Source of the DNA: an uncultured delta proteobacterium
Lineage (GTDB): Bacteria > Desulfobacterota > Binatia > Binatales > Binataceae
Reading direction: 5' to 3'
NCBI GenBank assembly: GCA_963842085.1
Contig: CAWJET010000002.1
Span: forward strand, 576,001 to 640,000
Length of the DNA: 64,000 nt
In this document: positions 1 to 64,000 of the stretch, one piece after another
Layout: each line of letters opens with the position of its first letter
How positions within the stretch are numbered: position 1 is the first letter of the stretch
Program-made: the position numbers and the translations under genes
The notes under the pieces: model-generated
Database searches by the model: none
Told to the model about the DNA's origin: nothing
The model's input: only the letters and a program-made list of their open reading frames with translations

Positions 1-2
1 TA

Positions 3-362
3 CCGGACGGTTACTCTACTGTGCTCGGGCGGCGTGGCGCGCGCCTCTCGGTCGGACAGAAACAGCGAATTGCCATCGCACGCGCCCTGCTTCGACGCCC
101 GGAAATCATCGTCCTCGACGAGCCGGCTGCGCCGCTCGATCCCGCCACGGAATCTGATCTCATAAAAACGCTGGCCGCGCTCGCTCGCGATCGAATCGTC
201 ATCATCGTCGCCCATCGCGCCAGCACGCTGGCCGCATGCAACCGCGTCATTTTCATCGACGGCGGTACGATTACCGCCTCCGGCACGCATGCTCACCTGC
301 TCGCGACGAACCTCCGCTACCAGGCCTACCTGGCGCAGACTGCCGCCGAAATTCCCGCCTGA
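3..362 (+). CDS. ABC transporter ATP-binding protein (exporter type), C-terminal part; gene starts before the window
   Basis: [23 protein letters not shown] signature variant, IIVLDE Walker B, IVAHR H-loop; frame open from the window edge. Confidence 0.9.
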
Positions 363-450
363 TTGTGGCCCGTTGATTGCTCTTCAAATAACGCCGACCG
401 TGCTGCCGATGCTGAATTCCGCGTCAGTTACGGCGGTGAGGTGATCTGTC

Positions 451-1941
451 ATGACTTCGACTGTTTCCGAAACAGGCAGGGCGGTGCCCGTTTGGGCGGC
501 GTACAAGCCGGACACGAGCGCTTTCGACGAGATGCTTGATCTCTCGAGCCATCCGCGCGCTGGATGCGAGGCCGTCATCGACACGTTGTTCGCTATGCCG
601 CCCGCGCAGTTCACCGAAATCTGTGCGCGCGCCGACCGAATGTTCCGCCGCATGGGCGTGACCTTCAACGTTTACGGCGCCGCCGACGGCTCCGAGCGCA
701 TCTTTCCGTTCGATCCCATTCCGCGCGTGATCGACGCCGCCACGTGGGCCACGCTCGAGGCCGGCCTGATTCAACGTGTGCGCGCGCTCAACGCGTTCGT
801 CGCCGACGTCTACGGTGACGGATGCATCCTCGCCGACGAAGTGGTGCCGCGCGAGCTCGTCCTCGGATGCCCGCAGTTTCGCCGTGCCGCCGTCGGCATC
901 AAGCCTCCGCTGGGCAACTTCGTCACCGTCGCGGGAATCGATTTGGTGCGCGGCGTAGACGGCCGCTTTTACGTGCTCGAGGACAACCTCCGCACTCCAA
1001 GCGGCGTTTCTTACGTGATCGAAAATCGCGTCGTCATGACGCGCCTGGTCCCCACGCTGATGCGCGCATCGCGCGTTCGCTCGGTGGAGCGCTACCCCGC
1101 CGACCTGCTGCAATGCCTGATGGAGATGTCGCCGGCCGGCAAATCCAATCCCACCATCGCACTGCTCACGCCCGGCCCCTACAACTCCGCGTTCTTCGAG
1201 CACGTCTTTCTGTCGCAGCAGATGGGCATCGAGCTGGTCGAGGGCCAGGACCTGGTCTGCGTCGATCGCAAGCTCTACATGAAGGACGTTCACGGGCTGC
1301 GCCAAATCGACGTCCTCTACCGGCGCATCGACGACGACTTCCTCGACCCGCTCGTATTCCGCCCCGATTCTCTCCTCGGCGTCGCGGGCCTGACCGCGGT
1401 TCTGCGCTCCGGCAATGCCGCCATCGCCAACGGCGTCGGCACGGGAGTCGCCGACGACAAGGCCGTCTATGCCTACACGCCCGCGATGATTCGCTACTAT
1501 CTTGCCGAGGAGCCGATTCTCCCCATCGTCGAGACCTATCTGCTGCGCGACCCCGAGATTCGGGAGCAGGTGCTCAAAAATCTCGAACGCTACGTGGTCA
1601 AGCCGACCGGCGCGTCCGGCGGATACGGCGTCGTCATCGGTCCCAAGGCCGACGAAGCTGAGCTCGCCGCCACCCGCGAACGAATTCTCAACGATCCATC
1701 CGCCTTCATCGCGCAGCCCGTCATCGCGCTCTCAGTCCATCCCACGATCATTCACAACGGCTCTGAGAGCGGCATGAAGCTGATGCCGCGGCACATCGAC
1801 TTTCGCCCCTTCGTGCTGCTCGGCGCCAAGCCGCGCGTGCTGGCGGGCGGTCTGACGCGGGTCGCGCTGCGCGAGGGCTCGTTGATCGTGAATTCATCCC
1901 AGGGCGGAGGCAGCAAGGACACCTGGGTGCTCGAGGCCTGA
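451..1941 (+). CDS. Circularly permuted type 2 ATP-grasp protein (DUF404 family)
   Basis: LEDNLRTPSGVSY, GVADDKAVY, VVKPTGASGG, VNSSQGGGSKDTWVL family motifs. Confidence 0.93.
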   Translation: MTSTVSETGRAVPVWAAYKPDTSAFDEMLDLSSHPRAGCEAVIDTLFAMPPAQFTEICARADRMFRRMGVTFNVYGAADGSERIFPFDPIPRVIDAATWATLEAGLIQRVRALNAFVADVYGDGCILADEVVPRELVLGCPQFRRAAVGIKPPLGNFVTVAGIDLVRGVDGRFYVLEDNLRTPSGVSYVIENRVVMTRLVPTLMRASRVRSVERYPADLLQCLMEMSPAGKSNPTIALLTPGPYNSAFFEHVFLSQQMGIELVEGQDLVCVDRKLYMKDVHGLRQIDVLYRRIDDDFLDPLVFRPDSLLGVAGLTAVLRSGNAAIANGVGTGVADDKAVYAYTPAMIRYYLAEEPILPIVETYLLRDPEIREQVLKNLERYVVKPTGASGGYGVVIGPKADEAELAATRERILNDPSAFIAQPVIALSVHPTIIHNGSESGMKLMPRHIDFRPFVLLGAKPRVLAGGLTRVALREGSLIVNSSQGGGSKDTWVLEA

Positions 1942-2882
1942 TGCTCCGGCGAATCGCGAGTCATCTTTTCTGGACTGCGCGCAATTTGGAACGAGCCGAG
2001 TGGCGCGCGCGGCTGCTCGACGTCAACTACCATCTCCTGATCGAGAGTCCGCCGCGCGACGCGCAACCGTGGGCACCCCTGCTAGCGATTTTCGGCGAGC
2101 GCGAACTGTTTACCGAGTCCTACGCCACCGCCGACGACGCCTCCATCCTCAACTTTTTCGCGCTCGATACCGCCAATCCCAATTCGATTCGCAGTTGCAT
2201 CAACACCGCCCGCAACAACGCCATCTCGCTGCGCCATTACATCTCGTCCGAACTGTGGCTCGACCTCAACACGCTCTACCTGACCGCCCAGGAATGGACG
2301 CCCGAACTTTTCGTCTGGCCCGGCGTGTTCGCGTTCTTCGCCGATCTCAAGGACAGCTTCTATCGCCTGTCCGGCATTCGCCAGAGCACCATCCCGCGCG
2401 ACATCGCTTACGACTTCATGCAACTCGGCATCATGCTCGAGCGGACCGAGGACGTCTCCCGGCTGCTCGACGTCAAGTACCATTTCCTGCTGCCGCGGTT
2501 GGAAGACGTCGGCGGGTCGCTCGACATCCTGCAATGGGCGGCGGTACTGCGCAGCGCGTCGGGACTCGAGGCCTACCGCAAGCGCTTCGGAAACTCGATC
2601 AGAATCGACAACGTTGTCGAGATCCTGCTGTTCGATCCGACCTTCCCGCGCTCGGCGCGATTCGCGCTCGCGATGCTCGAAACCTCACTCAACCGCATCA
2701 AGAGCCAGGCGCCTGAGCCCTCGCCGCCCTACTCGCAGCTCGAGGACCTGCTGGCGCTGATGCGCTCGGAGCGCTCGCTGGAGGTGATCAAGTCCGGCCT
2801 GCATCAGTTCCTCATTCAGATTCAGGACGGATGCGCCGCGCTGGGCGACGAGGTCTTTCAACGCTACCTCAAGACCGATTGA
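1941..2882 (+). CDS. Alpha-E domain protein (DUF403)
   Basis: MLRRIASHLFW..RNLERAE and second LERTE repeat (ER motifs), FPRS; TGATG coupling to the ATP-grasp gene. Confidence 0.92.
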   Translation: MLRRIASHLFWTARNLERAEWRARLLDVNYHLLIESPPRDAQPWAPLLAIFGERELFTESYATADDASILNFFALDTANPNSIRSCINTARNNAISLRHYISSELWLDLNTLYLTAQEWTPELFVWPGVFAFFADLKDSFYRLSGIRQSTIPRDIAYDFMQLGIMLERTEDVSRLLDVKYHFLLPRLEDVGGSLDILQWAAVLRSASGLEAYRKRFGNSIRIDNVVEILLFDPTFPRSARFALAMLETSLNRIKSQAPEPSPPYSQLEDLLALMRSERSLEVIKSGLHQFLIQIQDGCAALGDEVFQRYLKTD

Positions 2883-2891
2883 ATTGACGCG

Positions 2892-3803
2892 ATGCTGCTG
2901 CGGATCTGCCACACCACCCGCTTCGAGTACCAGATGCTGGCCTACGATTCGCACAACGAGGCGCGAATGAAGCCGCTTGAAGGTGCCCATCAGCGCTGCC
3001 TGGAGTTCGAATTGATGATCAGGCCCGAGGCGTCCGCGTTTGAATACGACGACTACTACGGCAATCGCGTGCACGCCTTTTCGATCCATGTCCCGCATCC
3101 CGCGCTCATCGTGGCGGCGAAATCTCTGGTCGAGTGCATGCCCGGCCCGCGGCCCACCGCCACGTCGATGCCGTTCGGGGAGTACCTGCTCGACGACCAT
3201 ATACGCAATCGGACCGAATACGATTTCCTCAACGCCAGCCGCCACGTTCCGTTCAGTGAGCCGATGCGGAAATTTTTCTGGCTGACCAAACCCGATCCCG
3301 CCGAGGACGTGATTGCCTACGCGAACCGCGTCGTCGCCTTTGTCCGCGACCAGTTCATTTACGAGCCCGGAATGACCAAGGTGCATTCGACCGCCGACGA
3401 AATTCTCACCGTCGGCGGCGGCGTATGCCAGGACTTTGCGCATCTAACCATCGGCGTGCTCCGCCTGGCCGGCGTTCCCGCGCGCTACGTCTCCGGCTAC
3501 CTGGCGCCTGCCGCCAAATCCACGGTCGAGAGCGTAGGCGCACAAGCCAGCCACGCATGGCTCGAAGCGCAGCTACCCGGTATGGGATGGACGGGATTCG
3601 ATCCAACCAACGGATGCATGGTGGACGAGCGTCACATCCGCGTAGCCGTAGGACGCGACTACTCCGACGTTCCCCCCTTGCGCGGCGTCTATAGAAGCCA
3701 GGGCGGCAAGCAAGTGATGTCGGTGGAACTGGAGATAGAGCCGCAGCCCGATCCGCACGGGTCCGACTCGGGCAATAACGCCAACCAACAAAACCAGCAG
3801 TAA
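2892..3803 (+). CDS. Transglutaminase family protein (bacterial N-domain plus core)
   Basis: GVCQDFAH, SHAW, GFDPTN catalytic triad motifs; GRDYSDVPP; Q/N-rich tail. Confidence 0.92.
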   Translation: MLLRICHTTRFEYQMLAYDSHNEARMKPLEGAHQRCLEFELMIRPEASAFEYDDYYGNRVHAFSIHVPHPALIVAAKSLVECMPGPRPTATSMPFGEYLLDDHIRNRTEYDFLNASRHVPFSEPMRKFFWLTKPDPAEDVIAYANRVVAFVRDQFIYEPGMTKVHSTADEILTVGGGVCQDFAHLTIGVLRLAGVPARYVSGYLAPAAKSTVESVGAQASHAWLEAQLPGMGWTGFDPTNGCMVDERHIRVAVGRDYSDVPPLRGVYRSQGGKQVMSVELEIEPQPDPHGSDSGNNANQQNQQ

Positions 3804-3875
3804 CTCTTGCCCGCAGCAGTGGCCGCGCGCGACAACGGAGCGCGGCCTTAACACTGGGTGCAGGGGTCACCCCTG

Positions 3876-4649
3876 CTACTTGCCCTGGAACTTCGGCGCG
3901 CGCTTTTGCTGAAAGGCGGTGATGCCTTCCTTGTAATCCGCCGTTCGACCCGCCGCGCCTTGTGCCTGCGCCTCGCACTTCAGAACCGCGAACAGGCCCA
4001 TCGCCTCTTCGTCGATCCTGCGCACCAGGTGCTTCGAATGCATGAACGCCGCGGTCGGACCCTGCGCAACCTGCGCTGCAACCTTCCGCGTCTCCGCGGT
4101 GAGCGAGTCCTTCGGCATGCTCCGATTCACGAGTCCAAGCTGCGCCGCTTCCGCACCAGAGAGCAATCGGCCCGTGTAGATCAGCTCGAGCGCGCGATGC
4201 GTCCCGAGGCGCGAGACGAAAAACGAATGCCCGCCCGAGTCGAGCACCGCGCCGATTCGCGCGAACGGCGATCCGATCCTGGCGTCGTCGGCGACATAGA
4301 CCACGTCGCATCCCAGCGCGAGCCCCAGCCCGACTCCCAGGCACGCGCCATGCACCGCGGCAAAAGTCGGCGCCGGGAACGCGACGATTCGCTTGATCAG
4401 CGGATTGAAGGTGCTCTCGATTATCGCTTCGGCGTCCTCGGTTCCAGGATGCGCATCCGCGAGGTCGCGGCCGGCCGAGAACGCAGGACCTTCGCCGCGA
4501 ATCATCATCGCACGGACGCCCTGCGACGCCGCGCGCTCGAGGCATCCGTTGAGCTCGGCCACCATCGCGTCGTTCAACGCGTTCATCTTGTCGGCCCGGT
4601 TGAGAACGATTTCAGCAAGACCGCCTTCGACCGACAAATCGACGCTCAT
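3876..4649 (-). CDS. Crotonase-family enoyl-CoA isomerase, PaaG-like
   Basis: LNRADKMNAL, FSAGRDL; lacks both hydratase Glu residues (GVGLGLAL, SPFARIG) but keeps the Asp in LDSGG as PaaG does. Confidence 0.8.
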   Translation of the reverse strand: MSVDLSVEGGLAEIVLNRADKMNALNDAMVAELNGCLERAASQGVRAMMIRGEGPAFSAGRDLADAHPGTEDAEAIIESTFNPLIKRIVAFPAPTFAAVHGACLGVGLGLALGCDVVYVADDARIGSPFARIGAVLDSGGHSFFVSRLGTHRALELIYTGRLLSGAEAAQLGLVNRSMPKDSLTAETRKVAAQVAQGPTAAFMHSKHLVRRIDEEAMGLFAVLKCEAQAQGAAGRTADYKEGITAFQQKRAPKFQGK

Positions 4650-4669
4650 ATTGGTGGCCTCAGAGTTTT

Positions 4670-5692
4670 TCAGAACACCGGGATAATGTCCTCGGCGGTG
4701 ATATCGCCGACGTCAACTCCCTCAATATCAAGTTCGGGAATCGCGGGGAACTGGATGTCCCATTTTTCGACCAGCTTGCGCACGCGCGCGATCGCCAGCC
4801 GCCAGTTGTCCGCTTGCTGCTCGTACGTCAGAATTCCGAGCCCCGCCTCGCGCGCCACACCAAGCAGGACTCTCTGGTTATGGAGAAAATAGCCGGGCAA
4901 ATCCCAGAACTGCGCCGGCGGCTCCCACAGCACCATCGACAGGAACACGAATCCGGCCCGAAGCTGCTTGGTGATGAACGTTTTGTGCTCATCGGTGAGT
5001 CCGGGCCACTCCTTCTCGAGCAGGTTGATGCAGATCTGGAGATGACGCGCCTCGTCGCGTCCGATTTTCGTGAAGATGTCGCGGAACACCGGATGCGTCG
5101 TGGCGTGCGCCATGCCGTGGAACAGCGTCGACGATGCCACCTCACCCATCATGAACGAGGTGAAGATGACAGCGAGGGGATAACGATCGATCGCGCGGTT
5201 GTACCCGGTCCAATAGCGGCCGCCGTTATGGTAGAGCCAGCCGATATTGTTGAGTGCGACGCGCTGCAGCTCGCTGGTGGGCGTGAAGCCTTGCGGCCCG
5301 TTGGGCACCAAACGCTGGATAACGCGCTGGCAGGTCTCCTCGTGATTGGTCTCGTCGCGGGTAATGGAAAAGAAGCATTTGCGGACCGGGTCTTCCTCGT
5401 GCATCTCCCACGCATGAATCGTCGCGCGCGCGAACACCGCCGGCCCCGACGAATCGAAGTTGGACAGGAGCGCCCACCAGTACATGATCGCAACCTTCTC
5501 GTCGTCGCTCCACGCCTCGGGCGAAAGCTCGCTCCAGTTGATATCGGCGGGATTGAAGCCCTCGCGCTTGGCGCGTTCGTAAATTTCCGCGAGCTTCGGC
5601 GTCTCGCACCGCCATTCGATCGGAAAGATATTAGGCTGCGCGACGGCCGGCGTCTCGACCAGGCCGCCCGCCGGAATTTCGAATTCGGTCAT
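4670..5692 (-). CDS. Ferritin-like diiron-carboxylate protein (putative oxygenase)
   Basis: Two D-E-x-x-H motifs (RDETNH, RDEARH) plus MGEVAS; RBS GGAG upstream. Confidence 0.8.
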   Translation of the reverse strand: MTEFEIPAGGLVETPAVAQPNIFPIEWRCETPKLAEIYERAKREGFNPADINWSELSPEAWSDDEKVAIMYWWALLSNFDSSGPAVFARATIHAWEMHEEDPVRKCFFSITRDETNHEETCQRVIQRLVPNGPQGFTPTSELQRVALNNIGWLYHNGGRYWTGYNRAIDRYPLAVIFTSFMMGEVASSTLFHGMAHATTHPVFRDIFTKIGRDEARHLQICINLLEKEWPGLTDEHKTFITKQLRAGFVFLSMVLWEPPAQFWDLPGYFLHNQRVLLGVAREAGLGILTYEQQADNWRLAIARVRKLVEKWDIQFPAIPELDIEGVDVGDITAEDIIPVF

Positions 5693-5713
5693 CGGCGTTT
5701 GTCTCCCGATCTA

Positions 5714-5743
5714 AATTTACCTACCATTCGGTTGATTTGTCAA
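5714..5743 (-). promoter_or_regulatory. Sigma70-like promoter TTGACA-N18-TAAATT with an embedded PaaR-type operator ACCGA-ATGG-TAGGT (5719-5732)
   Basis: Minus strand reads TTGACAaatcaACCGAatggTAGGTAAATT just upstream of the diiron gene; 9/10 match to the ACCGA-N4-TCGGT actinobacterial PaaR box. Confidence 0.65.
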
Positions 5744-6349
5744 AACGCGGCGGCCCGCGCCCCGCCCCATCCCCTCGAACGCAACCCGAAAGATCGCCTC
5801 GGCCACCTCCGGCGCGTCGAGCCCGCCCCCCGGCCGGTACCATTCAGTAACGGAGTTGAGCATTCCGAACAGCAGCCGCGTCGCCAGCCGCGGCTCGACG
5901 TCCGCGCGCAAATCGCCCTGGCGCTGCGCATTGCGCATCACCCGGGCAATCAGATGGTCGAACGCGCGGCGCCGCTCCATGATCCGCCGCTCGACCGGAG
6001 TGTTACCGCGCACGCGCAGCAACAGCGCCACCTCGGGCAATTGATCTACGGTGATTTCGATGGTGCGATGCACGATATACTTGAGCCGCGCCGCCGCGCG
6101 GCCCCGCTTTGCGGGCCGCTCGTCGAGCACCGCGAACAGCGCGTCGAGCGCGCGTCCAACGCCACGTGCCAGCAGCTCCTCCTTGCCGCGAACGTGATAG
6201 TAGATGCTGGCCTTGGTGATTCCCGCTGCCCGCGCGATGTCGTCGAGCGAGCTGCCGTCGTACCCGCGTCTGAGAAACACGCGCACCGCCACGTCCAGGA
6301 TGGCCTCTAGGTTGTAGGGCTTGCGCTGCTTCGCCGATGGACGGCCCAC
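5717..6349 (-). CDS. TetR family transcriptional regulator, PaaR-like
   Basis: GYDGSSLDDIARAAGITKASIYYHVRGKEEL HTH; LLLRVRGNT and LLFGMLNSVTEWYRP C-terminal motifs typical of actinobacterial PaaR. Confidence 0.88.
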   Translation of the reverse strand: MGRPSAKQRKPYNLEAILDVAVRVFLRRGYDGSSLDDIARAAGITKASIYYHVRGKEELLARGVGRALDALFAVLDERPAKRGRAAARLKYIVHRTIEITVDQLPEVALLLRVRGNTPVERRIMERRRAFDHLIARVMRNAQRQGDLRADVEPRLATRLLFGMLNSVTEWYRPGGGLDAPEVAEAIFRVAFEGMGRGAGRRVLTNQPNGR

Positions 6350-6444
6350 GCGTCTGTCACCTCCAGAGGCCGAGTAGTTTGACTGGATGCGCGCGCGCTT
6401 GCCAGTCTTCTTTCACCGTCAGTGATGTCGCCGGGGAAACCACG

Positions 6445-7272
6445 ATGAAATTTGCAGTCGCAATCCGCAACATGGGGCCGCAATCCGATCGCTCGACGAT
6501 TCGCGCCTGTGCACGAATCGCAGAGCAAGCCGGCTTCGACGCGCTCTTCGTCTCCGACCATTTGTGCATTCCGCCCGACCAGACCGAAGGTTCCGGCGGG
6601 CGCTATCTCGACGTGCTCGCCACGCTGGCCTTCATCGCCGGCGCGACCGAGAAAATCCGGCTCGGTGTTTCGGTGCTGGTCGTCCCCTACCGGCCCGCCG
6701 TATTGACAGCGAAGCAGGTCGCGACGATCCAGGAATTGTCCGGCGAGCGAATGATCCTCGGCGTGGGTGTCGGATGGATGAAGCCGGAGTTCGCCGCTCT
6801 CGGCGCCGACATCCGGCAGCGCGGCGCCGTTACCGACGAAACGTTGAGCGTGATTCATCATCTGTTCAGCGCCGATGTACCCGGCGCGTACGACGGCCCG
6901 CTCGTGAAGTTTCCGTCCTTCGTGTTCCTGCCAAGACCCAAGTGCCCGCCGATTTGGATCGGCGGCAACGGTGCGGCGGCGATAAATCGTGCGCTGAAAT
7001 TCGGCGACGGCTGGCATCCGATGCTGCCCGCATCGGAACTTAAAGCAAAAGTTGAAGAATTGCTTGCGCGCTCACGGGCGACGGGTCGCGCGCTGCCTGA
7101 AATTATCGTCCGGCGAGGGCTACGGCTCGACGATATCGCCGGGGCGCGCGCGAAAGTCGCGGCTGAGCGGGAAGCCGGCGCGACCTATTTCATCCTGGAC
7201 CTGGGGCGCTATCCGAACGAGCAATCGTTCGGCGCATCGGTCGAGACTTTCATGGCGAAAGTCGCGAACTAG
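6445..7272 (+). CDS. LLM-class (probably F420-dependent) oxidoreductase
   Basis: AEQAGFDALFVSDH, LGVGVGW, PPIWIGG, GDGWHP; start set to ATG 6445. Confidence 0.88.
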   Translation: MKFAVAIRNMGPQSDRSTIRACARIAEQAGFDALFVSDHLCIPPDQTEGSGGRYLDVLATLAFIAGATEKIRLGVSVLVVPYRPAVLTAKQVATIQELSGERMILGVGVGWMKPEFAALGADIRQRGAVTDETLSVIHHLFSADVPGAYDGPLVKFPSFVFLPRPKCPPIWIGGNGAAAINRALKFGDGWHPMLPASELKAKVEELLARSRATGRALPEIIVRRGLRLDDIAGARAKVAAEREAGATYFILDLGRYPNEQSFGASVETFMAKVAN

Positions 7273-8510
7273 ATAATTTTGTCGCGGCGGAGCGACTCGA
7301 AATCGTCTGGGCGGACGCCGAGCATCTCGCGATAGACGCGATCGTTGTCGTATCCGACCGGCACCGACCCGCGAACGATTTTCCCGGGCGTCAGTGAAAA
7401 CTTTGGCACGACGCCGATGCCCTTCACCTTGCCCACCTGCTCGTCTTGCCATTCGACGTGCATCCCGCGCGCGCGGTATTGCGGGTCCTCGGCGATGTCC
7501 TTGCTGGTCATGATTGGCGAGCACGGCACGTTGGCATTCGCCATCGCCGCAACGACTTCCTTCACGGTGCGCTCGGAAATCCATCCGCGCAGGAGCGCGT
7601 CGAACTCGATTCCTTCGATCGATTCGAGTTGGGTGCGCGCCGTCTCCCATTTCGGGTCGGCGGAATCGAGCCCGATCACGCGCAGCAGCCGTCCGTACAC
7701 GTCGCCGATCGCGCCCATCACGACCCATCCGTCGCTGGCCTGGAACGAATCGAGCGGCTGGAATCCCTGCGCGCGATTTCCGGAGCGCTCGCGCACGATG
7801 CCGTTCTGGAAGTATTCGACCATCGTGCCGCCCAATGTCTTGTGAATCGCCTCGTACTGCGCGACATCGATCGACTGACCCTTGCCGGTCGCGCGCGCAT
7901 AAGTCAGGCCGGCAAGCGAGGACCACATCGCGAACAGCGCGGTCAGGTAGTCGCCCGTCCACGGCGCGGCGCGTGTCGGTGGAGTGGGGTCGGGGAAGCC
8001 GGTCTGGTACATCATGCCACCGGCGGCCTGCCCTACCACGTCATACGACGCGCGATGCACGTAATCGGGATCCCCGCTTTGCCCGAAGCCCGACACGTGA
8101 GTGATTACCAACTTCGGATTGACCGTCCAAATCGCCGCGTCGTCGAGGCCCCATTTTGGGTAGGTGCCCGGCCTTGAGCTTTCCATCAAGATGTCGGCGC
8201 GCGCGATGAGTTTCAAAAAGATTTCGCGGCCGCGCGGCTTCGACAAATCGAGCGAGACGCAGAACACGTTGCGCCGTTCCTGGATCCAGGTAGTCGCGAC
8301 GGCGGAGTTGCCGTCCTTGGTCTTGAGCCTGATGCCGATATTGCGCCATCCGACGTCGCCTATTCCCGGCCGCTCGATCTGGATCACTTCCGCGCCCATT
8401 TCAGCCGCCAGCTCGGCAGCGAACGGTTGCGCAATCAACGTCCCGGTTGAGACGATCTTTACACCCTGCAGCGGCCCGAATTTTTCAGTAACCAGGTTCT
8501 CGATGCTCAT
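7269..8510 (-). CDS. CaiB/BaiF family III CoA-transferase
   Basis: GPLQGVKIV, AEMGAEVIQIE, SGFGQSG, SYD, GD catalytic region; start set to ATG 8510. Confidence 0.9.
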   Translation of the reverse strand: MSIENLVTEKFGPLQGVKIVSTGTLIAQPFAAELAAEMGAEVIQIERPGIGDVGWRNIGIRLKTKDGNSAVATTWIQERRNVFCVSLDLSKPRGREIFLKLIARADILMESSRPGTYPKWGLDDAAIWTVNPKLVITHVSGFGQSGDPDYVHRASYDVVGQAAGGMMYQTGFPDPTPPTRAAPWTGDYLTALFAMWSSLAGLTYARATGKGQSIDVAQYEAIHKTLGGTMVEYFQNGIVRERSGNRAQGFQPLDSFQASDGWVVMGAIGDVYGRLLRVIGLDSADPKWETARTQLESIEGIEFDALLRGWISERTVKEVVAAMANANVPCSPIMTSKDIAEDPQYRARGMHVEWQDEQVGKVKGIGVVPKFSLTPGKIVRGSVPVGYDNDRVYREMLGVRPDDFESLRRDKII

Positions 8511-8682
8511 GCATTCTCCGGTCGGAGGACGAAAAATCTTGCGCGATGATGCCTGTTTTTGTCCGGAGGGGGCAATATGAGCGCTGCAGCCGGTCGATTG
8601 CATGCCGTTTGCGGAGAGCGTTTTCCATCGACTCGTTGCGGGCTATTATATTTACAAGCGGGATGATTGTGCCGAGGGCGGC

Positions 8683-10014
8683 GTGAATTCACCTCTGACT
8701 CTACTGAAAAGCGACTCTCTAAACCGGCGCGAACTGACGTTCAAGGCTCTTGCGGGCTTGGTCGGCGGCGCGATCGGATGGCTGCCCGTCGAGCTGGCCT
8801 CGCACAACTCTCATCTCGGCGAAGTGCAGACGACGGGCGCGCTGGTCGCGTATTACATCTCGGCGGCGATGGCTGCGGGCGCGATCGGGGCGTTCATAAC
8901 GGCGGTGGATACATCCGACGTTCGCGTGACGCCGGAGACCAAGCGCCGCTTCATTCGCGGTTTCGTGATCTGCGCGCTGCTCTCGCTGCTCTCCACTTAC
9001 TTCGGAAATTATGTGTTCAACGCGGTTCTCCAGGCCGGCGGAGTCGGCTTCAGTCCAAATGGCGAGCTGGTTTCGGGGTCGATTATAACGCTCGTGATCG
9101 CAAGGCTCCTGGGATGGGCCATCGACGGAGCGCTGGTGGGCGCCGGCGTGGGACTGGCGACGCTGACGATGGAGAACGTGCCCAAGGGAGCGGTGGGCGG
9201 ACTGGTGGGCGGTGCGGTCGGCGGTATCGGCTTCGATTTGATCGGCTGGATCGTCGGCGGCGGCCTGGCGTCGCGGTTCTTCGGCGAAGCCGTCACCGGC
9301 CTTGCGATCGGGTTGTTCATCGGGCTGGTCCAGGAGCTGACCAAGGCCGCGTGGGTCACCGTCGAGCAGGGCCGGCTGCGCGGACGCCAGTACCGGATCG
9401 AAGGCGCGCGCGCAACGATTGGGCGCGCCGAGGAAAATCCGGTCGGCCTGTTCGGCGATCCGCTGGTGCAACAGCGGCACGCGGTGATCGAACGGCGCGG
9501 CGCCGACTACGTGATTAGAAATCTCGCGATCCAGGACGGCACCTTCGTCAACGGCCAGCGAATCGAGAGCGTTGACCTGCACGACGGCGATCGAATCAAC
9601 ATCGGCGGCTACGAAATGATGTTCCACCTGCGCGGGACGTCGGCGCCGGCGCGGCAACAGGCGTCGCTGGCGGCAGATGCGGTGAATCCCGCGCATGTCG
9701 CCACGCGGCTGGCCGGCCCAAAGGCGAAGGTCGACGGCCCGAGCCTGGTCGATGTGTCGGGGCAGCCCTACCCGGTCGTGGCCGGCGCGGTTACTCGCGT
9801 CGGGCGCGCCCTCGACAATGAAATCGTGGTCAGCCATTCCTCGGTCTCGCGCCATCACGCGAGCATCGAAAATTCCAACGGCGCCTTCGTGGTGCGCGAC
9901 CTCAACAGCCAGAACGGAACGTTCGTCGGCAACCGGCGCGTGACCGAGCCAACGCGCGTGAGCGACGGCGACAGCGTAAGGTTCGGCGACGCGCAGTTTA
10001 CCTTCCGTGGCTGA
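8683..10014 (+). CDS. Multi-pass membrane protein with two C-terminal FHA domains
   Basis: Gly-rich TM region followed by IGRAEEN..RHA..GTFVNG and VGRALDN..VSRHHA..SQNGTFV; GTG 8683 after GAGG. Confidence 0.88.
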   Translation: MNSPLTLLKSDSLNRRELTFKALAGLVGGAIGWLPVELASHNSHLGEVQTTGALVAYYISAAMAAGAIGAFITAVDTSDVRVTPETKRRFIRGFVICALLSLLSTYFGNYVFNAVLQAGGVGFSPNGELVSGSIITLVIARLLGWAIDGALVGAGVGLATLTMENVPKGAVGGLVGGAVGGIGFDLIGWIVGGGLASRFFGEAVTGLAIGLFIGLVQELTKAAWVTVEQGRLRGRQYRIEGARATIGRAEENPVGLFGDPLVQQRHAVIERRGADYVIRNLAIQDGTFVNGQRIESVDLHDGDRINIGGYEMMFHLRGTSAPARQQASLAADAVNPAHVATRLAGPKAKVDGPSLVDVSGQPYPVVAGAVTRVGRALDNEIVVSHSSVSRHHASIENSNGAFVVRDLNSQNGTFVGNRRVTEPTRVSDGDSVRFGDAQFTFRG

Positions 10015-10348
10015 CGCGGAGTTCGAGAAGCCGAGGTTCTGCTCGCGATGCGGGCAGCCGATCATCGTCGCCGAGGCAAGCTTCTGCAAATCGTGCGGCG
10101 CGCCGGTGACTCGTTTCCCGCTGCTGCGTCAAAATCCGGGGTTCAGCCCGGTGCTCGCGCTCGTGTTGAGCATCGTTCCCGGCGTCGGCCACATTTACCG
10201 GGGCAAACCCTTCAAGGGAATTATGTGGTTTTTTTTCGTATCGATAGCGTACGGCATGGGGCCGCCGCTCGGCGTCCTCATTCACATCATATGCGCGGCC
10301 AATGCGGCCTTCTCGGGCGCGCTACGCGAGGACATGCTGGCGAGATAA
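10007..10348 (+). CDS. Zinc-ribbon plus membrane (TM2-like) protein
   Basis: FCSRCG..FCKSCG ribbon, then ALVLSIVPGVGHIY and further TM helices. Confidence 0.8.
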   Translation: MADAEFEKPRFCSRCGQPIIVAEASFCKSCGAPVTRFPLLRQNPGFSPVLALVLSIVPGVGHIYRGKPFKGIMWFFFVSIAYGMGPPLGVLIHIICAANAAFSGALREDMLAR

Positions 10349-10408
10349 GCATAAGACTCCCGCCGGCTGCCAAAAAATCGAAGTGATGGTTAGAATCCTA
10401 TTAAAGCC

Positions 10409-11920
10409 ATGATTGCGGCCAACACCATCGTTGGCGGCCGTTACCGGGTGACGAAGCCGCTGGGCGGGGGCGGGATGAAACTCGTCTACCTGGCCGAAGA
10501 TCTGCGGCTTGCGGCGCGGCCGTGTGCGCTGGCCGAGATGGTCGACAGTTTCACCAGCCCGGATACACAGAGGCAGGCGGTCGCTGCGTTTCAGCGTGAG
10601 GCCGACATGCTCGCGCAACTCAGCAACGAGCATATTCCGCGCGTATTCGATCGCTTCAGCGACCAAAACCGTCACTACCTGGTGATGGAGTTCATCGACG
10701 GGATCACGCTTGAGCAGAAACTCAAAGACAGCGGCGGCAAGCTTGCTGAAGGCGAAGTGATCGAGGTGGCGCTGCAAGTGCTCGACACGCTCGAGTACCT
10801 GCATAACCTGGAACCGCCGGTGATCTATCGCGACCTGAAGCCGTCGAACGTAATGCTGACGCCGTCGGGGCAAGTCAAGCTGATCGATTTCGGAATCGCG
10901 CGCCTGTTCCAGCCGCTCAGCAACGCGACGATGATCGGCACGCAGGGCTACGCGCCGCCCGAGCAATATCGCGGCAAGGTCGAGTTCCGCTCGGACCTGT
11001 ACGCGCTGGGCGCCACGATGCATCATGCGCTGTCGGGACGCGACCCGGCGCTCGAGCCGCCCTTCAGCTTTCCGGCGTTGCACTCGCTATGCCCTGACGT
11101 CACCCCCGCCCTCTGCGAGTTGGTCGATCAGGCGCTCAAATACGACGTGGTCCTGCGCATGGCCGATGCCGCGGAATTCAGGCAGCGGCTGATGGCAATC
11201 AAGTCGGGCGCTCCGGTCACGATGCCACAGCGCAATTCGTCAACGGCGGCGGGGGCACGTCCGCAACTAAAGCTGCCGCTCAGCGGCGTCAAGTCCAAAG
11301 AGCAGAATGCGTCGGCGCCGACGATGCTGAGCAGCCAGATCGACTCGGAATGTCCGCGATGCGGCCGCAGCATTCCGATGGACTCGAATTACTGCTCGTT
11401 CTGCGCGGCGGACGTGACCGGGCGATTGTCGGCGCTCGATCGCGGCGCGACGCCCGAGGGGCAACCGATCGTGCTCGACGACGTTGCTCCGCCGGGCGGA
11501 TATCCGGGTCCGATTTTTCATCCCCGCCATCGTAGGCGGCATCGCGCGCGGATGCTGGCGCTGGTGGTCGGCGGATTTTTTCTCATTGGGTACCTTATGT
11601 TCCATTCGTCGCAACCGCAGCCTTCCGACGGCTACCCGGGACCCGACTACGGCGGCGTCCCATCGGTGCCGAATGGCGGCGCGCCCGAGCCGGGGGAACC
11701 GGTGCATACCGATCCGCGGGAGGTCGCGCTGCGCCACGCGCTCGACGCGCAGGGCTACACCTCGGTGCATTTCAAGATGGAGGGCGACACGATCATTTTG
11801 TGGGGCACGGTGCCGACCGAGGCCGATCGTCTGATGATCCAGACGCAGGTTTTCCTGGTCGCGCGAATTTTCTCGATCGAGGACCATCTCCAGGTGCGCG
11901 ATACGTTCGCCGAGCCATAG
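10409..11920 (+). CDS. Hanks-type Ser/Thr kinase with zinc ribbon, TM helix and BON-like C-terminal domain; atypical catalytic Lys position
   Basis: YRDLKPSN, DFG, GTQGYAPPEQ, SDLYALG; CPRCG..YCSFC; TM; C-terminal IILWGTV..IEDHLQV. Confidence 0.92.
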   Translation: MIAANTIVGGRYRVTKPLGGGGMKLVYLAEDLRLAARPCALAEMVDSFTSPDTQRQAVAAFQREADMLAQLSNEHIPRVFDRFSDQNRHYLVMEFIDGITLEQKLKDSGGKLAEGEVIEVALQVLDTLEYLHNLEPPVIYRDLKPSNVMLTPSGQVKLIDFGIARLFQPLSNATMIGTQGYAPPEQYRGKVEFRSDLYALGATMHHALSGRDPALEPPFSFPALHSLCPDVTPALCELVDQALKYDVVLRMADAAEFRQRLMAIKSGAPVTMPQRNSSTAAGARPQLKLPLSGVKSKEQNASAPTMLSSQIDSECPRCGRSIPMDSNYCSFCAADVTGRLSALDRGATPEGQPIVLDDVAPPGGYPGPIFHPRHRRRHRARMLALVVGGFFLIGYLMFHSSQPQPSDGYPGPDYGGVPSVPNGGAPEPGEPVHTDPREVALRHALDAQGYTSVHFKMEGDTIILWGTVPTEADRLMIQTQVFLVARIFSIEDHLQVRDTFAEP

Positions 11921-11930
11921 CATCCACTTC

Positions 11931-12587
11931 ATGATCGTCGACCTGCACGTCCACACGCGGCTTTCGTCCGACTCCAACGTCGCGCCGGAACAGTATCTCG
12001 AATTCGCGAAAAGCTCGGGCCGCGGACTCGGCGCGATCTGCTTCACCGAGCATCGCCTGTTCCCCGCTGACGCCGAAGTCGACCGGCTCTACGCGGAACT
12101 CGCGGAGCGATTTCAGATTGCGATTTTCAAGGGAATCGAGGCCGACACCGACCTCGGTCACCTGCTGCTTCTCGGCGTCACCAGCGAAGTGACGCGGCGA
12201 TTCGATCTGACGGCGCGGATGCTCAAGAGTGACAGCCTGATCGAGGTGATTCATCATGAAGGCGGCGTCGCGATACCCGCGCATCCGTTTCGCGACTCCG
12301 GCTATGGCTCGCGGCTGGACGCACTGCTCAGCCGTCATGGTGCGGCGATTGGCGCGGTCGAAGTGCTTAACGGCCAGAACTCGAGCGAGGAGAACCGGCG
12401 CGCGGAGGATGCGGCGCTCAAGCTCGGGCTGACGGCGGTCGGCGGCAGCGATGCTCATTTCGCGACTGCGAAATGGTTCATGACGGTCGCGACGGAGTTC
12501 GAACGCGAGGTAAACACGGTCGAGCAGATGTGCGCGGAAATCCGCGCCGGACGCGCGCGTCCCTATGTCTTTACGGGTTCGGACTGA
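11931..12587 (+). CDS. PHP-domain metallophosphoesterase
   Basis: DLHVHT, TEH, GIE, AHP, GGSDAH. Confidence 0.9.
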   Translation: MIVDLHVHTRLSSDSNVAPEQYLEFAKSSGRGLGAICFTEHRLFPADAEVDRLYAELAERFQIAIFKGIEADTDLGHLLLLGVTSEVTRRFDLTARMLKSDSLIEVIHHEGGVAIPAHPFRDSGYGSRLDALLSRHGAAIGAVEVLNGQNSSEENRRAEDAALKLGLTAVGGSDAHFATAKWFMTVATEFEREVNTVEQMCAEIRAGRARPYVFTGSD

Positions 12588-14629
12588 GCTGCGGCGCGCG
12601 CGGCGCCGGCTGGTTCCCCGTTTTCCAGCTCGTGCGCGAATTGCCGGATGTCTTGCGGACGCCCCGCGGTGATCAACTCGTCGCCTTCTTTCAGCGGGCG
12701 ATCGGGCGTCATGGGCGCGAAGCCGCCATCCGGCTTGTTCGCCTCCTGAACGGCAAGCACGGTGACGCTGAATCGCGCGCGCGGATCGAGTTGACGCACC
12801 GTTCTTCCCGCCGCGTTGGCGGGGACGGTCACCCGCGTCACGCGATAACCGGTCGCCCAGTAGATATTCGGATCGCGCGTCGCGAGGGTCGAGAGCGAGA
12901 CCGATACACGGTTCAGCGCTTGCGCAATCTGCCGGCTGGTGACGAGCCCGAGGAACCCTTGCGTGGCGCGGTCGACGACCGGAATCTCGTCGAGGCCGTC
13001 GTGCTCCATCAACTGGCTGGCCTCATCGAGATTCGCATCGAGCGGCACGGTCGGACCATGCGCATTGCAGATGTCGAATGCGTTGACCAGCGGACCGAGT
13101 TCCTGGCCGGCGCTGATTACGGACAACAAATCCCGCACTACGATTGTCCCGGCGAGTTCGCCCTCGCTGCTGACCACCGGCAGGGTGGATTGCTCAGTCT
13201 CGCCCGCGGTGCGCAGCACCTCGGACAGCGAGGTGTTCTCGCTCACCATGGTGACGTTTTTGGTGACCACCGCGCTGACCGGTATGAGCGCGAGCGCCAG
13301 GCGCTCGCGGCCGATTTGCAGCGTCTTGCCCTCGCGCGCCAGGCGGAACTCGTCGATCGATTCGGTTTCGATCGCGCGTGCCACGACCACCGCCGTGATC
13401 GTCGCGATCATCGACGGCAGCGCAATCGTGTCGCTATGCGTCATTTCCCAGAGCAGGAACAACGCGGTCAGCGGTGCGTGCGTGGTGCCGGCCAGAAACG
13501 CACCGAGCCCGATGAGCGCGTACGATCCGCGCGGGCCAGTCAGGTGTGGAATCAGCATCGAGGACACGCGCTGGAACAATCCGCCCGCCATCGTGCCGAT
13601 GAAAAAAGTCGGGCCAAAGGAACCTCCCGGCGCACCGCATCCGAGCGACACGCTGCTGGCGAAAAGCTTCGCGCAGGTCAGCGCCGCCAGCATTCCGATG
13701 CCGAACTCGCCCGCCATCGCGCGGTTGATCACCGGATAGCCGTCGGAGAGATTTTGCGGCAGCCAGATTGCGATCACGCCGACCGCCGCCAATCCCATCC
13801 CGAGCTTGGCCCAAACCGGGAGATTGAGCCGGCGAAACCACACCTCGGTCGCGTTGAAGAACCGGATGTAACCCGCGGCAAGGGCGCCGAGCGCCGCGCC
13901 CATGAGCGCATACGTCGCCATCTCCCAGTAGCTGCGCAGCAGGAATTCAGGCGCGGCGAAGACCACCGCGTTGCCCAGGATCGCGCGCGAGGTAATCACC
14001 GCCGTAAAGGTGGCGATGATCAGCAACGTGAGGTTGGCGATTTCGGTGTGGCCGAGCAGGACGATTTCCTGCGCGAACATCAGACCGCCGATCGGCGCGT
14101 TGAAAGTCGTCGCGATACCCGCGCCCGCTCCTGCTGCGACCAGCACCTTGGCGCGATCGGGCGACAATTTTCTGAGCTGCGCGATAGTCGAGCCGATGGC
14201 GCCTCCAATTTGCGCGATCGGACCTTCGCGGCCGACCGACGCGCCTGCCCCCAGCGAAAGTGCGGCGCCCGCACCCTTGACGAAGATCCAGCGCCGCTTC
14301 ACTCTCGCGGTGCCGAGGTTGACCATCTCCAGAAAATTCGGAAAGCCATACCCGAGCACGTCTCCGGGAAAGATCCGGTCGAGCAGCAGAATCGCGACGC
14401 CGCCGCTCAGCAGGATCACTGGAATGAGGGCGCGATGGAGGCCGCCGAGCTCGATTCGGAGCGCGTTCCATTCGAGCCCGCGAAACAGCCACGAGAAAAA
14501 ATCGATCAGTTGGCGAAAGCCGAGGTTCCCGAGCGCGGCGAGCACGCCCACGGTCACGGCCAGCAGAATCAGCTGTACGTATTCGAACTGGTCAACGCGC
14601 AGCGCAAAAGAAGGTCGTCGCATCAGCAA
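12563..14629 (-). CDS. ClC-family chloride channel/transporter with a CBS pair and a TrkA-C domain
   Basis: GREGP, AAGAGAGIATTFNAPIGG, GGSFGP, HAPLTA; CBS repeats; C-terminal RCK-C. Confidence 0.92.
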   Translation of the reverse strand: MLMRRPSFALRVDQFEYVQLILLAVTVGVLAALGNLGFRQLIDFFSWLFRGLEWNALRIELGGLHRALIPVILLSGGVAILLLDRIFPGDVLGYGFPNFLEMVNLGTARVKRRWIFVKGAGAALSLGAGASVGREGPIAQIGGAIGSTIAQLRKLSPDRAKVLVAAGAGAGIATTFNAPIGGLMFAQEIVLLGHTEIANLTLLIIATFTAVITSRAILGNAVVFAAPEFLLRSYWEMATYALMGAALGALAAGYIRFFNATEVWFRRLNLPVWAKLGMGLAAVGVIAIWLPQNLSDGYPVINRAMAGEFGIGMLAALTCAKLFASSVSLGCGAPGGSFGPTFFIGTMAGGLFQRVSSMLIPHLTGPRGSYALIGLGAFLAGTTHAPLTALFLLWEMTHSDTIALPSMIATITAVVVARAIETESIDEFRLAREGKTLQIGRERLALALIPVSAVVTKNVTMVSENTSLSEVLRTAGETEQSTLPVVSSEGELAGTIVVRDLLSVISAGQELGPLVNAFDICNAHGPTVPLDANLDEASQLMEHDGLDEIPVVDRATQGFLGLVTSRQIAQALNRVSVSLSTLATRDPNIYWATGYRVTRVTVPANAAGRTVRQLDPRARFSVTVLAVQEANKPDGGFAPMTPDRPLKEGDELITAGRPQDIRQFAHELENGEPAGAARAAAQSEPVKT

Positions 14630-14661
14630 ACCCGTCCAGTGAGCGCGCTATCTGCCACCAC

Positions 14662-15534
14662 TTATACGCCAAGGAAGCGGTGCGCGACCGCCAGGAATTG
14701 GTCGAGCCGGTCGTGATGCACCCAATGGCCGGCTTTGTCGATCGTCACTGATTCTGCGTGCTTGAACGCCTGGATGCGCCCGTCTTTGACCCAGTCGCCC
14801 GCCCACGATTCGGTGCCGCGAATCAGCAAGGTCGGACACGTGATGCGGCCCCAGATTTCGCGCGCGTCGCGGTTGTTGAACATGTACGGGGAGGTGGCGT
14901 GAACGTAGTTGTCGAACTTCCAGGAGTAAGTGCCATTCTCGTTGCGGCGAATCCCCCAAATCGTGAGATGGCGCGCCTGCTCGCGGCTCAGGTGCGAATT
15001 GGCCTCGATCATGCGCGCGAGCGCCTCCTCGATCGACGGATACTCGCGCACCTTGCGCCGCGCCAGCGTTTGCATCTGGCCGATCCAGTTGTTCATGCGC
15101 TCGTGGGCGGGCGTGTCCTTGATCATCCCGGGCGGCGGACCCATTCCCTCGATCGAAACAACGCGCTTGACCGCGTCCGGATGCGTGCCGGTGTATTGCA
15201 AAACGATGCCGCCGCCGAGCGAGTGGCCGATGAGTGTCACCGGTTCGTTGCATACCGCGCTCATGAGCTGCGCGAGGTCGAGCACGTAATCGATCATCGA
15301 ATAACCGCTGCCGACGGCCCAGTCGGAGTCGCCGTGGCCACGGAGGTCGGGCGCGATGACGTGATAGTGCTCGCGCAGATCCAGCGCGACCCAATCCCAG
15401 TTGCGGCAATGGTCGCGGCCGCCATGCACCAGCACGAGCAGCGGCTTGTCGGGATTGCCCCAGTCGACGTAGTGCAGTTTCAGGCGTTGCGAATAAAAGT
15501 AGTGCGAAGTCGGCCCGATGATGCTATCGGCCAT
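14662..15534 (-). CDS. Alpha/beta fold hydrolase
   Basis: LVHGG, DLRGHGDS, GHSLGG nucleophile elbow, AGHWVH. Confidence 0.9.
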   Translation of the reverse strand: MADSIIGPTSHYFYSQRLKLHYVDWGNPDKPLLVLVHGGRDHCRNWDWVALDLREHYHVIAPDLRGHGDSDWAVGSGYSMIDYVLDLAQLMSAVCNEPVTLIGHSLGGGIVLQYTGTHPDAVKRVVSIEGMGPPPGMIKDTPAHERMNNWIGQMQTLARRKVREYPSIEEALARMIEANSHLSREQARHLTIWGIRRNENGTYSWKFDNYVHATSPYMFNNRDAREIWGRITCPTLLIRGTESWAGDWVKDGRIQAFKHAESVTIDKAGHWVHHDRLDQFLAVAHRFLGV

Positions 15535-15571
15535 GTGCCGGTCTCTCCACGATCTTAGACTGCGTCAAACG

Positions 15572-16894
15572 CTACAGGTTAGGCTGGATCTCGTCGAGAG
15601 CCTCGCGCGCCGTGCGAGTGATGAACTCGATTTCGGCGTCACCGATGATGAACGGCGGCGTAATCATCATCGCGTCGCCGCCCGCCTTGCCCGCCATCCC
15701 GGTCGCCGGATAAAAGAACATCCCTTTTCGCACCGCCGCGCCAAGCACTCGATTGGTCACCTTCTTATCAGGAGAGTACGGCATGCGGGTCGCCTTGTCC
15801 TGCACCAGTTCGATCCCCCAGAACATCCCGGTACCGCGAATGTCGCCAACCATCGGATGCCCCGACAGCTCTTCCTTCAAGCTCGAGCCGAGCCGCGCAC
15901 CGACTTCGGCCGAGCGTTCCACCAGCCGCTCGCGATCCATGATCGCCAGCACCTCGTCGGCAACCGCGCAGGCGACGGGATGCGAGCTGTAGGTGTAGAA
16001 CATGAAGTCGGCCTTGGCGCGCTCGAGTTCCTCGACGAGCGATTCCTTGACCGCGATCATGCCCATCGGCATGTACCCGCCGGTGAGTCCTTTGCCGCCG
16101 ACCAGGATGTCGGGCACGACGCCCCAATGATCGACACCGAAGCGCCGTCCGGTGCGGCCGAAGCCGGTCATCACTTCGTCGGCTATCAGCAGCACGCCGT
16201 AGCGCGTGCAGATCTCGCGAATTTTCGGCCAGTATTCCCTGACCGGAGGGACCACCCCACCGCTCGAGCCCATCATCGGCTCCGCGATAAACGCGGCGAT
16301 CGAGTCGGCGCCATGCTTGAGGATCTCTTTCTCGAGCGCGGCCGCGCAGTCGAGCTCGCATGATGGATAGGTTTTGCCCCACGGGCATCGGTAACAGTAG
16401 GTGGGGTCGATCTTCGGCCAGTCCAGCAGAATGTGTTCGTAGTCGGCACGCCGCCCACTCCCACCCGCCGACAACGCCGCGATAGTGTTGCCGTGATAAG
16501 AGAAGCGGCGCCCGATGATCTTGCTCTTCGATTGTTTGCCGCGCGTTTTGTTGTACAGAATCGCGAACTTCAGCGCCGCCTCAACCGACTCCGATCCTCC
16601 GCTGGTGAAAAAGAACCGCGTCAGTCCCGGCGGAGTCCACTGTGACAGACGCTCGACCAGCCGCTCGCGCTCAGGCGTAGTCCAGACCGGCACGATATAA
16701 TCGAGGTTCGCGATCGTGCGCGCGGCCACCTCCGCGATTTCCCGGCGCCCCTGGCCGATGTTCACCACGACGGCGCCGGCGCCCGCGTCGAGGATCTTGC
16801 GGCCGTCGGAGGCGTAAAGCCAGGGGCCTTCGGCGCGCTCGATACGCAGCGGATCGTGCGGGCCGCGCATAAACATCGGAGGTGGCTGTGGCAT
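15572..16894 (-). CDS. Class III PLP-dependent aminotransferase
   Basis: SGGSESVE, SYHG, IADEVMTGFGRTG, GKGLTGGY. Confidence 0.92.
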   Translation of the reverse strand: MPQPPPMFMRGPHDPLRIERAEGPWLYASDGRKILDAGAGAVVVNIGQGRREIAEVAARTIANLDYIVPVWTTPERERLVERLSQWTPPGLTRFFFTSGGSESVEAALKFAILYNKTRGKQSKSKIIGRRFSYHGNTIAALSAGGSGRRADYEHILLDWPKIDPTYCYRCPWGKTYPSCELDCAAALEKEILKHGADSIAAFIAEPMMGSSGGVVPPVREYWPKIREICTRYGVLLIADEVMTGFGRTGRRFGVDHWGVVPDILVGGKGLTGGYMPMGMIAVKESLVEELERAKADFMFYTYSSHPVACAVADEVLAIMDRERLVERSAEVGARLGSSLKEELSGHPMVGDIRGTGMFWGIELVQDKATRMPYSPDKKVTNRVLGAAVRKGMFFYPATGMAGKAGGDAMMITPPFIIGDAEIEFITRTAREALDEIQPNL

Positions 16895-16965
16895 AGCCGA
16901 ATCTTAACCGTGATTCGATGCCGCGGGCAACGCGACGAAAAATCATGCTGCTGCCGGATGATGCG

Positions 16966-18168
16966 TTACTTGATCGCGCCTGCTTCGCGCCAGCGGTCAA
17001 GCTCGTCCTTGCCGTAGCCAAGCTCGCCGAGGATTTGGTCGGTATGCTGGCCGAGTTGCGGCGCGAGTGACCTTATCGATCCGGGCGTATCCGAGAACTT
17101 CGCCGACATGCCCACCTGCTTGACCTGCTTGCCGCCGGGAGCTTCGACCTCGACGATCATGTTGCGCGCGAGCACTTGCGGATCGTTCGGCACTTCGTCG
17201 AGCGTGAGCATCCGGCCGGCGCAGATGTCGCTCTTGCTCAAAATCTCGAACCATTCATCGCGCGTTTTGGTTTTGAACGTCTCGGTGAACGCGCGTGCGA
17301 TCTCCGCGCGTTTGCTAGAGTCATACTCGTGCGGAATAAAATCCGCGCGGCCCAGCGCACGGCAAAGGTTGGCGAAGAACCAGGGCTCGATCGCCGCGAT
17401 CGTAATGTATTTGTCGTCCTTCGTAAGATAGACGTTGTAGTTTGGGATGCCGCCGTCGTTTATCGTCTCGCCGCGCCGCGGCACTTTGTGGTTCGCGAAA
17501 AATGTCGAGAACGCCTGCGCCAGCAGCGCCAGGCTGCCGTCCATCATCGAGATGTCTACATACTGTCCCCGCCCGGTCTGGTTGCGCGCGACCAATGCGG
17601 CGAGCACTCCGATCGCGCCATGCATCCCGCCGCCGGCGTAGTCCGCGACCACATTGTGCGGAATTGTCGGCGGCTGGCCGGGACGCCCGAACAGCGACAG
17701 CACGCCGGCCGTCGCGATGTAGTTGATGTCGTGGCCGACGAGATCGCGGTACGGCCCGGTCTGTCCGTAGCCGGTGATGGCGCAATAGATTAGCCGCGGA
17801 TTGCGCGAAGCGAGTTTCTCGTAATCGATCCCGAGCCGCTTGGCGACGCCCGGCCGGTATTCCTCGACGATCACGTCGGCGCGCTGCGCGAGGCGACAGT
17901 AGATCTCCTTGCCGGCGCCGCTCTTGAGATTGATCCCAATCGACTTCTTGTTGCGCGCGAGCGCGTTGTACGGCGAGCTGCTGAAGCTATTTCCCGCAGC
18001 GCGCGTGCCGGCGGCGCCCGCCTGCTGTGCGCGTCTTCCGGTGGGAGGTCCCGGCTCTTCGATCCTGATCACGTCCGCGCCAAGGTCCGCCAGGATCATC
18101 GTGCAAAACGGTCCCGGTGCGAGCTTGGTCAGGTCAAGTACTTTGATTCCGTCGAGTGGTCCAGGCAT
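16966..18168 (-). CDS. CaiB/BaiF family III CoA-transferase (AMACR-like)
   Basis: PLDGIKVLDL, PGPFCTMILADLGADVI, RNKKSI, GHDINY, ADYAGG. Confidence 0.92.
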   Translation of the reverse strand: MPGPLDGIKVLDLTKLAPGPFCTMILADLGADVIRIEEPGPPTGRRAQQAGAAGTRAAGNSFSSSPYNALARNKKSIGINLKSGAGKEIYCRLAQRADVIVEEYRPGVAKRLGIDYEKLASRNPRLIYCAITGYGQTGPYRDLVGHDINYIATAGVLSLFGRPGQPPTIPHNVVADYAGGGMHGAIGVLAALVARNQTGRGQYVDISMMDGSLALLAQAFSTFFANHKVPRRGETINDGGIPNYNVYLTKDDKYITIAAIEPWFFANLCRALGRADFIPHEYDSSKRAEIARAFTETFKTKTRDEWFEILSKSDICAGRMLTLDEVPNDPQVLARNMIVEVEAPGGKQVKQVGMSAKFSDTPGSIRSLAPQLGQHTDQILGELGYGKDELDRWREAGAIK

Positions 18169-18221
18169 CGTCGGTCCCCCGGAAGAACTGTTGAATGAGT
18201 AAGCGAGCGATTCGGGCGAGG

Positions 18222-18620
18222 CTATTGATATGGATTCACCGGCTGCGGCTGCGGATACCCATTCATCTGCGGTGCCTGTTGCGCATCGCCTGGATCGGTG
18301 TCGGGCGCGTCCGCCTGCGGCACAGTGGCCTGATCGTTGCCGGCCGCATTTTGATCGGTCTGGTTGCCGTCGGCGTTCTGATTCTGGTCGGCACTATTGT
18401 TGGAATCGCTGTCGCTGTCGCTGCTGTTATCGTTGTCGTTATCGCTGTCGGTAGTGCCGACGCTCGGCTGATCCTCCTGGGCGACGACCGTGCCGCGCGG
18501 CGACGCTTGCGCCTGGCGGGTCGTCGGCGCCCGATTCGCAGTGTCGCGAGTCGAAGCGCACGCCATCGGCGGCGCAACTATCAGAAGAAACGCGGCTGTC
18601 AGGCTGACTTTTGAGAACAT
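18222..18620 (-). CDS. Secreted low-complexity D/N/Q-rich hypothetical protein
   Basis: Signal-peptide-like N-terminus, GGAG RBS, DSDNDNDNSSDSDS tract. Confidence 0.65.
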   Translation of the reverse strand: MFSKVSLTAAFLLIVAPPMACASTRDTANRAPTTRQAQASPRGTVVAQEDQPSVGTTDSDNDNDNSSDSDSDSNNSADQNQNADGNQTDQNAAGNDQATVPQADAPDTDPGDAQQAPQMNGYPQPQPVNPYQ

Positions 18621-18673
18621 ACTAATCTCCGTTCACTGCGCTCGACCGCACGGCGTCGTTGCGCACGGCTGGA

Positions 18674-19510
18674 TTATAGAACTGCCGCGCGTACCCGCGC
18701 CATTCTTTCCGCCAGCGATTTGAGTCCCCCCACCATGTGAACGCCGTACCAATGCAGGTCGCGGCCGCTGACCAGCAGCACGCGGCGGCTGAGCGCGGGC
18801 GGCAGCATGGTCTTCAACTCGGCGACGTCGGACTCGTCGAATTCATAGGGCTCGTCGGGAAGTATAACGATATCAGGGCGGCGTTCGAGCGCCTCTTCGA
18901 GCGTCGTCATGGGATAGCGCTCACCCACTGACGCAAAAATATTGTTGTAGCCGAGCATCCGCAGCACGTCATGCGCATAGGTGTCGGCGTTGAACGACAT
19001 CCACGGGTTCTTCCATATCGGGCAGAAAACGCGGAGCCGCAGTTTGCTCCATACCCCGAGCGCCGCCTCGATTCCGCTCACGCTGAGCGTTATCTCCTTG
19101 GCCAGCGCGGCGGCAGCCGGCTCGCGCCCGAGCACGCGGCCCATCCGTAAGATCGATTCGACCGCGCCCGGCACCGTGCGCGGATAGGTCGTAAACACCG
19201 GGATCCCCGCCGCGCGCAGCCGTTCCACGTCCTCGCGCCGGTTCTCCTCGGCGTTCGCGATCACCAGCTCGGGTTCGAGCTTGACGATTGCGCGAATGTC
19301 GGGGTTCTTGGTCCCGCCAACTTTTGGAATCGACGCTACCGCCGCAACCGGTTCGACGCAGAATTTCGTCACGCCCACGACCTCGGAATTGAAGCCCAGC
19401 GCGAACAGGGTCTCCGTCCAGCTCGGCACCAACGACACAATCCGCGCCGGCGGCCGCTCGAGCTCGACGCGAAAGCCCATGTCGTCGGGTATTTGCATCG
19501 AGGCCGCCAT
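18674..19510 (-). CDS. Helical-backbone metal/cobalamin-binding protein (BtuF-like)
   Basis: RIVSLVPSWTETL, GVTKFC, GGTKNPD, EENRRED, PDEPY. Confidence 0.85.
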   Translation of the reverse strand: MAASMQIPDDMGFRVELERPPARIVSLVPSWTETLFALGFNSEVVGVTKFCVEPVAAVASIPKVGGTKNPDIRAIVKLEPELVIANAEENRREDVERLRAAGIPVFTTYPRTVPGAVESILRMGRVLGREPAAAALAKEITLSVSGIEAALGVWSKLRLRVFCPIWKNPWMSFNADTYAHDVLRMLGYNNIFASVGERYPMTTLEEALERRPDIVILPDEPYEFDESDVAELKTMLPPALSRRVLLVSGRDLHWYGVHMVGGLKSLAERMARVRAAVL

Positions 19511-19521
19511 CTAAGCGTTGG

Positions 19522-19911
19522 TCACTTGGCCTTGCCCTTGATGATCGCGTCCAGCTCGCCGCGATCGCTGGGCGTCAGTTGCTCTGAGCCGGATTGCGCG
19601 CCGGCATTTGATTTCGCATTCGCCGCAGACGAGTCATTCGCCCCGCCCTGCCCTTCGGTTGCAGCAGGAGGATTTGCTTCTTTCATCGGTTGCGACTGAT
19701 CGGGTGGCCGATATGCGAGGTAGTGGACCGCCGACGGGATCATGATTCGTTTCGCCAAAAATCCCAAAATCAGCGCCGCCAGCCCGGCCAGCGCGAGCAC
19801 TCCCAGCCGCCGCGTCCGCTTCTTTTTCGCCGGTCGTTTCGCCCTTGCGCGCTTTCGCGCCGGCGCCACTCGTGCTCGATCCGCCACCTGCTTCCTCTCC
19901 ACCGCGAGCAA
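19522..19911 (-). CDS. Hypothetical single-pass membrane protein
   Basis: Basic N-terminus, one TM helix, fills the gap between co-oriented genes; exact start uncertain. Confidence 0.6.
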   Translation of the reverse strand: MLAVERKQVADRARVAPARKRARAKRPAKKKRTRRLGVLALAGLAALILGFLAKRIMIPSAVHYLAYRPPDQSQPMKEANPPAATEGQGGANDSSAANAKSNAGAQSGSEQLTPSDRGELDAIIKGKAK

Positions 19912-19920
19912 CCTCAGATG

Positions 19921-21156
19921 CTATCGCACAGACTCACCTAATAGAACCGCGCGAGCCCATCGAGCGATGAGGCGTCGAGTCGGTACTTCGTCGAGGTGCC
20001 GCGCGCCGTTGTACCAATCCACGCCGATTTCCTGTGCGCGGCGGCTGATGCGCGCGAGCCGGAAGAAGAGCCTGTTGTGCGGACCGTAAAAGTGGCGTGC
20101 CGCAAACGCGAGCTTGCTCAGCTTCGCGCCCACCGCACCTTCATGCAGCGCGCGATCGTAAGCCTGCAGCGCGCCACGGTCGCCGTCCAGAAAATTGCGG
20201 ATTGCATTCGCCGCCAGCTTGCCGTGCTCGAACGCGCACGAGATTCCTTCGCCCATCAGCGGATCGACGCCAGCCGCATCGCCGGCGAGAATCACGCGTC
20301 CGCGAGTGTAGCGGTCCCTGGCGTCGAACCATCGAATCGGGAACGAATGCCATCGCTTCGCATGCCGCTTCAGCCCGTCGAGCGGAAGTTCGGGGAAGGC
20401 CGCGACGAGTTCCGCTATCATCCGCGATTGTTCGCCGCCGTTTTCAGCCAATTCGCGCGGGCGCTGATCGTAAATGCCTACATTAAGATGCGGTGCGTCG
20501 CCGATCAGGCATGGAAACGACCAGCTATAGCCGTTGATGCCCCCGCTCACGCAGCGGAAGTCGAACCTATAGCGTTTCTCGATAAATTCCGGTGCGCGCT
20601 CGGGATCGACCGCGATGTCCGTCATCAATGCGCGCCCGATCGTCTCCTTGCCAGCGCCAAATATGGCTCGACGGACCCGGCTGCCCGAGCCGTCGGCTCC
20701 GACGAGCACCTGGCTCTCGAACATGCCGCGCTCCGTGCTGACGCGCACACCGCCAGCGTCCTGAGCAACGTCGAGCACACGAGTGCGCTCGACTAGTTCG
20801 ACTCCGGCGTCGCGCGCGGCCCGTGCCAGCATCGCGTCGAACCGGTCGCGGCGAATCACGGTGCAGAGCACGTCGCCGACGCGCGACAAATCGACGCGGC
20901 CAGCGGGAGTCACGGCTTCACCGCGAATCACTTCGACAGCGGGAGCGTTCAGCACAATTCCAAGTTCGTCGAGCGCCAGGAGCGTTTTGGGAATCAGCCC
21001 GCCGGCGCATACTTTGAATCGCGGATGCGCTGATTTCTCGAGCGCGACGATTCGACTGGCCAGGCTGGGCCGATTCTTAACGAGAAAAAGCGCGGTCGCC
21101 AGTCCAGCGGGACCGGCGCCGGCAATTAACACGTCACATTTTCGCGGAGATTCCAT
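19921..21156 (-). CDS. FAD-dependent oxidoreductase, geranylgeranyl/menaquinone reductase family
   Basis: GAGPAG, HPRFKVCAGG, GADG, GYSWSFP, AGDAAGVDPLMGEGI. Confidence 0.87.
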   Translation of the reverse strand: MESPRKCDVLIAGAGPAGLATALFLVKNRPSLASRIVALEKSAHPRFKVCAGGLIPKTLLALDELGIVLNAPAVEVIRGEAVTPAGRVDLSRVGDVLCTVIRRDRFDAMLARAARDAGVELVERTRVLDVAQDAGGVRVSTERGMFESQVLVGADGSGSRVRRAIFGAGKETIGRALMTDIAVDPERAPEFIEKRYRFDFRCVSGGINGYSWSFPCLIGDAPHLNVGIYDQRPRELAENGGEQSRMIAELVAAFPELPLDGLKRHAKRWHSFPIRWFDARDRYTRGRVILAGDAAGVDPLMGEGISCAFEHGKLAANAIRNFLDGDRGALQAYDRALHEGAVGAKLSKLAFAARHFYGPHNRLFFRLARISRRAQEIGVDWYNGARHLDEVPTRRLIARWARAVLLGESVR

Positions 21157-21217
21157 CGCGCGCTTCCACGCCTAGCATCCGGGCTCACCGCGCGAAAGCA
21201 CCATGACGTCGAACTCC

Positions 21218-21258
21218 AAAAACAAGCGCGGCGCATCGACTTCCTCGATGCGCCGCGC
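21218..21258 (-). terminator. Rho-independent terminator downstream of degP
   Basis: Perfect 14-bp stem GCGCGGCGCATCGA/TCGATGCGCCGCGC with a 5-nt loop, followed by TTGTTTTT on the minus strand. Confidence 0.85.
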
Positions 21259-21286
21259 ATTGGCTATATGGTGGCTTATTTCCCGC

Positions 21287-22915
21287 TCAGTCCTGCGCCT
21301 CGCCCGCCGGCTTGATCACCGTGTACAGCGTCGCGCCGCCGCGTTGGACCAACAACAGCGCCGGCTTCTTGTTGGTCTGCGCTTCTTTTGCCTTGGCGAC
21401 GAAATCCGAAACCGCGGCGACCTTGTCGTGATTGATTTCGAGCACGACGTCGCCGGGCTCCAGGCCGGCCTCCGCCGAAGGGCTGTCCGGCGCGACCTTC
21501 TGAATCACCACGCCCTTGGTGCCCTCCAGATGGAACTGCTGCGCGATCTCCGGCGTGATGTCCCCGACCTGCATCCCCCAGTTGCCACCCGGCTCCTCGG
21601 ACTTGGCCGACGCCACCTGCGGCTCCTTGCGCTCGCCGATTGTCACATCGAGCGTCAGGTGCTTGCCGTTACGCACCACTTCGACCGGCACCGTCTTGTT
21701 GATCGGCGTCAGCGCGACCAGCGCCGGCAGCTCATGCTCGTCGTTGAGCGGATGACCGTTGAAGCTGAGCACGATATCGCCGCGCTCGATTCCCGCCTTG
21801 CCTGCCGGCCCGTCCTTGTCCGCACTGGCGACCAGCGCGCCTTCGGGCTTCGGCAATCCGAACGATTGCGCGAGGTCCGGCGTGACTTCCTGGATCTCCA
21901 CGCCGAGCCATCCGCGGATCACGCGCCCATGCGCCTTCAGCTGATCCATCACATTGCGCGCCATGTCGATTGGAATGGCGAAGCCGATGCCATTGTTGGC
22001 GCCGGTGCGGCTGTAGATCGCGGTGTTGATACCGATGACCTCGCCTTTCGTATTGATGAGCGGCCCGCCTGAGTTGCCTGGGTTAATCGACGCATCGGTC
22101 TGGATGAAGTCGTCGTAGTCGCCGCCGAGGATTCGGCCCTTGGCGCTGACGATTCCCGCGGTCACAGTCATGCCGACGTTGAACGGGTTGCCAATCGCGA
22201 TCACCCAGTCGCCGACGTCGGTGGAATTGGAATCGCCCAGTGGCGCAACCGGCAAGGCGTCCTTGGTGTCGATTTTGATCAACCCGAGATCGGTCTTGGC
22301 GTCCTTGCCGATTACCTTGGCGGTAAACTCCCGCTTGTCCTGCAGCGTAACGTGAATTTCCTCTGCGTTGCCGACCACGTGATTGTTGGTCAGGATGTAG
22401 CCGTCGGCTGACACGATCACGCCCGAGCCCAGCCCGTGCTGTTTGAATTCGTGCTGACCGCCCTGGCCGAAGTAGCGGCGGAGCTGGTCGAACGGATCTT
22501 GCGGCATCTGTCCGCCACCACTGTCGCCGCCGCCGCCGTTGTCATTATCGCCGCCGTTATCATCGCCGCCTTCGCCCGGCGCCATGAAAAACGGCATACC
22601 CGAAACTTTCACATCTTGAACGACGTTGACGCTGACCACCGCCGGGATGATTTTCTTTACCAGCGGCGCGAAGGTGGTAATTACTCCAACCTTTTCGTTC
22701 GGCTCAGGCGTATTTGGCGCCGCCGGCGCCACATGCACCCCCGGCACAGGAGGGGCAGGTAACAAGGGCGCCGGGGCAACCTGCGCTTGCTCTGCGGGTG
22801 GCGTCTTGGCAGCGCCGGAGTCGGAACTCCAGAACGGGAACGCGCCGACGCGCGCAAACGCAATAACCAGACCGATGAAAACGCCGCCGGCTACGGCGGC
22901 GATCTTCTTAAGCAT
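21287..22915 (-). CDS. degP: DegP/DegQ (HtrA) periplasmic serine protease with two PDZ domains
   Basis: GSGVIV, TNNHVV, DLGLIK, IQTDASINPGNSGGPL; RGWLGV PDZ; GGAGG RBS. Confidence 0.93.
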   Translation of the reverse strand: MLKKIAAVAGGVFIGLVIAFARVGAFPFWSSDSGAAKTPPAEQAQVAPAPLLPAPPVPGVHVAPAAPNTPEPNEKVGVITTFAPLVKKIIPAVVSVNVVQDVKVSGMPFFMAPGEGGDDNGGDNDNGGGGDSGGGQMPQDPFDQLRRYFGQGGQHEFKQHGLGSGVIVSADGYILTNNHVVGNAEEIHVTLQDKREFTAKVIGKDAKTDLGLIKIDTKDALPVAPLGDSNSTDVGDWVIAIGNPFNVGMTVTAGIVSAKGRILGGDYDDFIQTDASINPGNSGGPLINTKGEVIGINTAIYSRTGANNGIGFAIPIDMARNVMDQLKAHGRVIRGWLGVEIQEVTPDLAQSFGLPKPEGALVASADKDGPAGKAGIERGDIVLSFNGHPLNDEHELPALVALTPINKTVPVEVVRNGKHLTLDVTIGERKEPQVASAKSEEPGGNWGMQVGDITPEIAQQFHLEGTKGVVIQKVAPDSPSAEAGLEPGDVVLEINHDKVAAVSDFVAKAKEAQTNKKPALLLVQRGGATLYTVIKPAGEAQD

Positions 22916-23191
22916 GCATTCCTCCTGGAATGTGGCGAAACTCTTGCGTCATGAGGCCGGGCAAGTGGCGGATCATCTAGTTATCGGACGATAAATCTCG
23001 ACCGAAATTCAACTGCCCGCCTGACCACGTGCGGCCCGCGCCGCCGGGTCAAAGCCCTTTTCCACTAGTTCATCAAATCAAATTCCCAGTGAAAATAAAA
23101 CATTACCGTGACCGGTCCCGCTCCAGCACGTTCCGCTCGCAGCTTTCTGAGCTGGGCGCGATGCCCGCGCGCCGGTGGCGATAGCCCCGGC

Positions 23192-23653
23192 TCAGCCCTT
23201 CTGCATAGCCTTGATATCCTCGAGCAGCACCTTCTCGTGGCCCTGTGGATTCACTTTTTCATAAACCTTGCGCAGGACGCCCTTGGGATCGATCACGAAG
23301 CTGGTCCGGTTCCAGTACTTGGTCCCGTTATAGTCGGTCTGCCCGACGCCAGCCGCCTTGAGCAGCTCGGTGTTGGTATCCGCGAGCAGATCGATCGTGA
23401 ACGCAAACTTGTTGCAGAAGTTCTTGTGCGACGCGACGTCGTCCGCGCTGACGCCGACCACCTTGATTCCGGCCGCGTCGAAGTCAGCCTTGGTCGCCGT
23501 GAACGACTTCCCCTGGATTGTGCAGCCGGGAGTGTCGTCCTTGGGATAGACGTACACCACCAGCCATTTGCCGGCGAAATCGCCGAGCTTCATCTGCTTG
23601 CCGTCCTGGTTCGGCAAAGCGAAATTGACAAACGGTTTTCCTGTTTCGAGCAT
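23192..23653 (-). CDS. bcp: Peroxiredoxin (BCP/PrxQ)
   Basis: YPKDDTPGCT, GVSAD, RTSFVID; start set to ATG 23653. Confidence 0.92.
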   Translation of the reverse strand: MLETGKPFVNFALPNQDGKQMKLGDFAGKWLVVYVYPKDDTPGCTIQGKSFTATKADFDAAGIKVVGVSADDVASHKNFCNKFAFTIDLLADTNTELLKAAGVGQTDYNGTKYWNRTSFVIDPKGVLRKVYEKVNPQGHEKVLLEDIKAMQKG

Positions 23654-23750
23654 GATTCTTTTCCTTTCGTCGAAATACGACGGGTTTAATCGCGATGAAG
23701 GGCAGACCGAGTTATCTGCTCGACCAAGCCTAGCACGCACGCGCTCGTTG

Positions 23751-25319
23751 CTAGAACATGAAAGTGATCGGGCATGCCGCCGCGATCACGAATGCGAACC
23801 ACAGCGTTTCAAGCGTCGCGATCAGCGTCAGATTGCGCGACGCACTGTAGGCCGCCGCCGAGAATATTTCGAACATCACGAAATTCAGCACGATGATCGG
23901 CAGGATCAGCATCAGCACGAACGGCAGCACGCGCACGCTCACTCCCACCGCCATCAGAATCACGATCAGGATCCGCCCGAGCACCGCCCACATCGTCGAA
24001 ATCGCCGGTCCTCCACGCCGCACCAGCCACTCGAAACTCATCCAGAACGGAAACAGCAGAACCGTCGCCATCGTCATCACCATTAGCCGCTCGGGTGACA
24101 ATGCCAGGTAGTGGAACGCCGGCGACATCGCGACCAGGCACACGTACGCCACCGCGAAAGCTCCCGCTCCGGCGAGCATCGCGGCGCTCGCGCCGTCGCG
24201 GATACGCTGCCAATCCAGCAGGTGCCAGAGCGCGAGCACGCCCGCGATCATCAGCCCCGCGACCCCGAACCATGAAAGCTGGATGTCGCCGACCACCACC
24301 GGCACGAACGCTGCCGGGTTCCCAGCCGCAAGCGGCATCGCCGCAATCAGCGCGCCGCCCAGGATCAGTACTCCGAGCCATCCGCTCGGTCCGGGCCGCT
24401 CAGCAGCCCAGTTCGGCGCCATCGAGCCGCAGACCCTGCCCAGCGGTGCCAGCAGAATCACGAAAATCAGCAGCGCAAAGCCCGCCGTTGCCCGCCGCGG
24501 ATCCCTGAGCTCAATCGCTCCAGTGCGCGCGGTTCCAAACGTACTGTCGAGCCACTTTACGATCGTGCTCGCCGCCTGTGCCGAATAAAGGATCGTCAGG
24601 TGATCGACCCGCGGGATCTGGATCGCCTCGACCGCGTTGCCCTGAGTGAAGTCGCCGTAGGTCTTGCCGAGCTCGATTTGCGGCACGTCCGCCAGATGCG
24701 CCGCCAGCGCGGTTGACGTTTCCTGGATCATCTCGACCGGATCGTTCTGCGCAAAAATGAACAGCGCGTTCTTCGGCCGCTGTGGACCGAGCGTCCAGCC
24801 GCCGGAAATCATCACCGCGCCCTTGAGACCGGGATCGTGCGTCGCGTAATCGAGCGCCGCGCCCGCACCCATCGAATGCCCCATCACTACGATTCGCGAT
24901 CCATCAACAAGGTCGCTGCGGCGAAGATAATCGACGGCCTGCTTCACATCCTCGTGCAGGCTGCTGCTATCGGCTTCTCCGGCGCTGAACGCATTGCGAT
25001 TCTCGCCGTGTCCGTTGACGTCGATCGCCAGCACCGCGTAACCGTTTTCCGCCATCCGCCGCGCCAGTGTGCTCATCAGCCTGCGATCCGCCATGAAGCC
25101 GTGAATCAGCACGACCACCGGCGGACGCGCGGCCGCAGGTTTCGGAAATTGCGTATAGAACGGATTTCCCGGGCCCGGCATGTACATCGTCGCCGGCTCC
25201 TGCCCGGGCAGCACTACGAAAACATGCGGTGGGCCGCCGTTTTCCAAACGCACCAGCCGCGCGATCACCAGGATGAACACGACCAGCAAGCCGATCACGA
25301 TGATGCGAGCAGTTTTCAT
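23751..25319 (-). CDS. Alpha/beta hydrolase with N-terminal anchor and C-terminal multi-TM domain
   Basis: IHGF, GHSMG, DH; about 8 hydrophobic C-terminal segments. Confidence 0.85.
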   Translation of the reverse strand: MKTARIIVIGLLVVFILVIARLVRLENGGPPHVFVVLPGQEPATMYMPGPGNPFYTQFPKPAAARPPVVVLIHGFMADRRLMSTLARRMAENGYAVLAIDVNGHGENRNAFSAGEADSSSLHEDVKQAVDYLRRSDLVDGSRIVVMGHSMGAGAALDYATHDPGLKGAVMISGGWTLGPQRPKNALFIFAQNDPVEMIQETSTALAAHLADVPQIELGKTYGDFTQGNAVEAIQIPRVDHLTILYSAQAASTIVKWLDSTFGTARTGAIELRDPRRATAGFALLIFVILLAPLGRVCGSMAPNWAAERPGPSGWLGVLILGGALIAAMPLAAGNPAAFVPVVVGDIQLSWFGVAGLMIAGVLALWHLLDWQRIRDGASAAMLAGAGAFAVAYVCLVAMSPAFHYLALSPERLMVMTMATVLLFPFWMSFEWLVRRGGPAISTMWAVLGRILIVILMAVGVSVRVLPFVLMLILPIIVLNFVMFEIFSAAAYSASRNLTLIATLETLWFAFVIAAACPITFMF

Positions 25320-25523
25320 CTTGACTCCGATTTCAATTTTCCAGGCTAACCTACCGATTTGAGAAAGTGCTACAAAAACTCAGATGGATGCGGACTTTTA
25401 TGCTACTGGGCTGGTGCGGAGGAGTTGCTTCTGGTTGGTGGTACCGATGCTTGCTGCCGTTTTGCCGCTGCTCTTCCTCTTGCTGAAAATTGGCGTAGCG
25501 CAGGACGCTGAAGCGATGGCCGA

Positions 25524-26915
25524 ATGAGCTATCGCCGGCCGCTCGACGAAGGCGGCGCCGGACCAGCGCTGACGACCGAATCGTCGACGCCATCCGAGCT
25601 CACGCCGCCGCTCGGCATTTCGTGGCTCAATCGCGACCTGATCTGGCTGTTCGTGCTGCGTGTGCTGCGCAGCTTGTCGCAGGGCTACCTGGGGATCATC
25701 CTGCCGCTCTACCTGGTGGCCCTGGGCTACGGCGCCGAAGCGTTGGGCGTGTTGCTGGCAGTGTCAGCGGTGGAGGCGGCCGCCGTCTCAACCGTGATCG
25801 GAGTGCTGGCGGACCGCTTCGGGCGCAAACTGTTCCTGGTGGTAATATCGCTGCTGCTCGCGTTCGGCGCGTTCGGATTCAGCCTGGCGCACAGCTTCGT
25901 GTGGATCGTGGTATTCGCGGCGATTGGCTCGATCGGCCGCGGCGGAGCGCTGGCTGGCGGTGCATGGGGGCCGTTTTATCCCGCCGTGCAGGCGCTGGTG
26001 GCGGAGCACAGCTCGGACGAAAACCGGACCACCGTCTTCGGCGCCTTCTCATTCGTCGGCGTGATGGCCGGGGCGGCGGGTTCGGCGCTGGCGGCATTGC
26101 CGTCCCTGCTGCGGCATTTTACCGGGCTCGACGAGTTGATCGGTTACCGGATTTTGTTCGTGGCAACAGGCGTGCTCAACGTTGCGATGGCGCTGGCGGT
26201 CTTTCCGATCAACGAGAACCGCGCGCTCGAGCTTGAACTCGCCGATGAACTGGCGCGCCAACGGCAGCGCGAACGACGCGAACGCCCGCGCGAGGGCCTG
26301 ACGCTCGGGCTCTCGTCCAATTCATGGCGGCTGGTGACCCGCTTCATGATCACCAACGCGACCAACGGGCTCGCGATCGGGATGCTCGGGCCGATCGTGG
26401 TGTACTGGTTCTACCGCCGCTTCGGAGTGAATTCGGCGCAGTTGGCCGGGGTGTTCTTCGCGATGAACCTGGTTACCGCGATCCCCTACCTGATGGCGGG
26501 ACGGCTCGCGCTGTGGCTGGGTTCGGTGCGCTCGGTGGTTGCCACGCGCGCCGTCTCAAGCGTGCTGATGTTCGCGGTCGTGGTGATGCCGACCTTCGGT
26601 CTGGCAGCGCTGGTCTACGGCATCCGCGCCGTATTCAACGTGCTTTCGATCCCGGTGCGGCAATCCTACCTGATGGGTGTGATCGACCCGGCCGAGCGTT
26701 CGAGCGCATCAGGCTTTGCCAACTTCCCATCGCAAGTCACTTCGGCGTTGGGACCATACATGGCCGGCTACTTCATGGAGCATCTGATGCTATCGCTGCC
26801 GCTGGAGTTCGCGGCCGTGATGCAGGGTCTGAACACCGTGCTCTATTACCTGTTCTTTCGGAACGTCTTCCCGCCAGAGGAATTGGACGCCGCGGAAGCC
26901 CGCAAGAAAGAGTAG
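25524..26915 (+). CDS. MFS transporter
   Basis: GVLADRFGRK motif A; 12 TM pattern. Confidence 0.92.
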   Translation: MSYRRPLDEGGAGPALTTESSTPSELTPPLGISWLNRDLIWLFVLRVLRSLSQGYLGIILPLYLVALGYGAEALGVLLAVSAVEAAAVSTVIGVLADRFGRKLFLVVISLLLAFGAFGFSLAHSFVWIVVFAAIGSIGRGGALAGGAWGPFYPAVQALVAEHSSDENRTTVFGAFSFVGVMAGAAGSALAALPSLLRHFTGLDELIGYRILFVATGVLNVAMALAVFPINENRALELELADELARQRQRERRERPREGLTLGLSSNSWRLVTRFMITNATNGLAIGMLGPIVVYWFYRRFGVNSAQLAGVFFAMNLVTAIPYLMAGRLALWLGSVRSVVATRAVSSVLMFAVVVMPTFGLAALVYGIRAVFNVLSIPVRQSYLMGVIDPAERSSASGFANFPSQVTSALGPYMAGYFMEHLMLSLPLEFAAVMQGLNTVLYYLFFRNVFPPEELDAAEARKKE

Positions 26916-26949
26916 GCGCAGAGGTCCCGCCCGGATCTTTTCTGTCTCG

Positions 26950-26980
26950 TCTCCCGGCGAGGGAGAGAATAAGGTGAGGG
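26950..26980 (-). repeat. REP-like palindromic element (CCCTCACC...CTCTCCC-N-GGGAGA family)
   Basis: Reverse complement CCCTCACCTTATTCTCTCCCTCGCCGGGAGA; related copy at 32105-32141. Confidence 0.6.
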
Positions 26981-27091
26981 TCGCGCGTTTTTCGCGCGCG
27001 ATTCAAGATTCCCCCCCCGCTCCCAAATTGCCGCGCGGTCAGGGAGAGTATTGCTACACCTGTAGTGCTCCAGGGATGGCCCGGGAAATCG

Positions 27092-27589
27092 TCACGGTGA
27101 ATTCGCCGCGCGGCTTGCGCGAAGCTTCTCGACTTCCTCGACCGACACGTCGCGCTTGTGAGTCGCGATCATCCAGATATGCCCAAAGGGATCTGTCAAC
27201 GAACCAATCCTGTCGCCCCATTCCTTGTCCGCCACCGGCTCCATCGCTTTCGCGCCCGCCGCGATCGCGCGTTTGAACACGGCGTCCGAGTCCTCGACGT
27301 AAACATAAAAGTGCACCGGCGTGCCGCCCAGCGATTGCGGGCTGCGCGACCAGCCCTTCGCCACCCACTCTGCCGCGTGCTTCGAGCTGTCGTCCGATAA
27401 CCTTACGATCGAATCGCCGATCTTCAGCACAGCGTGAGTAACCTTACCGTCCGGCTCCGCTATCCGCTCCAGCTCGGTCGCGCCGAACACCTTGCGATAG
27501 AACTCGACCGCTCGCCCCGCGTTCTTGACACACAGGAACGGAGTTACGCTATGCCAACCGTCGGGAACCGCCTTCACCTTGCTCGCCAT
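27092..27589 (-). CDS. VOC/glyoxalase (PhnB-like) protein
   Basis: VPDGWHSVTPFL, AVEFYRKVFGA, WGDR...DPFGHIW. Confidence 0.9.
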   Translation of the reverse strand: MASKVKAVPDGWHSVTPFLCVKNAGRAVEFYRKVFGATELERIAEPDGKVTHAVLKIGDSIVRLSDDSSKHAAEWVAKGWSRSPQSLGGTPVHFYVYVEDSDAVFKRAIAAGAKAMEPVADKEWGDRIGSLTDPFGHIWMIATHKRDVSVEEVEKLRASRAANSP

Positions 27590-27607
27590 AATTTTTCTCC
27601 GCGTTGC

Positions 27608-29170
27608 CTATTTTTGATTCTTCGTGGGCAGATCTTTTATCGGCGTCCCCACCCACCACACGTGACCGTACGGATCTTCGATACCTGCCGTCCGGTCGCC
27701 CCAGTCGCGGTTCTCCGCCAAGTCGATGACTTTCGCGCCAGCCTCGATCGCGCGCCTGAACACCTCGTCCACATCCGCAACGTAAATATACAGATGTACC
27801 GGCGAACCGCCGTACGAGCGCGGCGTGCGCGACAACCCATGGGTGTCATTCTGCCGCACATCCGCCGACGTGGGATCCGAAAGCATAACGGTAGTGTCGC
27901 CCATCCTGAGCATCGCATGGCTGACGACTCCGCCCGGCTCCTCCTCGCGCATCAACACGTTGGCGCCAAACACGTTCCTGTAGAATTCCACCGCGCTCGC
28001 CGCGCCCTCGATATACAGGAACGGCATGATGCTGCGTGAAACGCCGGCGCCTGCTGCATGTGGTGCCGTTGCGCCGGCGACAACGACGCGAGGATCGTCC
28101 GCGAACGAGACCTCGCTCGTCTCGATTGGCGTCCCATAGAGCATCGACACCGATTTCGCCGCGCGCTGGCGATGCCACAATCCTTGCGGACACACGAACA
28201 CCTCGCCCGCGCGCAATTTCCTGCTCACCGGCCCCTCGTCCGTCAGCACCGTCACCTCGACCTCGCCGTCAAGCGCCAGCAGCAACTCATCGCCGTCGGG
28301 ATGCCGCTCCCAGGGCGTCAGCCCCGTGTAGCTCATCACGCCCAGCGTCAGCTTCCCGATCTTCGCGACATTGTTCACGGCAGCGTCAGCGTCGTCGCCG
28401 GTCGTCTTGTCGGTGATCGTCAGGTGCGGCACCTCGCGCAGCGCCGCCCGCAGATCGCGCTCCACCAGCTGCGCGTCGCCTCGACCGCGCGAGTCTTTAC
28501 GTCCACGCCCCGCCTTCTTGGGAGTGCGCTCACTTTTGGGCCGAGGGTCTTTCGCGTCCGAGCCCTCGGTACGGCTAGGAGTCAGGTAGAACGCCGACAC
28601 GGACGGCCGCGGCGTCAGCCGATGCCACAATCCCTCCGGGCAGACAAACAACGACCCCGCGTGAATCTTCGACTTCACCGGCCCGTCATCGGTCAGGGTG
28701 ACGATCTCGGTCTCCCCGTCCATCACGTAGATCATCTCGTCGGACCCGAGATGGCGCTCCCAATGCGTCCGCCGGGTGCCGCGCGACACGACCAGAAGGT
28801 GGTCGTTCATCGAGTCGAGGAATCGCATCGACATGTCGGGCAAATCGCTCAGCGCCGCGCGCACGTCATGCACGATGAACTTCGGCTGCTCGGCCAGCTC
28901 CTCGAGCCGCTCTTCTATATCCGCAGGAGTGATCAGCGGCTTGCCGACCGCGGTGCCGCCAACTGCGGTTGATCCAAGTTCCTTCGATTGCGCAACCAGC
29001 TCCGCCTTGAGGCGGCTTTTGAAATCGGCGCGCGGCAAATCGCGCAACTCGCCCGCGATCCGCAAAATCGCCGACAGCCGCGCATCTGATGTAGGCAGCG
29101 GTGCATCCGGCTTGGCCGCAAGAGCCTCCACCGCATGGTCCAGTTGTTCGATTAGTTTCCCCTTAGCCAT
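27608..29170 (-). CDS. Fusion: helical N-terminus (putative anti-sigma), two cupin domains, VOC domain
   Basis: Two WERH..DE..G..GLWHR cupin repeats; C-terminal WGDR..DPYGHVW; ATG overlaps the end of the sigma gene. Confidence 0.82.
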   Translation of the reverse strand: MAKGKLIEQLDHAVEALAAKPDAPLPTSDARLSAILRIAGELRDLPRADFKSRLKAELVAQSKELGSTAVGGTAVGKPLITPADIEERLEELAEQPKFIVHDVRAALSDLPDMSMRFLDSMNDHLLVVSRGTRRTHWERHLGSDEMIYVMDGETEIVTLTDDGPVKSKIHAGSLFVCPEGLWHRLTPRPSVSAFYLTPSRTEGSDAKDPRPKSERTPKKAGRGRKDSRGRGDAQLVERDLRAALREVPHLTITDKTTGDDADAAVNNVAKIGKLTLGVMSYTGLTPWERHPDGDELLLALDGEVEVTVLTDEGPVSRKLRAGEVFVCPQGLWHRQRAAKSVSMLYGTPIETSEVSFADDPRVVVAGATAPHAAGAGVSRSIMPFLYIEGAASAVEFYRNVFGANVLMREEEPGGVVSHAMLRMGDTTVMLSDPTSADVRQNDTHGLSRTPRSYGGSPVHLYIYVADVDEVFRRAIEAGAKVIDLAENRDWGDRTAGIEDPYGHVWWVGTPIKDLPTKNQK

Positions 29171-29840
29171 TCGTATCACCCAACCGCACCCGCAAGTTCT
29201 GCATGGCGCGGAATTGAAGCTGCTTGATACTGCCCTCCGTGCGTCCGAGCGCGGCCGCGATTTCCCGAATCGATTTATCCTCCGCGAACCGCATCGCGAT
29301 CACCCGCGATTGATCCCGCGGCAACCCCTCGACCAGCTTGAACAACCGCGCCCGCCGCTCAGCTTCCTCGAAGCTGGCCGTGACCCCGGCATCGTCATCT
29401 CTCTCCTGAAAGACGCCCTCGCGCTCATGCGTGCGGCGCTTGGCGATGCTTTTCGATCGATCGGCTATTTCATTCGATGCGATCCTGAACAGCCAGGCCG
29501 CAAAAGGCACGCCCCGCCATTCAAATCGCGGCAAATTTTTCAGTGCGAGATGAAAAACATCGGCGGTCAGATCCTGCGCCTCGTCGCGATCCCGCACCCG
29601 CCGCGCAACAAAAGCATAAACCCGCTCGAAATTGGCCTCGTACAAATCAGCAAACCGGTTACGATCCCGCTGCGCCGCCTCGACAAGCGTCCGCTCGGCC
29701 ATCTCGCCGCTGTCGGCGTCGGCCCCAACCTTGGATACCGCCCGCGCCTTCAATCCGCCCTCCTCGCTGTCGCGAGCGCTGCTGTGAAGATGTTCGCGTG
29801 CAGCTTTGCGCGCAGGCAGTGATGCAGCCCGTCCAGACAC
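29163..29840 (-). CDS. ECF sigma-70 factor
   Basis: DEAQDLTADVF, FAAWLFRIASNEI (region 2); LPRDQ..SIREIAAALGRTEGSIKQLQFRA (region 4). Confidence 0.92.
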   Translation of the reverse strand: MSGRAASLPARKAAREHLHSSARDSEEGGLKARAVSKVGADADSGEMAERTLVEAAQRDRNRFADLYEANFERVYAFVARRVRDRDEAQDLTADVFHLALKNLPRFEWRGVPFAAWLFRIASNEIADRSKSIAKRRTHEREGVFQERDDDAGVTASFEEAERRARLFKLVEGLPRDQSRVIAMRFAEDKSIREIAAALGRTEGSIKQLQFRAMQNLRVRLGDTNG

Positions 29841-29857
29841 ATCGGCCTCTATTTATA

Positions 29858-29885
29858 AGAACCCGCAACGTTCCGAAAAGGTTAC
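29858..29885 (-). promoter_or_regulatory. Putative autoregulatory ECF promoter GTAAC-N17-GGTTCT
   Basis: Minus strand GTAACcttttcggaacgttgcgGGTTCT directly upstream of the ECF RBS (GAGG). Confidence 0.55.
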
Positions 29886-30061
29886 GCTCTCGCACGTCGC
29901 GAGGACTGCTCACTATCCGCCGCATTTACCCCATCCCAGCTCGCCCGGGCTCGGCGTCGACACCGGTCTATTAGGCAGGCCAAATCCAACACCGGTTCAA
30001 GACCGATGCAATCCAATTGCTGCGTTGCCAACGCGGACCTGCCGACCTACGATCGTTCTCG

Positions 30062-30583
30062 ATGCTTGTCGATGCGCTCCTGTTCGCGGCCGGGCTGTTC
30101 GCGTGGACGCTGGTCGAGTACGTCATCCATGGCGTGCTCGGCCATGCGCATCGCACCTTCGTGACGCCGCTGCATGACGTGCATCATCGCGACCCGCGCG
30201 CGGTGTTTGCGCTCGGCGCGTGGATTCCGGTGGCGCTCGTACTGGTTGGCGCGCTCGTCTCGTTTGGTTTGGCGCCTGCGGTGATCCTCTATTGCGGAGT
30301 CGTGGCTGGCTTCGCCGCGTATGAGTTCGTGCATTACCGGATTCATTTCGCCAATCCGTCGTGCGCGGTCGAGGCGCGGTTGCGGGCGCGCCATCTCGCG
30401 CATCATACCAGGGAGCCGGACGCCATTTTCGGGGTGACGACACGACTCTGGGACGTGATGTTCGGCAGCGAGCCGGGGCCGGAGCGGATGCGCGAGCTGG
30501 CGGCGGCGGGCGCGCGACTCGCGCCGCTTGCGGGTTCGACCAATCTTGGCCGGGTGATCCGCAGTCGCATCGCTGCATCGTGA
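30062..30583 (+). CDS. Fatty acid hydroxylase/sterol desaturase family protein
   Basis: His boxes EYVIHGVLGH, HDVHH, HYRIH, HLAHH; FGVT..WD..FG. Confidence 0.88.
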   Translation: MLVDALLFAAGLFAWTLVEYVIHGVLGHAHRTFVTPLHDVHHRDPRAVFALGAWIPVALVLVGALVSFGLAPAVILYCGVVAGFAAYEFVHYRIHFANPSCAVEARLRARHLAHHTREPDAIFGVTTRLWDVMFGSEPGPERMRELAAAGARLAPLAGSTNLGRVIRSRIAAS

Positions 30584-30598
30584 TTCCCGCGAACCATG

Positions 30599-30624
30599 TT
30601 GACTCATAGCTCAAGTCGAGCTAT
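30599..30624 (+). promoter_or_regulatory. TTGACT -35-like hexamer followed by palindrome ATAGCTC-N5-GAGCTAT (candidate PadR operator)
   Basis: Perfect 7-bp inverted repeat at 30606-30624, upstream of the padR-ABC operon. Confidence 0.5.
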
Positions 30625-30751
30625 TGGCTCGATAGGTATGCTTGAGGTGCCGACAGTATCAGAACTTAACGGAACGCGAAGCTATCGCCCCGGCGCGCAG
30701 TTGTTTCCGGCCAGGTCGGCATTTTTGGAATTCAACAAGACGCCGCCGCGG

Positions 30752-31330
30752 ATGGACGTCAAGTTCCCGATCCTGGGGTTCCTGATGGAGGCGGAGGCTA
30801 CCGGCTACGACCTGAAGCAGCGGTTCCAGGACCCGGTCGGATTTTTCTACCGGGTCAGCGACGGCTCGATTTATCCGGCTCTCAAGAAGCTCGCGGGCGA
30901 CGGGCTGGTCAAGCTGCGGACGGAGCGCCGCGGCCGGCGCGCGCGGAAGATTTATGCGATCACGCCGCGCGGGCGCGCCTATTTTATGCGGATGCTGCGC
31001 GAGCCCGCGCAGCCGCTGTTCGTGTTCGACGAGTCGCAGGTGAAGATCTATTTCGCCGACCGCGAGCCGGAAATCGCGCTCGAGCATATGGAGCGCTCGC
31101 GCCGCGACGATGAAGCGCGCACCGCGATCCTGGCCGCGATGGTGGCCGAGATGCGCCGCGCCGGCGCGAGCCCGGTGCGAACCGCGGTGATCGAGCTCGG
31201 GCGCGCGATCACGGAGGCCAAGGCGCGCGCGCTGGCAAGGCTTTGCTCGCAACTGAGGCGTGAAATACAAATGAAACGACGCGCTACATCGCGGCTCAAA
31301 CAATCCCGCTTTGCCGCGGCGGGGAAGTGA
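30752..31330 (+). CDS. PadR family transcriptional regulator
   Basis: [30 protein letters not shown]; start set to ATG 30752. Confidence 0.9.
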
Positions 31331-31361
31331 CCCGAGATCGGGTCCAAAGGGCAGGACGGTC

Positions 31362-32090
31362 ATGGATGAAAAGTTCGCAATCGATCTCGAACATGTGACC
31401 CGAATCTATAAGCGCGACGAGTTCGAGGTCCGCGCGCTCGACGATGTCACGGTGCAGATCCCGGCCGGACGCTTCGTGGCGATCATGGGGCCGTCGGGCT
31501 CGGGCAAGACCACGATGCTCAACCTGATCGCGGGAATCGATCACGCAACCACCGGCCGCGTGGCGGTCGGCGGCGAGGAAATCACCGGGATGAAGGAGCG
31601 CGAACTGGCGGGCTGGCGCGCACGCCACATCGGGCTGGTGTTCCAGTTCTACAACCTGATCCCGGTGCTGACGGCGTTCGAGAACGTCGAGTTGCCGCTG
31701 CTGCTCACGAGTCTCAGCAAGGCCGAGCGCCGCGAGCATGTCGAGACGGCACTCAGGGTAGTGGGTCTGGCGGACAGGATGGACCACTATCCGCGCCAGT
31801 TGTCGGGCGGGCAGGAGCAGCGGGTTGCGATTGCGCGCGCCATCGTGGCCGATCCGACCATCATTGTTGCCGACGAGCCGACCGGAGATCTCGATGCGAA
31901 GTCGGCTGAGGAAATTTTGGGCTTGCTGGTCGATATGAATCGGCAGTTTCAGAAGACGATCGTTATGGTCACGCACGACCCGCGCGCCGAGCGATATGTC
32001 GATACGGTTTATCGGCTCGACAAGGGCGTGCTGGCTGGAGTCGAGCCGGGCAAGAGAGGAGCGAAGGCGGAAGCGGTCGCGCATGGGTGA
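31362..32090 (+). CDS. ABC transporter ATP-binding protein (LolD/MacB type)
   Basis: [29 protein letters not shown]. Confidence 0.93.
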
Positions 32091-32104
32091 GTCGCGCTCT
32101 GCAA

Positions 32105-32141
32105 CCTAACCCCTAACCCTTTCCCAGGTGGGAAGGGGAAC
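32105..32141 (+). repeat. REP-like palindromic element inside the ABC operon
   Basis: CCTAACCCCTAACCCTTTCCC-AGGT-GGGAAGGGG; same family as 26950-26980. Confidence 0.65.
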
Positions 32142-32157
32142 AGGTCCGGGAGTTCGC

Positions 32158-33297
32158 ATGAAGTACACGGCGCTGGTTTTTAAGAATCTGGTGCGGAGCA
32201 AAAGGCGGACTTTTTTGACCGTGCTGTCGATTGCCGTCTCGCTGTTTATTTTTTCGGCGTTGGTAAGTATCCCCACCGTGGCCAATGAGATACTTGGCAA
32301 CTCGGCGTCGTCGACGCGGGTTGCGACTCATAACAAGGCCGGGCTGGCCTATCCGATTCCTGAGGCCTACAAGCAGCGAATCCTGAGCGTCCCGCATGTC
32401 GAGGTGGTGGTGCCGGAGAGCTGGTTCGGGGGCGTGTATCACGAGGTCTACGATCAGTTTCCGAACCTGGCGGCCGATCCCGAAGAGGTCGATAAGATGT
32501 GGCCCGATTGGGGAATCAGCCCCGAGCAGTTCGCGCAGTTCAAGAAAATCCGCACCGCGTGCCTGGTCGGCGCCGATACGATGAAGCGGTTCCATCTGCA
32601 CGTCGGGCAGCAGATCCAGCTGCGCGGGACGCTCTACCCCTTCAATGTGACGCTGACTATCGTCGGCACCATCGGCGGCAAAGCGCCGCCCAGCTTCCTG
32701 CTGTTCCGGCGCGACTACCTGGAGGAGGCGGCCGGCCGCCCCGGCATGGTCGATAACATCTGGGTCAAGGTCGACAAGCCGGAGAACGTGCCGCAGGTGA
32801 TCGCGGCGATTGACGAAGGGTTTGCCAACTCGTCGGCGGAGACCTTGTCGGAGTCGGAGGCTTCGTTTATCGGCGGTTTCATGGAGCAGTACCGCACGTT
32901 TTTCAGGATGGCGGAGCTGCTGGGATTTATCGTGGTGCTGACGATCGGACTGGTGGCGGCCAACACGGCGGCGATGTCGATCCGCGAGCGGCGCGGCGAG
33001 ATTGCGGTGATGCGCTCGCTGGGATTTCCCGCGCGCACGATCCTGTCGCTGCTGCTGGCCGAGTCGATCCTCATCGGCCTGATTGGAGGAATTATCGGAT
33101 GCGGGTCGGCGTATGTCGTGCTCAAGATTTTCTCGGTTGGCAACGTCGGCGGACCGCTGGGAACGATCCGGATGCCGCCGGTGATACTGGCCGAGACCCT
33201 GGTGATAGCCGTGTTGATTGGACTGTTCAGCGCGATGGTGCCGGCCAGCTCGGCGGCGCGGCGCAGTATCGTTGACGCGCTAAGGACGGTTGCCTGA
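32158..33297 (+). CDS. ABC transporter permease (MacB/FtsX type)
   Basis: KNLVRSKRRT, ERRGEIAVMRSLGF, 4-TM topology. Confidence 0.9.
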   Translation: MKYTALVFKNLVRSKRRTFLTVLSIAVSLFIFSALVSIPTVANEILGNSASSTRVATHNKAGLAYPIPEAYKQRILSVPHVEVVVPESWFGGVYHEVYDQFPNLAADPEEVDKMWPDWGISPEQFAQFKKIRTACLVGADTMKRFHLHVGQQIQLRGTLYPFNVTLTIVGTIGGKAPPSFLLFRRDYLEEAAGRPGMVDNIWVKVDKPENVPQVIAAIDEGFANSSAETLSESEASFIGGFMEQYRTFFRMAELLGFIVVLTIGLVAANTAAMSIRERRGEIAVMRSLGFPARTILSLLLAESILIGLIGGIIGCGSAYVVLKIFSVGNVGGPLGTIRMPPVILAETLVIAVLIGLFSAMVPASSAARRSIVDALRTVA

Positions 33298-33298
33298 G

Positions 33299-34462
33299 AT
33301 GGCGATTCCGCTGAAGTACAACGTGCGCTCGCTCCTGGTGCGGCGCGTCTCGACCGCGATGACCGGCGGCGGTATCGCGCTGGTGGTGTGCGTGTTCGTG
33401 ATCGTAATGGCGCTGGTGGCGGGATTGAACTCGGCTATTTCCGACACTGGCGACCCCGACAACATTATCGTGCTGCGTAAGGGCGCGACCACCGAGACCT
33501 ACTCAGCAATCCAGCTCGATCAGTTCGACGCGCTGAAGTTCCTGCCGCAGATCAGGCGCGAGCCCGACGGCGAGGTCGACGCTTCGCCGGAACTGCCGGT
33601 GCAGGCGCTGATGGAACGTATCGGCGGCGGGCGCGACAATATCGTGGTGCGCGGAGTGCTGCCGATCGCGCTCAAGGTCCATCCAAAGGTAAAGATTATC
33701 GAGGGCCGGATGTTCAACCCGTCGGTCAACGAAGTGATCGTCGGCAAGGGCCTGCAGGGGCATTACGCCAACATGCAGCTCGGCTCGACCCTTCACTTCG
33801 GGCGCGGCGACTGGAAGGTGGTGGGGATAATGGCGGCCGACGGCGGCTCGTTCGAGTCCGAGGTCTGGGGTGATATCCATAACGTGCAGGACGACGCGCA
33901 GCGGGGCGCATACTACGCCGACGTGCGCCTGAAGCTGGCGCCCGGGGCGGACGCCGACGCGCTGATCAGGCGGATAGCGGACGACCCGCGAATCAACCTG
34001 CAAGCGGAAACGGAGACCGACTACTACAAGGACCAGGCGGTGGTCGCCAACCAGATGCGGGTGCTGGGGATGATCGTCGCGGTGATCATGGCGGTGGGCG
34101 CGATTTTCGGCGCGATGAACACGATGTACGCGGCGGTCTCGTCGCGGACGACCGAGATCGGCACGCTGCGCGCGCTCGGTTTCGCGCCGATGGCGGTGAT
34201 GACGTCGTTCCTGCTGGAGTCGCTGGTGCTGGCGGTCGCGGCGGGCGCGATTGGGATCGTACTGGCGATGCCGATCAACGGACTGTCCACGACCTTTGGC
34301 AACTTCGTGACGTTCTCGACGCTGGCGTTCAGCTTCCGCGTGACGTTTGCGATCGTGATCGAGGCGCTGATTTTCGCCGCCGTGATGGGTGTGGTCGGGG
34401 GCTGGCTGCCGGCGCGGCAGGCGATGAAAATGTCGGTCGTCGATGCGCTGAGGAGCGTGTGA
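33299..34462 (+). CDS. ABC transporter permease (MacB/FtsX type)
   Basis: NTMYAAVSSRTTEIGTLRALGF. Confidence 0.9.
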   Translation: MAIPLKYNVRSLLVRRVSTAMTGGGIALVVCVFVIVMALVAGLNSAISDTGDPDNIIVLRKGATTETYSAIQLDQFDALKFLPQIRREPDGEVDASPELPVQALMERIGGGRDNIVVRGVLPIALKVHPKVKIIEGRMFNPSVNEVIVGKGLQGHYANMQLGSTLHFGRGDWKVVGIMAADGGSFESEVWGDIHNVQDDAQRGAYYADVRLKLAPGADADALIRRIADDPRINLQAETETDYYKDQAVVANQMRVLGMIVAVIMAVGAIFGAMNTMYAAVSSRTTEIGTLRALGFAPMAVMTSFLLESLVLAVAAGAIGIVLAMPINGLSTTFGNFVTFSTLAFSFRVTFAIVIEALIFAAVMGVVGGWLPARQAMKMSVVDALRSV

Positions 34463-35673
34463 CCTTGTCCACCGAAGCGCCCAAGGGACCGAATATCCGC
34501 GAGCTCGAGTCGCTCCGGATTGCGCGCGCGGCGCAGCCCAAGAAGCCGAGCCGGCTTATCCCGGCTGCGATCACCCTTGGGATTCTGGCCGTGGTCGGCG
34601 CGGCGGGATACGTGGTCTATCAGCGGACGCTCGGCCGTCCGCCCGAAGTGCAGACTGCGTTTGTCACGGTGAAACAGGCGGGACAGGCGGGAACGGTGTT
34701 GACCGGCAGCGGCTATATCGTCACGGACCACAAGTATATCGTGATCGGCACCAAGATTCTCGGCCAGATAGTCGAAGAGCCGATCGAGGAAGGGCAGCGG
34801 GTCAAGAAGGGCGACCTGCTGGCGCGAATCGACGATCGCGACTACCAGGCGCAACTGAAGCAGGCCTACGCGGATCGCGACCTGGCGGCGGCCAACCTGG
34901 TGCTGAAGAAGGCGCGCGCGGAGCGCCTGCGCGCGCTCTACCAGCAGGGCGTTGAATCGAAGGACTCGCTCGACGACGCCGAGAATCAGCTCGCGGTGGC
35001 GGAGGCGGATCTCAAGAAGTCCGACGGCGAGATCGAATTCGCGAAGTTCAACGTGAGCCAGACCGTGATCACGTCGCCAATCAACGGCGTGGTGCTGCAG
35101 AAGTATCGCGAACTGGGCGACACGATAAACTACGGCGGTGAAATCCAGGCCGGCGGCGGCGCCACTGATATCGCGCAGCTCGCGGACTTGAGCGACCTCC
35201 GCTGCGAGGTCGATATCAACGAAAGCGATATCGCCAAGGTCAACATGGGAACGCCGGCAACCGTGATCCTTGACGCGTACCCCGATGATCCGTTTCCCGC
35301 GCAGGTGGTGAAGATTTATCCGGAGGCCGACCGCCAGAAAGGCACGGTGAAAGTCGAGGTCCGGATCCTGCAGCCGGATCTCAAAGTTATCAAGCCGGAA
35401 ATGAGCGCCAAGGTCACCTTCCAGTCGATCTTGACGCAGACCGCCGCAGCGCCGATGGTGCTGGTGCCGAAGAAAGCGATCGTTACCGAAGGCAGCGCCA
35501 GCTCGGTGTGGGTCGTGCGCGGCGACACTGCGCATCTGATGCCAGTGGTGATCGGGCGCGAGTTCCAGGAAGGCGTCGAAGTGAAGCAGGGACTGAGCGG
35601 CGGCGAGATGGTGATCGTGGTGCCGCCCGCGACGATCAGGGACGGGCAGGAAGTTACGCCGGTCGCGTCTTAG
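34459..35673 (+). CDS. Efflux periplasmic adaptor (MFP/HlyD family)
   Basis: N-terminal TM, EEGQRVKKGDLLARID lipoyl half, coiled coil, ITSPING. Confidence 0.9.
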   Translation: MTLSTEAPKGPNIRELESLRIARAAQPKKPSRLIPAAITLGILAVVGAAGYVVYQRTLGRPPEVQTAFVTVKQAGQAGTVLTGSGYIVTDHKYIVIGTKILGQIVEEPIEEGQRVKKGDLLARIDDRDYQAQLKQAYADRDLAAANLVLKKARAERLRALYQQGVESKDSLDDAENQLAVAEADLKKSDGEIEFAKFNVSQTVITSPINGVVLQKYRELGDTINYGGEIQAGGGATDIAQLADLSDLRCEVDINESDIAKVNMGTPATVILDAYPDDPFPAQVVKIYPEADRQKGTVKVEVRILQPDLKVIKPEMSAKVTFQSILTQTAAAPMVLVPKKAIVTEGSASSVWVVRGDTAHLMPVVIGREFQEGVEVKQGLSGGEMVIVVPPATIRDGQEVTPVAS

Positions 35674-35693
35674 GGCTAAGGGTAAATCACGTT

Positions 35694-36422
35694 ATGGCGG
35701 AGACCTTCGTATTGGTGCATGGCGCCTGGCATGGCGGATGGTGCTGGGCGGCGGTAATCAATCAACTCGAGAAATTGGGCGACACCGCTTACGCGGTCGA
35801 TTTGCCGGGGCATGGAATGAACCGGGCGGATCGCTCGAAGGTTACACTCGACAGCTACGTCAATAGCGTCGTGGAGTTTATCGAGCGGCACGACCTGAAA
35901 AGCGTCGTGCTCGCCGGGCATAGTCTTGGCGGGCTCACGATACCCGGCGTCGCGGCGACGATTCCGTCGCGGATGAAGCGCGTGGTCTGGGTCACGGCGC
36001 TGGTGCCGCTCGACGGGCAGTCAATCGTGGACCCGGCGACGTCGCCGCTGGCGGCGGCGGCAGACACCGTGGCGGATCGATCGATTGCGATAGAGATGAT
36101 GGGCAAGGAATTTCTCGACGGGCTTACCAACGACATGGCGACGGCGGTGAAGGAATACGTCCTGTCGGCGCTGGGTCCGCAGCCGATCGCACCCCTGCTC
36201 GGGCCGGTTGCGATGGCGCCCTACTTCGCTACCGGAATTCCGAGCAGCTATGTCGTTTGCGAAGACGACCAGACACCGGTCGCGGGCGCGCCGAACTGGC
36301 ATCCGCACTTTTCGAGCCGGCTCAGGAATCCAACGCTCAAGTTCGTGAAGAGCGGGCATGAGGTGATGTTTACGCATCCGGTGGAATGCGCGCTGGCACT
36401 GCACGAGTTGGCGGTGGAGTAG
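35694..36422 (+). CDS. Alpha/beta hydrolase (methylesterase-like)
   Basis: LVHGAWHGGWCW, DLPGHG, GHSLGG, SGHEVM. Confidence 0.9.
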   Translation: MAETFVLVHGAWHGGWCWAAVINQLEKLGDTAYAVDLPGHGMNRADRSKVTLDSYVNSVVEFIERHDLKSVVLAGHSLGGLTIPGVAATIPSRMKRVVWVTALVPLDGQSIVDPATSPLAAAADTVADRSIAIEMMGKEFLDGLTNDMATAVKEYVLSALGPQPIAPLLGPVAMAPYFATGIPSSYVVCEDDQTPVAGAPNWHPHFSSRLRNPTLKFVKSGHEVMFTHPVECALALHELAVE

Positions 36423-36435
36423 CTTCGCTCTCTTA

Positions 36436-36604
36436 TCATTCTGAGCGAAAGCTGCTGTAGCGAAGAGTCTCGACGGACGCTCCCTCCCGGTGTCTGCAAA
36501 GGACGCGCTAAGGCGCATCGCAGAACCGGAACCGGCTTCGCTGGCGCGAAGCGATCCGAGATCCTTCCACTCCGCTCGCATCGCTCGCTTTGGTCAGGAT
36601 GACA
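36436..36604. repeat. REP/MITE-like inverted-repeat element (TCATTCTGAGCGAA...GAAGAGTCTC / GAGATCCTTC...TCAGGATGACA)
   Basis: Degenerate terminal inverted repeats filling the gap between convergent genes. Confidence 0.65.
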
Positions 36605-36623
36605 GAGGCCGCGCACGGGAAGC

Positions 36624-37772
36624 TCAGGTCGGATACCTGCTCAACAGGCCGCGGGCTATTACCAGCGCCTGGATTTCGTTGGTCCCTTCGCCGATCATCA
36701 TCAGCGGCGCGTCGCGGTAGAATCTTTCGACCGGGAAATCCGCCATGAAGCCGTAGCCGCCGAGCACGCGCATCGCGTCGAGCGATATTTTGGCGCAGGC
36801 TTCCGAGGCGAACAGTTTCGCCATCCCGGCCTCGACGTCGCTTCTTTCGTTTGCATCTTTTTTGCGCGCGGCATTCGCGACCATCAGGCGTGCGGCTTCT
36901 ACGCGCGTGCCCATGTCGGCCAGCATCAGCTGTACCGCCTGGTGTTGGCAGATGGGTTTGCCGAAGGCGGTGCGCTGTTGCGCGTAGCGGATGGCGGTTT
37001 CGAACGCGGCCTGCCCTACTCCGACCGCGCGCGCGGCGACGTTGATGCGTCCGACCTCCAGCGCGCTCATCACTTGCTTGAATCCCGCGCCCTCGACCCC
37101 ACCGATCAGATTAGCGGCGGGGACGGCTAAGTCCTCGAACAGAACTTCGCAGGTGTCGATGCCCTTGTAGCCAAGCTTGTCGAGATTGCGGCTGACGGCC
37201 GGACCGCGCTCGCTCTTCTCGACGGCGAACATGCTGATGCCGGCGTAAGCGGGCTTGGCGTGCGGATCGGTCTTCGCTGCGACGGCGAGCATCGTGCCGT
37301 GACGCGCATTCGTGATGAACATCTTGGCGCCGGCGAGGATGTAGTCGTCGCCGCGGCGGATGGCGGTGGTGCGAATCGATTGCACGTCGCTGCCGGCATG
37401 CGGCTCCGTGAGCGCGAGGCCTCCACGCTTGTCGCCGCAGGCCATCGCGGGCAGGAAATATTTTTTCTGCGCGTCGGTGCCGTGATTCGCTATGACGTAG
37501 GCCATGATGAGATGGCTGTTGATAACGCCGGCCAGGCTCATCCATCCGCGCGACAGCTCTTCCATCACGCGCGCGTACGTAGTGAAGCTCAGGCCGAGGC
37601 CGCCGAACTCGGCGGGGATGGTGGCGCCGAAAAGCCCCAGCTCGCGCATTGTGGCGACCATCGCATGCGGGTACTCGTCGCGATGCTCGAGCGCGGACGC
37701 GTTGGGGATGACGTCGCGCTCGACGAAGCGGCGGACAGCGGCGACAATCTCGCGCTCCAATACTTCATCCAT
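36624..37772 (-). CDS. Acyl-CoA dehydrogenase
   Basis: LALTEPHAGSD, GAKMFITN, KLGYKG, QQRTAFGK, LGGYG, IGEGTNEIQ. Confidence 0.93.
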   Translation of the reverse strand: MDEVLEREIVAAVRRFVERDVIPNASALEHRDEYPHAMVATMRELGLFGATIPAEFGGLGLSFTTYARVMEELSRGWMSLAGVINSHLIMAYVIANHGTDAQKKYFLPAMACGDKRGGLALTEPHAGSDVQSIRTTAIRRGDDYILAGAKMFITNARHGTMLAVAAKTDPHAKPAYAGISMFAVEKSERGPAVSRNLDKLGYKGIDTCEVLFEDLAVPAANLIGGVEGAGFKQVMSALEVGRINVAARAVGVGQAAFETAIRYAQQRTAFGKPICQHQAVQLMLADMGTRVEAARLMVANAARKKDANERSDVEAGMAKLFASEACAKISLDAMRVLGGYGFMADFPVERFYRDAPLMMIGEGTNEIQALVIARGLLSRYPT

Positions 37773-37867
37773 TGCTTTAACTCCTGAAAATGCTGCACGC
37801 GTTCACATTGGCATTCGATTTACCAGAGGAGGAAACGGCTTGCATAGCAGGCGCCGACGGCCTAGAG

Positions 37868-37888
37868 TAAGTGTCAGATTGACGCAAA
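37868..37888 (+). promoter_or_regulatory. NrtR operator (GT-N7-AC palindrome)
   Basis: TAAGTGTCAGATTGACGCAAA about 24 nt upstream of nadA; nrtR is the next gene. Confidence 0.75.
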
Positions 37889-37911
37889 GTAACCAGAGAA
37901 GAGGATTGACG

Positions 37912-38925
37912 GTGAACGAAGCTGCGGAAACGGCGATTGACGCGGGCGCGCTGCGCGACAAGCTGGCGGTGCTCGGCAACGATAGCTACACGGCTGAGAC
38001 GTGCGAGCGCTACGCGGGAATGATCGCGGAGATCAAGGAGCTGAAAAAGTCGCGGCGCGCGGTCGTGCTGGCGCATAACTACCAGCGGCCGGAAATTTTC
38101 GAGGTCGCGGACTTTATCGGCGACTCGCTGGAGCTGGCGCGCAACGCTCGCGACGTGCGCGACGCGGACGTGATCGTCTTTTGCGGCGTCCATTTCATGG
38201 CCGAGACGGCCAAGGTCTTCAACCCCGAGCGCAAAGTGTTGCTGCCGGACTTGAAGGCGGGATGCTCGCTGGCCGACAGCGTGACGGCCGAGGCGCTGGC
38301 CGAGCGCAAGGAAGAGTTGCTCAAGATTTATCCCGACCTGAAGGTGGTGTCGTACGTCAATTGCACGGCGGACGTAAAGGCGCTGTCGGACGCGTGCTGC
38401 ACGTCGGCGAACGCGACCAAGATCGTCGAGCGGATCGACTCGGATAATATTCTGTTCGTGCCGGATCAGAATCTCGCGAACTACGTGCAGGGGAATACGC
38501 GCAAACGCGTGATTTCGTGGGACGGCAACTGCTACGTGCACCATCAGATAACCCCGGACGAGGTGAACAAGGTCAAGCAGGCGATTCCCGGGATCAAGGT
38601 GATTGCGCATCCGGAGTGCCGGCGCGACGTGCTCGCGATTGCCGACGCGGTGCTGTCTACCAGCGCGATGGTCAGGTATGCGCGGAGCAGCGACGCGGAC
38701 AAGTTCCTGGTGGTGACGGAATGCGGGCTGTCGGATCGGCTGCTGATGGAGATTCCCGACAAGCACTTCTACAAGGCGTGCAAGCTATGCCGGTTCATGA
38801 AGATGATCACGCTCGAGGGGACGCTCGATGCGCTCCGCCACCTGCGCTACGAAATCGAACTTACCGAGGACGTGCGCGCGGGCGCGAAGCGGGCCCTGGA
38901 GCGCATGCTCGAGCTGAGCGCCTGA
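37912..38925 (+). CDS. nadA: Quinolinate synthase A
   Basis: LAHNYQ, GDSLEL, FCGVHFMAE, AGCSLA, YVN, CTSANA, PDQNL, CYVH, HPEC, CRFMK; GTG after GAGG. Confidence 0.96.
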   Translation: MNEAAETAIDAGALRDKLAVLGNDSYTAETCERYAGMIAEIKELKKSRRAVVLAHNYQRPEIFEVADFIGDSLELARNARDVRDADVIVFCGVHFMAETAKVFNPERKVLLPDLKAGCSLADSVTAEALAERKEELLKIYPDLKVVSYVNCTADVKALSDACCTSANATKIVERIDSDNILFVPDQNLANYVQGNTRKRVISWDGNCYVHHQITPDEVNKVKQAIPGIKVIAHPECRRDVLAIADAVLSTSAMVRYARSSDADKFLVVTECGLSDRLLMEIPDKHFYKACKLCRFMKMITLEGTLDALRHLRYEIELTEDVRAGAKRALERMLELSA

Positions 38926-38987
38926 GCGCGAATGCACAGGGCGTCGCGACGGGCACCGTCGCGCGCGGTGAGCGGCTGGCGCGGCCG

Positions 38988-39626
38988 ATGGTCGCGGTCG
39001 ATACGGTGCTGTTTGCGATCAACGGCGGGCGCCTGCAGACCTACCTGGTCGAGCTGCGGCGCGGGCCGGGCCGCGGGCGGTGGGCGTTTCCGGGCGGACT
39101 GGTGCGGGTAGGCGAGCTGCTGGACGATGCGGCGCGACGCGAGCTTTACGATTCGACGGGACTGCGCGGGGCATACCTGGAGCAGTTGTTCACCTTTGGC
39201 GATCCGTCGCGCGACCCGCGCGCGCACGTGGTGTCGGTCGCGTACATGGCGCTGATTCCCGATGTGCAGGGAGTGGGCGCGCCGTCGGACAAATACGCAA
39301 CCGGCAAATGGTACGAAGTCGCGCGACTGCCGGAGCTCGCGTACGATCACTCGCAGATGGCGGCGTATGCGGTACGGCGGCTGAAGTCCAAGCTCGAGTA
39401 CACCAACATCGCGTATGCCTTGCTGCCGCGGGAATTCACATTCGCCGAGTTCGAGGAGCTGTACTCGCTGATCCTGGGGCGCCCGCTCGATCGGCGAAAC
39501 TTCCGCCGCAGCATCTTGGCGATGGGCCTGTTGAAACGACTGCCGCATACGCGGCGCGGACCGCATCGGCCCGCCGCTCTGTACAGTTTCGCGAATCAAA
39601 GCCTTAGATTCATCGAGATGCTATAA
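38988..39626 (+). CDS. nrtR: NrtR family regulator (Nudix plus winged HTH); start may lie up to about 66 nt upstream
   Basis: WAFPGG..RELYDSTGL degenerate Nudix box, LEQLFTFG, RDPR, LAYDH, DRRNFRR, HRPAALY. Confidence 0.9.
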   Translation: MVAVDTVLFAINGGRLQTYLVELRRGPGRGRWAFPGGLVRVGELLDDAARRELYDSTGLRGAYLEQLFTFGDPSRDPRAHVVSVAYMALIPDVQGVGAPSDKYATGKWYEVARLPELAYDHSQMAAYAVRRLKSKLEYTNIAYALLPREFTFAEFEELYSLILGRPLDRRNFRRSILAMGLLKRLPHTRRGPHRPAALYSFANQSLRFIEML

Positions 39627-39647
39627 TTTCGCCCTGCTGGGAGACTC

Positions 39648-40070
39648 ATGTTCAAGGGCATCAAAGGAATTGTCGCATTGACTGCCGCCGCATTCCTGGT
39701 CGTGGCGGTCGCCTACGGCGGCTACTTGTCGAATCGAGCGCAGCCATCGGACGGCGAGATGGCGGCGTCCGGCGATCCGGCGGCGCGACTCCGGATAACG
39801 CTCGACCCGCGGGAATTCCAGGGCAACGTGCGCGAGGCGTATGAAGTTGCCGAGCGCGATCCCGCGTTGCTGGCGCAATTGCATTGCTACTGCGGGTGCG
39901 ACAAGACGCTGGGGCACAAGAGCCTGCTCGACTGCTTCCGCGATACCCACGGCAGCAGGTGCGCGATCTGCTGTGGCGAGGCGCGCGATGCAAAGTCAAT
40001 GGCAAATCGGGGCGTGCCGGTCGAACAGATCCGCGACACATTGCGCGCGCGCTACGCCCACGGGAGCTGA
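39648..40070 (+). CDS. PCYCGC-motif exported protein
   Basis: Signal/TM, LHCYCGC, GHKSLLDCF, HGSRCAIC. Confidence 0.85.
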   Translation: MFKGIKGIVALTAAAFLVVAVAYGGYLSNRAQPSDGEMAASGDPAARLRITLDPREFQGNVREAYEVAERDPALLAQLHCYCGCDKTLGHKSLLDCFRDTHGSRCAICCGEARDAKSMANRGVPVEQIRDTLRARYAHGS

Positions 40071-40073
40071 CGC

Positions 40074-40691
40074 TTGGTTGGACTCGTCTCCGCGTATATC
40101 GAACACTTCACCTATGTCGGGTTGTTCGTTGTTCTGATGCTGTGTGGACTGGGGCTGCCGATGCCGGAAGACGTGGCGCTCCTGGCCGGCGGCTACTTGG
40201 TGCATCGCGGGATCACGCGCTACCCGATCACGCTGGCGGTGTCGCTGCTGGGAGTGGTCGCGGGCGACAACTCGCTGTTCTTCATGGGCCGGCACTTCGG
40301 CTCGGGATTGGTGCGCTACTTCTCAATCGGACGGCCGGGCCGCAAGCATCAGATCGAGCGCATCGAGGGTTTCATGCAGCGTCATGGGCATCGCGCGATT
40401 TTCTACGCGCGTTTCCTGGCCGGTCTGCGCGCCCTGATTTACCTGTCGGCGGGATCTTTCGGCGTGCGCCCGGCGGTCTTTTTGGCCTATGATCTGCTTG
40501 GAGCGTTGATCTCGGTGCCAATCGTCGTGACGCTCGGCTACGTATTCGGCAAACAACTCGAGTTGCTGGTCAAATACATCGGCGGCTTCGAGCGGTTGAT
40601 CGTAGTCGTGGCTATACTGAGCGTTGCGGTGTACGGGACCCGAATCGTGGTGCTGCGCAAAACCAACGAGTCCGCAGCCAAGAGCAGTTAG
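40074..40691 (+). CDS. DedA family membrane protein
   Basis: LGLPMPED, GDNSLF, ARFLAGLR. Confidence 0.9.
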   Translation: MVGLVSAYIEHFTYVGLFVVLMLCGLGLPMPEDVALLAGGYLVHRGITRYPITLAVSLLGVVAGDNSLFFMGRHFGSGLVRYFSIGRPGRKHQIERIEGFMQRHGHRAIFYARFLAGLRALIYLSAGSFGVRPAVFLAYDLLGALISVPIVVTLGYVFGKQLELLVKYIGGFERLIVVVAILSVAVYGTRIVVLRKTNESAAKSS

Positions 40692-40724
40692 GCCGGATTA
40701 TTGCGCGGCCCTGTCGGCCTGCCG

Positions 40725-42239
40725 ATGTCGAAAATGGAATCATACTTTCCCGCGCTTAACCTCAAGGCGAAGCTGATCGTGCTGATGGTCGGGCTGCTCG
40801 GGCTGACGCTGGGCACGGAGGTGTGGGTGAGCCTGGGCACGCAGGCGGAGATCGTCGCGACGACGCAGGAGAAGGTCAAGGACCTGGCCCGCGTGATCCA
40901 GATCGGCGTGCAGGAATTGACCGCGGTGCGCAGCACCGATCGAGATCAGTTGCACAACTACGTGGACAACCTGCACACGCAGGGGCTCGAAGTATCGATC
41001 GCGTCGAGCGAAAATCTGATCCTCAACAGCTCGAATCCGCATCTGATCGGCGCCGCATTGCGGCCCAAGCAGGCCGAATGGCTGACGCCCGAGCAACTCA
41101 AGCATCCCGATGCACTCGTGACTGTTCCGGCCGGCAAGCTCGGCCTCGCGCCCGAGACGACGGTATATCTGATCCCGGTCGAGGTGGAGGATCACCTGCT
41201 GGGCTACGTGCAGGTGGTGGCGAATTTTGGCGACTTCGCACAGCCACTGGCGCAGAGCCGGACGCGCGAGCTGATGATCGCGTTTGCGATTTTCGCGATC
41301 GGGCTGGTGTTCGCCTATATCCTGGCCGATCGCTACGTGAAGCCGATTCATGCGGTCGCGAATGCGGCGCAGAATATCGCGGCGCGCGGCCTGGAACCGG
41401 TGCCCGAGGCGCATCGGCGCGACGAGATCGGCCTGCTGACGCGCAGCTTCAACGACATGGTCGGCCAACTCCGGCGGGCGCGCGAGCGCGAGCAGGAACT
41501 GAACCGGCTCGAGCGGTTCACCGCGCTGGGGCAACTGGCGGGAGGCCTGGCGCATGAAATCAAGAACCCGCTGAATTTCATCAGCCTTGCACTCGATCAG
41601 CTGCGCGCGCGGTACGCTCCGCAGCAGCCCAACGATCGCGAGGCGTTTCTGCATCAGCTCGGAATCATGAAGGACGAGATGCGGCGGCTGTCGGAGCTGG
41701 TGCAAAGCTTCCTGCATTACGGCAAGCCGATCGAGATATTCCCGGCGCCGACCGACGTCCATCAACTGGTGGACGAAGTCGTGGCGCTCTCGGAATCGAA
41801 AATGAAAAGCCAGGGGATCGAGCTGGCCGAGGAGTGCAGCGAGGCGTCGCCGATTCTCAACGTGGACGCCGAAAAACTGCGCACCTGCTTCATCAACGTT
41901 GTCGCCAACGCGATCCAGGCGATGCCCGAAGGCGGCACGATGCGGATCGTGTTTCGGCGTGTCGTTGGGGACGGCTCGACGGTGATTACGTTTTCGGACA
42001 CCGGCGCCGGGATCGAGGCGGGAGTCGTGGACCACGTCTTCGAGCCGTTTTTCACCACCAAGCGCGAGGGAATCGGCCTCGGGCTGTTTCTGTCGAAGGC
42101 GATTGTCGAGACGCATGGCGGTACAATCGATATCGGGCCCAACGTGGACGGACCCGGAACCACAGTGACTTTCACCTTCCCGCCCAGCGCGGCAGCAGAC
42201 GGACACAATCATGACGCAGGCCTCAGTGCTGGTCGTTGA
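40725..42239 (+). CDS. Membrane sensor histidine kinase with HAMP domain
   Basis: RRDEIGLLTRSFN, AHEIKNPL, NAIQA, DTGAG, FEPFFTTK, GLGL. Confidence 0.93.
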   Translation: MSKMESYFPALNLKAKLIVLMVGLLGLTLGTEVWVSLGTQAEIVATTQEKVKDLARVIQIGVQELTAVRSTDRDQLHNYVDNLHTQGLEVSIASSENLILNSSNPHLIGAALRPKQAEWLTPEQLKHPDALVTVPAGKLGLAPETTVYLIPVEVEDHLLGYVQVVANFGDFAQPLAQSRTRELMIAFAIFAIGLVFAYILADRYVKPIHAVANAAQNIAARGLEPVPEAHRRDEIGLLTRSFNDMVGQLRRAREREQELNRLERFTALGQLAGGLAHEIKNPLNFISLALDQLRARYAPQQPNDREAFLHQLGIMKDEMRRLSELVQSFLHYGKPIEIFPAPTDVHQLVDEVVALSESKMKSQGIELAEECSEASPILNVDAEKLRTCFINVVANAIQAMPEGGTMRIVFRRVVGDGSTVITFSDTGAGIEAGVVDHVFEPFFTTKREGIGLGLFLSKAIVETHGGTIDIGPNVDGPGTTVTFTFPPSAAADGHNHDAGLSAGR

Positions 42240-43632
42240 AGACAACGACCTGGAACGGCAAATCACCGCGGACACGTTGCGTGAAGAGGGATTCGCAGTC
42301 GAAGAGGCGGCGGTCGGCAAGCGCGCGATGGAGTTGCTGGCGCTGTCGCGCTTCGACGTCGTGCTGACCGACCTGATGATGCCCGGGATGTCGGGCGAGG
42401 AGCTGCTGACGAAAGTGCGCGGCGCCTATCCCGGCAGCCAGGTGGTGGTGCTGACCGCGCACGGCTCGACCGACAGCGTGGTGCAGGCAATGAAGGCGGG
42501 CGCCTTCGATTACCTGGAGAAGCCGACCGATCGCGAGAAGCTGGTCACGCGGGTGGCCAAGGCGGCGGAGTTCGCCAACCTGCAGCAGGAAAATCAGTTG
42601 CTGAAGCGGCGGCTGGAAGGCACTTTTGAGATCGAGGGCATTATTGGGCAGGATCCCGCCATCCAGGAAGTGATCCGCCTGGTGCGGCGCGTCGCACCGT
42701 CGAATTCGACGGTGCTGATACAGGGCGAGAGCGGCACCGGCAAGGAAATCGTGGCGAAGGCGATTCATCGGCTGTCGCCGCGCGCGGCGCGCCCGTTCGT
42801 CGCGATCAACTGCTCGGCGATTCCCGACAACCTGATCGAAAACGAACTGTTCGGGCATGAGCGCGGCGCATTCACCGGCGCCAACGAGCGCAAGATAGGG
42901 CTGTTTGAGAGTGCGGACAAATCGACGCTGTTTCTCGACGAGATCGCCGACCTGCCGCAGGGAATGCAGGCGAAGATTCTGCGCGTGCTGCAGGAGAAGG
43001 AACTGCGGCGCGTCGGCGGCAACGACTCGTTTCGCATCGACGTGCGGCTGGTGGCGGCGAGCAATCGCAATATCGCGGAGGAAGTCGGCGAGGGACGCTT
43101 CCGCGAGGACCTGTACTATCGCATCAACGTCGTGACGGTGACGCTGCCGCCGTTGCGCGATCGGCGCGGCGACATTCCGCTGCTGGTGAATCACGCGCTC
43201 GCCAAGTTTGGCCATCTGGCGGAGGGCCGCGTGAAGGAAATCGGGCGCGAGGCAATGGAAGTCCTGCTGGACTACGCGTGGCCGGGCAACGTGCGCCAAC
43301 TCGAGTCGGCTATCGAACGCGCGATCCTGCTGTGCGAAGGCGACAAGGTGATGCCGCGCGATTTGCCCGAGGAAGTGCTGGCGCGCAAGAAGCCGGCCCG
43401 CAGCGCCGAGCGTCAGCGCGGGGACAGGTACGAGATTCCGAGCGAGGGCTTCAATTTCGAGACGTTCGAGCGCGACGCGATTCTGCAGGCGCTCGAGCGC
43501 AATGACTGGGTGATCGCTAAGGCGGCCAAGATGCTCGCGATGAGTTATCGGACGCTGCAATACCGGATCGACAAGTTCGGACTCAAGCGCGGAGAGCAGC
43601 CGAAGCCGCCTCCGGCCGAAGTTAAGGGATAG
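42211..43632 (+). CDS. Sigma-54-dependent response regulator (NtrC/AtoC family)
   Basis: Receiver DLMMP, GESGTGKE, GAFTGA, FLDEI, WPGNVR, Fis HTH. Confidence 0.95.
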   Translation: MTQASVLVVEDNDLERQITADTLREEGFAVEEAAVGKRAMELLALSRFDVVLTDLMMPGMSGEELLTKVRGAYPGSQVVVLTAHGSTDSVVQAMKAGAFDYLEKPTDREKLVTRVAKAAEFANLQQENQLLKRRLEGTFEIEGIIGQDPAIQEVIRLVRRVAPSNSTVLIQGESGTGKEIVAKAIHRLSPRAARPFVAINCSAIPDNLIENELFGHERGAFTGANERKIGLFESADKSTLFLDEIADLPQGMQAKILRVLQEKELRRVGGNDSFRIDVRLVAASNRNIAEEVGEGRFREDLYYRINVVTVTLPPLRDRRGDIPLLVNHALAKFGHLAEGRVKEIGREAMEVLLDYAWPGNVRQLESAIERAILLCEGDKVMPRDLPEEVLARKKPARSAERQRGDRYEIPSEGFNFETFERDAILQALERNDWVIAKAAKMLAMSYRTLQYRIDKFGLKRGEQPKPPPAEVKG

Positions 43633-43686
43633 CGCGAGTTCACTTTGTTAAATTTGAAACCCGCTCGGGCTTTCACGCTTCCTTCG

Positions 43687-43708
43687 GCAGGGGTGAGCCC
43701 CTGCACCC
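43687..43708 (+). repeat. GC-rich hairpin GCAGGGG-TGAG-CCCCTGC-ACCC (REP-like)
   Basis: Perfect 7-bp stem downstream of the regulator, no U-tract. Confidence 0.5.
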
Positions 43709-43749
43709 GGTGAGGAGACAAGGACGCGGGACTTCGTTCCCTGTTAGAA

Positions 43750-44442
43750 GTGCGCAGAAGGCCTAATTCGGTTCGGTCGGCGGCAGCTCTGATCGCAGCC
43801 GCTTTTGTTCTCTCCGCGGCGGTCGCGCGCGCCGCTGAAACCGAGATCGATCATCTTGTCCAGGTACTCGCGCTCAAGCCCGGTTCTTCGGTGGCCGACG
43901 TCGGTGCGGGTTCCGGCGAGATTTCGATCGCGATAGCAAAGCGCGTGGGTCCGAACGGTACGGTTTACTCGACCGAGATCGATCCCAAGCTGCTCGAAAC
44001 AATCCGCCATCTGGCGCAAACAGCGGGGGCGCGAAATGTGGTTGTCATTGCGGGCCGGGAACACGAGACCGGATTGCCGTCAAACTGCTGCGACGCAATC
44101 TTTCTGCGCGAGGTCTACCACCATCTGACGGATCCAACCGGTATCGACAACTCGCTCTATCGGGCTATGCGCCCCGGCGCACGGCTGGCGATCGTCGATT
44201 TCGATCCGTCGCAGCTGCCCGGACAGCCGGCGCCGCCCGGGGTGCCGGCGAATCGCGGCGGGCACGGAGTTCCCGAGCGTATCGTTGCGCAGGAGTTGAC
44301 TCGCACTGGATTCGCGCTGGTGAAGACGATGCCATGGCCAATCAGCGCGTCGGTCAAGCATTACTGCGTGCTGTTCGTGAAACCGCCTTTGTCGACGGAG
44401 ACAAGGGACCTGAACCACATTGAGGCGCCTCGCGCCAACTGA
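43750..44442 (+). CDS. Exported class I SAM-dependent methyltransferase
   Basis: Signal peptide (A-R-A), VADVGAGSG, VYHH, IVDF. Confidence 0.85.
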   Translation: MRRRPNSVRSAAALIAAAFVLSAAVARAAETEIDHLVQVLALKPGSSVADVGAGSGEISIAIAKRVGPNGTVYSTEIDPKLLETIRHLAQTAGARNVVVIAGREHETGLPSNCCDAIFLREVYHHLTDPTGIDNSLYRAMRPGARLAIVDFDPSQLPGQPAPPGVPANRGGHGVPERIVAQELTRTGFALVKTMPWPISASVKHYCVLFVKPPLSTETRDLNHIEAPRAN

Positions 44443-44474
44443 AATCTCGGTGACAAGGAACGAGGCACAGCGGA

Positions 44475-44813
44475 TCAGCCCTTCGCCCAGCTCGTGGGCA
44501 GGTAGAGCCAGCATTCGATTTTGCGGCCGTCCGCGGCAAGCACTTCAATGCGCTCGCGGGTGTAGAGCGTCGGCACTTCTTCGTATTGGTCGAGGATGGC
44601 GAAGTCGCGAGCGCTCAGTCCTTCGAGGATTGCGCCGTCGGTGATAGCGCCGGCTTGTTTGGTGACGAAGTAGTAGCGCTTTCGGCCGCGCCCGTAGCCG
44701 GGGAGTCGCGCGCGGCTCGTGTCGATGGGTCGGCCCAGCAGACGCACGCGCTCGGCGGGATTCATCAGGGAGCCGTACACGAAGAGTAGTTGGTCGTCGT
44801 TGTCCAAAATCAA
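44475..44813 (-). CDS. Gamma-glutamylcyclotransferase (AIG2-like) family protein
   Basis: LFVYGSLM, LDQYE, YTR. Confidence 0.85.
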   Translation of the reverse strand: MILDNDDQLLFVYGSLMNPAERVRLLGRPIDTSRARLPGYGRGRKRYYFVTKQAGAITDGAILEGLSARDFAILDQYEEVPTLYTRERIEVLAADGRKIECWLYLPTSWAKG

Positions 44814-44877
44814 GCCGCTTCCGACCTTTGTATTGCCGCATCCAACGGCTTCGCTTACGCTCGCTTCGACAGGCGCG

Positions 44878-45633
44878 ATGCTCGAACGAATATACCTGTT
44901 CCTTGACGAACTTGGCGAAGTCGGAGTGCTGACCGGCGATTTCTTCCGCTACCTGATCCGCCGCCCGTTTGAAGGCCGCCTGTTGCTCGATCAGCTCGAC
45001 GCCGTGGGGGTGAAATCGGTCAACGTCGTCAACCTGACCGCGATTTTTTCCGGGATGGTGCTGGCGCTGCAGATGGGCCAGTTCCTGGCGAAGTTCGGCG
45101 CCAAAATTTACGTGAGCCGGATCATGGGACTCTCGCTGTTGCGCGAGATGGGACCCGCGCTGAGCGCGCTGATGGTCGCGGCACGCGTCGGCGCGGGAAT
45201 AACCGCGGAGCTCGGCACGATGAAGGTGACGGAGCAGATCGACGCGATGCGCTCGCTCGCCACCAGTCCGATCAAGAAGCTGGTGGTGCCGCGCGTGCTC
45301 GCGACGGTGATCATGGTGCCGATCCTGACGGTGCTGGCCGACGCGGTCGGACTGTTCGGCGGGCTGGTTATTTCGGTCACGCAGCTCGGCGTAAGCGCCG
45401 ATTACTTCTACAGTTCGCTGGTTCAGAACGTACAGCTCGGCGACCTGCTCAGCGGACTGGGGAAGTCGGTGTTCTTCGGCTTCGAGATCGCGATAATCGC
45501 ATGCTCGAAGGGCCTGTCCGCAACCGGCGGTGCCGACGGCGTCGGCCGCGCGACGACCTCGGCGGTGGTGGCCGCATCGATCACGGTGCTGATCTCGGAT
45601 TTCTTTTTGACCAAGTTTTTTCTATCGATCTGA
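44878..45633 (+). CDS. mlaE: MlaE-family ABC permease
   Basis: REMGP, AELGTMKVTEQIDAM, GGADGVGRATT. Confidence 0.92.
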   Translation: MLERIYLFLDELGEVGVLTGDFFRYLIRRPFEGRLLLDQLDAVGVKSVNVVNLTAIFSGMVLALQMGQFLAKFGAKIYVSRIMGLSLLREMGPALSALMVAARVGAGITAELGTMKVTEQIDAMRSLATSPIKKLVVPRVLATVIMVPILTVLADAVGLFGGLVISVTQLGVSADYFYSSLVQNVQLGDLLSGLGKSVFFGFEIAIIACSKGLSATGGADGVGRATTSAVVAASITVLISDFFLTKFFLSI

Positions 45634-46382
45634 TGCCGAACGACGGACGAAAACGATTTATCGAGGTGCGCCAGCTCCGCAAGAGCTTCGCCGGCAAGCC
45701 GGTTTTGCAGGGAGTCAGTCTCGAGGTCTTCGAAGGCGAGACGCTGGTCGTGCTCGGCGGTAGCGGCGAGGGCAAGAGCGTCCTGCTGCGGCATCTCAAC
45801 GGCCTTGAGCGGCCCGACAGCGGCGAAGTGATCGTCGAGGACCGGCGGCTGAACGATCTCAGCGAGGACGCGATGGCCCAGGTCCGCAAGGAAGTCGCGA
45901 TGGTGTTTCAGGGTGGCGCGCTGTTCGACTCGCTCAACGTGTTCGACAACGTCAGCTATCCGCTGCGCGAGCACGGCAAGCTGGACGAGCCGGCTATCGA
46001 GCGGCGCGTGACCGAGCTGCTGGACATGGTCGGGATGACGCGCGTGGAGCATCTTTACCCCGCTGAACTTTCGGGCGGAATGAAAAAGCGCGTCGCGCTG
46101 GCGCGCTCGATCGCCCTGCAGCCCAAGGCGGTTCTGTACGACGAGCCGACGACGGGATTGGACCCCCTGGTGACGCACAGGATAAACTTGCTCATACGCG
46201 GATTGCAGCGGCAGTTGGGCTTTACGTCGGTGGTGGTGACGCACGATCTCAAGAGCGCGTTCATGGTCGGCGACCGCTTCGCGCTGCTCGACAATGGACG
46301 GATAAGATTCAGCGGCACTGCGGACGAAGTGCGCGCAACCAGGGACGAGCTGATGCGCGAATTCGTGGAGATCGCGCTGTGA
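45633..46382 (+). CDS. mlaF: MlaF-family ABC ATPase
   Basis: GGSGEGKS, FQGGALFDS, LSGGMKKRV, YDEPTTGLDP. Confidence 0.92.
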   Translation: MPNDGRKRFIEVRQLRKSFAGKPVLQGVSLEVFEGETLVVLGGSGEGKSVLLRHLNGLERPDSGEVIVEDRRLNDLSEDAMAQVRKEVAMVFQGGALFDSLNVFDNVSYPLREHGKLDEPAIERRVTELLDMVGMTRVEHLYPAELSGGMKKRVALARSIALQPKAVLYDEPTTGLDPLVTHRINLLIRGLQRQLGFTSVVVTHDLKSAFMVGDRFALLDNGRIRFSGTADEVRATRDELMREFVEIAL

Positions 46383-46403
46383 CAACGGCGAGGCGCGGCG
46401 AGC

Positions 46404-47606
46404 ATGGCTGAGTCCGCCTATTCGCGCGTGCGGGTCGGCGCGTTGATCGCCGCCGGGCTCGGGCTCCTGTGCTTCGCGATTCTCACCATCGGGCATGGCG
46501 CGCAATTTTTCACCCGCACCGAAATCCTGCAGGCGCATTTCGGGCGAATTAACGGCTTGCAAACCGGCGCGCCGGTCACGCTGTCGGGAGTGCGGATCGG
46601 CGCGGTCGAGTCGATAAAATTTCCGCCCGAGCCCGAGAACGGCTACGTGATCGTGCAGATGTGGATCGAGCAATCCGCGGCGGAGCGCGTACGAACCGAT
46701 TCGATCGCGCAGATACATTCGATGGGCCTGCTCGGCGACAAGTTCGTCGCGCTGACTCCGGGCACGCCCGCCGCGCCACCCGCGACGCCAGATACCGTGC
46801 TCGCTTCGGTCAATCCGATCGACTACGAGGCAATTCTGCAACGCGAAGGCACCGACGATTTGATCGCGAACGTAATGGCCATCTCAGGTTCGCTGCGCTC
46901 GATCCTCGCGTCGATCGAAAACGGCCACGGATTGGTCAGTGAACTGGTGCGCGGCGAGGACGCCAACCGGCCGAAAGAGCATCTGACGCTGGAATCGATT
47001 AAGCGCACGCTCGACGATGTCGACAAGCTGTCGCTCGCGCTGGGCCAGGCGATGGACCGCGTCAACAAGGGACAGGGCCTGGTCGGTGCGATGCTGAGCA
47101 ACGAAACCAACGGCAAACAGTTCCTCCACAACCTGTCGGATACCGCGGCGAAGATTCGCCAGACCAGCGCGCGGCTCGATACGCTGATCGCGCGGTTCGA
47201 CAAAGCCAACGGGATTTTACCGCAACTGATGGAGAACAAGGATTTCTCGGACGACGTACTGCCCAACCTGCGCCGGTCGTCGCGCGACCTGAAGGACATC
47301 CTGCAGAAGATCGACTCGGGCCAGGGTACCGCGGGCCTGCTGGTCAACGATCCCGCGCTCTACAATCAACTCACCGGGTTTATGAACCACAGCGGCGGAT
47401 GGGGCCTTCGATTGGTCAACGGCCTCTACAACCTGACGCATCCGTTCGCGAGCCCGTCGCCAAACGGCGGCGCGCAGCCGGTGATGTTGACGGCGTCGCA
47501 AGCGGGCGCGTGCATCGCGCAACCGGCAGCGACCACTGTGTCGGCGGCGATTCCGGCAATAGCTGAACCGGCGCCGAGCGTCGTGAATTCGTCGTCGGCA
47601 AAGTGA
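46404..47606 (+). CDS. mlaD: MlaD/MCE family protein with long helical extension
   Basis: GLQTGAPVTLSGVRIG, GLLGDKFV, repeated G.G.. helical units. Confidence 0.88.
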   Translation: MAESAYSRVRVGALIAAGLGLLCFAILTIGHGAQFFTRTEILQAHFGRINGLQTGAPVTLSGVRIGAVESIKFPPEPENGYVIVQMWIEQSAAERVRTDSIAQIHSMGLLGDKFVALTPGTPAAPPATPDTVLASVNPIDYEAILQREGTDDLIANVMAISGSLRSILASIENGHGLVSELVRGEDANRPKEHLTLESIKRTLDDVDKLSLALGQAMDRVNKGQGLVGAMLSNETNGKQFLHNLSDTAAKIRQTSARLDTLIARFDKANGILPQLMENKDFSDDVLPNLRRSSRDLKDILQKIDSGQGTAGLLVNDPALYNQLTGFMNHSGGWGLRLVNGLYNLTHPFASPSPNGGAQPVMLTASQAGACIAQPAATTVSAAIPAIAEPAPSVVNSSSAK

Positions 47607-47662
47607 TGGTCGCAGTGAAACACTGTCGATTGCCGCAGATGTCTTCGGTATGTTAGCTCCAT

Positions 47663-48160
47663 ATGAGGCTTGAGATACTGATGATGACCCTCCGGAGGAT
47701 TTTCGCGCGCGCGGCCATTGCCCTGCTCACGCTATTCGTGGTCGCATGCTCGGCCGTTCAAAGTAAGTCGCTAAGCACCGGCATGACGCCCGCGCAAGCA
47801 GTGCAGGCTATGGGCGAACCCGACTTGAAGGACAACATCGCTGATCCCAACCACAGCGGCGCCAGTGTGCTGCGCTACGTCTGGCTCGAACCGGGCAAGG
47901 CCGCAATTTTCGGCGCCGACAATCGCCTCGCCAGCATCCAGAACGTCGAGGTCACCGCCAATACCAAGCAGCAAGTCGAGCAGCAGGCTCATGCCGAGCA
48001 GGCTGCGCAAACGCCGCAGCCATTCGATCCGATCGAGACGCCGCTCAATTATCTGTTCTTTCCAGTCAAGGCTGCCACTATTTATTTCGGCGCAGGTCTG
48101 GGTTGCGCCACCGGCACTGGCTGCGAGAAGCCGCAGCTTCCTCCGCCGTCGGCCGGCTAG
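47663..48160 (+). CDS. Putative lipoprotein (SmpA/OmlA-like N-domain)
   Basis: Lipobox VVAC, GMTPAQAVQAMGEPD. Confidence 0.7.
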   Translation: MRLEILMMTLRRIFARAAIALLTLFVVACSAVQSKSLSTGMTPAQAVQAMGEPDLKDNIADPNHSGASVLRYVWLEPGKAAIFGADNRLASIQNVEVTANTKQQVEQQAHAEQAAQTPQPFDPIETPLNYLFFPVKAATIYFGAGLGCATGTGCEKPQLPPPSAG

Positions 48161-48208
48161 CCCGAAAATTCTGGACGCGGAATGACGTGGCGACCGATTG
48201 GGATCGGC

Positions 48209-48247
48209 GGTCAAAGGCGAAGCCCCCCTGTTCGTTCGCCTTCGACC
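48209..48247. other. Intergenic hairpin, 13-bp stem with one mismatch
   Basis: GGTCAAAGGCGAA / TTCGCCTTCGACC; no U-tract. Confidence 0.5.
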
Positions 48248-48660
48248 TGTCAAGGAGTGTCGTAATCGGTAAAATTTATCGTTTTCGGCTGACTCGTGGT
48301 GTCATTAGCAGAGTCAGATTGTTATCGCAAGCGGAAGCCCGCTATGTGTTCTTTTAACTCTTGCAACGCCGAGATTTGTCGGTGTGGACTTTATGTTCAT
48401 ACCTATGAGACTGTTGGTGATGGCGCGGAAAGCTCAAACGTTCGCTCAGCCATATATATATTGGCCGAAGAAGGATCCTTGAAACCGGGCCACGCAAAGT
48501 CGGCCGCAGCGCAATTTGACGCATGAAGAAACAGCAATGGAACCGCATCAATCGTGCGGAACCGATTTTGCCTTTCACTACCGATCGGCCAGAGTTTTTA
48601 CGATCTGACTGGTAACGTCCACTACGCAACCCGATGGGAACTACTGGCGGAACACGAACT

Positions 48661-49095
48661 ATGAAAAAAGAAACTCTCGGTCAGGTCCTCAAGCAGAGGC
48701 GCGGCGCTTACGGCTACACCCAGCGTGAACTCGCGCGCAAACTCGGCGTCAAGGCCAGCCACATCGCATACCTCGAAAACGGACGGCGCCGCCCTTCCCT
48801 GTCGCTGCTGTCGCGGATTGCGGATACGCTCGAGCTCGACAAGCAGCGCTTGTTCCTGCTGGCGCATCCCGAGGCGCATTGGATAGTCAGTGAGCGCCGC
48901 GAGTCCTCACCCGCCAAGGGCCGCGACGACTCATGGCGCAAGTTTGCGCGCGATCGCGGGACGCTGGCGCGTCACAAGGTAAGCGAGCGAGAACTCAAGG
49001 TCCTGAAGAACGTAAACATGCTTGGCCGGGTGTCGTCGCCGGGTCAGTTCCTGTTCATCCTGAACGCGATTCGCCAGGCCGTCGAAGAAGAATAG
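48661..49095 (+). CDS. XRE-family HTH transcriptional regulator
   Basis: TQRELARKLGVKASHIAYLENGRRRPS. Confidence 0.88.
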   Translation: MKKETLGQVLKQRRGAYGYTQRELARKLGVKASHIAYLENGRRRPSLSLLSRIADTLELDKQRLFLLAHPEAHWIVSERRESSPAKGRDDSWRKFARDRGTLARHKVSERELKVLKNVNMLGRVSSPGQFLFILNAIRQAVEEE

Positions 49096-49111
49096 CCGAG
49101 TCTTGCGCGCG

Positions 49112-49954
49112 TCAACTGCCCTTGGGCGGCGGCACGCCGATTCCCTTGAGGAATTCGCTGCGCGCCGTCATCGGGTCGCGCGCGACCGCTTGGTTGTAGG
49201 CGGTCATCAGCGTTCGCGCGTCCTGCGAGCACATCAGCTGTGTCATTTCCATCCGCTCGACGTAGAGTCCGGATTCGAGATCGCGATCGGCGCCCACATA
49301 AACCGCGCGCTTGATCGCGGCGACGGCTCGCGGCGAACGGCTGGCCAGCGTGCGCGCCCATTCCATCGCGAACGGCATCAGCTTTTCCGGCGCGAGCACG
49401 CGGTTCACCATGCCCATCTTCTCGGCGTCGCGGGGGCTGTACACGTTGCCGAACATCAGCACCTCGAGCGCTCTGCCGCGCCCGATGAGCCGCGGCAGGC
49501 GCTGCGTGCCGCCACCGCCGGGTAGAATTCCCAGGACCGCCTCCGGCAGCCCGATCTGGTAGGGGCCATCGGCCGCCAGACGAAAGTCGCACGCCAGTGC
49601 GAGTTCATAGCCGCCGCCCATGCAATCGCCGTTGATCGCCGCGATGACCGCCTTGGGCATCAACATGATCCGGTCGAGCATGCGATGGAACCCCGCCGAC
49701 GCGGCGGGGAAAATCTGCGCGCACGCCGCCGGGTCGGCCGCCATCGCGGCCAGCTCGTCCACGCTGTAGTGCGTGATGAATTTCCCGTCGATTCCGCCGG
49801 TGAGAATAATCGCGCGCGTGTTGGCGTCGCTTTCGGCGCGGCCGACCAGCTCCAGCAGTTCCTGCGACATCGGCGCGGTCATGTAGTTCATCGGTGGATT
49901 GCCGATGGTCCAAACCTGAACGTGGTCGCGCTGCTCGACGGTAAAGTGTTTCAT
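49112..49954 (-). CDS. Enoyl-CoA hydratase/isomerase
   Basis: NPPMN, GGGYELALACD, GLPE..LGILPGGGGTQRL. Confidence 0.9.
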   Translation of the reverse strand: MKHFTVEQRDHVQVWTIGNPPMNYMTAPMSQELLELVGRAESDANTRAIILTGGIDGKFITHYSVDELAAMAADPAACAQIFPAASAGFHRMLDRIMLMPKAVIAAINGDCMGGGYELALACDFRLAADGPYQIGLPEAVLGILPGGGGTQRLPRLIGRGRALEVLMFGNVYSPRDAEKMGMVNRVLAPEKLMPFAMEWARTLASRSPRAVAAIKRAVYVGADRDLESGLYVERMEMTQLMCSQDARTLMTAYNQAVARDPMTARSEFLKGIGVPPPKGS

Positions 49955-50108
49955 CGTTCGTTCTCCACAAACCGGCGAGTAACCCCGGCCGCTTGCAATG
50001 TCAACCCGCCGCATCCTTTCTTATCATTGGTGCAGGGGGGCACCGATGCTGACCCGTTGAGGAGGCACATGCGATGGTTTAGGCTCTGGTGATGGAAGTG
50101 CATTTTCG

Positions 50109-50372
50109 ATGAAGATCGATATCGACCTCAAGTCCGGATTTCTGCAGAGCCTCAAGCGCGAAGTGCTCGACTCGCTCAACACGGAAGAGCGCGCGATCAT
50201 CGAGGTCTCCACCGGCGAGATGGGCAACAAGCCCGACGCGGTCAAGCTCGGATGGCTCAAGATGCGGACCAAGGAGAGCTGGACCAAGCAGCGCTACACC
50301 AAGGCGCTTGGCCGCACGATGGAAAAGTTGCGCGAAGCAGTCGCGCAGGCCGAGAAGAACAAGCGCGACTGA
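50109..50372 (+). CDS. Small hypothetical protein
   Basis: 87 aa, strong GC3 codon bias, fills the gap. Confidence 0.7.
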   Translation: MKIDIDLKSGFLQSLKREVLDSLNTEERAIIEVSTGEMGNKPDAVKLGWLKMRTKESWTKQRYTKALGRTMEKLREAVAQAEKNKRD

Positions 50373-50389
50373 GCGCGCTGGCCGCCCCG

Positions 50390-51589
50390 TCAGGGCTCGA
50401 TCCGCGCCACCCGGCGTTTGCCCACTTCGAGCACCTTGTGCTCGCCCGGCACGAAGCGAAAATTCACGTCGGTTACGGTGCGCCCATCCACCCGCACCGC
50501 GCCCTGGCTCACCAGGCGCCGCGCCTCGCTGGTCGAAGGCGTGAACTGTAACTGCTTCATCAGCTCGCAAATCCACAAGTCCTCTGCGATTCGATACACC
50601 TGCGCGCTGGCGGGAATTTCGCGGCGCTGGAACTTGCTCTCGAAGTATTGCTCGGCGCGAGCGGCGGCAGCTTCGCCGTGGTATTCGGCGACGAGCGTGC
50701 GGGCGAGGCGCTTCTTCGCTTCCATAGGATGCAATCCGCCCGACTTGACCGCCGCGATCTCTTCGGGCGTCGCGTTAGTGAGCAGCTCGTAATAACGAAC
50801 CATCAGTTGATCGGGCACCGACATCAGCTTGCCGTACATGTCCTCGGACTTGTCGGTCAGGCCGACGTAGTTTCCGAGCGACTTGGACATTTTGCGCACG
50901 CCGTCGAGGCCTTCGAGCAGCGGCATCGTCATCACCGCTTGCGGTGCCTGTCCGAAGTGTCGTTGCAGCTCGCGGCCGACCAGCATGTTGAACTTCTGAT
51001 CGGTGCCGCCGATCTCGAGGTCGGCTTCCAGCGCGACCGAATCGTAGCCCTGGATCACAGGATAAAGCAGTTCGTGCAGGAACAGCGGCTCCTCGGCCGA
51101 GAGCCGCTGCTCGAAATCGTCGCGCTCGAGCAGGCGGGCGACGCTCACCTTGGCTGCAATCTCGATCAGGCGGCGCACTCCCAATTCATTCATCCACTCG
51201 CTGTTGAAGCGGACCTCGGTCCTTTCGCGATCGAGAATCTTGAAAGCCTGGGTGCGGTAGGTCTCCGCGTTGCGCTCGATCTGCTCGCGCGTCAGCGGCT
51301 TGCGGGTCTCGGAGCGCCCGGTGGGATCGCCGATCATCGCGGTGAAGTCGCCTACCAGGAAAATCACGGTATGGCCCGCATTCTGAAAGTCGCGCAGCTT
51401 CTTGAGCGTCAGGCTGTGACCGAGATGCAAGTCGGGCGCGGTCGGATCCATCCCGAGCTTGATCCTGAGCGGCCGGCCAAGCGTGATCTTCGCGGCAAGT
51501 TCCGCCGGAGAAATAACCTCGACCGTGCCGCGAGCGAGCGCTGCGGCCTGTTCATTCGCCTGACTTTCGTTCACCTTCCGCTTCGCCAA
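50390..51589 (-). CDS. tyrS: Tyrosyl-tRNA synthetase
   Basis: DPTAPDLHLGH, GGTDQ, KMSKS, C-terminal S4 domain. Confidence 0.97.
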   Translation of the reverse strand: MAKRKVNESQANEQAAALARGTVEVISPAELAAKITLGRPLRIKLGMDPTAPDLHLGHSLTLKKLRDFQNAGHTVIFLVGDFTAMIGDPTGRSETRKPLTREQIERNAETYRTQAFKILDRERTEVRFNSEWMNELGVRRLIEIAAKVSVARLLERDDFEQRLSAEEPLFLHELLYPVIQGYDSVALEADLEIGGTDQKFNMLVGRELQRHFGQAPQAVMTMPLLEGLDGVRKMSKSLGNYVGLTDKSEDMYGKLMSVPDQLMVRYYELLTNATPEEIAAVKSGGLHPMEAKKRLARTLVAEYHGEAAAARAEQYFESKFQRREIPASAQVYRIAEDLWICELMKQLQFTPSTSEARRLVSQGAVRVDGRTVTDVNFRFVPGEHKVLEVGKRRVARIEP

Positions 51590-51687
51590 TTCCGTTCGCC
51601 GAAGACTCCGATGGCTCTCAAGCGTACAGGAATTTCGACGGCGCGGAATAGCCCGCCCCCCACTCAGATCGGATTCGCGGGCGCGGA

Positions 51688-52178
51688 TTACCCGCGATTC
51701 GCCGCCCGGCTGCCGTGAAGATGCTCCTGCTTGACAACGGTCCGAATGCGACGGCGCCGTTCGCGCACGCGTTGCAGCCGGCGCACGGGAATCATGCCCA
51801 GGCTGCGCAGACCTCGTTTCGCCACACCCAGTGCGTGCTCGTGGATCATCGCGATCTCACGCAGCCGAAACTGATGGTCCGGGAACTCCAGCCTGCCTGC
51901 CTTGCACACGTGCGCGAAGTCCGCCGATGCACGCCGAAGCCGGTCGGTCCGTAGATCTCGCTGAGCAGCCACAGCGCGATCTCGTCGAGACCGCGCATGC
52001 ACCATCCGATACATTGGTAATCATCGATCGCGTTGGCAGCTACCGTGCATGCGTCCGCCGGCAGTTCGTCCGCCACCAGGCGTCTGGTCCGTCCGCTGTG
52101 AAGCAGTTCGCGCAAGCGGAAATAGAAGCGCAGAGCGTCCTCCGCTCTGCTGAAGCGGGTTTGGTTTTCGTCACACAT
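51688..52178 (-). pseudogene. Hypothetical gene apparently split by a 1-nt frameshift near 51918 (or a sequencing error)
   Basis: ORF 52178 reads protein-like to ..FGVHRRT; the overlapping frame continues FAHVCKAGRLEF..; adding one T (ACTTC to ACTTTC) joins them. Confidence 0.55.
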
Positions 52179-52354
52179 GGGCTGCCCCCTACCCTTGGAT
52201 GCAAACTTGTGAGACCGCCACGTCGCGCGTGTCTGACGAGGGACCGGTGTCTCATGCTCTAGCGCGGGGTGCGCAGATCTGTCAACAGAATGATTAGTCT
52301 TTGAGACAACTTGTTATATTTTGGCGCACCGAGTCGGAGTTCGCCCAATGAACC

Positions 52355-53041
52355 CTAGCCGCGTTGATTGTAACGATTCATCGCGGCTTCGAGTCCACGC
52401 TCCGCGATCGCCTCGACTGCATTGGCTGCGCGTTCCAGGAGCGGTGCGAGCGCCTGTCTTTCGGAGGTGGTCATCGGACGGAGCAGGTAGTCCTTGTTCT
52501 CTTCGGTCTTCGGCTGCCGACCGGGTTCCATCTCAGTGGTAAACCCCGGCGGCCGGCCGATTCCGATCCTGATCCGGATAAAATCCGTCGTTCCAAGCGA
52601 CTCCGCGATCGAACGAACGCCGCGGTTGCCGGCATCGCCGCCGCCCTGCTTGATCCTGAGCCGCCCTGCCTCGAGGTCGAGCTCGTCATGCACGACGATC
52701 AGGCGCGCGGGAGCAACTTTGAAATATCCGAGCAGGTCCGAAACGCACTCACCGCTGAGATTGTAATAAGTCTGCGGTTTGACCAGCAGCGCGGGCTTTT
52801 CGGCCAGTGCGACTTCAGCCGTGACGCCTTTGAATCTGCGCCGTCCGAATTCGACGCCTTTCGCTTTTGCGATTCGATCGATCGTCATGAATCCCGCGTT
52901 ATGACGCGAGCGCGAGTATTCCTCGCCGGGATTTCCCAGCCCGGCGACTACCCATTGAATCGATGGGCGCGATTCGGACTCGGATTTCTTGCCGCGGGAC
53001 GAACGGAAACTTCCGAACAGACGCTTGATCGCCGCCATCAA
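52355..53041 (-). CDS. pth: Peptidyl-tRNA hydrolase
   Basis: GLGNPG, RHNAGF, KPQTYYNLSG, HDELD, RIRIGIGRP. Confidence 0.93.
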   Translation of the reverse strand: MMAAIKRLFGSFRSSRGKKSESESRPSIQWVVAGLGNPGEEYSRSRHNAGFMTIDRIAKAKGVEFGRRRFKGVTAEVALAEKPALLVKPQTYYNLSGECVSDLLGYFKVAPARLIVVHDELDLEAGRLRIKQGGGDAGNRGVRSIAESLGTTDFIRIRIGIGRPPGFTTEMEPGRQPKTEENKDYLLRPMTTSERQALAPLLERAANAVEAIAERGLEAAMNRYNQRG

Positions 53042-53052
53042 ATTCTACCGGC

Positions 53053-54138
53053 TCACGTATCGATGCGGCGTTTCGATTTCGATGGAGTTGCGCGGACCAG
53101 CGGTGCGAGCGCCTTGAACAGCGCGTCCATCTCGGCACGAGTGCCAATCGAGATTCTGAGAGCGTCCTGAAGCAGCGGTGTCGCGAAATGCCGCACCAGG
53201 ATTCCGGCCCGGCGCAAACCGCGCGTGACCGGCGCCATGTCGCGCCCCGGCATCCGCGCCAGCACGAAGTTCGCCTGCGACGGCGGCACTACGAAGCCGA
53301 GCTTGCGCAGCCGCACCTCGGTCGTGGCGCGCGTGCGGATCACTTTGGCGACATTGCGGCGCATCCAGGCGGAGTCGCGCAGCGCTTCGGCGCCGGCAGC
53401 TAGCGCGACCCGGCTCAAGTTGTACGAATCCTTGACCTTCATCAGCGCGTCGATCACCGGCGGATGCGCAAAGCACAGGCCCAGCCGCATCCCGGCAAGC
53501 GAATAGGACTTCGACAGCGTGCGCAGAACCACGACGTTGCGATGGCGCCGGACCAGGCCGAGTGCATTCTCGGCGGCGAAATCCACGTACGCCTCGTCGA
53601 TCACGAGCAATCGATTGCCCAGGCGTTTCGCCAGCGCGCCGAGGCTGCGGGTGGGCGTCAGCGTACCCGACGGCGAATTGGGACTGCACACTATCGTGAG
53701 ATTGGCGCGCGCCCGGGCGAGCGCGTCGAGTGGCAGCTCAAAGTCGGCGCCGAGCGGGAAGTGGAGGATTCGCGCCTCCTGCACAAGCGCCAGTGTGTCG
53801 TAGAGCGAATAGGTCGGGACCGGATAGGCGACAGTGTCGCCGCTTCCGAGCGTCGCCCGAAAGACCATCGCGAGCAGTTCATCCGAGCCGTTGCCCGCGA
53901 GGATCATGCTTCGCGGTATCGAGTAGATTTTCGCGGCGCTCGCCACGAATTCATCGGCGCGCGGCGCCGGATACAGCCGCAGCGCCGATCCCGCCATCGC
54001 TTTCGCCACGGCGCGGCGCACCCGCGGCGACGGCGGATATGGGTTTTCATTGGTGTTGAGCTTGATCAGGCGCTGGCCCGCACGCGGCTGTTCGCCGGGC
54101 CGATACGGCGCCATCTTTTTGATCGATTCGCGGAACAT
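53053..54138 (-). CDS. hisC: Histidinol-phosphate aminotransferase
   Basis: KLNTNENPY, GNGSDE, PNSPSG, DEAYVDF, RTLSKSYSLAGMRLG. Confidence 0.93.
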   Translation of the reverse strand: MFRESIKKMAPYRPGEQPRAGQRLIKLNTNENPYPPSPRVRRAVAKAMAGSALRLYPAPRADEFVASAAKIYSIPRSMILAGNGSDELLAMVFRATLGSGDTVAYPVPTYSLYDTLALVQEARILHFPLGADFELPLDALARARANLTIVCSPNSPSGTLTPTRSLGALAKRLGNRLLVIDEAYVDFAAENALGLVRRHRNVVVLRTLSKSYSLAGMRLGLCFAHPPVIDALMKVKDSYNLSRVALAAGAEALRDSAWMRRNVAKVIRTRATTEVRLRKLGFVVPPSQANFVLARMPGRDMAPVTRGLRRAGILVRHFATPLLQDALRISIGTRAEMDALFKALAPLVRATPSKSKRRIDT

Positions 54139-54145
54139 GCGTGAA

Positions 54146-55189
54146 TTATGAATCGAGCGGCAGCTTGATTCGACTGCCGGTACGCGACGAACGATAACAA
54201 GCCTCGATCGCTTCGACCGCGCGCAATCCGTCTATCCCGTCGGGCCAAGGTCTCACCCGGCCTTCAATCGCACCCACGAAGTTTGCGGCGAGTTCCCGCG
54301 ACGGAGCGAGCAGATCGCGCGGCTCGAAACGACTCATCACCTCTTCGCGCGAGAATCCCGGCGCCGGACTGCCGTCGGCTTTCAGGATCGAGATGTCGTT
54401 GCGCGGATAGCCTGCCATCACCCTGCCCTCACTGCCGTAGATCTCGATCGCCGACAGTGGCGGCATGCTGCTCCAACTCGCCTCGACGACGCCGAGCGCG
54501 CCCGACTTGAAATGGATAACCATCGCGCCCGTGTCATCGACTTCGATCTGTTTGGCCAGGATGCCCACCTGTCCGGAGACGGAATCGATCTCACCCATGA
54601 ACCAGATCGCGAGGTCGGCGACATGCACGCCAAGATCGAGCATCGCGCCACCGCCCGCTTCCAAAGCCGTCGTGAACCACGTCTGTCCCGGCGCCCACGC
54701 CTGTGGACCTCCGTGCGAAAGGCGCGCACGGATAAAATTGGGCTTGCCGATTGCTCCGCTGGTAAGGGCGTCCTTGATAGCGCGCTCGACTCCGCCATAG
54801 CGCCGCTGCATCGCGACCATCAGGACCCGCCGCGCCTTCGCCGCTGCATCGACCATCTGCCGCGCGGCAGCGGCGGTAGGCGCCATCGGCTTTTCCACGA
54901 GCACGTGTGCGCCCGCGCTAAGAGCCTTCAGAGTAAACTCGCAATGCAAATAGTTCGGCGTGAAGATTCCGACCGCGTCGGGCCGCTCGCGCGCCAGCAT
55001 TTCGTCGAAATCGGAATAGACGCTCGGCCGGCCTGCGTCGTCCGGCCAAATCGCCCGTGCAACCCGCTCCGCTTTGTCGGCAGTGCGGCTCTGTAGCGCG
55101 ACGATTTGAGCGTCGGTGACACTCCGGAGTGCCGGGATGTGCGCGCGTTCGGCAATCGCACCAGCGCCCGCAATCGCGATCCTGATCAT
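54146..55189 (-). CDS. Gfo/Idh/MocA family oxidoreductase
   Basis: GAGAIA, TPNYLH, EKP, GGGAMLDLGVH; ATGA overlap with cutA. Confidence 0.9.
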   Translation of the reverse strand: MIRIAIAGAGAIAERAHIPALRSVTDAQIVALQSRTADKAERVARAIWPDDAGRPSVYSDFDEMLARERPDAVGIFTPNYLHCEFTLKALSAGAHVLVEKPMAPTAAAARQMVDAAAKARRVLMVAMQRRYGGVERAIKDALTSGAIGKPNFIRARLSHGGPQAWAPGQTWFTTALEAGGGAMLDLGVHVADLAIWFMGEIDSVSGQVGILAKQIEVDDTGAMVIHFKSGALGVVEASWSSMPPLSAIEIYGSEGRVMAGYPRNDISILKADGSPAPGFSREEVMSRFEPRDLLAPSRELAANFVGAIEGRVRPWPDGIDGLRAVEAIEACYRSSRTGSRIKLPLDS

Positions 55190-55575
55190 CGGGAGCGTCC
55201 AGGTCGGCGTTTCGGCGGATTTCTGATCGCGTGCACGCCAGGCGGCCGGGTCGAATCGAGCAGCCACTGTATGTACGGCGGCGAGCCGCGGTCCGCGTTC
55301 AGCGACAGGACTTCGGGCACCTCGTAGGTATGCATCTCGCGAACGCGCGTCTCCACCTTCATGTAGAGTGTCGCGCGAGTCTTGATAATCAGCAGGTATT
55401 CGCTTTCGTCTTCGACCGCGTCGCGCCATCGATAAATGGATCGCACCGGTCCGACGATATTTACGCAGGCGGCCAGCCTCTCGCCGACCAGCACGCGCGC
55501 GATTGCGAGCGCCTGGTCCTCGCTGGCCGTAGTCACGAGAATCGCCTTCATGCGATGGGGGGTTCGCAGCGGCAT
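55186..55575 (-). CDS. cutA: Divalent-cation tolerance protein CutA
   Basis: LAACVN, SIYRW, HTYEVPE. Confidence 0.92.
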   Translation of the reverse strand: MPLRTPHRMKAILVTTASEDQALAIARVLVGERLAACVNIVGPVRSIYRWRDAVEDESEYLLIIKTRATLYMKVETRVREMHTYEVPEVLSLNADRGSPPYIQWLLDSTRPPGVHAIRNPPKRRPGRSR

Positions 55576-55576
55576 C

Positions 55577-55825
55577 TCAGCCTCGCGGCTCGCGCGCCAG
55601 GCGTTTGCGCAACTCGGCCGGAGTGCATCGATACTTGAACGCCTTGCGGTCGTTAACGAACAGCACCGGCACTTCCAGTCCGAAGCGGGCTTCGAGGCCG
55701 GGGTCACCGTCGATTTCTATTCGCTGGATGCGCGCGTCGAATTTCGGGCCTTCGGCTGCAATTGTCTCTTCCATCTCGCGGCACAACGGGCAGTCGTTTC
55801 GGGTGTAGAGAGTGAGCTCGATCAT
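55577..55825 (-). CDS. Glutaredoxin-like protein (DUF836)
   Basis: LTLYTRNDCPLC, EVPVL. Confidence 0.85.
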   Translation of the reverse strand: MIELTLYTRNDCPLCREMEETIAAEGPKFDARIQRIEIDGDPGLEARFGLEVPVLFVNDRKAFKYRCTPAELRKRLAREPRG

Positions 55826-55860
55826 GGATCGGCGGTCGTCCTGCGTCGCATCGAGGTACT

Positions 55861-56571
55861 CTAGCGATCGTGGCGCAGGACTCCAAGCCGCATGAGCACC
55901 GATTCGGTCGCAGGGCACGGCGACGCGTATGCGCGACCACGCGCTCGCGCCAACATTCGCAAATGCGCCGCCAACAGGATTACGTCGGACCATCGATCGA
56001 CGTCGTACCACGCCGGACCCAGCGCGTACCGGATGCCCGCACGCTTCAGACGCTGCACGGTTGAATCGAAGACGCGGCCACTGCCCCAGCGAATCGCGGT
56101 GAAGATCGGAGGCATCGCGCCGCGCACGCCGAGAGCGTAGTAGCCGCCGTCGAGACTCGGCGCAATTACGACGCGGCTGCGCTGAAGTGCGCGCAGGCTG
56201 GCTGCCAGCAGCGCGGTCGGAAGAGAAGGCGTATCGGTGCCGATTAGCAGCGCGCCGTCGGATGAAAACGGCTCGAGCGCCCGCGCCATGCGTCTACCCA
56301 GCGACCCGTCTCCTTGATCGAGCAGGTCGGCGCTGAACTGCCGCGCCATCCGCCGGAAGTATTTGCTGCGCTCGGCGCGGCCCGGAGCACTCACCGCGAT
56401 CACGAGCCGCGCGGGACGAAGTGAGGCTGCCTTGGCCAGCGCGTCGCGAATGAACGCGTCGGACAATGCTGCAGCGGCAGCGGGCGTTATCGCTCCGAGC
56501 AAGCGGGTCTTCGCCTGGTGCGCGACAGGTTCGCGGCAAAATACAATCAGCGCCGGCCGCGTGAGTCTCAC
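55861..56571 (-). CDS. DUF2064/TIGR04282 family CofC-like glycosyltransferase
   Basis: KTRL, QGDGSLGRRM, IGTDTP, DGGYY, DVD. Confidence 0.88.
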   Translation of the reverse strand: MRLTRPALIVFCREPVAHQAKTRLLGAITPAAAAALSDAFIRDALAKAASLRPARLVIAVSAPGRAERSKYFRRMARQFSADLLDQGDGSLGRRMARALEPFSSDGALLIGTDTPSLPTALLAASLRALQRSRVVIAPSLDGGYYALGVRGAMPPIFTAIRWGSGRVFDSTVQRLKRAGIRYALGPAWYDVDRWSDVILLAAHLRMLARARGRAYASPCPATESVLMRLGVLRHDR

Positions 56572-59500
56572 TTGATCGTGTTCGGACGAATTATGTTTAT
56601 CGGCATGCCGAGCGTTTTCTTGATGAACTCGGTCACGGACGTGATCGGCTGCGGCGTAATCGACGGGTCGCTTACCGGGCCGCTTACGTGGAAGTATGCC
56701 GCCAGGAGTTTACCGGTTCCGGCGCCGATGCGCTCGCCGATCAGCGGGATGTGGTTCAACACCCAATCCACCGTGTCGAACGGGAACATGCCGACCTGCA
56801 TATCGAGCGTGCCCGCGCCGAACTGGACGCTGCCGTCCGCCGTGATATCCATCACCGGACCCTGCAGGACGAAATTATCGGTGTAGAAGAGTCCGCCCTT
56901 GCCCTTGAAATCGGTGATGATTGTTTTGAACGGGACGCCATTGATCCGCGGGTCCGGAATCTGCGCCCTCAGCCAGTTCTTGATGTCGACAAAGCTGAGG
57001 AGGCGCGAAAGCAGCGTGAATTTGTTGAGCGTCCCGTCTCTAACCGTTACGGACATGTCGCCGGCCAGGGTTTCGAAAAAGTTGGTATCGGTGTTGGCCC
57101 ACAGATCGGCGGCAAGAGAAAGATGACCAACCAACGGCGACTGCTTGTTCTTGCCGCTCAGCATGAAGAGCGGCGCCGGGTCCATGTCGGTAGCGCTCCC
57201 CGTCATATGGATCCAGTTGTCGGGAGCGCGGCCGACGAGATCGAGTTTCATTTTTCCGCGATACGCCGTCGCGCCCATGTTATAGACGTGCCAATTGCCG
57301 GCCGGGTCGCGCGTGAAATCGGTTTTGAGGTCGGTCATCTGAAAGGCGGCGAGGTTCCCCTCCCGCGCTTCGATATGGCCGCTGCAAGGAACCGGAAAGT
57401 GGATCGGTGGTGTAGCCGGCGACCACGGCATCCGCACAAAAGTCATCACCTCGAGATCGAGTTTCTGTACGGTAGCGTCAATGCGAATCGTGGGATGCGT
57501 GTAGTCGGGTACGGTGATGCGGAAGTTAATCGCCTGGTTCTCCAGCTTTGAACCCGGCATCGAGAGCACGACCTGCTTGCGATGCATCGTCAGCGTCGCG
57601 CCCTGAACGTAGATGGGCGAGCGCAGGAAATTGAATTTCACATCGCCCTTGGCGAGCGTCAGCTTGCCCTCGGGCGTCATGCCGCCGAGAGTGCTGGGAT
57701 TGCCGTTGACCACGACTTTACCGCCAATGGGGCCGCTGGTTGCGAAGTCGGACGGATCGACCAGCAACGCCAACCACACCTCCGACGGAAAGTCATGAAG
57801 TCCCAGCGTCAGGTCGTGAACAGCGATGCCGGTCGGCTTTAAGAAATTCGCGTAGCCGTCCAGCGTCGCATCGCCGCCCGTCGCTTCCAGCATCAGATGG
57901 TCGAAGTTGATCGAATTCGGATCGATGACGACGGTTCCGCCTGAGACCTTGAGCGGTCCTGGCGAACCCTTGATGTTGACAACGGCGCCGATGGCGTCGG
58001 CGCGGACCTGATAGTCTTTGGGTGCGACCAGTTCCTTGGCGCTCAACTTTCCCGACGCGGTGGCAGCCACTTCGACGCGTCCGCTCAAGTGTTCGAGCCG
58101 ATCGCGTTGCCGCAACTGGAGCAAGTCGAGTTCTCTGGAAATGGCCGGATAGAGTTCGGCAAGGTCCGCGTCGATGCTCACGCTGGTCTTGTACTCCGCG
58201 CCTTCGATTCCGTTGCCGAGGTTGGCGCTGGCTACGAGGTCGTGGACTGCCGAGTTTCCGAATTTCGCGGTACCTTGCGAGACGGTAAGCAATCCCTTCG
58301 AGTAACCAAGCTGCGCGCTTAGATTCTCGACCGGCGGCAGTTTCGTTTCCGCCGGGATTGCGAAAGCGAGGTCCTGCACGGTGCCGCTCACCACCAGGTT
58401 CCTTCGAATCGTATCGAGCGGCGACGTCTTTATCTCGTCGAGCGCGGCGCTGAGCGTAGCACCACCGACGGTGACCTTGCCGCGTCCGAGCCGATTGAGC
58501 ATGTCGGCCAAGTCGGCCGGCAGATGACGCACCGACAGCAGTCGCTGCTTGACGGCGGCCGCGTCGAAGTGAAATCCGCCGAGGTGGATTCCCAACTCCG
58601 GCTTTTCGCTTTGCGGCGCGACCAGCTCCGTCTCGCCCGAGAGCAGCGGCGAGTTGACGCGGCGCAAAACGATCTCAGTGATAGCGTACTTGCCGCCGGT
58701 AATGTCGAAGCCGGCGTGCAGCGAGTATTCGCCCAAATTCGCCGGCGCGGCGAGCCGTGCACTCTTCAGCAGCAGCTTCTGCGCGCCTGCGTCGGCGTCG
58801 CCGGTCAGCGACCCGTCATCATGAAGCGAGAACTTGAGACTCCCCTGGACCGTGCCGGCCAACGTGAAGCCCTCGGCCTCGACTCCTTCCATCGGCACGT
58901 TCCAGCTCCAGAGCTGTCCATGCGCGAACTCGCCGGGCGCCAGACTTTTCCCGGTGCCAAGACTGATCTTCCCGGTCATCTGTGCGCCGGGTACGGGTGA
59001 ACCAAGCAGCGAGCCGCTGAATTCCAGCCGCCACAACTGAGGCTCGAGGTGCGTGCGGTACGCGACAATCCCTAGACGATTGGCAAGCTCGGCGCCGTCG
59101 GCATAGCGCACGGTGGCGTCGATCGTCTCGACCCGCCACGCGATTCGACCCAGCGCATGCAGCACCTCATGCAACGCCGTGATCGTATCCGCGCCCGGAC
59201 GAGGCATCGGGACTGAGGCCGCCTCGGAAGAATTTACCGGCAGGGTGATTTGAGCATTGGTCGCGGTCAGCCGATAGAGCGGAAGCCCGGTGCTGATGAA
59301 AATTGAATGGTACGAGACGAGTGCGCGGATCGACTTCAGCTTGACGATTTCGTGCCCGTTGTCGATCACCCGGGGCTGGTCGAGGACGACTATCAGGTGA
59401 GTGCCGAGATGAACGGAGCTGGCGCGCGGGATGATATCGACGCCGGTGCGGTTGCGGACCGAGGCCAGCACGTAAACCACGATGCGCGACTGGTTGAACG

Positions 59501-59576
59501 CGATCAGCGCCGCCGAACCGCCGATTACAACCGTCAGGATGAGCGCGGAAAGCGCGGCGATTCGGACCAGTCTCAT
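56568..59576 (-). CDS. AsmA-like (YhdP-type) lipid-bridge protein
   Basis: N-terminal TM, 1002 aa beta-rich, C-terminal AsmA_2-like IPLIG..YFHVSGPVSDP. Confidence 0.8.
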   Translation of the reverse strand: MRLVRIAALSALILTVVIGGSAALIAFNQSRIVVYVLASVRNRTGVDIIPRASSVHLGTHLIVVLDQPRVIDNGHEIVKLKSIRALVSYHSIFISTGLPLYRLTATNAQITLPVNSSEAASVPMPRPGADTITALHEVLHALGRIAWRVETIDATVRYADGAELANRLGIVAYRTHLEPQLWRLEFSGSLLGSPVPGAQMTGKISLGTGKSLAPGEFAHGQLWSWNVPMEGVEAEGFTLAGTVQGSLKFSLHDDGSLTGDADAGAQKLLLKSARLAAPANLGEYSLHAGFDITGGKYAITEIVLRRVNSPLLSGETELVAPQSEKPELGIHLGGFHFDAAAVKQRLLSVRHLPADLADMLNRLGRGKVTVGGATLSAALDEIKTSPLDTIRRNLVVSGTVQDLAFAIPAETKLPPVENLSAQLGYSKGLLTVSQGTAKFGNSAVHDLVASANLGNGIEGAEYKTSVSIDADLAELYPAISRELDLLQLRQRDRLEHLSGRVEVAATASGKLSAKELVAPKDYQVRADAIGAVVNIKGSPGPLKVSGGTVVIDPNSINFDHLMLEATGGDATLDGYANFLKPTGIAVHDLTLGLHDFPSEVWLALLVDPSDFATSGPIGGKVVVNGNPSTLGGMTPEGKLTLAKGDVKFNFLRSPIYVQGATLTMHRKQVVLSMPGSKLENQAINFRITVPDYTHPTIRIDATVQKLDLEVMTFVRMPWSPATPPIHFPVPCSGHIEAREGNLAAFQMTDLKTDFTRDPAGNWHVYNMGATAYRGKMKLDLVGRAPDNWIHMTGSATDMDPAPLFMLSGKNKQSPLVGHLSLAADLWANTDTNFFETLAGDMSVTVRDGTLNKFTLLSRLLSFVDIKNWLRAQIPDPRINGVPFKTIITDFKGKGGLFYTDNFVLQGPVMDITADGSVQFGAGTLDMQVGMFPFDTVDWVLNHIPLIGERIGAGTGKLLAAYFHVSGPVSDPSITPQPITSVTEFIKKTLGMPINIIRPNTIK

Positions 59577-59636
59577 GATTGCCGCGACGCCATCGCCACG
59601 TCCGATGCTGCGCCGTCCGCCTGGCTCACGAAGCGA

Positions 59637-61487
59637 TCAGTTACTCTCGGCCATCTCCGCCGGCGGCGCGTCGATGTATCCCGCACGATGCTTGTTCCTG
59701 AGCGCCGTCTTGAGGACGCGGTTACGCAGCCGCACCGACTTGGGCGTGACCTCGACCAGCTCTTCCTCGTCGATCCATTCCAGCGCCGCGTCCAGCGTCG
59801 GGATGCGCGCGGGCGACAGTCGGATCGCTTCATCGTGACCCGACGCGCGCATGTTGCTGAGCTTCTTTTCACGGCACACGTTCACCGGCAAGTTTATCTC
59901 ACGGGCATACTCGCCGACGATCATCCCTTCGTAGACCGGCTCACCGGGTCCGACGAAGAATATGCCGCGCTCCTGCAAATGGAAGATCGCGTAAGGCGTG
60001 GTCACCCCCTCGCGATCGGAAATCATCGCGCCGTTGGCGCGCGAGCGAATCGTTCCCGACCACGGCGCGTAGCCGTTGAACAACGTATGCATCAGGCCGT
60101 TGCCGCGCGTGTTTTCGAGAAATCGGCCGCGAAACCCGATCAGCCCGCGCGCGGGAATGTCGTATTCCAGGCGCACGCGGTTGCTCGCATGAGTGAGCAT
60201 CGTGCGCATCTTGCCCTTGCGTGTCGAGAGCATCTGCGTGACGACGCCGATAGACTCCGCCGGGATGTCGATCACCAGCATTTCCATCGGCTCGAGTATC
60301 TCGCCGCGTGGCCCCTGCTTGGTAATGACAGTGGGCTTCGAGACCTGCATCTCGTAACCTTCGCGGCGCATGGTTTCGACAATCACCGCGAGCTGCAATT
60401 CGCCGCGGCCCATCACCCGCCACGCGTCGGGCGTCAGTTGCTCGACGCGAGTGCTCACGTTGCGCCGCGCTTCGAATTCGATTCGTTCGCCCAGCTTGCG
60501 CGAGGTGACAAACTCCCCTTCGCGGCCCGCCCATGGCGAATTGTTCACCGAGAAAGTCATCGCCACTGTCGGCTCGTCGATGCGAATCGGCGGCAGCGCT
60601 CGCGGATTTTCGAGGTCGGCGATCGTTTCGCCGATCGCGATGTCCTCGACGCCGGCGACGATCACAATCTCGCCGGCACTGGCGGTTTCGCGTTCGACCC
60701 GCGTCAGCCCCTGCCATCCGTAGATGTGGGCGACCTTGCACAGCACCGTCTTGCCGTCGCGCCGGCACAGCGAATAATTCTGCGACGCCGTCATCGAGCC
60801 GGCGACGATCCGGCCGACCGCTAGTCGGCCGACGTAATCGTCGTAGTCGATATTATTGACCTGGAATTGCAGCGTCGCGTCGGGATCGACCTCGGGTCCC
60901 GGCAGATGCGCGACGATCGCGTCGAACAGCGGCACCAGGTTTTCGCTCGGCACGTCCAGCTTGAGCGACGCGGTGCCGGCCCGCGCCTGCGTATAGAGCA
61001 CCGGGAAATCAAGCTGGCTCTCGTTGGCGCCGAGGTCGATGAACAGATCGTAAACCTCGTCGAGGACTTCGGGCGCGCGCGCGTCGGCGCGATCGATCTT
61101 GTTGATGCACAGGATCGCGGGCAGGTTCGACTCGAGCGCTTTCTTGAGCACGAACCGGGTTTGCGGCAGCGGCCCCTCGCACGCATCGACGAGCAGCAGC
61201 ACGCCGTCCACCATCGACAGCGTGCGCTCGACCTCGCCGCCGAAGTCCGAATGGCCGGGTGTATCGACGATATTGATGCGCGTCTGGCCCCAGAGGATCG
61301 AGGTGTTCTTGGCCATGATCGTGATGCCGCGCTCGCGCTCGAGCGCGTTGGAATCCATCACGCGATCGATCACCTGCTCGTTGGCGCGGAACACACCCGA
61401 CTGCCGCAGCATCGCATCGACCAAAGTGGTTTTACCGTGATCGACGTGGGCGACGATCGCTAAATTTCTTATATCTGGGCGTCTCAT
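59637..61487 (-). CDS. typA: Translational GTPase TypA/BipA
   Basis: [41 protein letters not shown]. Confidence 0.97.
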
Positions 61488-61619
61488 TTGGTGGCGAATG
61501 CTAAAACGCGGCCGAGCCGGTCAGGTTCGCCCGCGCGTGCTCTATTGTAGCCGTCGCTCGGAGCAGAGTAAACGCGGGGGCGCGAAGGACGGGCGAAACA
61601 CTCCCGCACCTCTAGGATG

Positions 61620-62168
61620 CTAGGGCGTAGGCGTGCCGAGGTGCTGATTGCGCTGGAGCTTTTGCAGCAGTTGCTCGACGTCTTCGATCTCGGTGACGCG
61701 CCAATAGCCGTCGGCGCCGCGGGCCAGGTGTATTCTCCAGCGCTGCCCCTTGTTGTCGGTGAAGTCGGTGGCTGCGGTGTCGCCATTTCGATGGAGCAGG
61801 ACGAGCGAGCCGGCCACGGCCGCGCCGGGCATCTGCACCTCGCGCGCGCCGTCATCGACTTTCTTGATCGCCCACGCCTGCGTTATCTGCGCCATCGGCT
61901 TAGTGAGAAGATCGATCGCCGCGTTGCCGAGCATCGCGCTCAGCGGGTCGGTGCCGCCCTGCTTCTGCACCATCTCGTAGCCCGCCTTCTTAACGACACT
62001 TTCGAAATCGACGTATTTCGCGGCTTCGTCGCCGTCGCGCGCGTCGATGGCCTGCTTCAGCCGGAGCACGGCCCAACTCGGCGTGTTTGGCAGGTAAAAC
62101 ACCGCCCAGCCGGCCACTGCGGCCAGGACGAGGATCGCGGTGAAATGGCGCAATACGAATCGAAACAT
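61620..62168 (-). CDS. DUF2939-like membrane-anchored protein
   Basis: TM followed by TPSWAV..AIDARD..YVDF. Confidence 0.75.
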   Translation of the reverse strand: MFRFVLRHFTAILVLAAVAGWAVFYLPNTPSWAVLRLKQAIDARDGDEAAKYVDFESVVKKAGYEMVQKQGGTDPLSAMLGNAAIDLLTKPMAQITQAWAIKKVDDGAREVQMPGAAVAGSLVLLHRNGDTAATDFTDNKGQRWRIHLARGADGYWRVTEIEDVEQLLQKLQRNQHLGTPTP

Positions 62169-62211
62169 CGCTCTATCCGTATAACGCCGCCGTGCAGTGG
62201 CCCGGTCCGAT

Positions 62212-62955
62212 TTAGCGCGGCGAAAGCAGGCTGGCCGCGGCCTTGTCCAGCAGCCAAATGACCTCGCCGCCATGCGGCGCCACGATTTGAGCAGGGAACT
62301 TGTCCGTATCGCGCGGCCCTTCCAGCACATCCTTCACCGCCGCCGCCTTGCCCTGTCCCGCCACCAAAAACATCACGCGCTCCGCATTGTTGATCACGGG
62401 CGGCGTGATCGTCAGGCGCCTCCGCGGCTCCGCGTCAACCTCGACCGCGACCACCAGGCGCTGCGTCTCGTGAATCGCAGGATCGCCCGGAAACAGCGAC
62501 GCCGTATGGCGATTATCGCCAAGCCCGAGCATCACGAGATCGAAGCGCGGAAATTCACCGTCGCCGAGGCCGAACCGTTTGCGCAATTCATCTTCGTAAG
62601 CGGCAGCCGCCGACGCCGGCGGGTCCTCGCCGCGCATCCGATGCACCTGGTCGGGCCTGAGCGCGAGCTTGCTCAGCATCGTGCGATTCGCCATCGCGTA
62701 ATTGCTCTCGGCATGATCGGGCGGCACGCATCGTTCGTCGCCCCAGAAAAATTGCACTTCCTTCCAATCGACGCTCAGATGGAACCGCGTCGCGAGCAAA
62801 TCGTAGGTGGCGGCGGGAGTCAAACCGCCCGAGAGACAGAGCGTGAACTCGCCGTGGGTGCAGATCGCCTCGCCGGCAATGTGCGCCGTTTCTTCGGCCG
62901 CGCGCACATAGAGTTCCTGCGCGTCGTTCAGAATGATCAATTTCGGTTGAGACAT
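62212..62955 (-). CDS. pgl: 6-phosphogluconolactonase
   Basis: LSGGLTP, WGDERCVPPDH, SNY, LGLGDNRHTASLFP. Confidence 0.95.
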   Translation of the reverse strand: MSQPKLIILNDAQELYVRAAEETAHIAGEAICTHGEFTLCLSGGLTPAATYDLLATRFHLSVDWKEVQFFWGDERCVPPDHAESNYAMANRTMLSKLALRPDQVHRMRGEDPPASAAAAYEDELRKRFGLGDGEFPRFDLVMLGLGDNRHTASLFPGDPAIHETQRLVVAVEVDAEPRRRLTITPPVINNAERVMFLVAGQGKAAAVKDVLEGPRDTDKFPAQIVAPHGGEVIWLLDKAAASLLSPR

Positions 62956-63045
62956 GCCAGTCCGTCCGGGAATGAGGTCAGATCACAAAGTTAGCCGATG
63001 ACGCGCGGTCCGCGCCAGATCGTTCCGCCTTTTGCGAGCGCGCGT

Positions 63046-64000
63046 TTACCCCGCGATCGCCGCCACGATTTCCTGGCGCAGCGCTGCGATCGCGCCGATC
63101 GGGTCGTCTCCCGCCAGATGCACTCGAATCGCGCGCCGGCCATGCGCTTCGAGCGACTGCAAATCGCCCAGGTACTGCGCCTGGTTGAGTTGTGCGAAAT
63201 CGTACGGCGCACCGGGGATGGCAACCGAGTCGCGATGGTCCTGGGTGATTTGCAGGAACAAGCCGGTGTTCGGACCGCCCTTGTGCAACTGCCCGGTCGA
63301 GTGCAGGCAGCGCGGGCCGTAGCCGAAGGTGGTCGCGACGCCGAAGCGCTCGACAACGGCTTTGCGAATTACCGCGATCTCCTTGTCCACGGTCGGATTG
63401 GGCGATACGTACGCCATCGTGGCGAAGTAATCGCCGGGCCGCGCAAGATTCATGAACCCTCCGATCATCGAGCGAAAATCGCGCCCGCCTTTCAGCGCCT
63501 CATCCGCAACGCCGCCGGCAAAGAGCGCGAGCTGACCCTTCTCGGCGACCGGCGACTGCGCCGGAAAGTTTTTGTTGCGCGCGAATTCCGCGAGGATGCG
63601 GCCGGTGTTGTCCTTGCTCTCCTGGACGCCCGGCTGCTTGAACGGGTCAACCCCGATCACCGCGGCGGCGGTCGCCGCCGCGATCTCCCAGCGCATGAAC
63701 TCTTCGCCGAGATCGATTTTGTCCGACAACGTGATCAGCACGGTAGGTATACCCGCCTGCTTGATGGCTTCGAACGCGGCATCCTGCGCGGCATCGGCGC
63801 CGTTCCTGAGCTTGAGGTAAACGAACACGCGGTCCTTGCCGTAAGCCTTCGGTGAGACCAACGGCTCGTCGCAGACCGGAACCAGGCCCAGGTGATCTTT
63901 GCCGGTGCTTTCGGCGATCAACTGCTCGACCCACAGTCCGAACGCGCTGATCGGCGGCGAAATAATAAAGGTGACCTTGTCGCGACCCGGCTTGCCGAGC
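63046..64000 (-). CDS. Glucose-6-phosphate isomerase domain (Tal/Pgi bifunctional type), C-terminal part; gene starts beyond the window
   Basis: WVEQLIAESTGK, PF.QPGVQESK, GYGPR.LHSTGQLHKGG. Confidence 0.88.
   Translation of the reverse strand, partial: LGKPGRDKVTFIISPPISAFGLWVEQLIAESTGKDHLGLVPVCDEPLVSPKAYGKDRVFVYLKLRNGADAAQDAAFEAIKQAGIPTVLITLSDKIDLGEEFMRWEIAAATAAAVIGVDPFKQPGVQESKDNTGRILAEFARNKNFPAQSPVAEKGQLALFAGGVADEALKGGRDFRSMIGGFMNLARPGDYFATMAYVSPNPTVDKEIAVIRKAVVERFGVATTFGYGPRCLHSTGQLHKGGPNTGLFLQITQDHRDSVAIPGAPYDFAQLNQAQYLGDLQSLEAHGRRAIRVHLAGDDPIGAIAALRQEIVAAIAG

Follow-up and report, generated by a model that had tools for sequence, protein, structure and literature searches.

A candidate aryl-CoA ring epoxidase of R2-like fold, linked to phenylacetate genes in other phyla, in a three-gene operon of an uncultured Binataceae bacterium

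A compact operon of a soil bacterium of the genus Binatus, an uncultured member of the Binataceae, encodes a TetR-family regulator, an R2-like diiron-carboxylate protein and a PaaG-like crotonase. We consider it probable that the diiron protein is a non-orthologous replacement of the multisubunit epoxidase PaaABC(D)E, acting on phenylacetyl-CoA or a close aryl-CoA, with the crotonase as its PaaG-type isomerase. Phenylacetate is a funnel for phenylalanine, styrene and many other aromatics, and its aerobic breakdown is taken to require the PaaABC(D)E epoxidase. The diiron protein lies outside the PaaA_PaaC, BoxB and AurF families and belongs to an uncharacterised, highly conserved family of its own (943 cluster hits, with relatives in 514 species genomes). 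The parts of the literature available to us, including PMC13186573, PMC7497051 and PMC9007349, contain neither an alternative phenylacetyl-CoA epoxidase nor an account of this diiron family.

Results

Operon layout

The window, that is, the whole stretch of DNA analysed, spans 64,000 nucleotides. The three genes lie on its minus strand in the order TetR, diiron protein, crotonase, separated by gaps of 24 and 20 nt, just where the original prediction had placed a co-oriented TetR, a 340-aa ferritin-like protein and a crotonase. The features considered here are the following:

5717..6349, minus strand: TetR-family regulator, 210 aa, GTG start; TetR_N and TetR_C_24
4670..5692, minus strand: R2-like/ferritin-like diiron-carboxylate protein, 340 aa; candidate aryl-CoA ring epoxidase, subfamily A
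3876..4649, minus strand: crotonase-fold protein, PaaG-like putative isomerase, 257 aa; ECH_1 at 1.7e-52
5042..5455, minus strand: six predicted metal-ligand codons of the diiron gene, from family alignment and motif positions
5714..5743, minus strand: sigma-70-like promoter match TTGACA-18-TAAATT, 10/12, a consensus match only
6337..7272, plus strand: F420-dependent LLM-class oxidoreductase, divergent; Bac_luciferase; TIGR03619 at 215.5 bits, cut-off 166.9
7269..8603, minus strand: family III CoA-transferase (CaiB-like); CoA_transf_3 at 3.2e-95
16966..21156, minus strand: second CoA-transferase III, Peripla_BP_2 protein and FAD_binding_3 monooxygenase; orthologous block in locus L064

The promoter match shortly precedes the diiron start and falls at the 3' end of the TetR gene; the search gave 2 such sites, where shuffled sequence would give 0.6. 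A crude ORF caller favoured an antisense ORF (plus strand, 3858-4892) over the crotonase, but this ORF was rejected because the minus-strand genes match their families strongly.

By synteny, the LLM-class oxidoreductase is kept as a neighbour within Binataceae only, and the CoA-transferase at 7269..8603 is likewise kept within Binataceae. The top NCBIfam model of this transferase gives 279 bits, under its 413 cut-off, and the enzyme is a possible route to the CoA thioester. Orthologues of the distal block stand directly upstream of the diiron-crotonase pair in L064 (76%, 71% and 65% identical; at -1264, -2152 and -3715 nt relative to the diiron gene), and FAD_binding_3 ring-hydroxylase genes are found near the diiron gene in both L064 and L076. 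The original prediction had noted no adjacent reductase gene, and none of the 54 window ORFs scanned with Pfam carries a reductase-type domain (Fer2, FAD_binding_6 or NAD_binding_1).

The diiron protein

By eye, the protein had been judged to be neither PaaA, PaaC nor BoxB, a view that profile searches bear out. Against Pfam it gives sub-threshold matches only, with no PaaA_PaaC (PF05138) at E <= 1; AurF (PF11583) reaches 24.8 bits (E 1.5e-5), under the cut-off of 29.6 and covering only residues 174-264, and Rubrerythrin, COQ7 and AOX are weaker still. Neither PaaA (TIGR02156) nor BoxB (TIGR03225) is among its NCBIfam matches at E <= 1, in a library against which a genuine BoxB from locus L051 scores 684.6 bits. 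Comparison of the family alignment with three bona fide PaaA proteins in hhalign gave a probability of 0.4%. A phmmer search of all PDB chains returned no R2 or R2lox at E <= 10; its two matches to solved structures, at E about 1, are at chance level and were set aside. An Atlas look-up gave only generic 'ferritin-like' names.

The motifs named in the original prediction are NFDSS at residues 78-82 (the Asp being D80), RDETNH at 112-117 and RDEARH at 212-217, and E184 is a further candidate ligand. Across a 24-sequence family alignment D213 is invariant, D113, E114, H117, E184, E214, R216 and H217 are at least 90% conserved, and position 80 holds an Asp or Glu in 23 of the 24 rows. An Asp as first metal ligand, as predicted here, is a feature of class Ia R2. 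The ligand codons lie at 5453-5455 (D80), 5351-5353 (E114), 5342-5344 (H117), 5141-5143 (E184), 5051-5053 (E214) and 5042-5044 (H217), and in the AF2 model (pLDDT 88.8) the predicted ligands sit on four long helices, 63-96, 101-128, 178-197 and 201-231. Such a carboxylate/His diiron site on a four-helix bundle (D80, E114, H117, E184, E214, H217) is common to the whole superfamily and not specific to PaaA. The fold, too, sets the protein apart from the PaaA and BoxB types with which a comparison had been proposed: the model matches R2lox (Z 19.2) and RNR-R2 (19.0) over about 260 residues better than PaaC (15.2), AurF (14.8) or BoxB (14.2). Foldseek gives R2lox/RNR-R2 at E about 1e-4 and TM 0.5-0.6; identity across the structural alignments is 10-16%.

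Crotonase and regulator

Judged by its residues and relatives, the crotonase would be a PaaG-type isomerase. Its hydratase Glu residues had been predicted to be missing and the PaaG-type Asp to be kept, and alignment to solved structures agrees: where hydratase 5zai has its two catalytic Glu, the crotonase has G109 and F129, and D137 (codon 4239-4241) aligns with D136 of Thermus thermophilus PaaG (3hrx/6sl9). The accessible text of PMC7497051 describes Asp136 as the catalytic residue and PaaG as homologous to delta3,delta2-enoyl-CoA isomerases. Among the top solved relatives of the crotonase are the PaaG proteins of T. thermophilus (143 bits) and E. coli (4fzw_C, 136.5 bits), with PaaF at 111.9 bits. 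The top NCBIfam model is likewise PaaG (TIGR02280), at 182.6 bits and under the 345.15 cut-off. This cut-off is strict, because T. thermophilus, which has a working PaaG, fails to pass it; none of the 14 control genomes, T. thermophilus among them, does so, though 6 of the 14 give a match, and the PaaG of a canonical Eremiobacterota cluster scores 347.8 bits.

The crotonase gene lies directly downstream of the diiron gene in Binataceae loci, and two Actinomycetota genomes have orthologues (63% and 59% identical) in the vicinity of their diiron genes. From five diiron-positive genomes outside Binataceae a window-type crotonase is absent at E <= 1e-40; the PaaG equivalog search gave 207-232 bits there, under the cut-off that none of the 14 controls passes.

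The regulator matches TetR_N (1.3e-15) and TetR_C_24 (1.9e-23), and a TetR gene adjoins the diiron gene in most related loci. Its identity is 54% over 196 aa to the TetR that stands directly upstream of PaaZ-PaaA-PaaC-PaaE in the canonical Eremiobacterota cluster L101, 55-57% to the TetRs that neighbour the diiron gene in the same phylum, and only 29% to a TetR_C_24 paralogue of its own genome. Its top NCBIfam match is Bacillus FadR at 64 bits, far under cut-off. This kinship with the head of a canonical paaZ-paaABCE operon favours the PaaR-like TetR of the original prediction, and the protein is likely to repress the operon in the manner of PaaR. A search ahead of six TetR genes found no operator palindrome common to the window and L101; GC-rich palindromes precede the TetR genes of L069, L070 and L077 only and are absent from the window and L101.

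Linkage to phenylacetate genes in other phyla

The neighbourhoods of homologues, to which the original prediction had pointed as a check, contain paaZ, paaN, paaI, paaK-like and paaX genes in other phyla. In Eremiobacterota and Actinomycetota, genes for diiron proteins 67-70% identical to the window's lie beside PaaZ, PaaN and PaaI that are bona fide by NCBIfam equivalog cut-offs, and beside PaaK-like ligases. PaaZ is a neighbour in L073, L076, L077 and L079 (989-1029 bits, cut-off 563), PaaN in L070 (816 bits, cut-off 579) and PaaI in L073 and L077 (134-142 bits, cut-off 119). PaaA_PaaC has a match in none of the five genomes that hold L070, L073, L076, L077 and L079. The PaaK-like ligases (AMP-binding plus AMP-binding_C_2) lie in L068, L073, L077 and L079. 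With 272-280 bits, the ligase of subfamily-A clusters stays under the PaaK cut-off of 646, and it is only 35-36% identical to the true PaaK (697 and 708 bits) of canonical clusters in the same phylum. It is not a PaaK equivalog, and the substrate may not be phenylacetate itself.

The two kinds of cluster in Eremiobacterota share a common framework. Canonical clusters read E1_dh <-> TetR-PaaZ-PaaA-(B)-PaaC-PaaE...PaaI-thiolase-PaaK, and diiron clusters read (PaaZ) E1_dh <-> TetR-diiron...PaaK-like-PaaI, with 61-69% identity between their TetRs, 69-73% between their E1 subunits and 61-64% between their PaaZ proteins. The diiron gene and paaABCE thus fill one syntenic slot in the E1-dehydrogenase/TetR framework of this phylum. 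In several of these loci an ammonium-transporter gene follows the diiron gene.

Complementarity with canonical PaaA/C

Anticorrelation with paaABCE, a further expectation, emerged across 151 Eremiobacterota genomes, in which the diiron family is complementary to canonical PaaA/C: 14 genomes carry the diiron protein, 8 carry canonical PaaA/C (paired hits above 300 bits in 7, a contig-end fragment next to PaaZ in the eighth), and none carries both. Counted at E <= 1e-100, PaaZ or PaaN occurs in 17 of the 151 genomes, 11 with the diiron protein and 6 with PaaA/C, leaving none with both and none with neither. All nine PaaN-bearing genomes are diiron-positive, with PaaN within about 3.5 kb of the diiron gene. 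Since the subfamily-A proteins of this phylum form one clade, a very small number of evolutionary events may lie behind the 11-versus-6 split. In one MAG, G556, canonical PaaA/C (271 and 177 bits) and PaaZ occur alongside the diiron gene, so that, unless this bin is chimeric, the two systems do not exclude each other in every genome. In two Actinomycetota-class genomes, G389 and G555, the diiron gene is present and PaaZ, PaaN and PaaA/C are all missing. Two broader samples were kept out of the cross-tabulation: at phylum level around the window genome 1 of 121 genomes matched (the window's own), and at class level around G005 3 of 201 did.

A sister subfamily with a reductase

How might electrons reach the diiron site? 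No reductase is linked to the diiron gene in subfamily A. Subfamily B, which is 46-54% identical and forms the sister clade, adjoins an orthologous reductase with N-terminal 2Fe-2S and FNR domains in 4 of the 5 loci examined, conserved at 52-66% identity across phyla. In this layout the reductase resembles MmoC; it is 27-33% identical to PaaE. Twice the pair lies inside paa-type clusters, as PaaX, PaaZ ... PaaK-like-4HBT-ECH-reductase-diiron in L103 and as reductase <-> diiron-3HCDH-ECH-ECH-thiolase in L105, and canonical PaaA/C are absent from both genomes. The window's own genome holds no orthologue of this reductase (best match 32% over 136 aa).

The Binataceae setting

The window's own genome is 100% complete, and no PaaB was found in it. 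Its best matches to PaaK (83 bits against 646), PaaZ (110 against 563) and PaaN (37 against 579) fall under cut-off, and the PaaA_PaaC superfamily is represented by only two isolated, weakly matching genes (73 and 44 bits) outside any paaABCE cluster; none of the genome's matches to this superfamily is BoxB-sized. With no recognisable PaaZ, PaaN, PaaK or PaaB, Binatus may use another aryl-CoA or another downstream route. Among 81 Binataceae genomes, 53 carry the diiron gene and none has PaaZ at E <= 1e-80; ring opening in this lineage is therefore not explained by PaaZ. In the Binataceae locus L051, the TetR-diiron-crotonase unit is contiguous with BoxC (748 bits, cut-off 712) and BoxB (685 bits, cut-off 499).

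Discussion

From gene order, ligand conservation, family non-membership, paa linkage and complementarity, and the reductase of subfamily B, we infer a reaction, a substrate and an effector for the TetR. The operon would provide, under the control of its own regulator, two successive steps of attack on the ring of an aromatic acid activated with CoA, the most likely substrate being phenylacetyl-CoA or a near analogue of it. With O2 and two electrons, the diiron protein would introduce an epoxide into the ring and thereby dearomatise it; the crotonase would convert the labile epoxide to the oxepin-CoA form; and the TetR would be a PaaR-type repressor relieved by the aryl-CoA. The proposal that an undescribed diiron family may replace PaaABCE or use another aryl-CoA has gained support from family non-membership, linkage, complementarity, TetR identity and crotonase residues.

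The likeness to PaaABC(D)E is positional and, as proposed, functional. Catalytic PaaA is likewise a diiron-carboxylate four-helix bundle with two ExxH motifs, its place in the pathway is that predicted for the diiron protein, each would be followed by a PaaG-type isomerase, and in Eremiobacterota both occupy the slot near E1-dehydrogenase, TetR, PaaZ, PaaI and PaaK-type genes. The diiron protein, however, is a single polypeptide, with no PaaB genome-wide and no PaaC or PaaE partner nearby; even in subfamily B, the reductase carries its 2Fe-2S domain at the N terminus, whereas that of PaaE is C-terminal. BoxAB is also a diiron system for aryl-CoA rings with few subunits, a substrate class that is only predicted for the window protein, but BoxB has about 470 aa and matches TIGR03225, which the 340-aa window protein does not. 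Subfamily B resembles the soluble multicomponent diiron monooxygenases in its pairing with an N-terminal-2Fe-2S/FNR reductase (MmoC/TmoF-type), and the fold of the model agrees with that of their hydroxylase alpha subunits at Z 15-16; no beta, gamma or regulatory subunit genes accompany the diiron gene, however, its product is far smaller (340 aa against about 500), and the window's subfamily lacks even the reductase. R2lox and class I RNR R2, the best structural matches, have no sequence match, and the context of RNR R2 is nucleotide reduction rather than CoA-ester catabolism.

The weightiest objection to a role as the epoxidase itself is that the protein could belong to paa-type aryl-CoA metabolism as an accessory enzyme for another oxidation, such as ring or alpha-carbon hydroxylation, desaturation or the handling of a shunt or toxic intermediate. 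This would suit the MAG with both systems, the L051 unit joined to BoxC/BoxB, which already include an epoxidase, the frequent neighbour PaaI, by NCBIfam name a hydroxyphenylacetyl-CoA thioesterase, and the ligase that is not a PaaK equivalog. An accessory enzyme should, however, co-occur with PaaA/C, and it never does in the 151 Eremiobacterota genomes; all 11 diiron genomes with PaaZ or PaaN are devoid of a canonical epoxidase to supply oxepin-CoA, and the gene sits in the very slot of paaABCE. We regard an accessory role as unlikely. Lower still in our estimate is an O2-dependent desaturase or hydroxylase of fatty or alicyclic acyl-CoA, paired with a delta3,delta2-enoyl-CoA-isomerase-type crotonase and a FadR-like TetR, for which the paa linkage of other phyla would be lineage-specific and irrelevant to Binatus. 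R2lox binds a lipid-type ligand, and the best structural matches are R2lox and aldehyde-deformylating-oxygenase-like proteins; fatty-acid-desaturase clusters are among the neighbours of the protein in a feature-based Atlas look-up, the top NCBIfam match of the TetR is FadR (far under cut-off), PaaZ is missing from the Binataceae sample, and PaaG is itself homologous to such isomerases (available text of PMC7497051). Yet both subfamilies, and two phyla, have members linked to paa genes, and the link therefore probably predates the Binataceae clade; moreover, the TetR is 54% identical to one heading a paa operon, and Binataceae contexts hold BoxCB and FAD ring-hydroxylase genes, not beta-oxidation genes.

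A function unrelated to CoA esters, as an arylamine N-oxygenase of the AurF/CmlI type or another small-molecule oxidase, seems very improbable to us. Of the curated sequence models, AurF/CmlI alone gives any signal, these enzymes are also single-polypeptide diiron oxygenases without a dedicated reductase gene, many family members carry precomputed AurF labels, and one could think of the ammonium-transporter gene in this light. However, the AurF score stays under its cut-off and covers only part of the protein, the fold matches to this group (Z 14.8 and 14.2) are no better than those of many other diiron proteins, no arylamine-pathway neighbours were seen, and the conserved partners are CoA-ester enzymes (crotonase, CoA-transferase, PaaZ, PaaN, PaaI).

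Returning to the replacement of PaaABC(D)E, a bolder version would make subfamily A a truly single-polypeptide R2-like epoxidase without dedicated partners or reductase, which in Binataceae would feed an undescribed aerobic aromatic-CoA route bypassing PaaZ/PaaN ring hydrolysis. This route might use the family III CoA-transferase instead of a ligase, the PaaG-like isomerase and possibly the F420-dependent LLM oxidoreductase. We consider this version unlikely.

According to the accessible text of PMC13186573, a survey from 2026 puts forward PaaA/PaaC as robust markers for recognising the phenylacetate pathway in genomes. If our reading is true, surveys that rely on such markers overlook the pathway in Eremiobacterota, in some of the Actinomycetota and perhaps in Binataceae, groups that abound in soil and peat and are for the most part uncultured. 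It would also offer a much simpler one- or two-gene epoxidase for enzymology and for reactive oxepin/tropone precursors, and in its Binataceae version it would suggest a fate of the ring epoxide that has yet to be described.

Finally, contigs of relatives in one metatranscriptomic library, mostly under 95% alike, cover all three genes. We do not count them as expression, because such libraries may contain DNA and a contig does not demonstrate a single transcript. Two of these contigs cross the crotonase/diiron (4498-4741) and diiron/TetR (5421-5748) junctions.

A candidate single-gene substitute for PaaABC(D)E

The diiron protein encoded in the window belongs to a family that is, on balance, probably a non-orthologous substitute for the multi-subunit phenylacetyl-CoA epoxidase PaaABC(D)E (here 'canonical'), epoxidising the ring of phenylacetyl-CoA or a near analogue. 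Full-text literature searches, with passages of a tropone review (PMC7497051), of the GapMind paper (PMC9007349) and of a 2026 survey that filters its ligase predictions by co-location with PaaABCDE (PMC13186573), turned up neither this family nor a PaaABCDE-independent epoxidase. The minus-strand ORFs and their Pfam matches confirm the co-oriented TetR, 340-aa ferritin-like protein and crotonase of the original prediction; they form an operon (3876-6349) with intergenic gaps of 24 and 20 nt.

Features of the operon and its flank
6349..5717, minus, TetR regulator, 210 aa (Pfam TetR_N and TetR_C_24)
5692..4670, minus, ferritin-like diiron protein, 340 aa (sub-threshold Pfam matches only)
4649..3876, minus, crotonase, 257 aa (Pfam ECH_1, 1.7e-52)
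6337-7272, plus, F420-dependent LLM oxidoreductase, divergent from TetR (TIGR03619, 215 bits, cut-off 167)
8603..7269, minus, family III CoA-transferase, beyond the LLM gene

In the mechanism we propose, an R2-like diiron oxygenase would epoxidise the ring of phenylacetyl-CoA or a near analogue. Electrons would come from a dedicated 2Fe-2S/FNR reductase in a sister type of the enzyme (subfamily B), and from another, unspecified donor in the window's own type (subfamily A). In the window, the enzyme would be coupled to a PaaG-type isomerase, the crotonase, and to a PaaR-type repressor, the TetR protein, while the substrate thioester may be formed by the family III CoA-transferase.

The diiron protein forms a separate family

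The predicted motifs are present as NFDSS (residues 78-82, its Asp being D80), RDETNH (112-117) and RDEARH (212-217). In a 24-row family alignment, D213 is invariant, D113, E114, H117, E184, E214, R216 and H217 are at least 90% conserved, and 23 of the rows have Asp or Glu at position 80. The AlphaFold model built from this alignment is confident (pLDDT 88.8, pTM 0.86) and places the six candidate metal ligands on four long helices.

AurF is a sub-threshold Pfam match (24.8 bits, cut-off 29.6, residues 174-264), Rubrerythrin, COQ7 and AOX match more weakly still, and PaaA_PaaC gives no match at E <= 1. The best E value in the NCBIfam scan was only 0.005, comparison with the sequences of all solved structures returned chance-level matches only, and profile-profile comparison of the family with three bona fide PaaA sequences gave a probability of 0.4%. 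At the level of fold, Foldseek against the PDB ranked R2-like ligand-binding oxidases and RNR R2 subunits at the top (E ~1e-4, TM 0.5-0.6), and an exhaustive structural comparison gave the following scores.

Structural comparison of the diiron model
R2lox (4hr0), Z 19.2 (rmsd 3.2, 262 residues aligned)
Human R2, Z 19.0
ADO-like protein (6d9f), Z 19.0
paa-like SSO1313, Z 16.5
MMOH, Z 16.2
PaaC (3pvr_B), Z 15.2
AurF, Z 14.8
CmlI, Z 14.2
BoxB, Z 14.2

The profile, sequence and fold comparisons thus define a separate family within the R2-like/ferritin superfamily, and the impression that the protein resembles neither PaaA, PaaC nor BoxB was correct. By word-indexed search the family has 943 cluster matches at E <= 0.001, the top 120 of which are 66-96% identical, come from Binataceae, Eremiobacterota, Actinomycetota and Dehalococcoidia, and are named merely 'hypothetical protein' or 'rubrerythrin'. 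Only 232 relatives at E <= 0.001 emerged when 1.84 billion representatives (50% identity) were searched exhaustively, which marks the family as compact and strongly conserved.

The 24-row alignment also shows strong conservation in the C-terminal tail (..IPELDI.G.DV..I..EDIIPVF). As PAIPELDI.G.DV..I..EDIIPVF (residues 316-340, window 4670-4744) it is kept even in relatives of 36-47% identity, and its end is modelled with low confidence. By analogy with R2 tails, it might serve as a docking site for a partner, for instance a reductase.

Crotonase and TetR partners

The crotonase has PaaG as its best NCBIfam model (182.6 bits, under the cut-off of 345), and its best matches of known structure include the PaaG proteins of T. 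thermophilus (143 bits) and E. coli (136.5 bits), with PaaF at 111.9 bits. Alignments with solved structures bear out a crotonase that lacks the hydratase glutamates and keeps the PaaG-type Asp: G109 and F129 stand in for both glutamates, and the aligned counterpart of D137 in T. thermophilus PaaG is D136, the catalytic residue according to a review (PMC7497051). Two Actinomycetota genomes have an orthologue close to the diiron gene (63% identical at locus L076, 59% at L108); in five other diiron carriers no window-type crotonase was found at E <= 1e-40. The window TetR is 54% identical to the TetR of a canonical cluster, while a TetR_C_24 paralogue in its own genome reaches only 29%.

Three Eremiobacterota diiron loci (L069, L070, L077) carry GC-rich near-perfect palindromes ~20-100 nt upstream of the TetR start, within the divergent E1_dh/TetR region, with the common core ACGCCGCG..CGCGGCGT. 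Neither the window nor the canonical cluster L101 has these palindromes, which could serve as an operator or form a hairpin.

Linkage to paa and box genes

Relatives of the diiron protein were found in 514 stretches (one genome per species), and the best 80 loci were kept; 78 of these hold 3.8-21 kb, and L016 (1.6 kb) and L019 (3.8 kb) are too short for most neighbours. In Binataceae-type loci the crotonase gene immediately follows the diiron gene, with crotonase identities as low as 65% (no match in L016, L062 and L063), and TetR, LLM and CoA-transferase are kept in most. Of the 13 loci farthest from the window's (L068-L080, 67-70% identical), only L076 has the crotonase and eight retain a TetR of 51-56% identity; the neighbours include a divergently oriented E1 dehydrogenase subunit. 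It is among these loci (L068-L079) that the anticipated linkage of homologues to paa genes appears: PaaZ exceeds its equivalog cut-off of 563 in L073, L076, L077 and L079 (989-1029 bits), PaaN its cut-off of 579 in L070 (816 bits), and PaaI its cut-off of 119 in L073 (142 bits) and L077 (134 bits). Ligases of PaaK architecture in L068, L073, L077 and L079 score 272-280 bits where scored and do not reach the cut-off of 646. The five genomes holding L070, L073, L076, L077 and L079 have no PaaA_PaaC match.

In one Binataceae locus (L051), BoxC (748 bits, cut-off 712) and BoxB (685 bits, cut-off 499) come immediately after TetR, diiron gene and crotonase. There, boxC and boxB lie on the same strand as the operon, followed by an APH-family kinase and another crotonase (L051:11077-14294); no boxA was seen in the stretch examined. 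At L064, a CoA-transferase III, a Peripla_BP_2 protein and a FAD_binding_3 monooxygenase lie directly upstream of the diiron-crotonase pair, and their orthologues in the window (76%, 71% and 65% identical) are found at 16966-21156.

In the tree, subfamily B (46-54% identical to the window protein) is a clade of its own with 99/100 support, sister to subfamily A. Four of the five subfamily-B loci examined have an adjacent gene for a reductase with an N-terminal 2Fe-2S domain and an FNR-type domain; the fifth, L104, has none. These reductases are 52-66% identical to each other across Eremiobacterota, an Actinomycetota-class genome and Binataceae, but only 27-33% identical to PaaE. This enzyme would supply the missing reductase for the diiron family at large. 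The gene order at L103 is PaaX, PaaZ (959 bits) ... PaaK-like - 4HBT - ECH - reductase - diiron, and at L105 reductase <-> diiron - 3-hydroxyacyl-CoA dehydrogenase - ECH - ECH - thiolase, while the PaaZ of the L105 genome (898 bits) is encoded at another site; canonical PaaA/C is absent from both genomes. Linkage to paa genes thus occurs in both subfamilies.

Probable replacement in Eremiobacterota

The phylogenetic profile covers 151 evenly drawn Eremiobacterota genomes (completeness not reported), searched four times, with canonical PaaA/C counted as two adjacent matches >300 bits and PaaZ at E <= 1e-100. The diiron protein is present in 14 genomes and canonical PaaA/C in seven, to which an eighth is added, G133, where a PaaA fragment adjoins PaaZ at the end of a contig; no genome falls in both sets. 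PaaZ occurs in ten genomes (four diiron-positive, six PaaA/C-positive) and PaaN in nine, all diiron-positive, within ~3.5 kb of the diiron gene. Each of the 17 genomes that have a ring-opening enzyme thus holds exactly one candidate epoxidase type; the remaining 134 comprise three with the diiron protein, two with PaaA/C and 129 with neither. The canonical count leaves out weak PaaA_PaaC-superfamily matches (25-104 bits, in many genomes, and the only match in the unpublished G132), some of which may be BoxB, because a true BoxB scores 39 bits on that model. Since the genomes are relatives and the Eremiobacterota diiron proteins form a single clade in the tree, the split may record very few events.

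In three diiron-positive genomes, PaaA_PaaC-superfamily matches of 93-104 bits contain an in-frame TGA (G103:C33:41049-41735, G125:C60:21548-22231, G141:C4:269311-269988), which could reflect two genes, a frameshift or recoding.

Three canonical Eremiobacterota clusters run E1_dh <-> TetR - PaaZ - PaaA - (PaaB) - PaaC - PaaE - (PaaG) - PaaI - thiolase - PaaK (PaaG 348 bits, cut-off 345; PaaI 133, cut-off 119; PaaK 697 and 708, cut-off 646), and the diiron loci run (PaaZ) - E1_dh <-> TetR - diiron - (Amt) - PaaK-like - PaaI. Between the two, TetR is 61-69%, the E1 subunits 69-73% and PaaZ 61-64% identical. From the shared order and these identities, one framework therefore carries either paaABCE or a single diiron gene.

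Evidence against and alternative readings

What, then, of the window's own genome? Its assembly (4.93 Mb, 2 contigs) is 100% complete and contains no PaaB, no PaaK equivalog (best 83 bits, cut-off 646), no PaaZ (110, cut-off 563), no PaaN (37, cut-off 579) and no orthologue of the subfamily-B reductase; its PaaA_PaaC-superfamily genes are just two weak, isolated matches in unrelated surroundings. Among 81 evenly drawn Binataceae genomes, searched for the diiron gene, PaaZ and PaaA_PaaC, the diiron gene is present in 53 (42 of the 57 of high quality), and none has PaaZ at E <= 1e-80 or a PaaA_PaaC match >84 bits. These tallies include five or six unpublished genomes (G318, G291, G333, G316 and G346, diiron-positive; G351, negative). 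Of five further diiron carriers, G389, G555 and the Binataceae genome G557 have none of PaaA/C, PaaZ and PaaN, and G401 has PaaZ without PaaA/C or PaaN. The proposed anticorrelation with paaABCE, which stands in Eremiobacterota, breaks down in G556, which holds the diiron gene, canonical PaaA/C (271 and 177 bits) and PaaZ, and is a real counter-example to strict exclusivity unless it is a mixed bin.

How do the alternatives fare against this record? The ligases of the canonical and diiron clusters are only 35-36% identical, a change that would allow for another aromatic acid as substrate. Some other oxidation in aryl-CoA metabolism is unlikely, set beside the shared Eremiobacterota framework. 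Somewhat less likely again is an acyl-CoA desaturase or hydroxylase working with an enoyl-CoA isomerase: the Binataceae, with a crotonase beside the diiron gene and no PaaZ in the 81 sampled genomes, would suit it, and the PaaZ, PaaN and BoxB neighbours would not. An AurF-type oxidase is very improbable, AurF being the nearest Pfam model and still sub-threshold; membership of PaaA/C, BoxB or AurF was rejected on such sub-threshold or absent profile matches and on the PaaA profile-profile result. Ring epoxidation of phenylacetyl-CoA or a near analogue is the reading we retain.

Further observations

One of the lone PaaA-like genes of the window's genome (L083:8463-9263; G000:C2 ~305.5 kb) encodes a 266-aa ferritin protein (PF05138 73 bits; TIGR02156 80.6, cut-off 280). 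It is clustered with a TetR_C_24 regulator, two SDRs, an AMP-binding ligase and a Haem_oxygenase_2/TenA-like protein, without PaaB/C/E. Similar matches (64-84 bits) occur in at least 29 of the 81 Binataceae genomes, and the protein may represent another orphan diiron system.

The nearest public relatives of the window locus are Candidatus Binatus/Binataceae loci of 96-98% identity. A DNA contig from a soil metagenome run connects 5706 to 6371 through 36 other letters and so lacks the TetR gene, in agreement with L017, L021, L025, L028 and L050, which have diiron and LLM genes and no TetR match. A promoter-like site upstream of the diiron gene (5743..5714) could by itself drive the diiron-crotonase pair.

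Convergent with the crotonase lies a triad of circularly permuted ATP-grasp, Alpha-E and transglutaminase-like genes (451-3803, plus), conserved beside the diiron gene in none of the best 80 of 514 related loci. On the other side, 8602-12587 (plus) encodes a Ser/Thr protein kinase carrying a zinc ribbon, a PHP-domain protein and a double-FHA protein, whose gene keeps its synteny with the operon throughout Binataceae. Farther away, at 27092-29179 (minus) and 30017-30583 (plus), glyoxalase/dioxygenase-superfamily and cupin-glyoxalase proteins adjoin an ECF-type sigma factor, and a fatty-acid-hydroxylase-family membrane protein adjoins a PadR regulator; these may be further oxidative catabolic genes.

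Follow-up and report, generated by a model that had tools for sequence, protein, structure and literature searches.

A Binataceae clade of Hanks kinases with a WNK-type lysine in the glycine-rich loop

Displaced and missing beta3 lysines in described kinases

[quoted passage not shown] Chloride binds in their active site, with the DLG motif involved in the binding, and inhibits autophosphorylation, while accessory regions extend the proteins beyond the kinase domain. K233 of WNK1 corresponds to the GxGxFG glycine at position 55 of PKA (PMC1821047), and WNK kinases are described as having a cysteine in place of the beta3 lysine, with the lysine migrated to beta2 (PMC12599244). [quoted passage not shown] For bacteria, the bSTK atlas defines a pseudokinase by sequence as a protein without at least one of the VAIK lysine, the HRD aspartate and the DFG aspartate, and it names a methionine in the glycine-rich loop and a gatekeeper methionine as bacterial hallmarks (bioRxiv 10.1101/2025.01.12.632604). 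We found no published description in the literature of a bacterial Hanks kinase with its catalytic lysine in the glycine-rich loop; the family tables of the bSTK atlas might list one.

The window, a 64,000-nucleotide stretch of a Binataceae genome, encodes a kinase of 503 residues (10409..11920; this and all other features lie on the plus strand unless stated), which comprises a kinase domain, a zinc ribbon, one predicted transmembrane helix and a small C-terminal BON-like domain. Orthologues can be aligned to it from residue 1 onward. The product is a Hanks-type Ser/Thr kinase, whose Pkinase (PF00069) match scores 119.3 bits (E 2.5e-34; cut-off 31.7 bits), and Pfam, an AF2 model and Foldseek all support a kinase domain at residues 1-270 (10409..11218). 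The glycine-rich loop, G19-G-G21-G-M-K24-L-V-Y27 (10463..10489; residues 18-28 read L-G-G-G-G-M-K-L-V-Y-L), follows the pattern G19-x-G21-x-x-K24, and when HMMER aligns it with StkP, a kinase of known structure, Lys24 (codon AAA, 10478..10480), the proposed ATP-anchoring lysine, falls at the third glycine of GxGxxG, where the StkP sequence GRGGMADVY has its Ala. In the same alignment, the counterpart of VAIK is C39-A-L-A42-E43 (10523..10537, within model strand 37-45), and Ala42 (codon GCC, 10532..10534) stands opposite the Lys of StkP VAVK, where canonical kinases have the beta3 lysine. Glu64 of alphaC (codon GAG, 10598..10600; FQRE at 61-64, in model helix 51-69) would be the expected salt-bridge partner of an ATP-anchoring lysine. 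Further along are the catalytic loop Y140-R-D142-L-K144-P-S-N147 (10826..10849), the DFG motif D160-F-G162 (10886..10894), and the activation segment A173-T174-M-I-G-T178-Q-G-Y-A-P-P-E185 (10925..10963), which contains two conserved threonines and the APPE motif at 182-185. Translation and alignment therefore bear out the initial annotation, which had placed Lys24 and Ala42 at these codons and had read the alphaC Glu, YRDLKPSN, DFG and APPE as intact. Of the features expected in a Hanks kinase, an HRDxKxxN-type catalytic loop and the DFG aspartate are both present, and the pair formed by the beta3 (VAIK) lysine and the alphaC glutamate is broken, with E64 in place and Ala at position 42. [quoted passage not shown]

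The fold and the remaining motifs are those of a bacterial kinase. Both the glycine-loop Met (M23, in GGM) and the gatekeeper Met (M93, in LVMEF) are present and align with Met residues of StkP. The AF2 model of the kinase domain has a mean pLDDT of 93.3 and a pTM of 0.90, with low confidence in the activation loop near residues 172-174, and K24 is the first residue of strand beta2 in it. The best Foldseek matches are PknA, PknB and Stk1 (TM 0.74-0.84), and the top 12 are bacterial kinases only; WNK3 appears at rank 38 (5o23_B, TM 0.75, 25% identity), and WNK3 with bound chloride (5o21_B) is an ordinary kinase-fold match at rank 45. By sequence, the closest PDB entries are StkP, Stk1, PknB and PknA, with E values from about 1.5e-36 to 1.9e-26.

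Compared with WNK1-4, the Binataceae kinase likewise lacks the beta3 lysine, has a lysine at the third-Gly position (PKA 55) and keeps the alphaC Glu, the catalytic loop and the metal-binding Asp. However, the two are unrelated by descent; the beta3 residue is Ala in the Binataceae kinase and Cys in WNK as described (PMC12599244), and the Binataceae protein has DFG, a bacterial receptor layout (zinc ribbon, transmembrane helix, BON-like domain) and an operon with an FHA gene. Pfam at E <= 0.01 found no WNK accessory regions in it. POMK shares the missing VAIK lysine and is reported to have its functional lysine in beta2 (PMC10211241), but its HRD- and DFG-type motifs have moved as well and its substrate is a sugar, whereas the Binataceae kinase keeps a canonical HRD-type loop and DFG. 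In the CAK-chloro subfamily of choline/aminoglycoside-type kinases, a charge shift was read by its authors as a WNK parallel (PMC1821047); these are small-molecule kinases from another branch of the superfamily, with Arg rather than Lys and with the alphaC Glu replaced by Phe, in contrast to the invariant E64 of the Binataceae kinases. PknB and PknA of M. tuberculosis and StkP and Stk1 of Firmicutes, the closest solved structures by sequence and fold, share the glycine-loop and gatekeeper methionines, the one-helix receptor layout and the association with FHA proteins, but they have the canonical beta3 lysine, a Gly, Ala or Ser in the loop, and extracellular PASTA domains where the Binataceae protein has a BON-like one. 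The bacterial pseudokinase families ActPs1-3, GLW, CP1, DYD and DLHK are also without the VAIK lysine. They are set apart by their descriptions, which place them in Actinobacteria, Firmicutes and other taxa rather than Binataceae and mention a compensating loop lysine for none of them.

Conservation and origin of the lysine arrangement

We sampled orthologous loci through the neighboring FHA gene, blind to the kinase sequence, and obtained 80 loci, 79 of which hold the kinase. K24 and A42 occur together in 77/77 orthologues that are readable at both sites, and two fragmentary orthologues have the expected residue at the one site readable in each. Among these anchored orthologues, Lys24 is encoded by AAG in 47 cases and by AAA in 31, and Ala42 by GCC in 65, by GCG in 10, and by GCT and GCA in one each. 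Pairing was also assessed in 289 BLASTP segments that span residues 19-171 and come from 269 proteins. A lysine at position 24 was found in 171 segments, with Ala (170) or Ser (1) at position 42, while none of the 92 segments with a lysine at 42 had one at 24; most of the 26 segments with neither lysine belong to multi-kinase proteins, in which they represent additional domains or local misalignments. The pairing of K24 with A42 is far beyond chance, and the co-variation of the two sites among homologues, which the initial annotation had put forward as a check, is thus present, with the loop lysine never accompanied by K42.

Conservation extends through the clade and beyond these two sites. 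Among 46 diverse members, with full-length identity down to 34%, G19, G21, K24, E64, K144, N147 and D160 are invariant, as are G162 and E185, and A42, D142, T174 and T178 are conserved in at least 90%; position 42 is Ala in 45 members and Ser in one, and E64 is invariant also in a larger alignment of 80 sequences. All 46 match Pkinase in Pfam. Of 275 aligned columns, positions 24 and 42 discriminate the clade best (scores of 1.00 and 0.98), followed by a column outside the active site at 0.75, and the loss of Lys at 42 and its gain at 24 are the only two systematic active-site changes of the clade. The kinase is under strong purifying selection, with a median dN/dS of 0.14 and a maximum of 0.32 over 2715 pairs (first 264 codons). 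In addition, one and the same kinase module occurs in fusion with varied C-terminal domains (zinc ribbon, TPR/Sel1, FGE-sulfatase, PDZ and BON), as expected of a working catalytic module. Where about half of bacterial kinases are described as having the alphaC "RF" arginine (bioRxiv 10.1101/2025.01.12.632604), this kinase has Ala60, and 72% of the clade likewise has Ala.

In a tree of 98 related kinase domains, whose rows do not include eukaryotic WNK sequences, the 54 loop-lysine rows form a single clade (SH-aLRT 99), and support rises to 100 when columns 24 and 42 are removed. No row has both lysines, and no row of the clade is without the loop lysine. It sits inside a set of canonical bacterial kinases with G, A or S at 24 and K at 42, which are 45-56% identical and include two paralogues in the same genome, and the swap amounts to one change on the tree. 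Since the clade is monophyletic inside canonical bacterial kinases, the swap is one event, convergent with WNK, and the sequence comparisons indicate that the lysine arrangement arose once, independently of WNK, and has been conserved since. The initial annotation had proposed convergence with WNK, and this agrees with the closest sequences and solved structures, which are of the bacterial PknA/PknB/StkP types, as well as with the nesting of the clade. Its further proposal of two compensating changes holds in part: the changes occur together and mark a single clade, but because the swap occurred once, their co-variation does not amount to several independent cases of compensation.

The loop-lysine clade falls within Binataceae in every genome given a taxonomic placement. 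For its deep-branching paralogues, which are fused to FGE-sulfatase, TPR or PDZ domains, an organism name was available for 1 of 20 clusters (P0144, Candidatus Binatus sp.). In a genome scan that started from five basal clade members, nothing came closer than 47-48% identity; of its 80 loci, only three had K24 and A42, all of them Binataceae loci of the type found in the window.

Operon and predicted receptor layout

The kinase lies in a conserved operon. Two genes upstream, 8602..10014 encodes a polytopic membrane protein with hydrophobic windows in its N-terminal half and two C-terminal FHA domains, which are phosphothreonine readers (Pfam FHA, E 3.3e-37, two stretches). The gene between them (10007..10348), which overlaps the FHA gene by 8 nt, encodes a small membrane protein with a zinc ribbon and a TM2/DUF6677 match in Pfam. 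The FHA gene precedes the kinase in 79/80 anchored loci, and the zinc-ribbon/TM2 gene is in place in 80/80. A loosely associated fourth gene, for a PHP-family metallohydrolase (11931..12587; Pfam PHP and PHP_C), starts 10 nt past the kinase stop and is present in 70 of the 74 loci with room for it. We considered its product as a cognate protein phosphatase and found this unsupported, as its nearest NCBIfam models are the CehA/McbA metallohydrolase (E 5.8e-21) and nucleotide/RNA phosphoesterases, all below cut-offs. There is no PP2C phosphatase gene in the kinase operon, and the two PP2C matches of the genome are located elsewhere.

C-terminal to the kinase domain, residues 315-335 (11351..11413) form a Cys4 zinc ribbon (CPRC...CSFC; Pfam Zn_Ribbon_1, E 3e-4), and zinc-ribbon families recur in 14 of the 46 clade members. 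The single predicted transmembrane helix at residues 382-398 (11552..11602) is the top Kyte-Doolittle 19-residue window, at 1.94. The C-terminal domain, at about residues 444-497 (11738..11899), is termed BON-like here because its Pfam BON match is weak (E 0.094, 13.5 bits against a cut-off of 27); 2 of the 46 clade members have a BON match at E <= 0.001, and a precomputed one exists for an orthologue (P0116). At E <= 0.01, Pfam returned kinase-type and zinc-ribbon families only for the protein from the window.

About 650 bp downstream, on the opposite strand and convergent with the operon, lies a ClC/CBS/TrkA_C gene. It is present at 59 of the 79 kinase-holding loci, whose flanks are short, and persists beside orthologues that are 50-55% identical over the whole protein; at some loci it is set apart by inserts or absent (L094, L095, L114 and L139). 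The unrelated CoA-transferase gene on the other flank is equally frequent (59/80 loci), and the hydrolase and aminotransferase genes beyond the ClC gene are likewise kept. Because the whole neighborhood is syntenic and the CoA-transferase side is as often kept, we rejected the ClC linkage as functional evidence.

Catalytic competence and alternative readings

We consider it probable that this Binataceae protein is a receptor-type Hanks Ser/Thr kinase able to catalyze phosphotransfer, with the ATP-anchoring lysine moved from beta3 (Ala42) to the WNK-type position of K24. In this mechanism, K24 would reach into the nucleotide pocket, where it would contact the alpha/beta phosphates and pair with Glu64 of alphaC, and D142, K144, N147 and D160 would then perform phosphotransfer in the way usual for Hanks kinases. 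The kinase domain is predicted to be cytoplasmic and tethered via the zinc ribbon and the one transmembrane helix to a small, outward-facing BON-like domain. Autophosphorylation of the activation loop may occur at T174 and T178, and the upstream membrane protein could recognize the resulting phosphothreonines through its two FHA domains. An active kinase in which K24 does the job of the beta3 lysine is favored because K24, E64, K144, N147 and D160 are invariant in the 46 clade members and the median dN/dS is low; the inference of an active enzyme, as made in the initial annotation, also draws on the conservation of the other catalytic residues and on the WNK and POMK precedents.

The main competing explanation is that loss of the beta3 lysine ended phosphotransfer and left a pseudokinase that serves the FHA membrane protein as a scaffold or switch, either binding ATP or free of nucleotide, with K24 as a structural or inhibitory loop residue specific to the clade. 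Beyond fitting the sequence-based definition (bioRxiv 10.1101/2025.01.12.632604), this reading agrees with the absence of the RF arginine (Ala60), and a scaffold role would be equally compatible with strong purifying selection. Conserved bacterial pseudokinase families are known, and some, such as the DYD type, are described as retaining HRD and DFG (PMC12599244); therefore, conserved HRD, DFG and alphaC Glu residues do not prove catalysis. The described bacterial families, however, mostly also lose the HRD and/or DFG Asp (bioRxiv 10.1101/2025.01.12.632604), while this clade keeps both, and the loss at 42 and gain at 24 hit the exact site of the functional lysine in WNK and POMK (PMC1821047, PMC10211241). 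All other catalytic residues are conserved through a deep radiation, as are the activation-loop threonines. The conserved set includes the alphaC Glu, for which we know of no role beyond pairing with the lysine. On balance, a pseudokinase is a serious but rather unlikely explanation.

A much bolder extension of the active-kinase reading would make these loop-lysine kinases counterparts of WNK in function too, with the loop lysine rendering ATP binding sensitive to anions or to crowding and osmotic stress, and with the module of FHA protein, zinc-ribbon/TM2 protein and kinase reporting to, or acting with, the ClC channel. The active-site lysine arrangement is indeed of the WNK type and a ClC gene does adjoin the operon, even at orthologues of 50-55% identity, but the entire neighborhood is syntenic, the ClC gene is convergent and sometimes separated or missing, the motif here is DFG, and the sequence bears no mark of an anion site. 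The sequence data thus give no support to chloride or osmotic sensing by the kinase, and we regard such a WNK analogue as highly improbable. Still less credible is descent from a true WNK-family member transferred horizontally from a eukaryote, for which only the shared lysine arrangement and the presence of WNK3 among the Foldseek matches could be cited. Against it stand the bacterial PDB and Foldseek matches, the nesting of the clade among canonical bacterial kinases, same-genome paralogues included, the two methionine hallmarks and the lack of WNK accessory domains by Pfam. Finally, an error of sequencing or assembly, or an inactivating mutation that arose recently in this genome alone, has nothing in its favor and is refuted because 77/77 independently assembled orthologues share both residues with synonymous codon variation, and the arrangement recurs in 54 clusters at 50% identity; its chance is negligible, in line with the initial annotation, which had argued against a sequencing error.

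If the favored reading is correct, this large and strictly conserved bacterial clade would be another independent origin of a migrated lysine, at the very same residue position. It would also mean that likely active enzymes can be misannotated as pseudokinases when bacterial genomes are screened by motif. Were the improbable functional counterpart of WNK true, evolution would have arrived repeatedly at the WNK-type active site as a means of sensing ions or osmotic state. Practical interest is moderate; the hosts are uncultured soil bacteria. A canonical paralogue lies at C1:2086408-2088810 of the genome that encodes the kinase. Such canonical paralogues in the same genomes (G24/K42, 50-55% identical) form a natural matched pair for the effect of the relocation, which could be neutral rewiring, altered nucleotide affinity or a new regulatory input.

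Active-site motifs of the kinase

The kinase gene spans 503 codons on the forward strand (10409..11920), and its product matches the Pfam Pkinase family with an E-value of 2.5e-34. Near its 5' end, we found that the glycine-rich loop reads LGGGGMKLVYL (residues 18-28), with lysine at position 24 (AAA at 10478), and that beta3 reads RPCALAEMV (residues 37-45), with alanine at position 42 (GCC at 10532). When aligned to the solved kinase StkP with HMMER, K24 pairs with the Ala of GRGGMADVY, where GxGxxG has its third Gly, and A42 with the Lys of VAVK. PMC1821047 equates K233 of the eukaryotic kinase WNK1 with PKA position 55 (the Gly in the motif GxGxFG), and thus with the same glycine-loop position as K24. 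Together, these alignments confirm the lysine swap as the initial annotation described it, and the translation bears out its statement that the other kinase motifs are intact (FQRE, 61-64; YRDLKPSN, 140-147; DFG, 160-162; APPE, 182-185). Further along the protein come a Pfam-assigned zinc ribbon (residues 315-335) and one markedly hydrophobic segment (382-398), and the final ~60 residues give only a weak BON match (E 0.094).

Conservation and origin of the lysine swap

Names attached to near-identical proteins in their source records place the organism in Binataceae. So that orthologues would be chosen independently of the kinase sequence, species-representative genomes were searched with the upstream FHA gene and the downstream kinase was then read, giving 80 anchored loci. 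The kinase is present at 79, the remaining locus (L228) stopping short of its position, and every one of the 77 loci where both positions can be read has K24 with A42; the fragmented genes at L236 and L267 each carry the expected residue at their single readable site. The codons vary (AAG 47 and AAA 31 for K24; GCC 65, GCG 10, GCT 1 and GCA 1 for A42) while the residues are constant, indicating that both were retained as their codons drifted. Pairwise dN/dS over codons 1-264 of 76 ungapped sequences had a median of 0.14 and a maximum of 0.32 (2715 pairs with 0.1 < dS < 1.5). Since the 77 orthologues share both residues with differing synonymous codons, the earlier view that the swap is no sequencing error holds, and an artefact is excluded for practical purposes.

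A full HMMER search covered 1.84 billion cluster representatives, and its 150 best hits fall into two groups by BLASTP to the query: loop-lysine kinases (GGGGMKxVYL...CALAEM) and canonical kinases (GxGGM(G/A/S)xVY...CA(V/I/L)KEM). Across 289 BLASTP segments covering residues 19-171, from 269 proteins, K24 was present in 171, paired with A42 in 170 and with S42 in 1, and none of the 92 segments with K42 had K24; the 26 with neither lysine were for the most part additional domains of multi-kinase proteins, or domains of these that were locally misaligned. A maximum-likelihood phylogeny (IQ-TREE, LG+C20+F+G4, quick search) was then inferred for 98 kinase domains, comprising 54 loop-lysine rows, 43 canonical rows and one distant outgroup from the window's own genome. 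Excluded were hits below 45% identity, hits aligned only from after residue 12 or to before residue 250 (a filter that also dropped a number of loop-lysine proteins truncated at the N-terminus), and 115 of 120 near-identical orthologues. All 54 loop-lysine rows form one clade (SH-aLRT 99) with one state change, placed among canonical kinases, and the same clade returned with support 100 when columns 24 and 42 were removed; two canonical neighbours are own-genome paralogues (GMGRVYL...VAVKEM and GMGMVYL...CAIKEM). Among 275 columns scored on 46 loop-lysine and 34 canonical sequences, positions 24 (1.00) and 42 (0.98) discriminated best, and the third-ranked column (0.75) lies far from the active site. 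Judged from these sequences, the lysine swap has a single origin within canonical bacterial kinases. The proposed co-variation of K24 with loss of the beta3 lysine is thus upheld as a constant pairing, but one clade and one change of state make it one historical event rather than many, so that what gives it weight is that intermediates are lacking, that the swap was long retained and that outside precedents exist.

With the clade nested among canonical bacterial kinases, descent from WNK can, for practical purposes, be set aside. Three clade members depart from the usual motifs: P0127 reads CVLAKMV, with Lys at 43 beside A42, together with HRD; P0166 has Ser42; and the loop of P0192 reads GEGADK. 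None has lysine at position 42.

Gene neighbourhood and distribution

The gene order that recurs across many loci is CoA-transferase (-), FHA-membrane (+), ZnR/TM2 (+), kinase (+), PHP (+), ClC (-), hydrolase (-) and aminotransferase (-). The FHA and ZnR/TM2 genes (8602-10348, forward strand, with an 8-nt overlap at 10007-10014) encode, respectively, a polytopic membrane protein that carries two FHA domains and a small membrane protein with a zinc ribbon and TM2/DUF6677. Since both lie ahead of the kinase in 79 of the 80 anchored loci, this arrangement suggests a three-gene membrane phospho-signalling unit. The PHP-domain metallohydrolase gene (11931-12587, forward strand) starts 10 nt past the kinase stop and lies 3' of the kinase in 72 anchored loci, or 70 of the 74 where room exists; its product comes closest to CehA/McbA among NCBIfam families, with a score under the cut-off, and this comparison gave no indication of a protein phosphatase role.

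WNK kinases sense chloride. The gene for a ClC-type chloride channel/antiporter (12563-14629, reverse strand; Pfam Voltage_CLC, E 2.4e-79), whose product also has two CBS domains and a TrkA_C domain, adjoins the kinase operon in many Binataceae. Since it is convergent to the operon, is absent or displaced by inserts at some loci, and is conserved no better than the unrelated CoA-transferase on the opposite flank (each seen in 59 of 80 anchored loci), we draw no functional link between kinase and ClC.

Own-genome PP2C matches lie outside the kinase operon. At G000:C1:2082598-2088810, outside the window on a contig of its own genome, and likewise at loci L009-L011 and L014, a 687-aa ORF lies between two canonical paralogue kinases. 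It has a zinc ribbon at its start, a PP2C_2 match and a degenerate kinase-like region (LNDICPES for the catalytic loop, GLD for DFG), and looks like a pseudokinase-phosphatase fusion flanked by two active-looking kinases.

Among the best 80 genome loci for the kinase family, 7 carry K24/A42, all from Binataceae or unresolved 'delta proteobacterium'/'Proteobacteria' MAGs; the remaining 73, from Chloroflexota, Acidobacteriota and others, are of the canonical type. A DNA pattern requiring the K24/A42 arrangement matched at least 118 stretches, and the 80 matches listed bear Binataceae, Binatus, Binatia or unresolved proteobacterial MAG labels, bar one 'Acidiferrales'. In a GTDB-based sampling of the phylum, the pattern occurred in 5 of 401 genomes, all Binataceae (4/4 family genomes sampled plus the window's genome). 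Within the class, the loop-lysine kinase is found in five of 41 genomes, only the five family members, each of which also carries two canonical paralogues; two genomes from another family have the canonical relative only. Divergent loop-lysine paralogues are metagenome-derived and carry FGE-sulfatase, TPR/Sel1, PDZ or BON domains; Candidatus Binatus sp. is the organism name on 1 of 20 such clusters, and a further genome scan, seeded with five basal members, found no close relatives. Fusions among 46 loop-lysine members (FGE-sulfatase 3, TPR/Sel1 4, PDZ 2, BON 2; P0126, P0130, P0181, P0167 and others) show the module redeployed with a variety of sensor or partner domains.

Predicted catalytic competence

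Across 46 diverse clade members, with full-length identity down to 34%, G19, G21, K24, E64, K144, N147, D160, G162 and E185 are invariant, and conservation is 90% or higher at A42, D142, T174 and T178. In an AlphaFold2 model of the kinase from 80 sequences (mean pLDDT 93.3, pTM 0.90), strand beta2 (24-31) begins with K24, A42 lies within beta3 (37-45) and E64 within the alphaC helix (51-69). Foldseek against the PDB returned PknA, Stk1 and PknB at the top (TM 0.74-0.84), with WNK3 only at ranks 38 and 45 (25-26% identity).

The best-supported reading, and to us the probable one, is an active receptor kinase whose K24 would substitute for the beta3 lysine, by analogy with WNK1 and POMK, both of which lose activity when their migrated lysine is mutated (PMC10211241). 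The main rival, a conserved pseudokinase scaffold, we consider unlikely. That the enzyme is a WNK-like chloride or osmotic sensor is conceivable but unsupported and seems very improbable; the entire neighbourhood is syntenic, the ClC gene included. A 2007 paper names WNK as the sole functional ePK family without K72 and notes in CAK-chloro a charge shift parallel to that of WNK (PMC1821047). As far as their consulted text goes, a 2025 bacterial Ser/Thr kinase atlas and companion review list seven pseudokinase families and describe none with a loop lysine, and our literature searches found no published description of a bacterial loop-lysine kinase.

The alphaC 'RF' arginine, which published work describes in roughly half of the bacterial Ser/Thr kinases, corresponds to residue 60 (10586-10588), which is Ala in this kinase. 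Ala occurs here in 72% of the loop-lysine clade versus 15% of canonical sister sequences, and may represent secondary accommodation of the relocated lysine.
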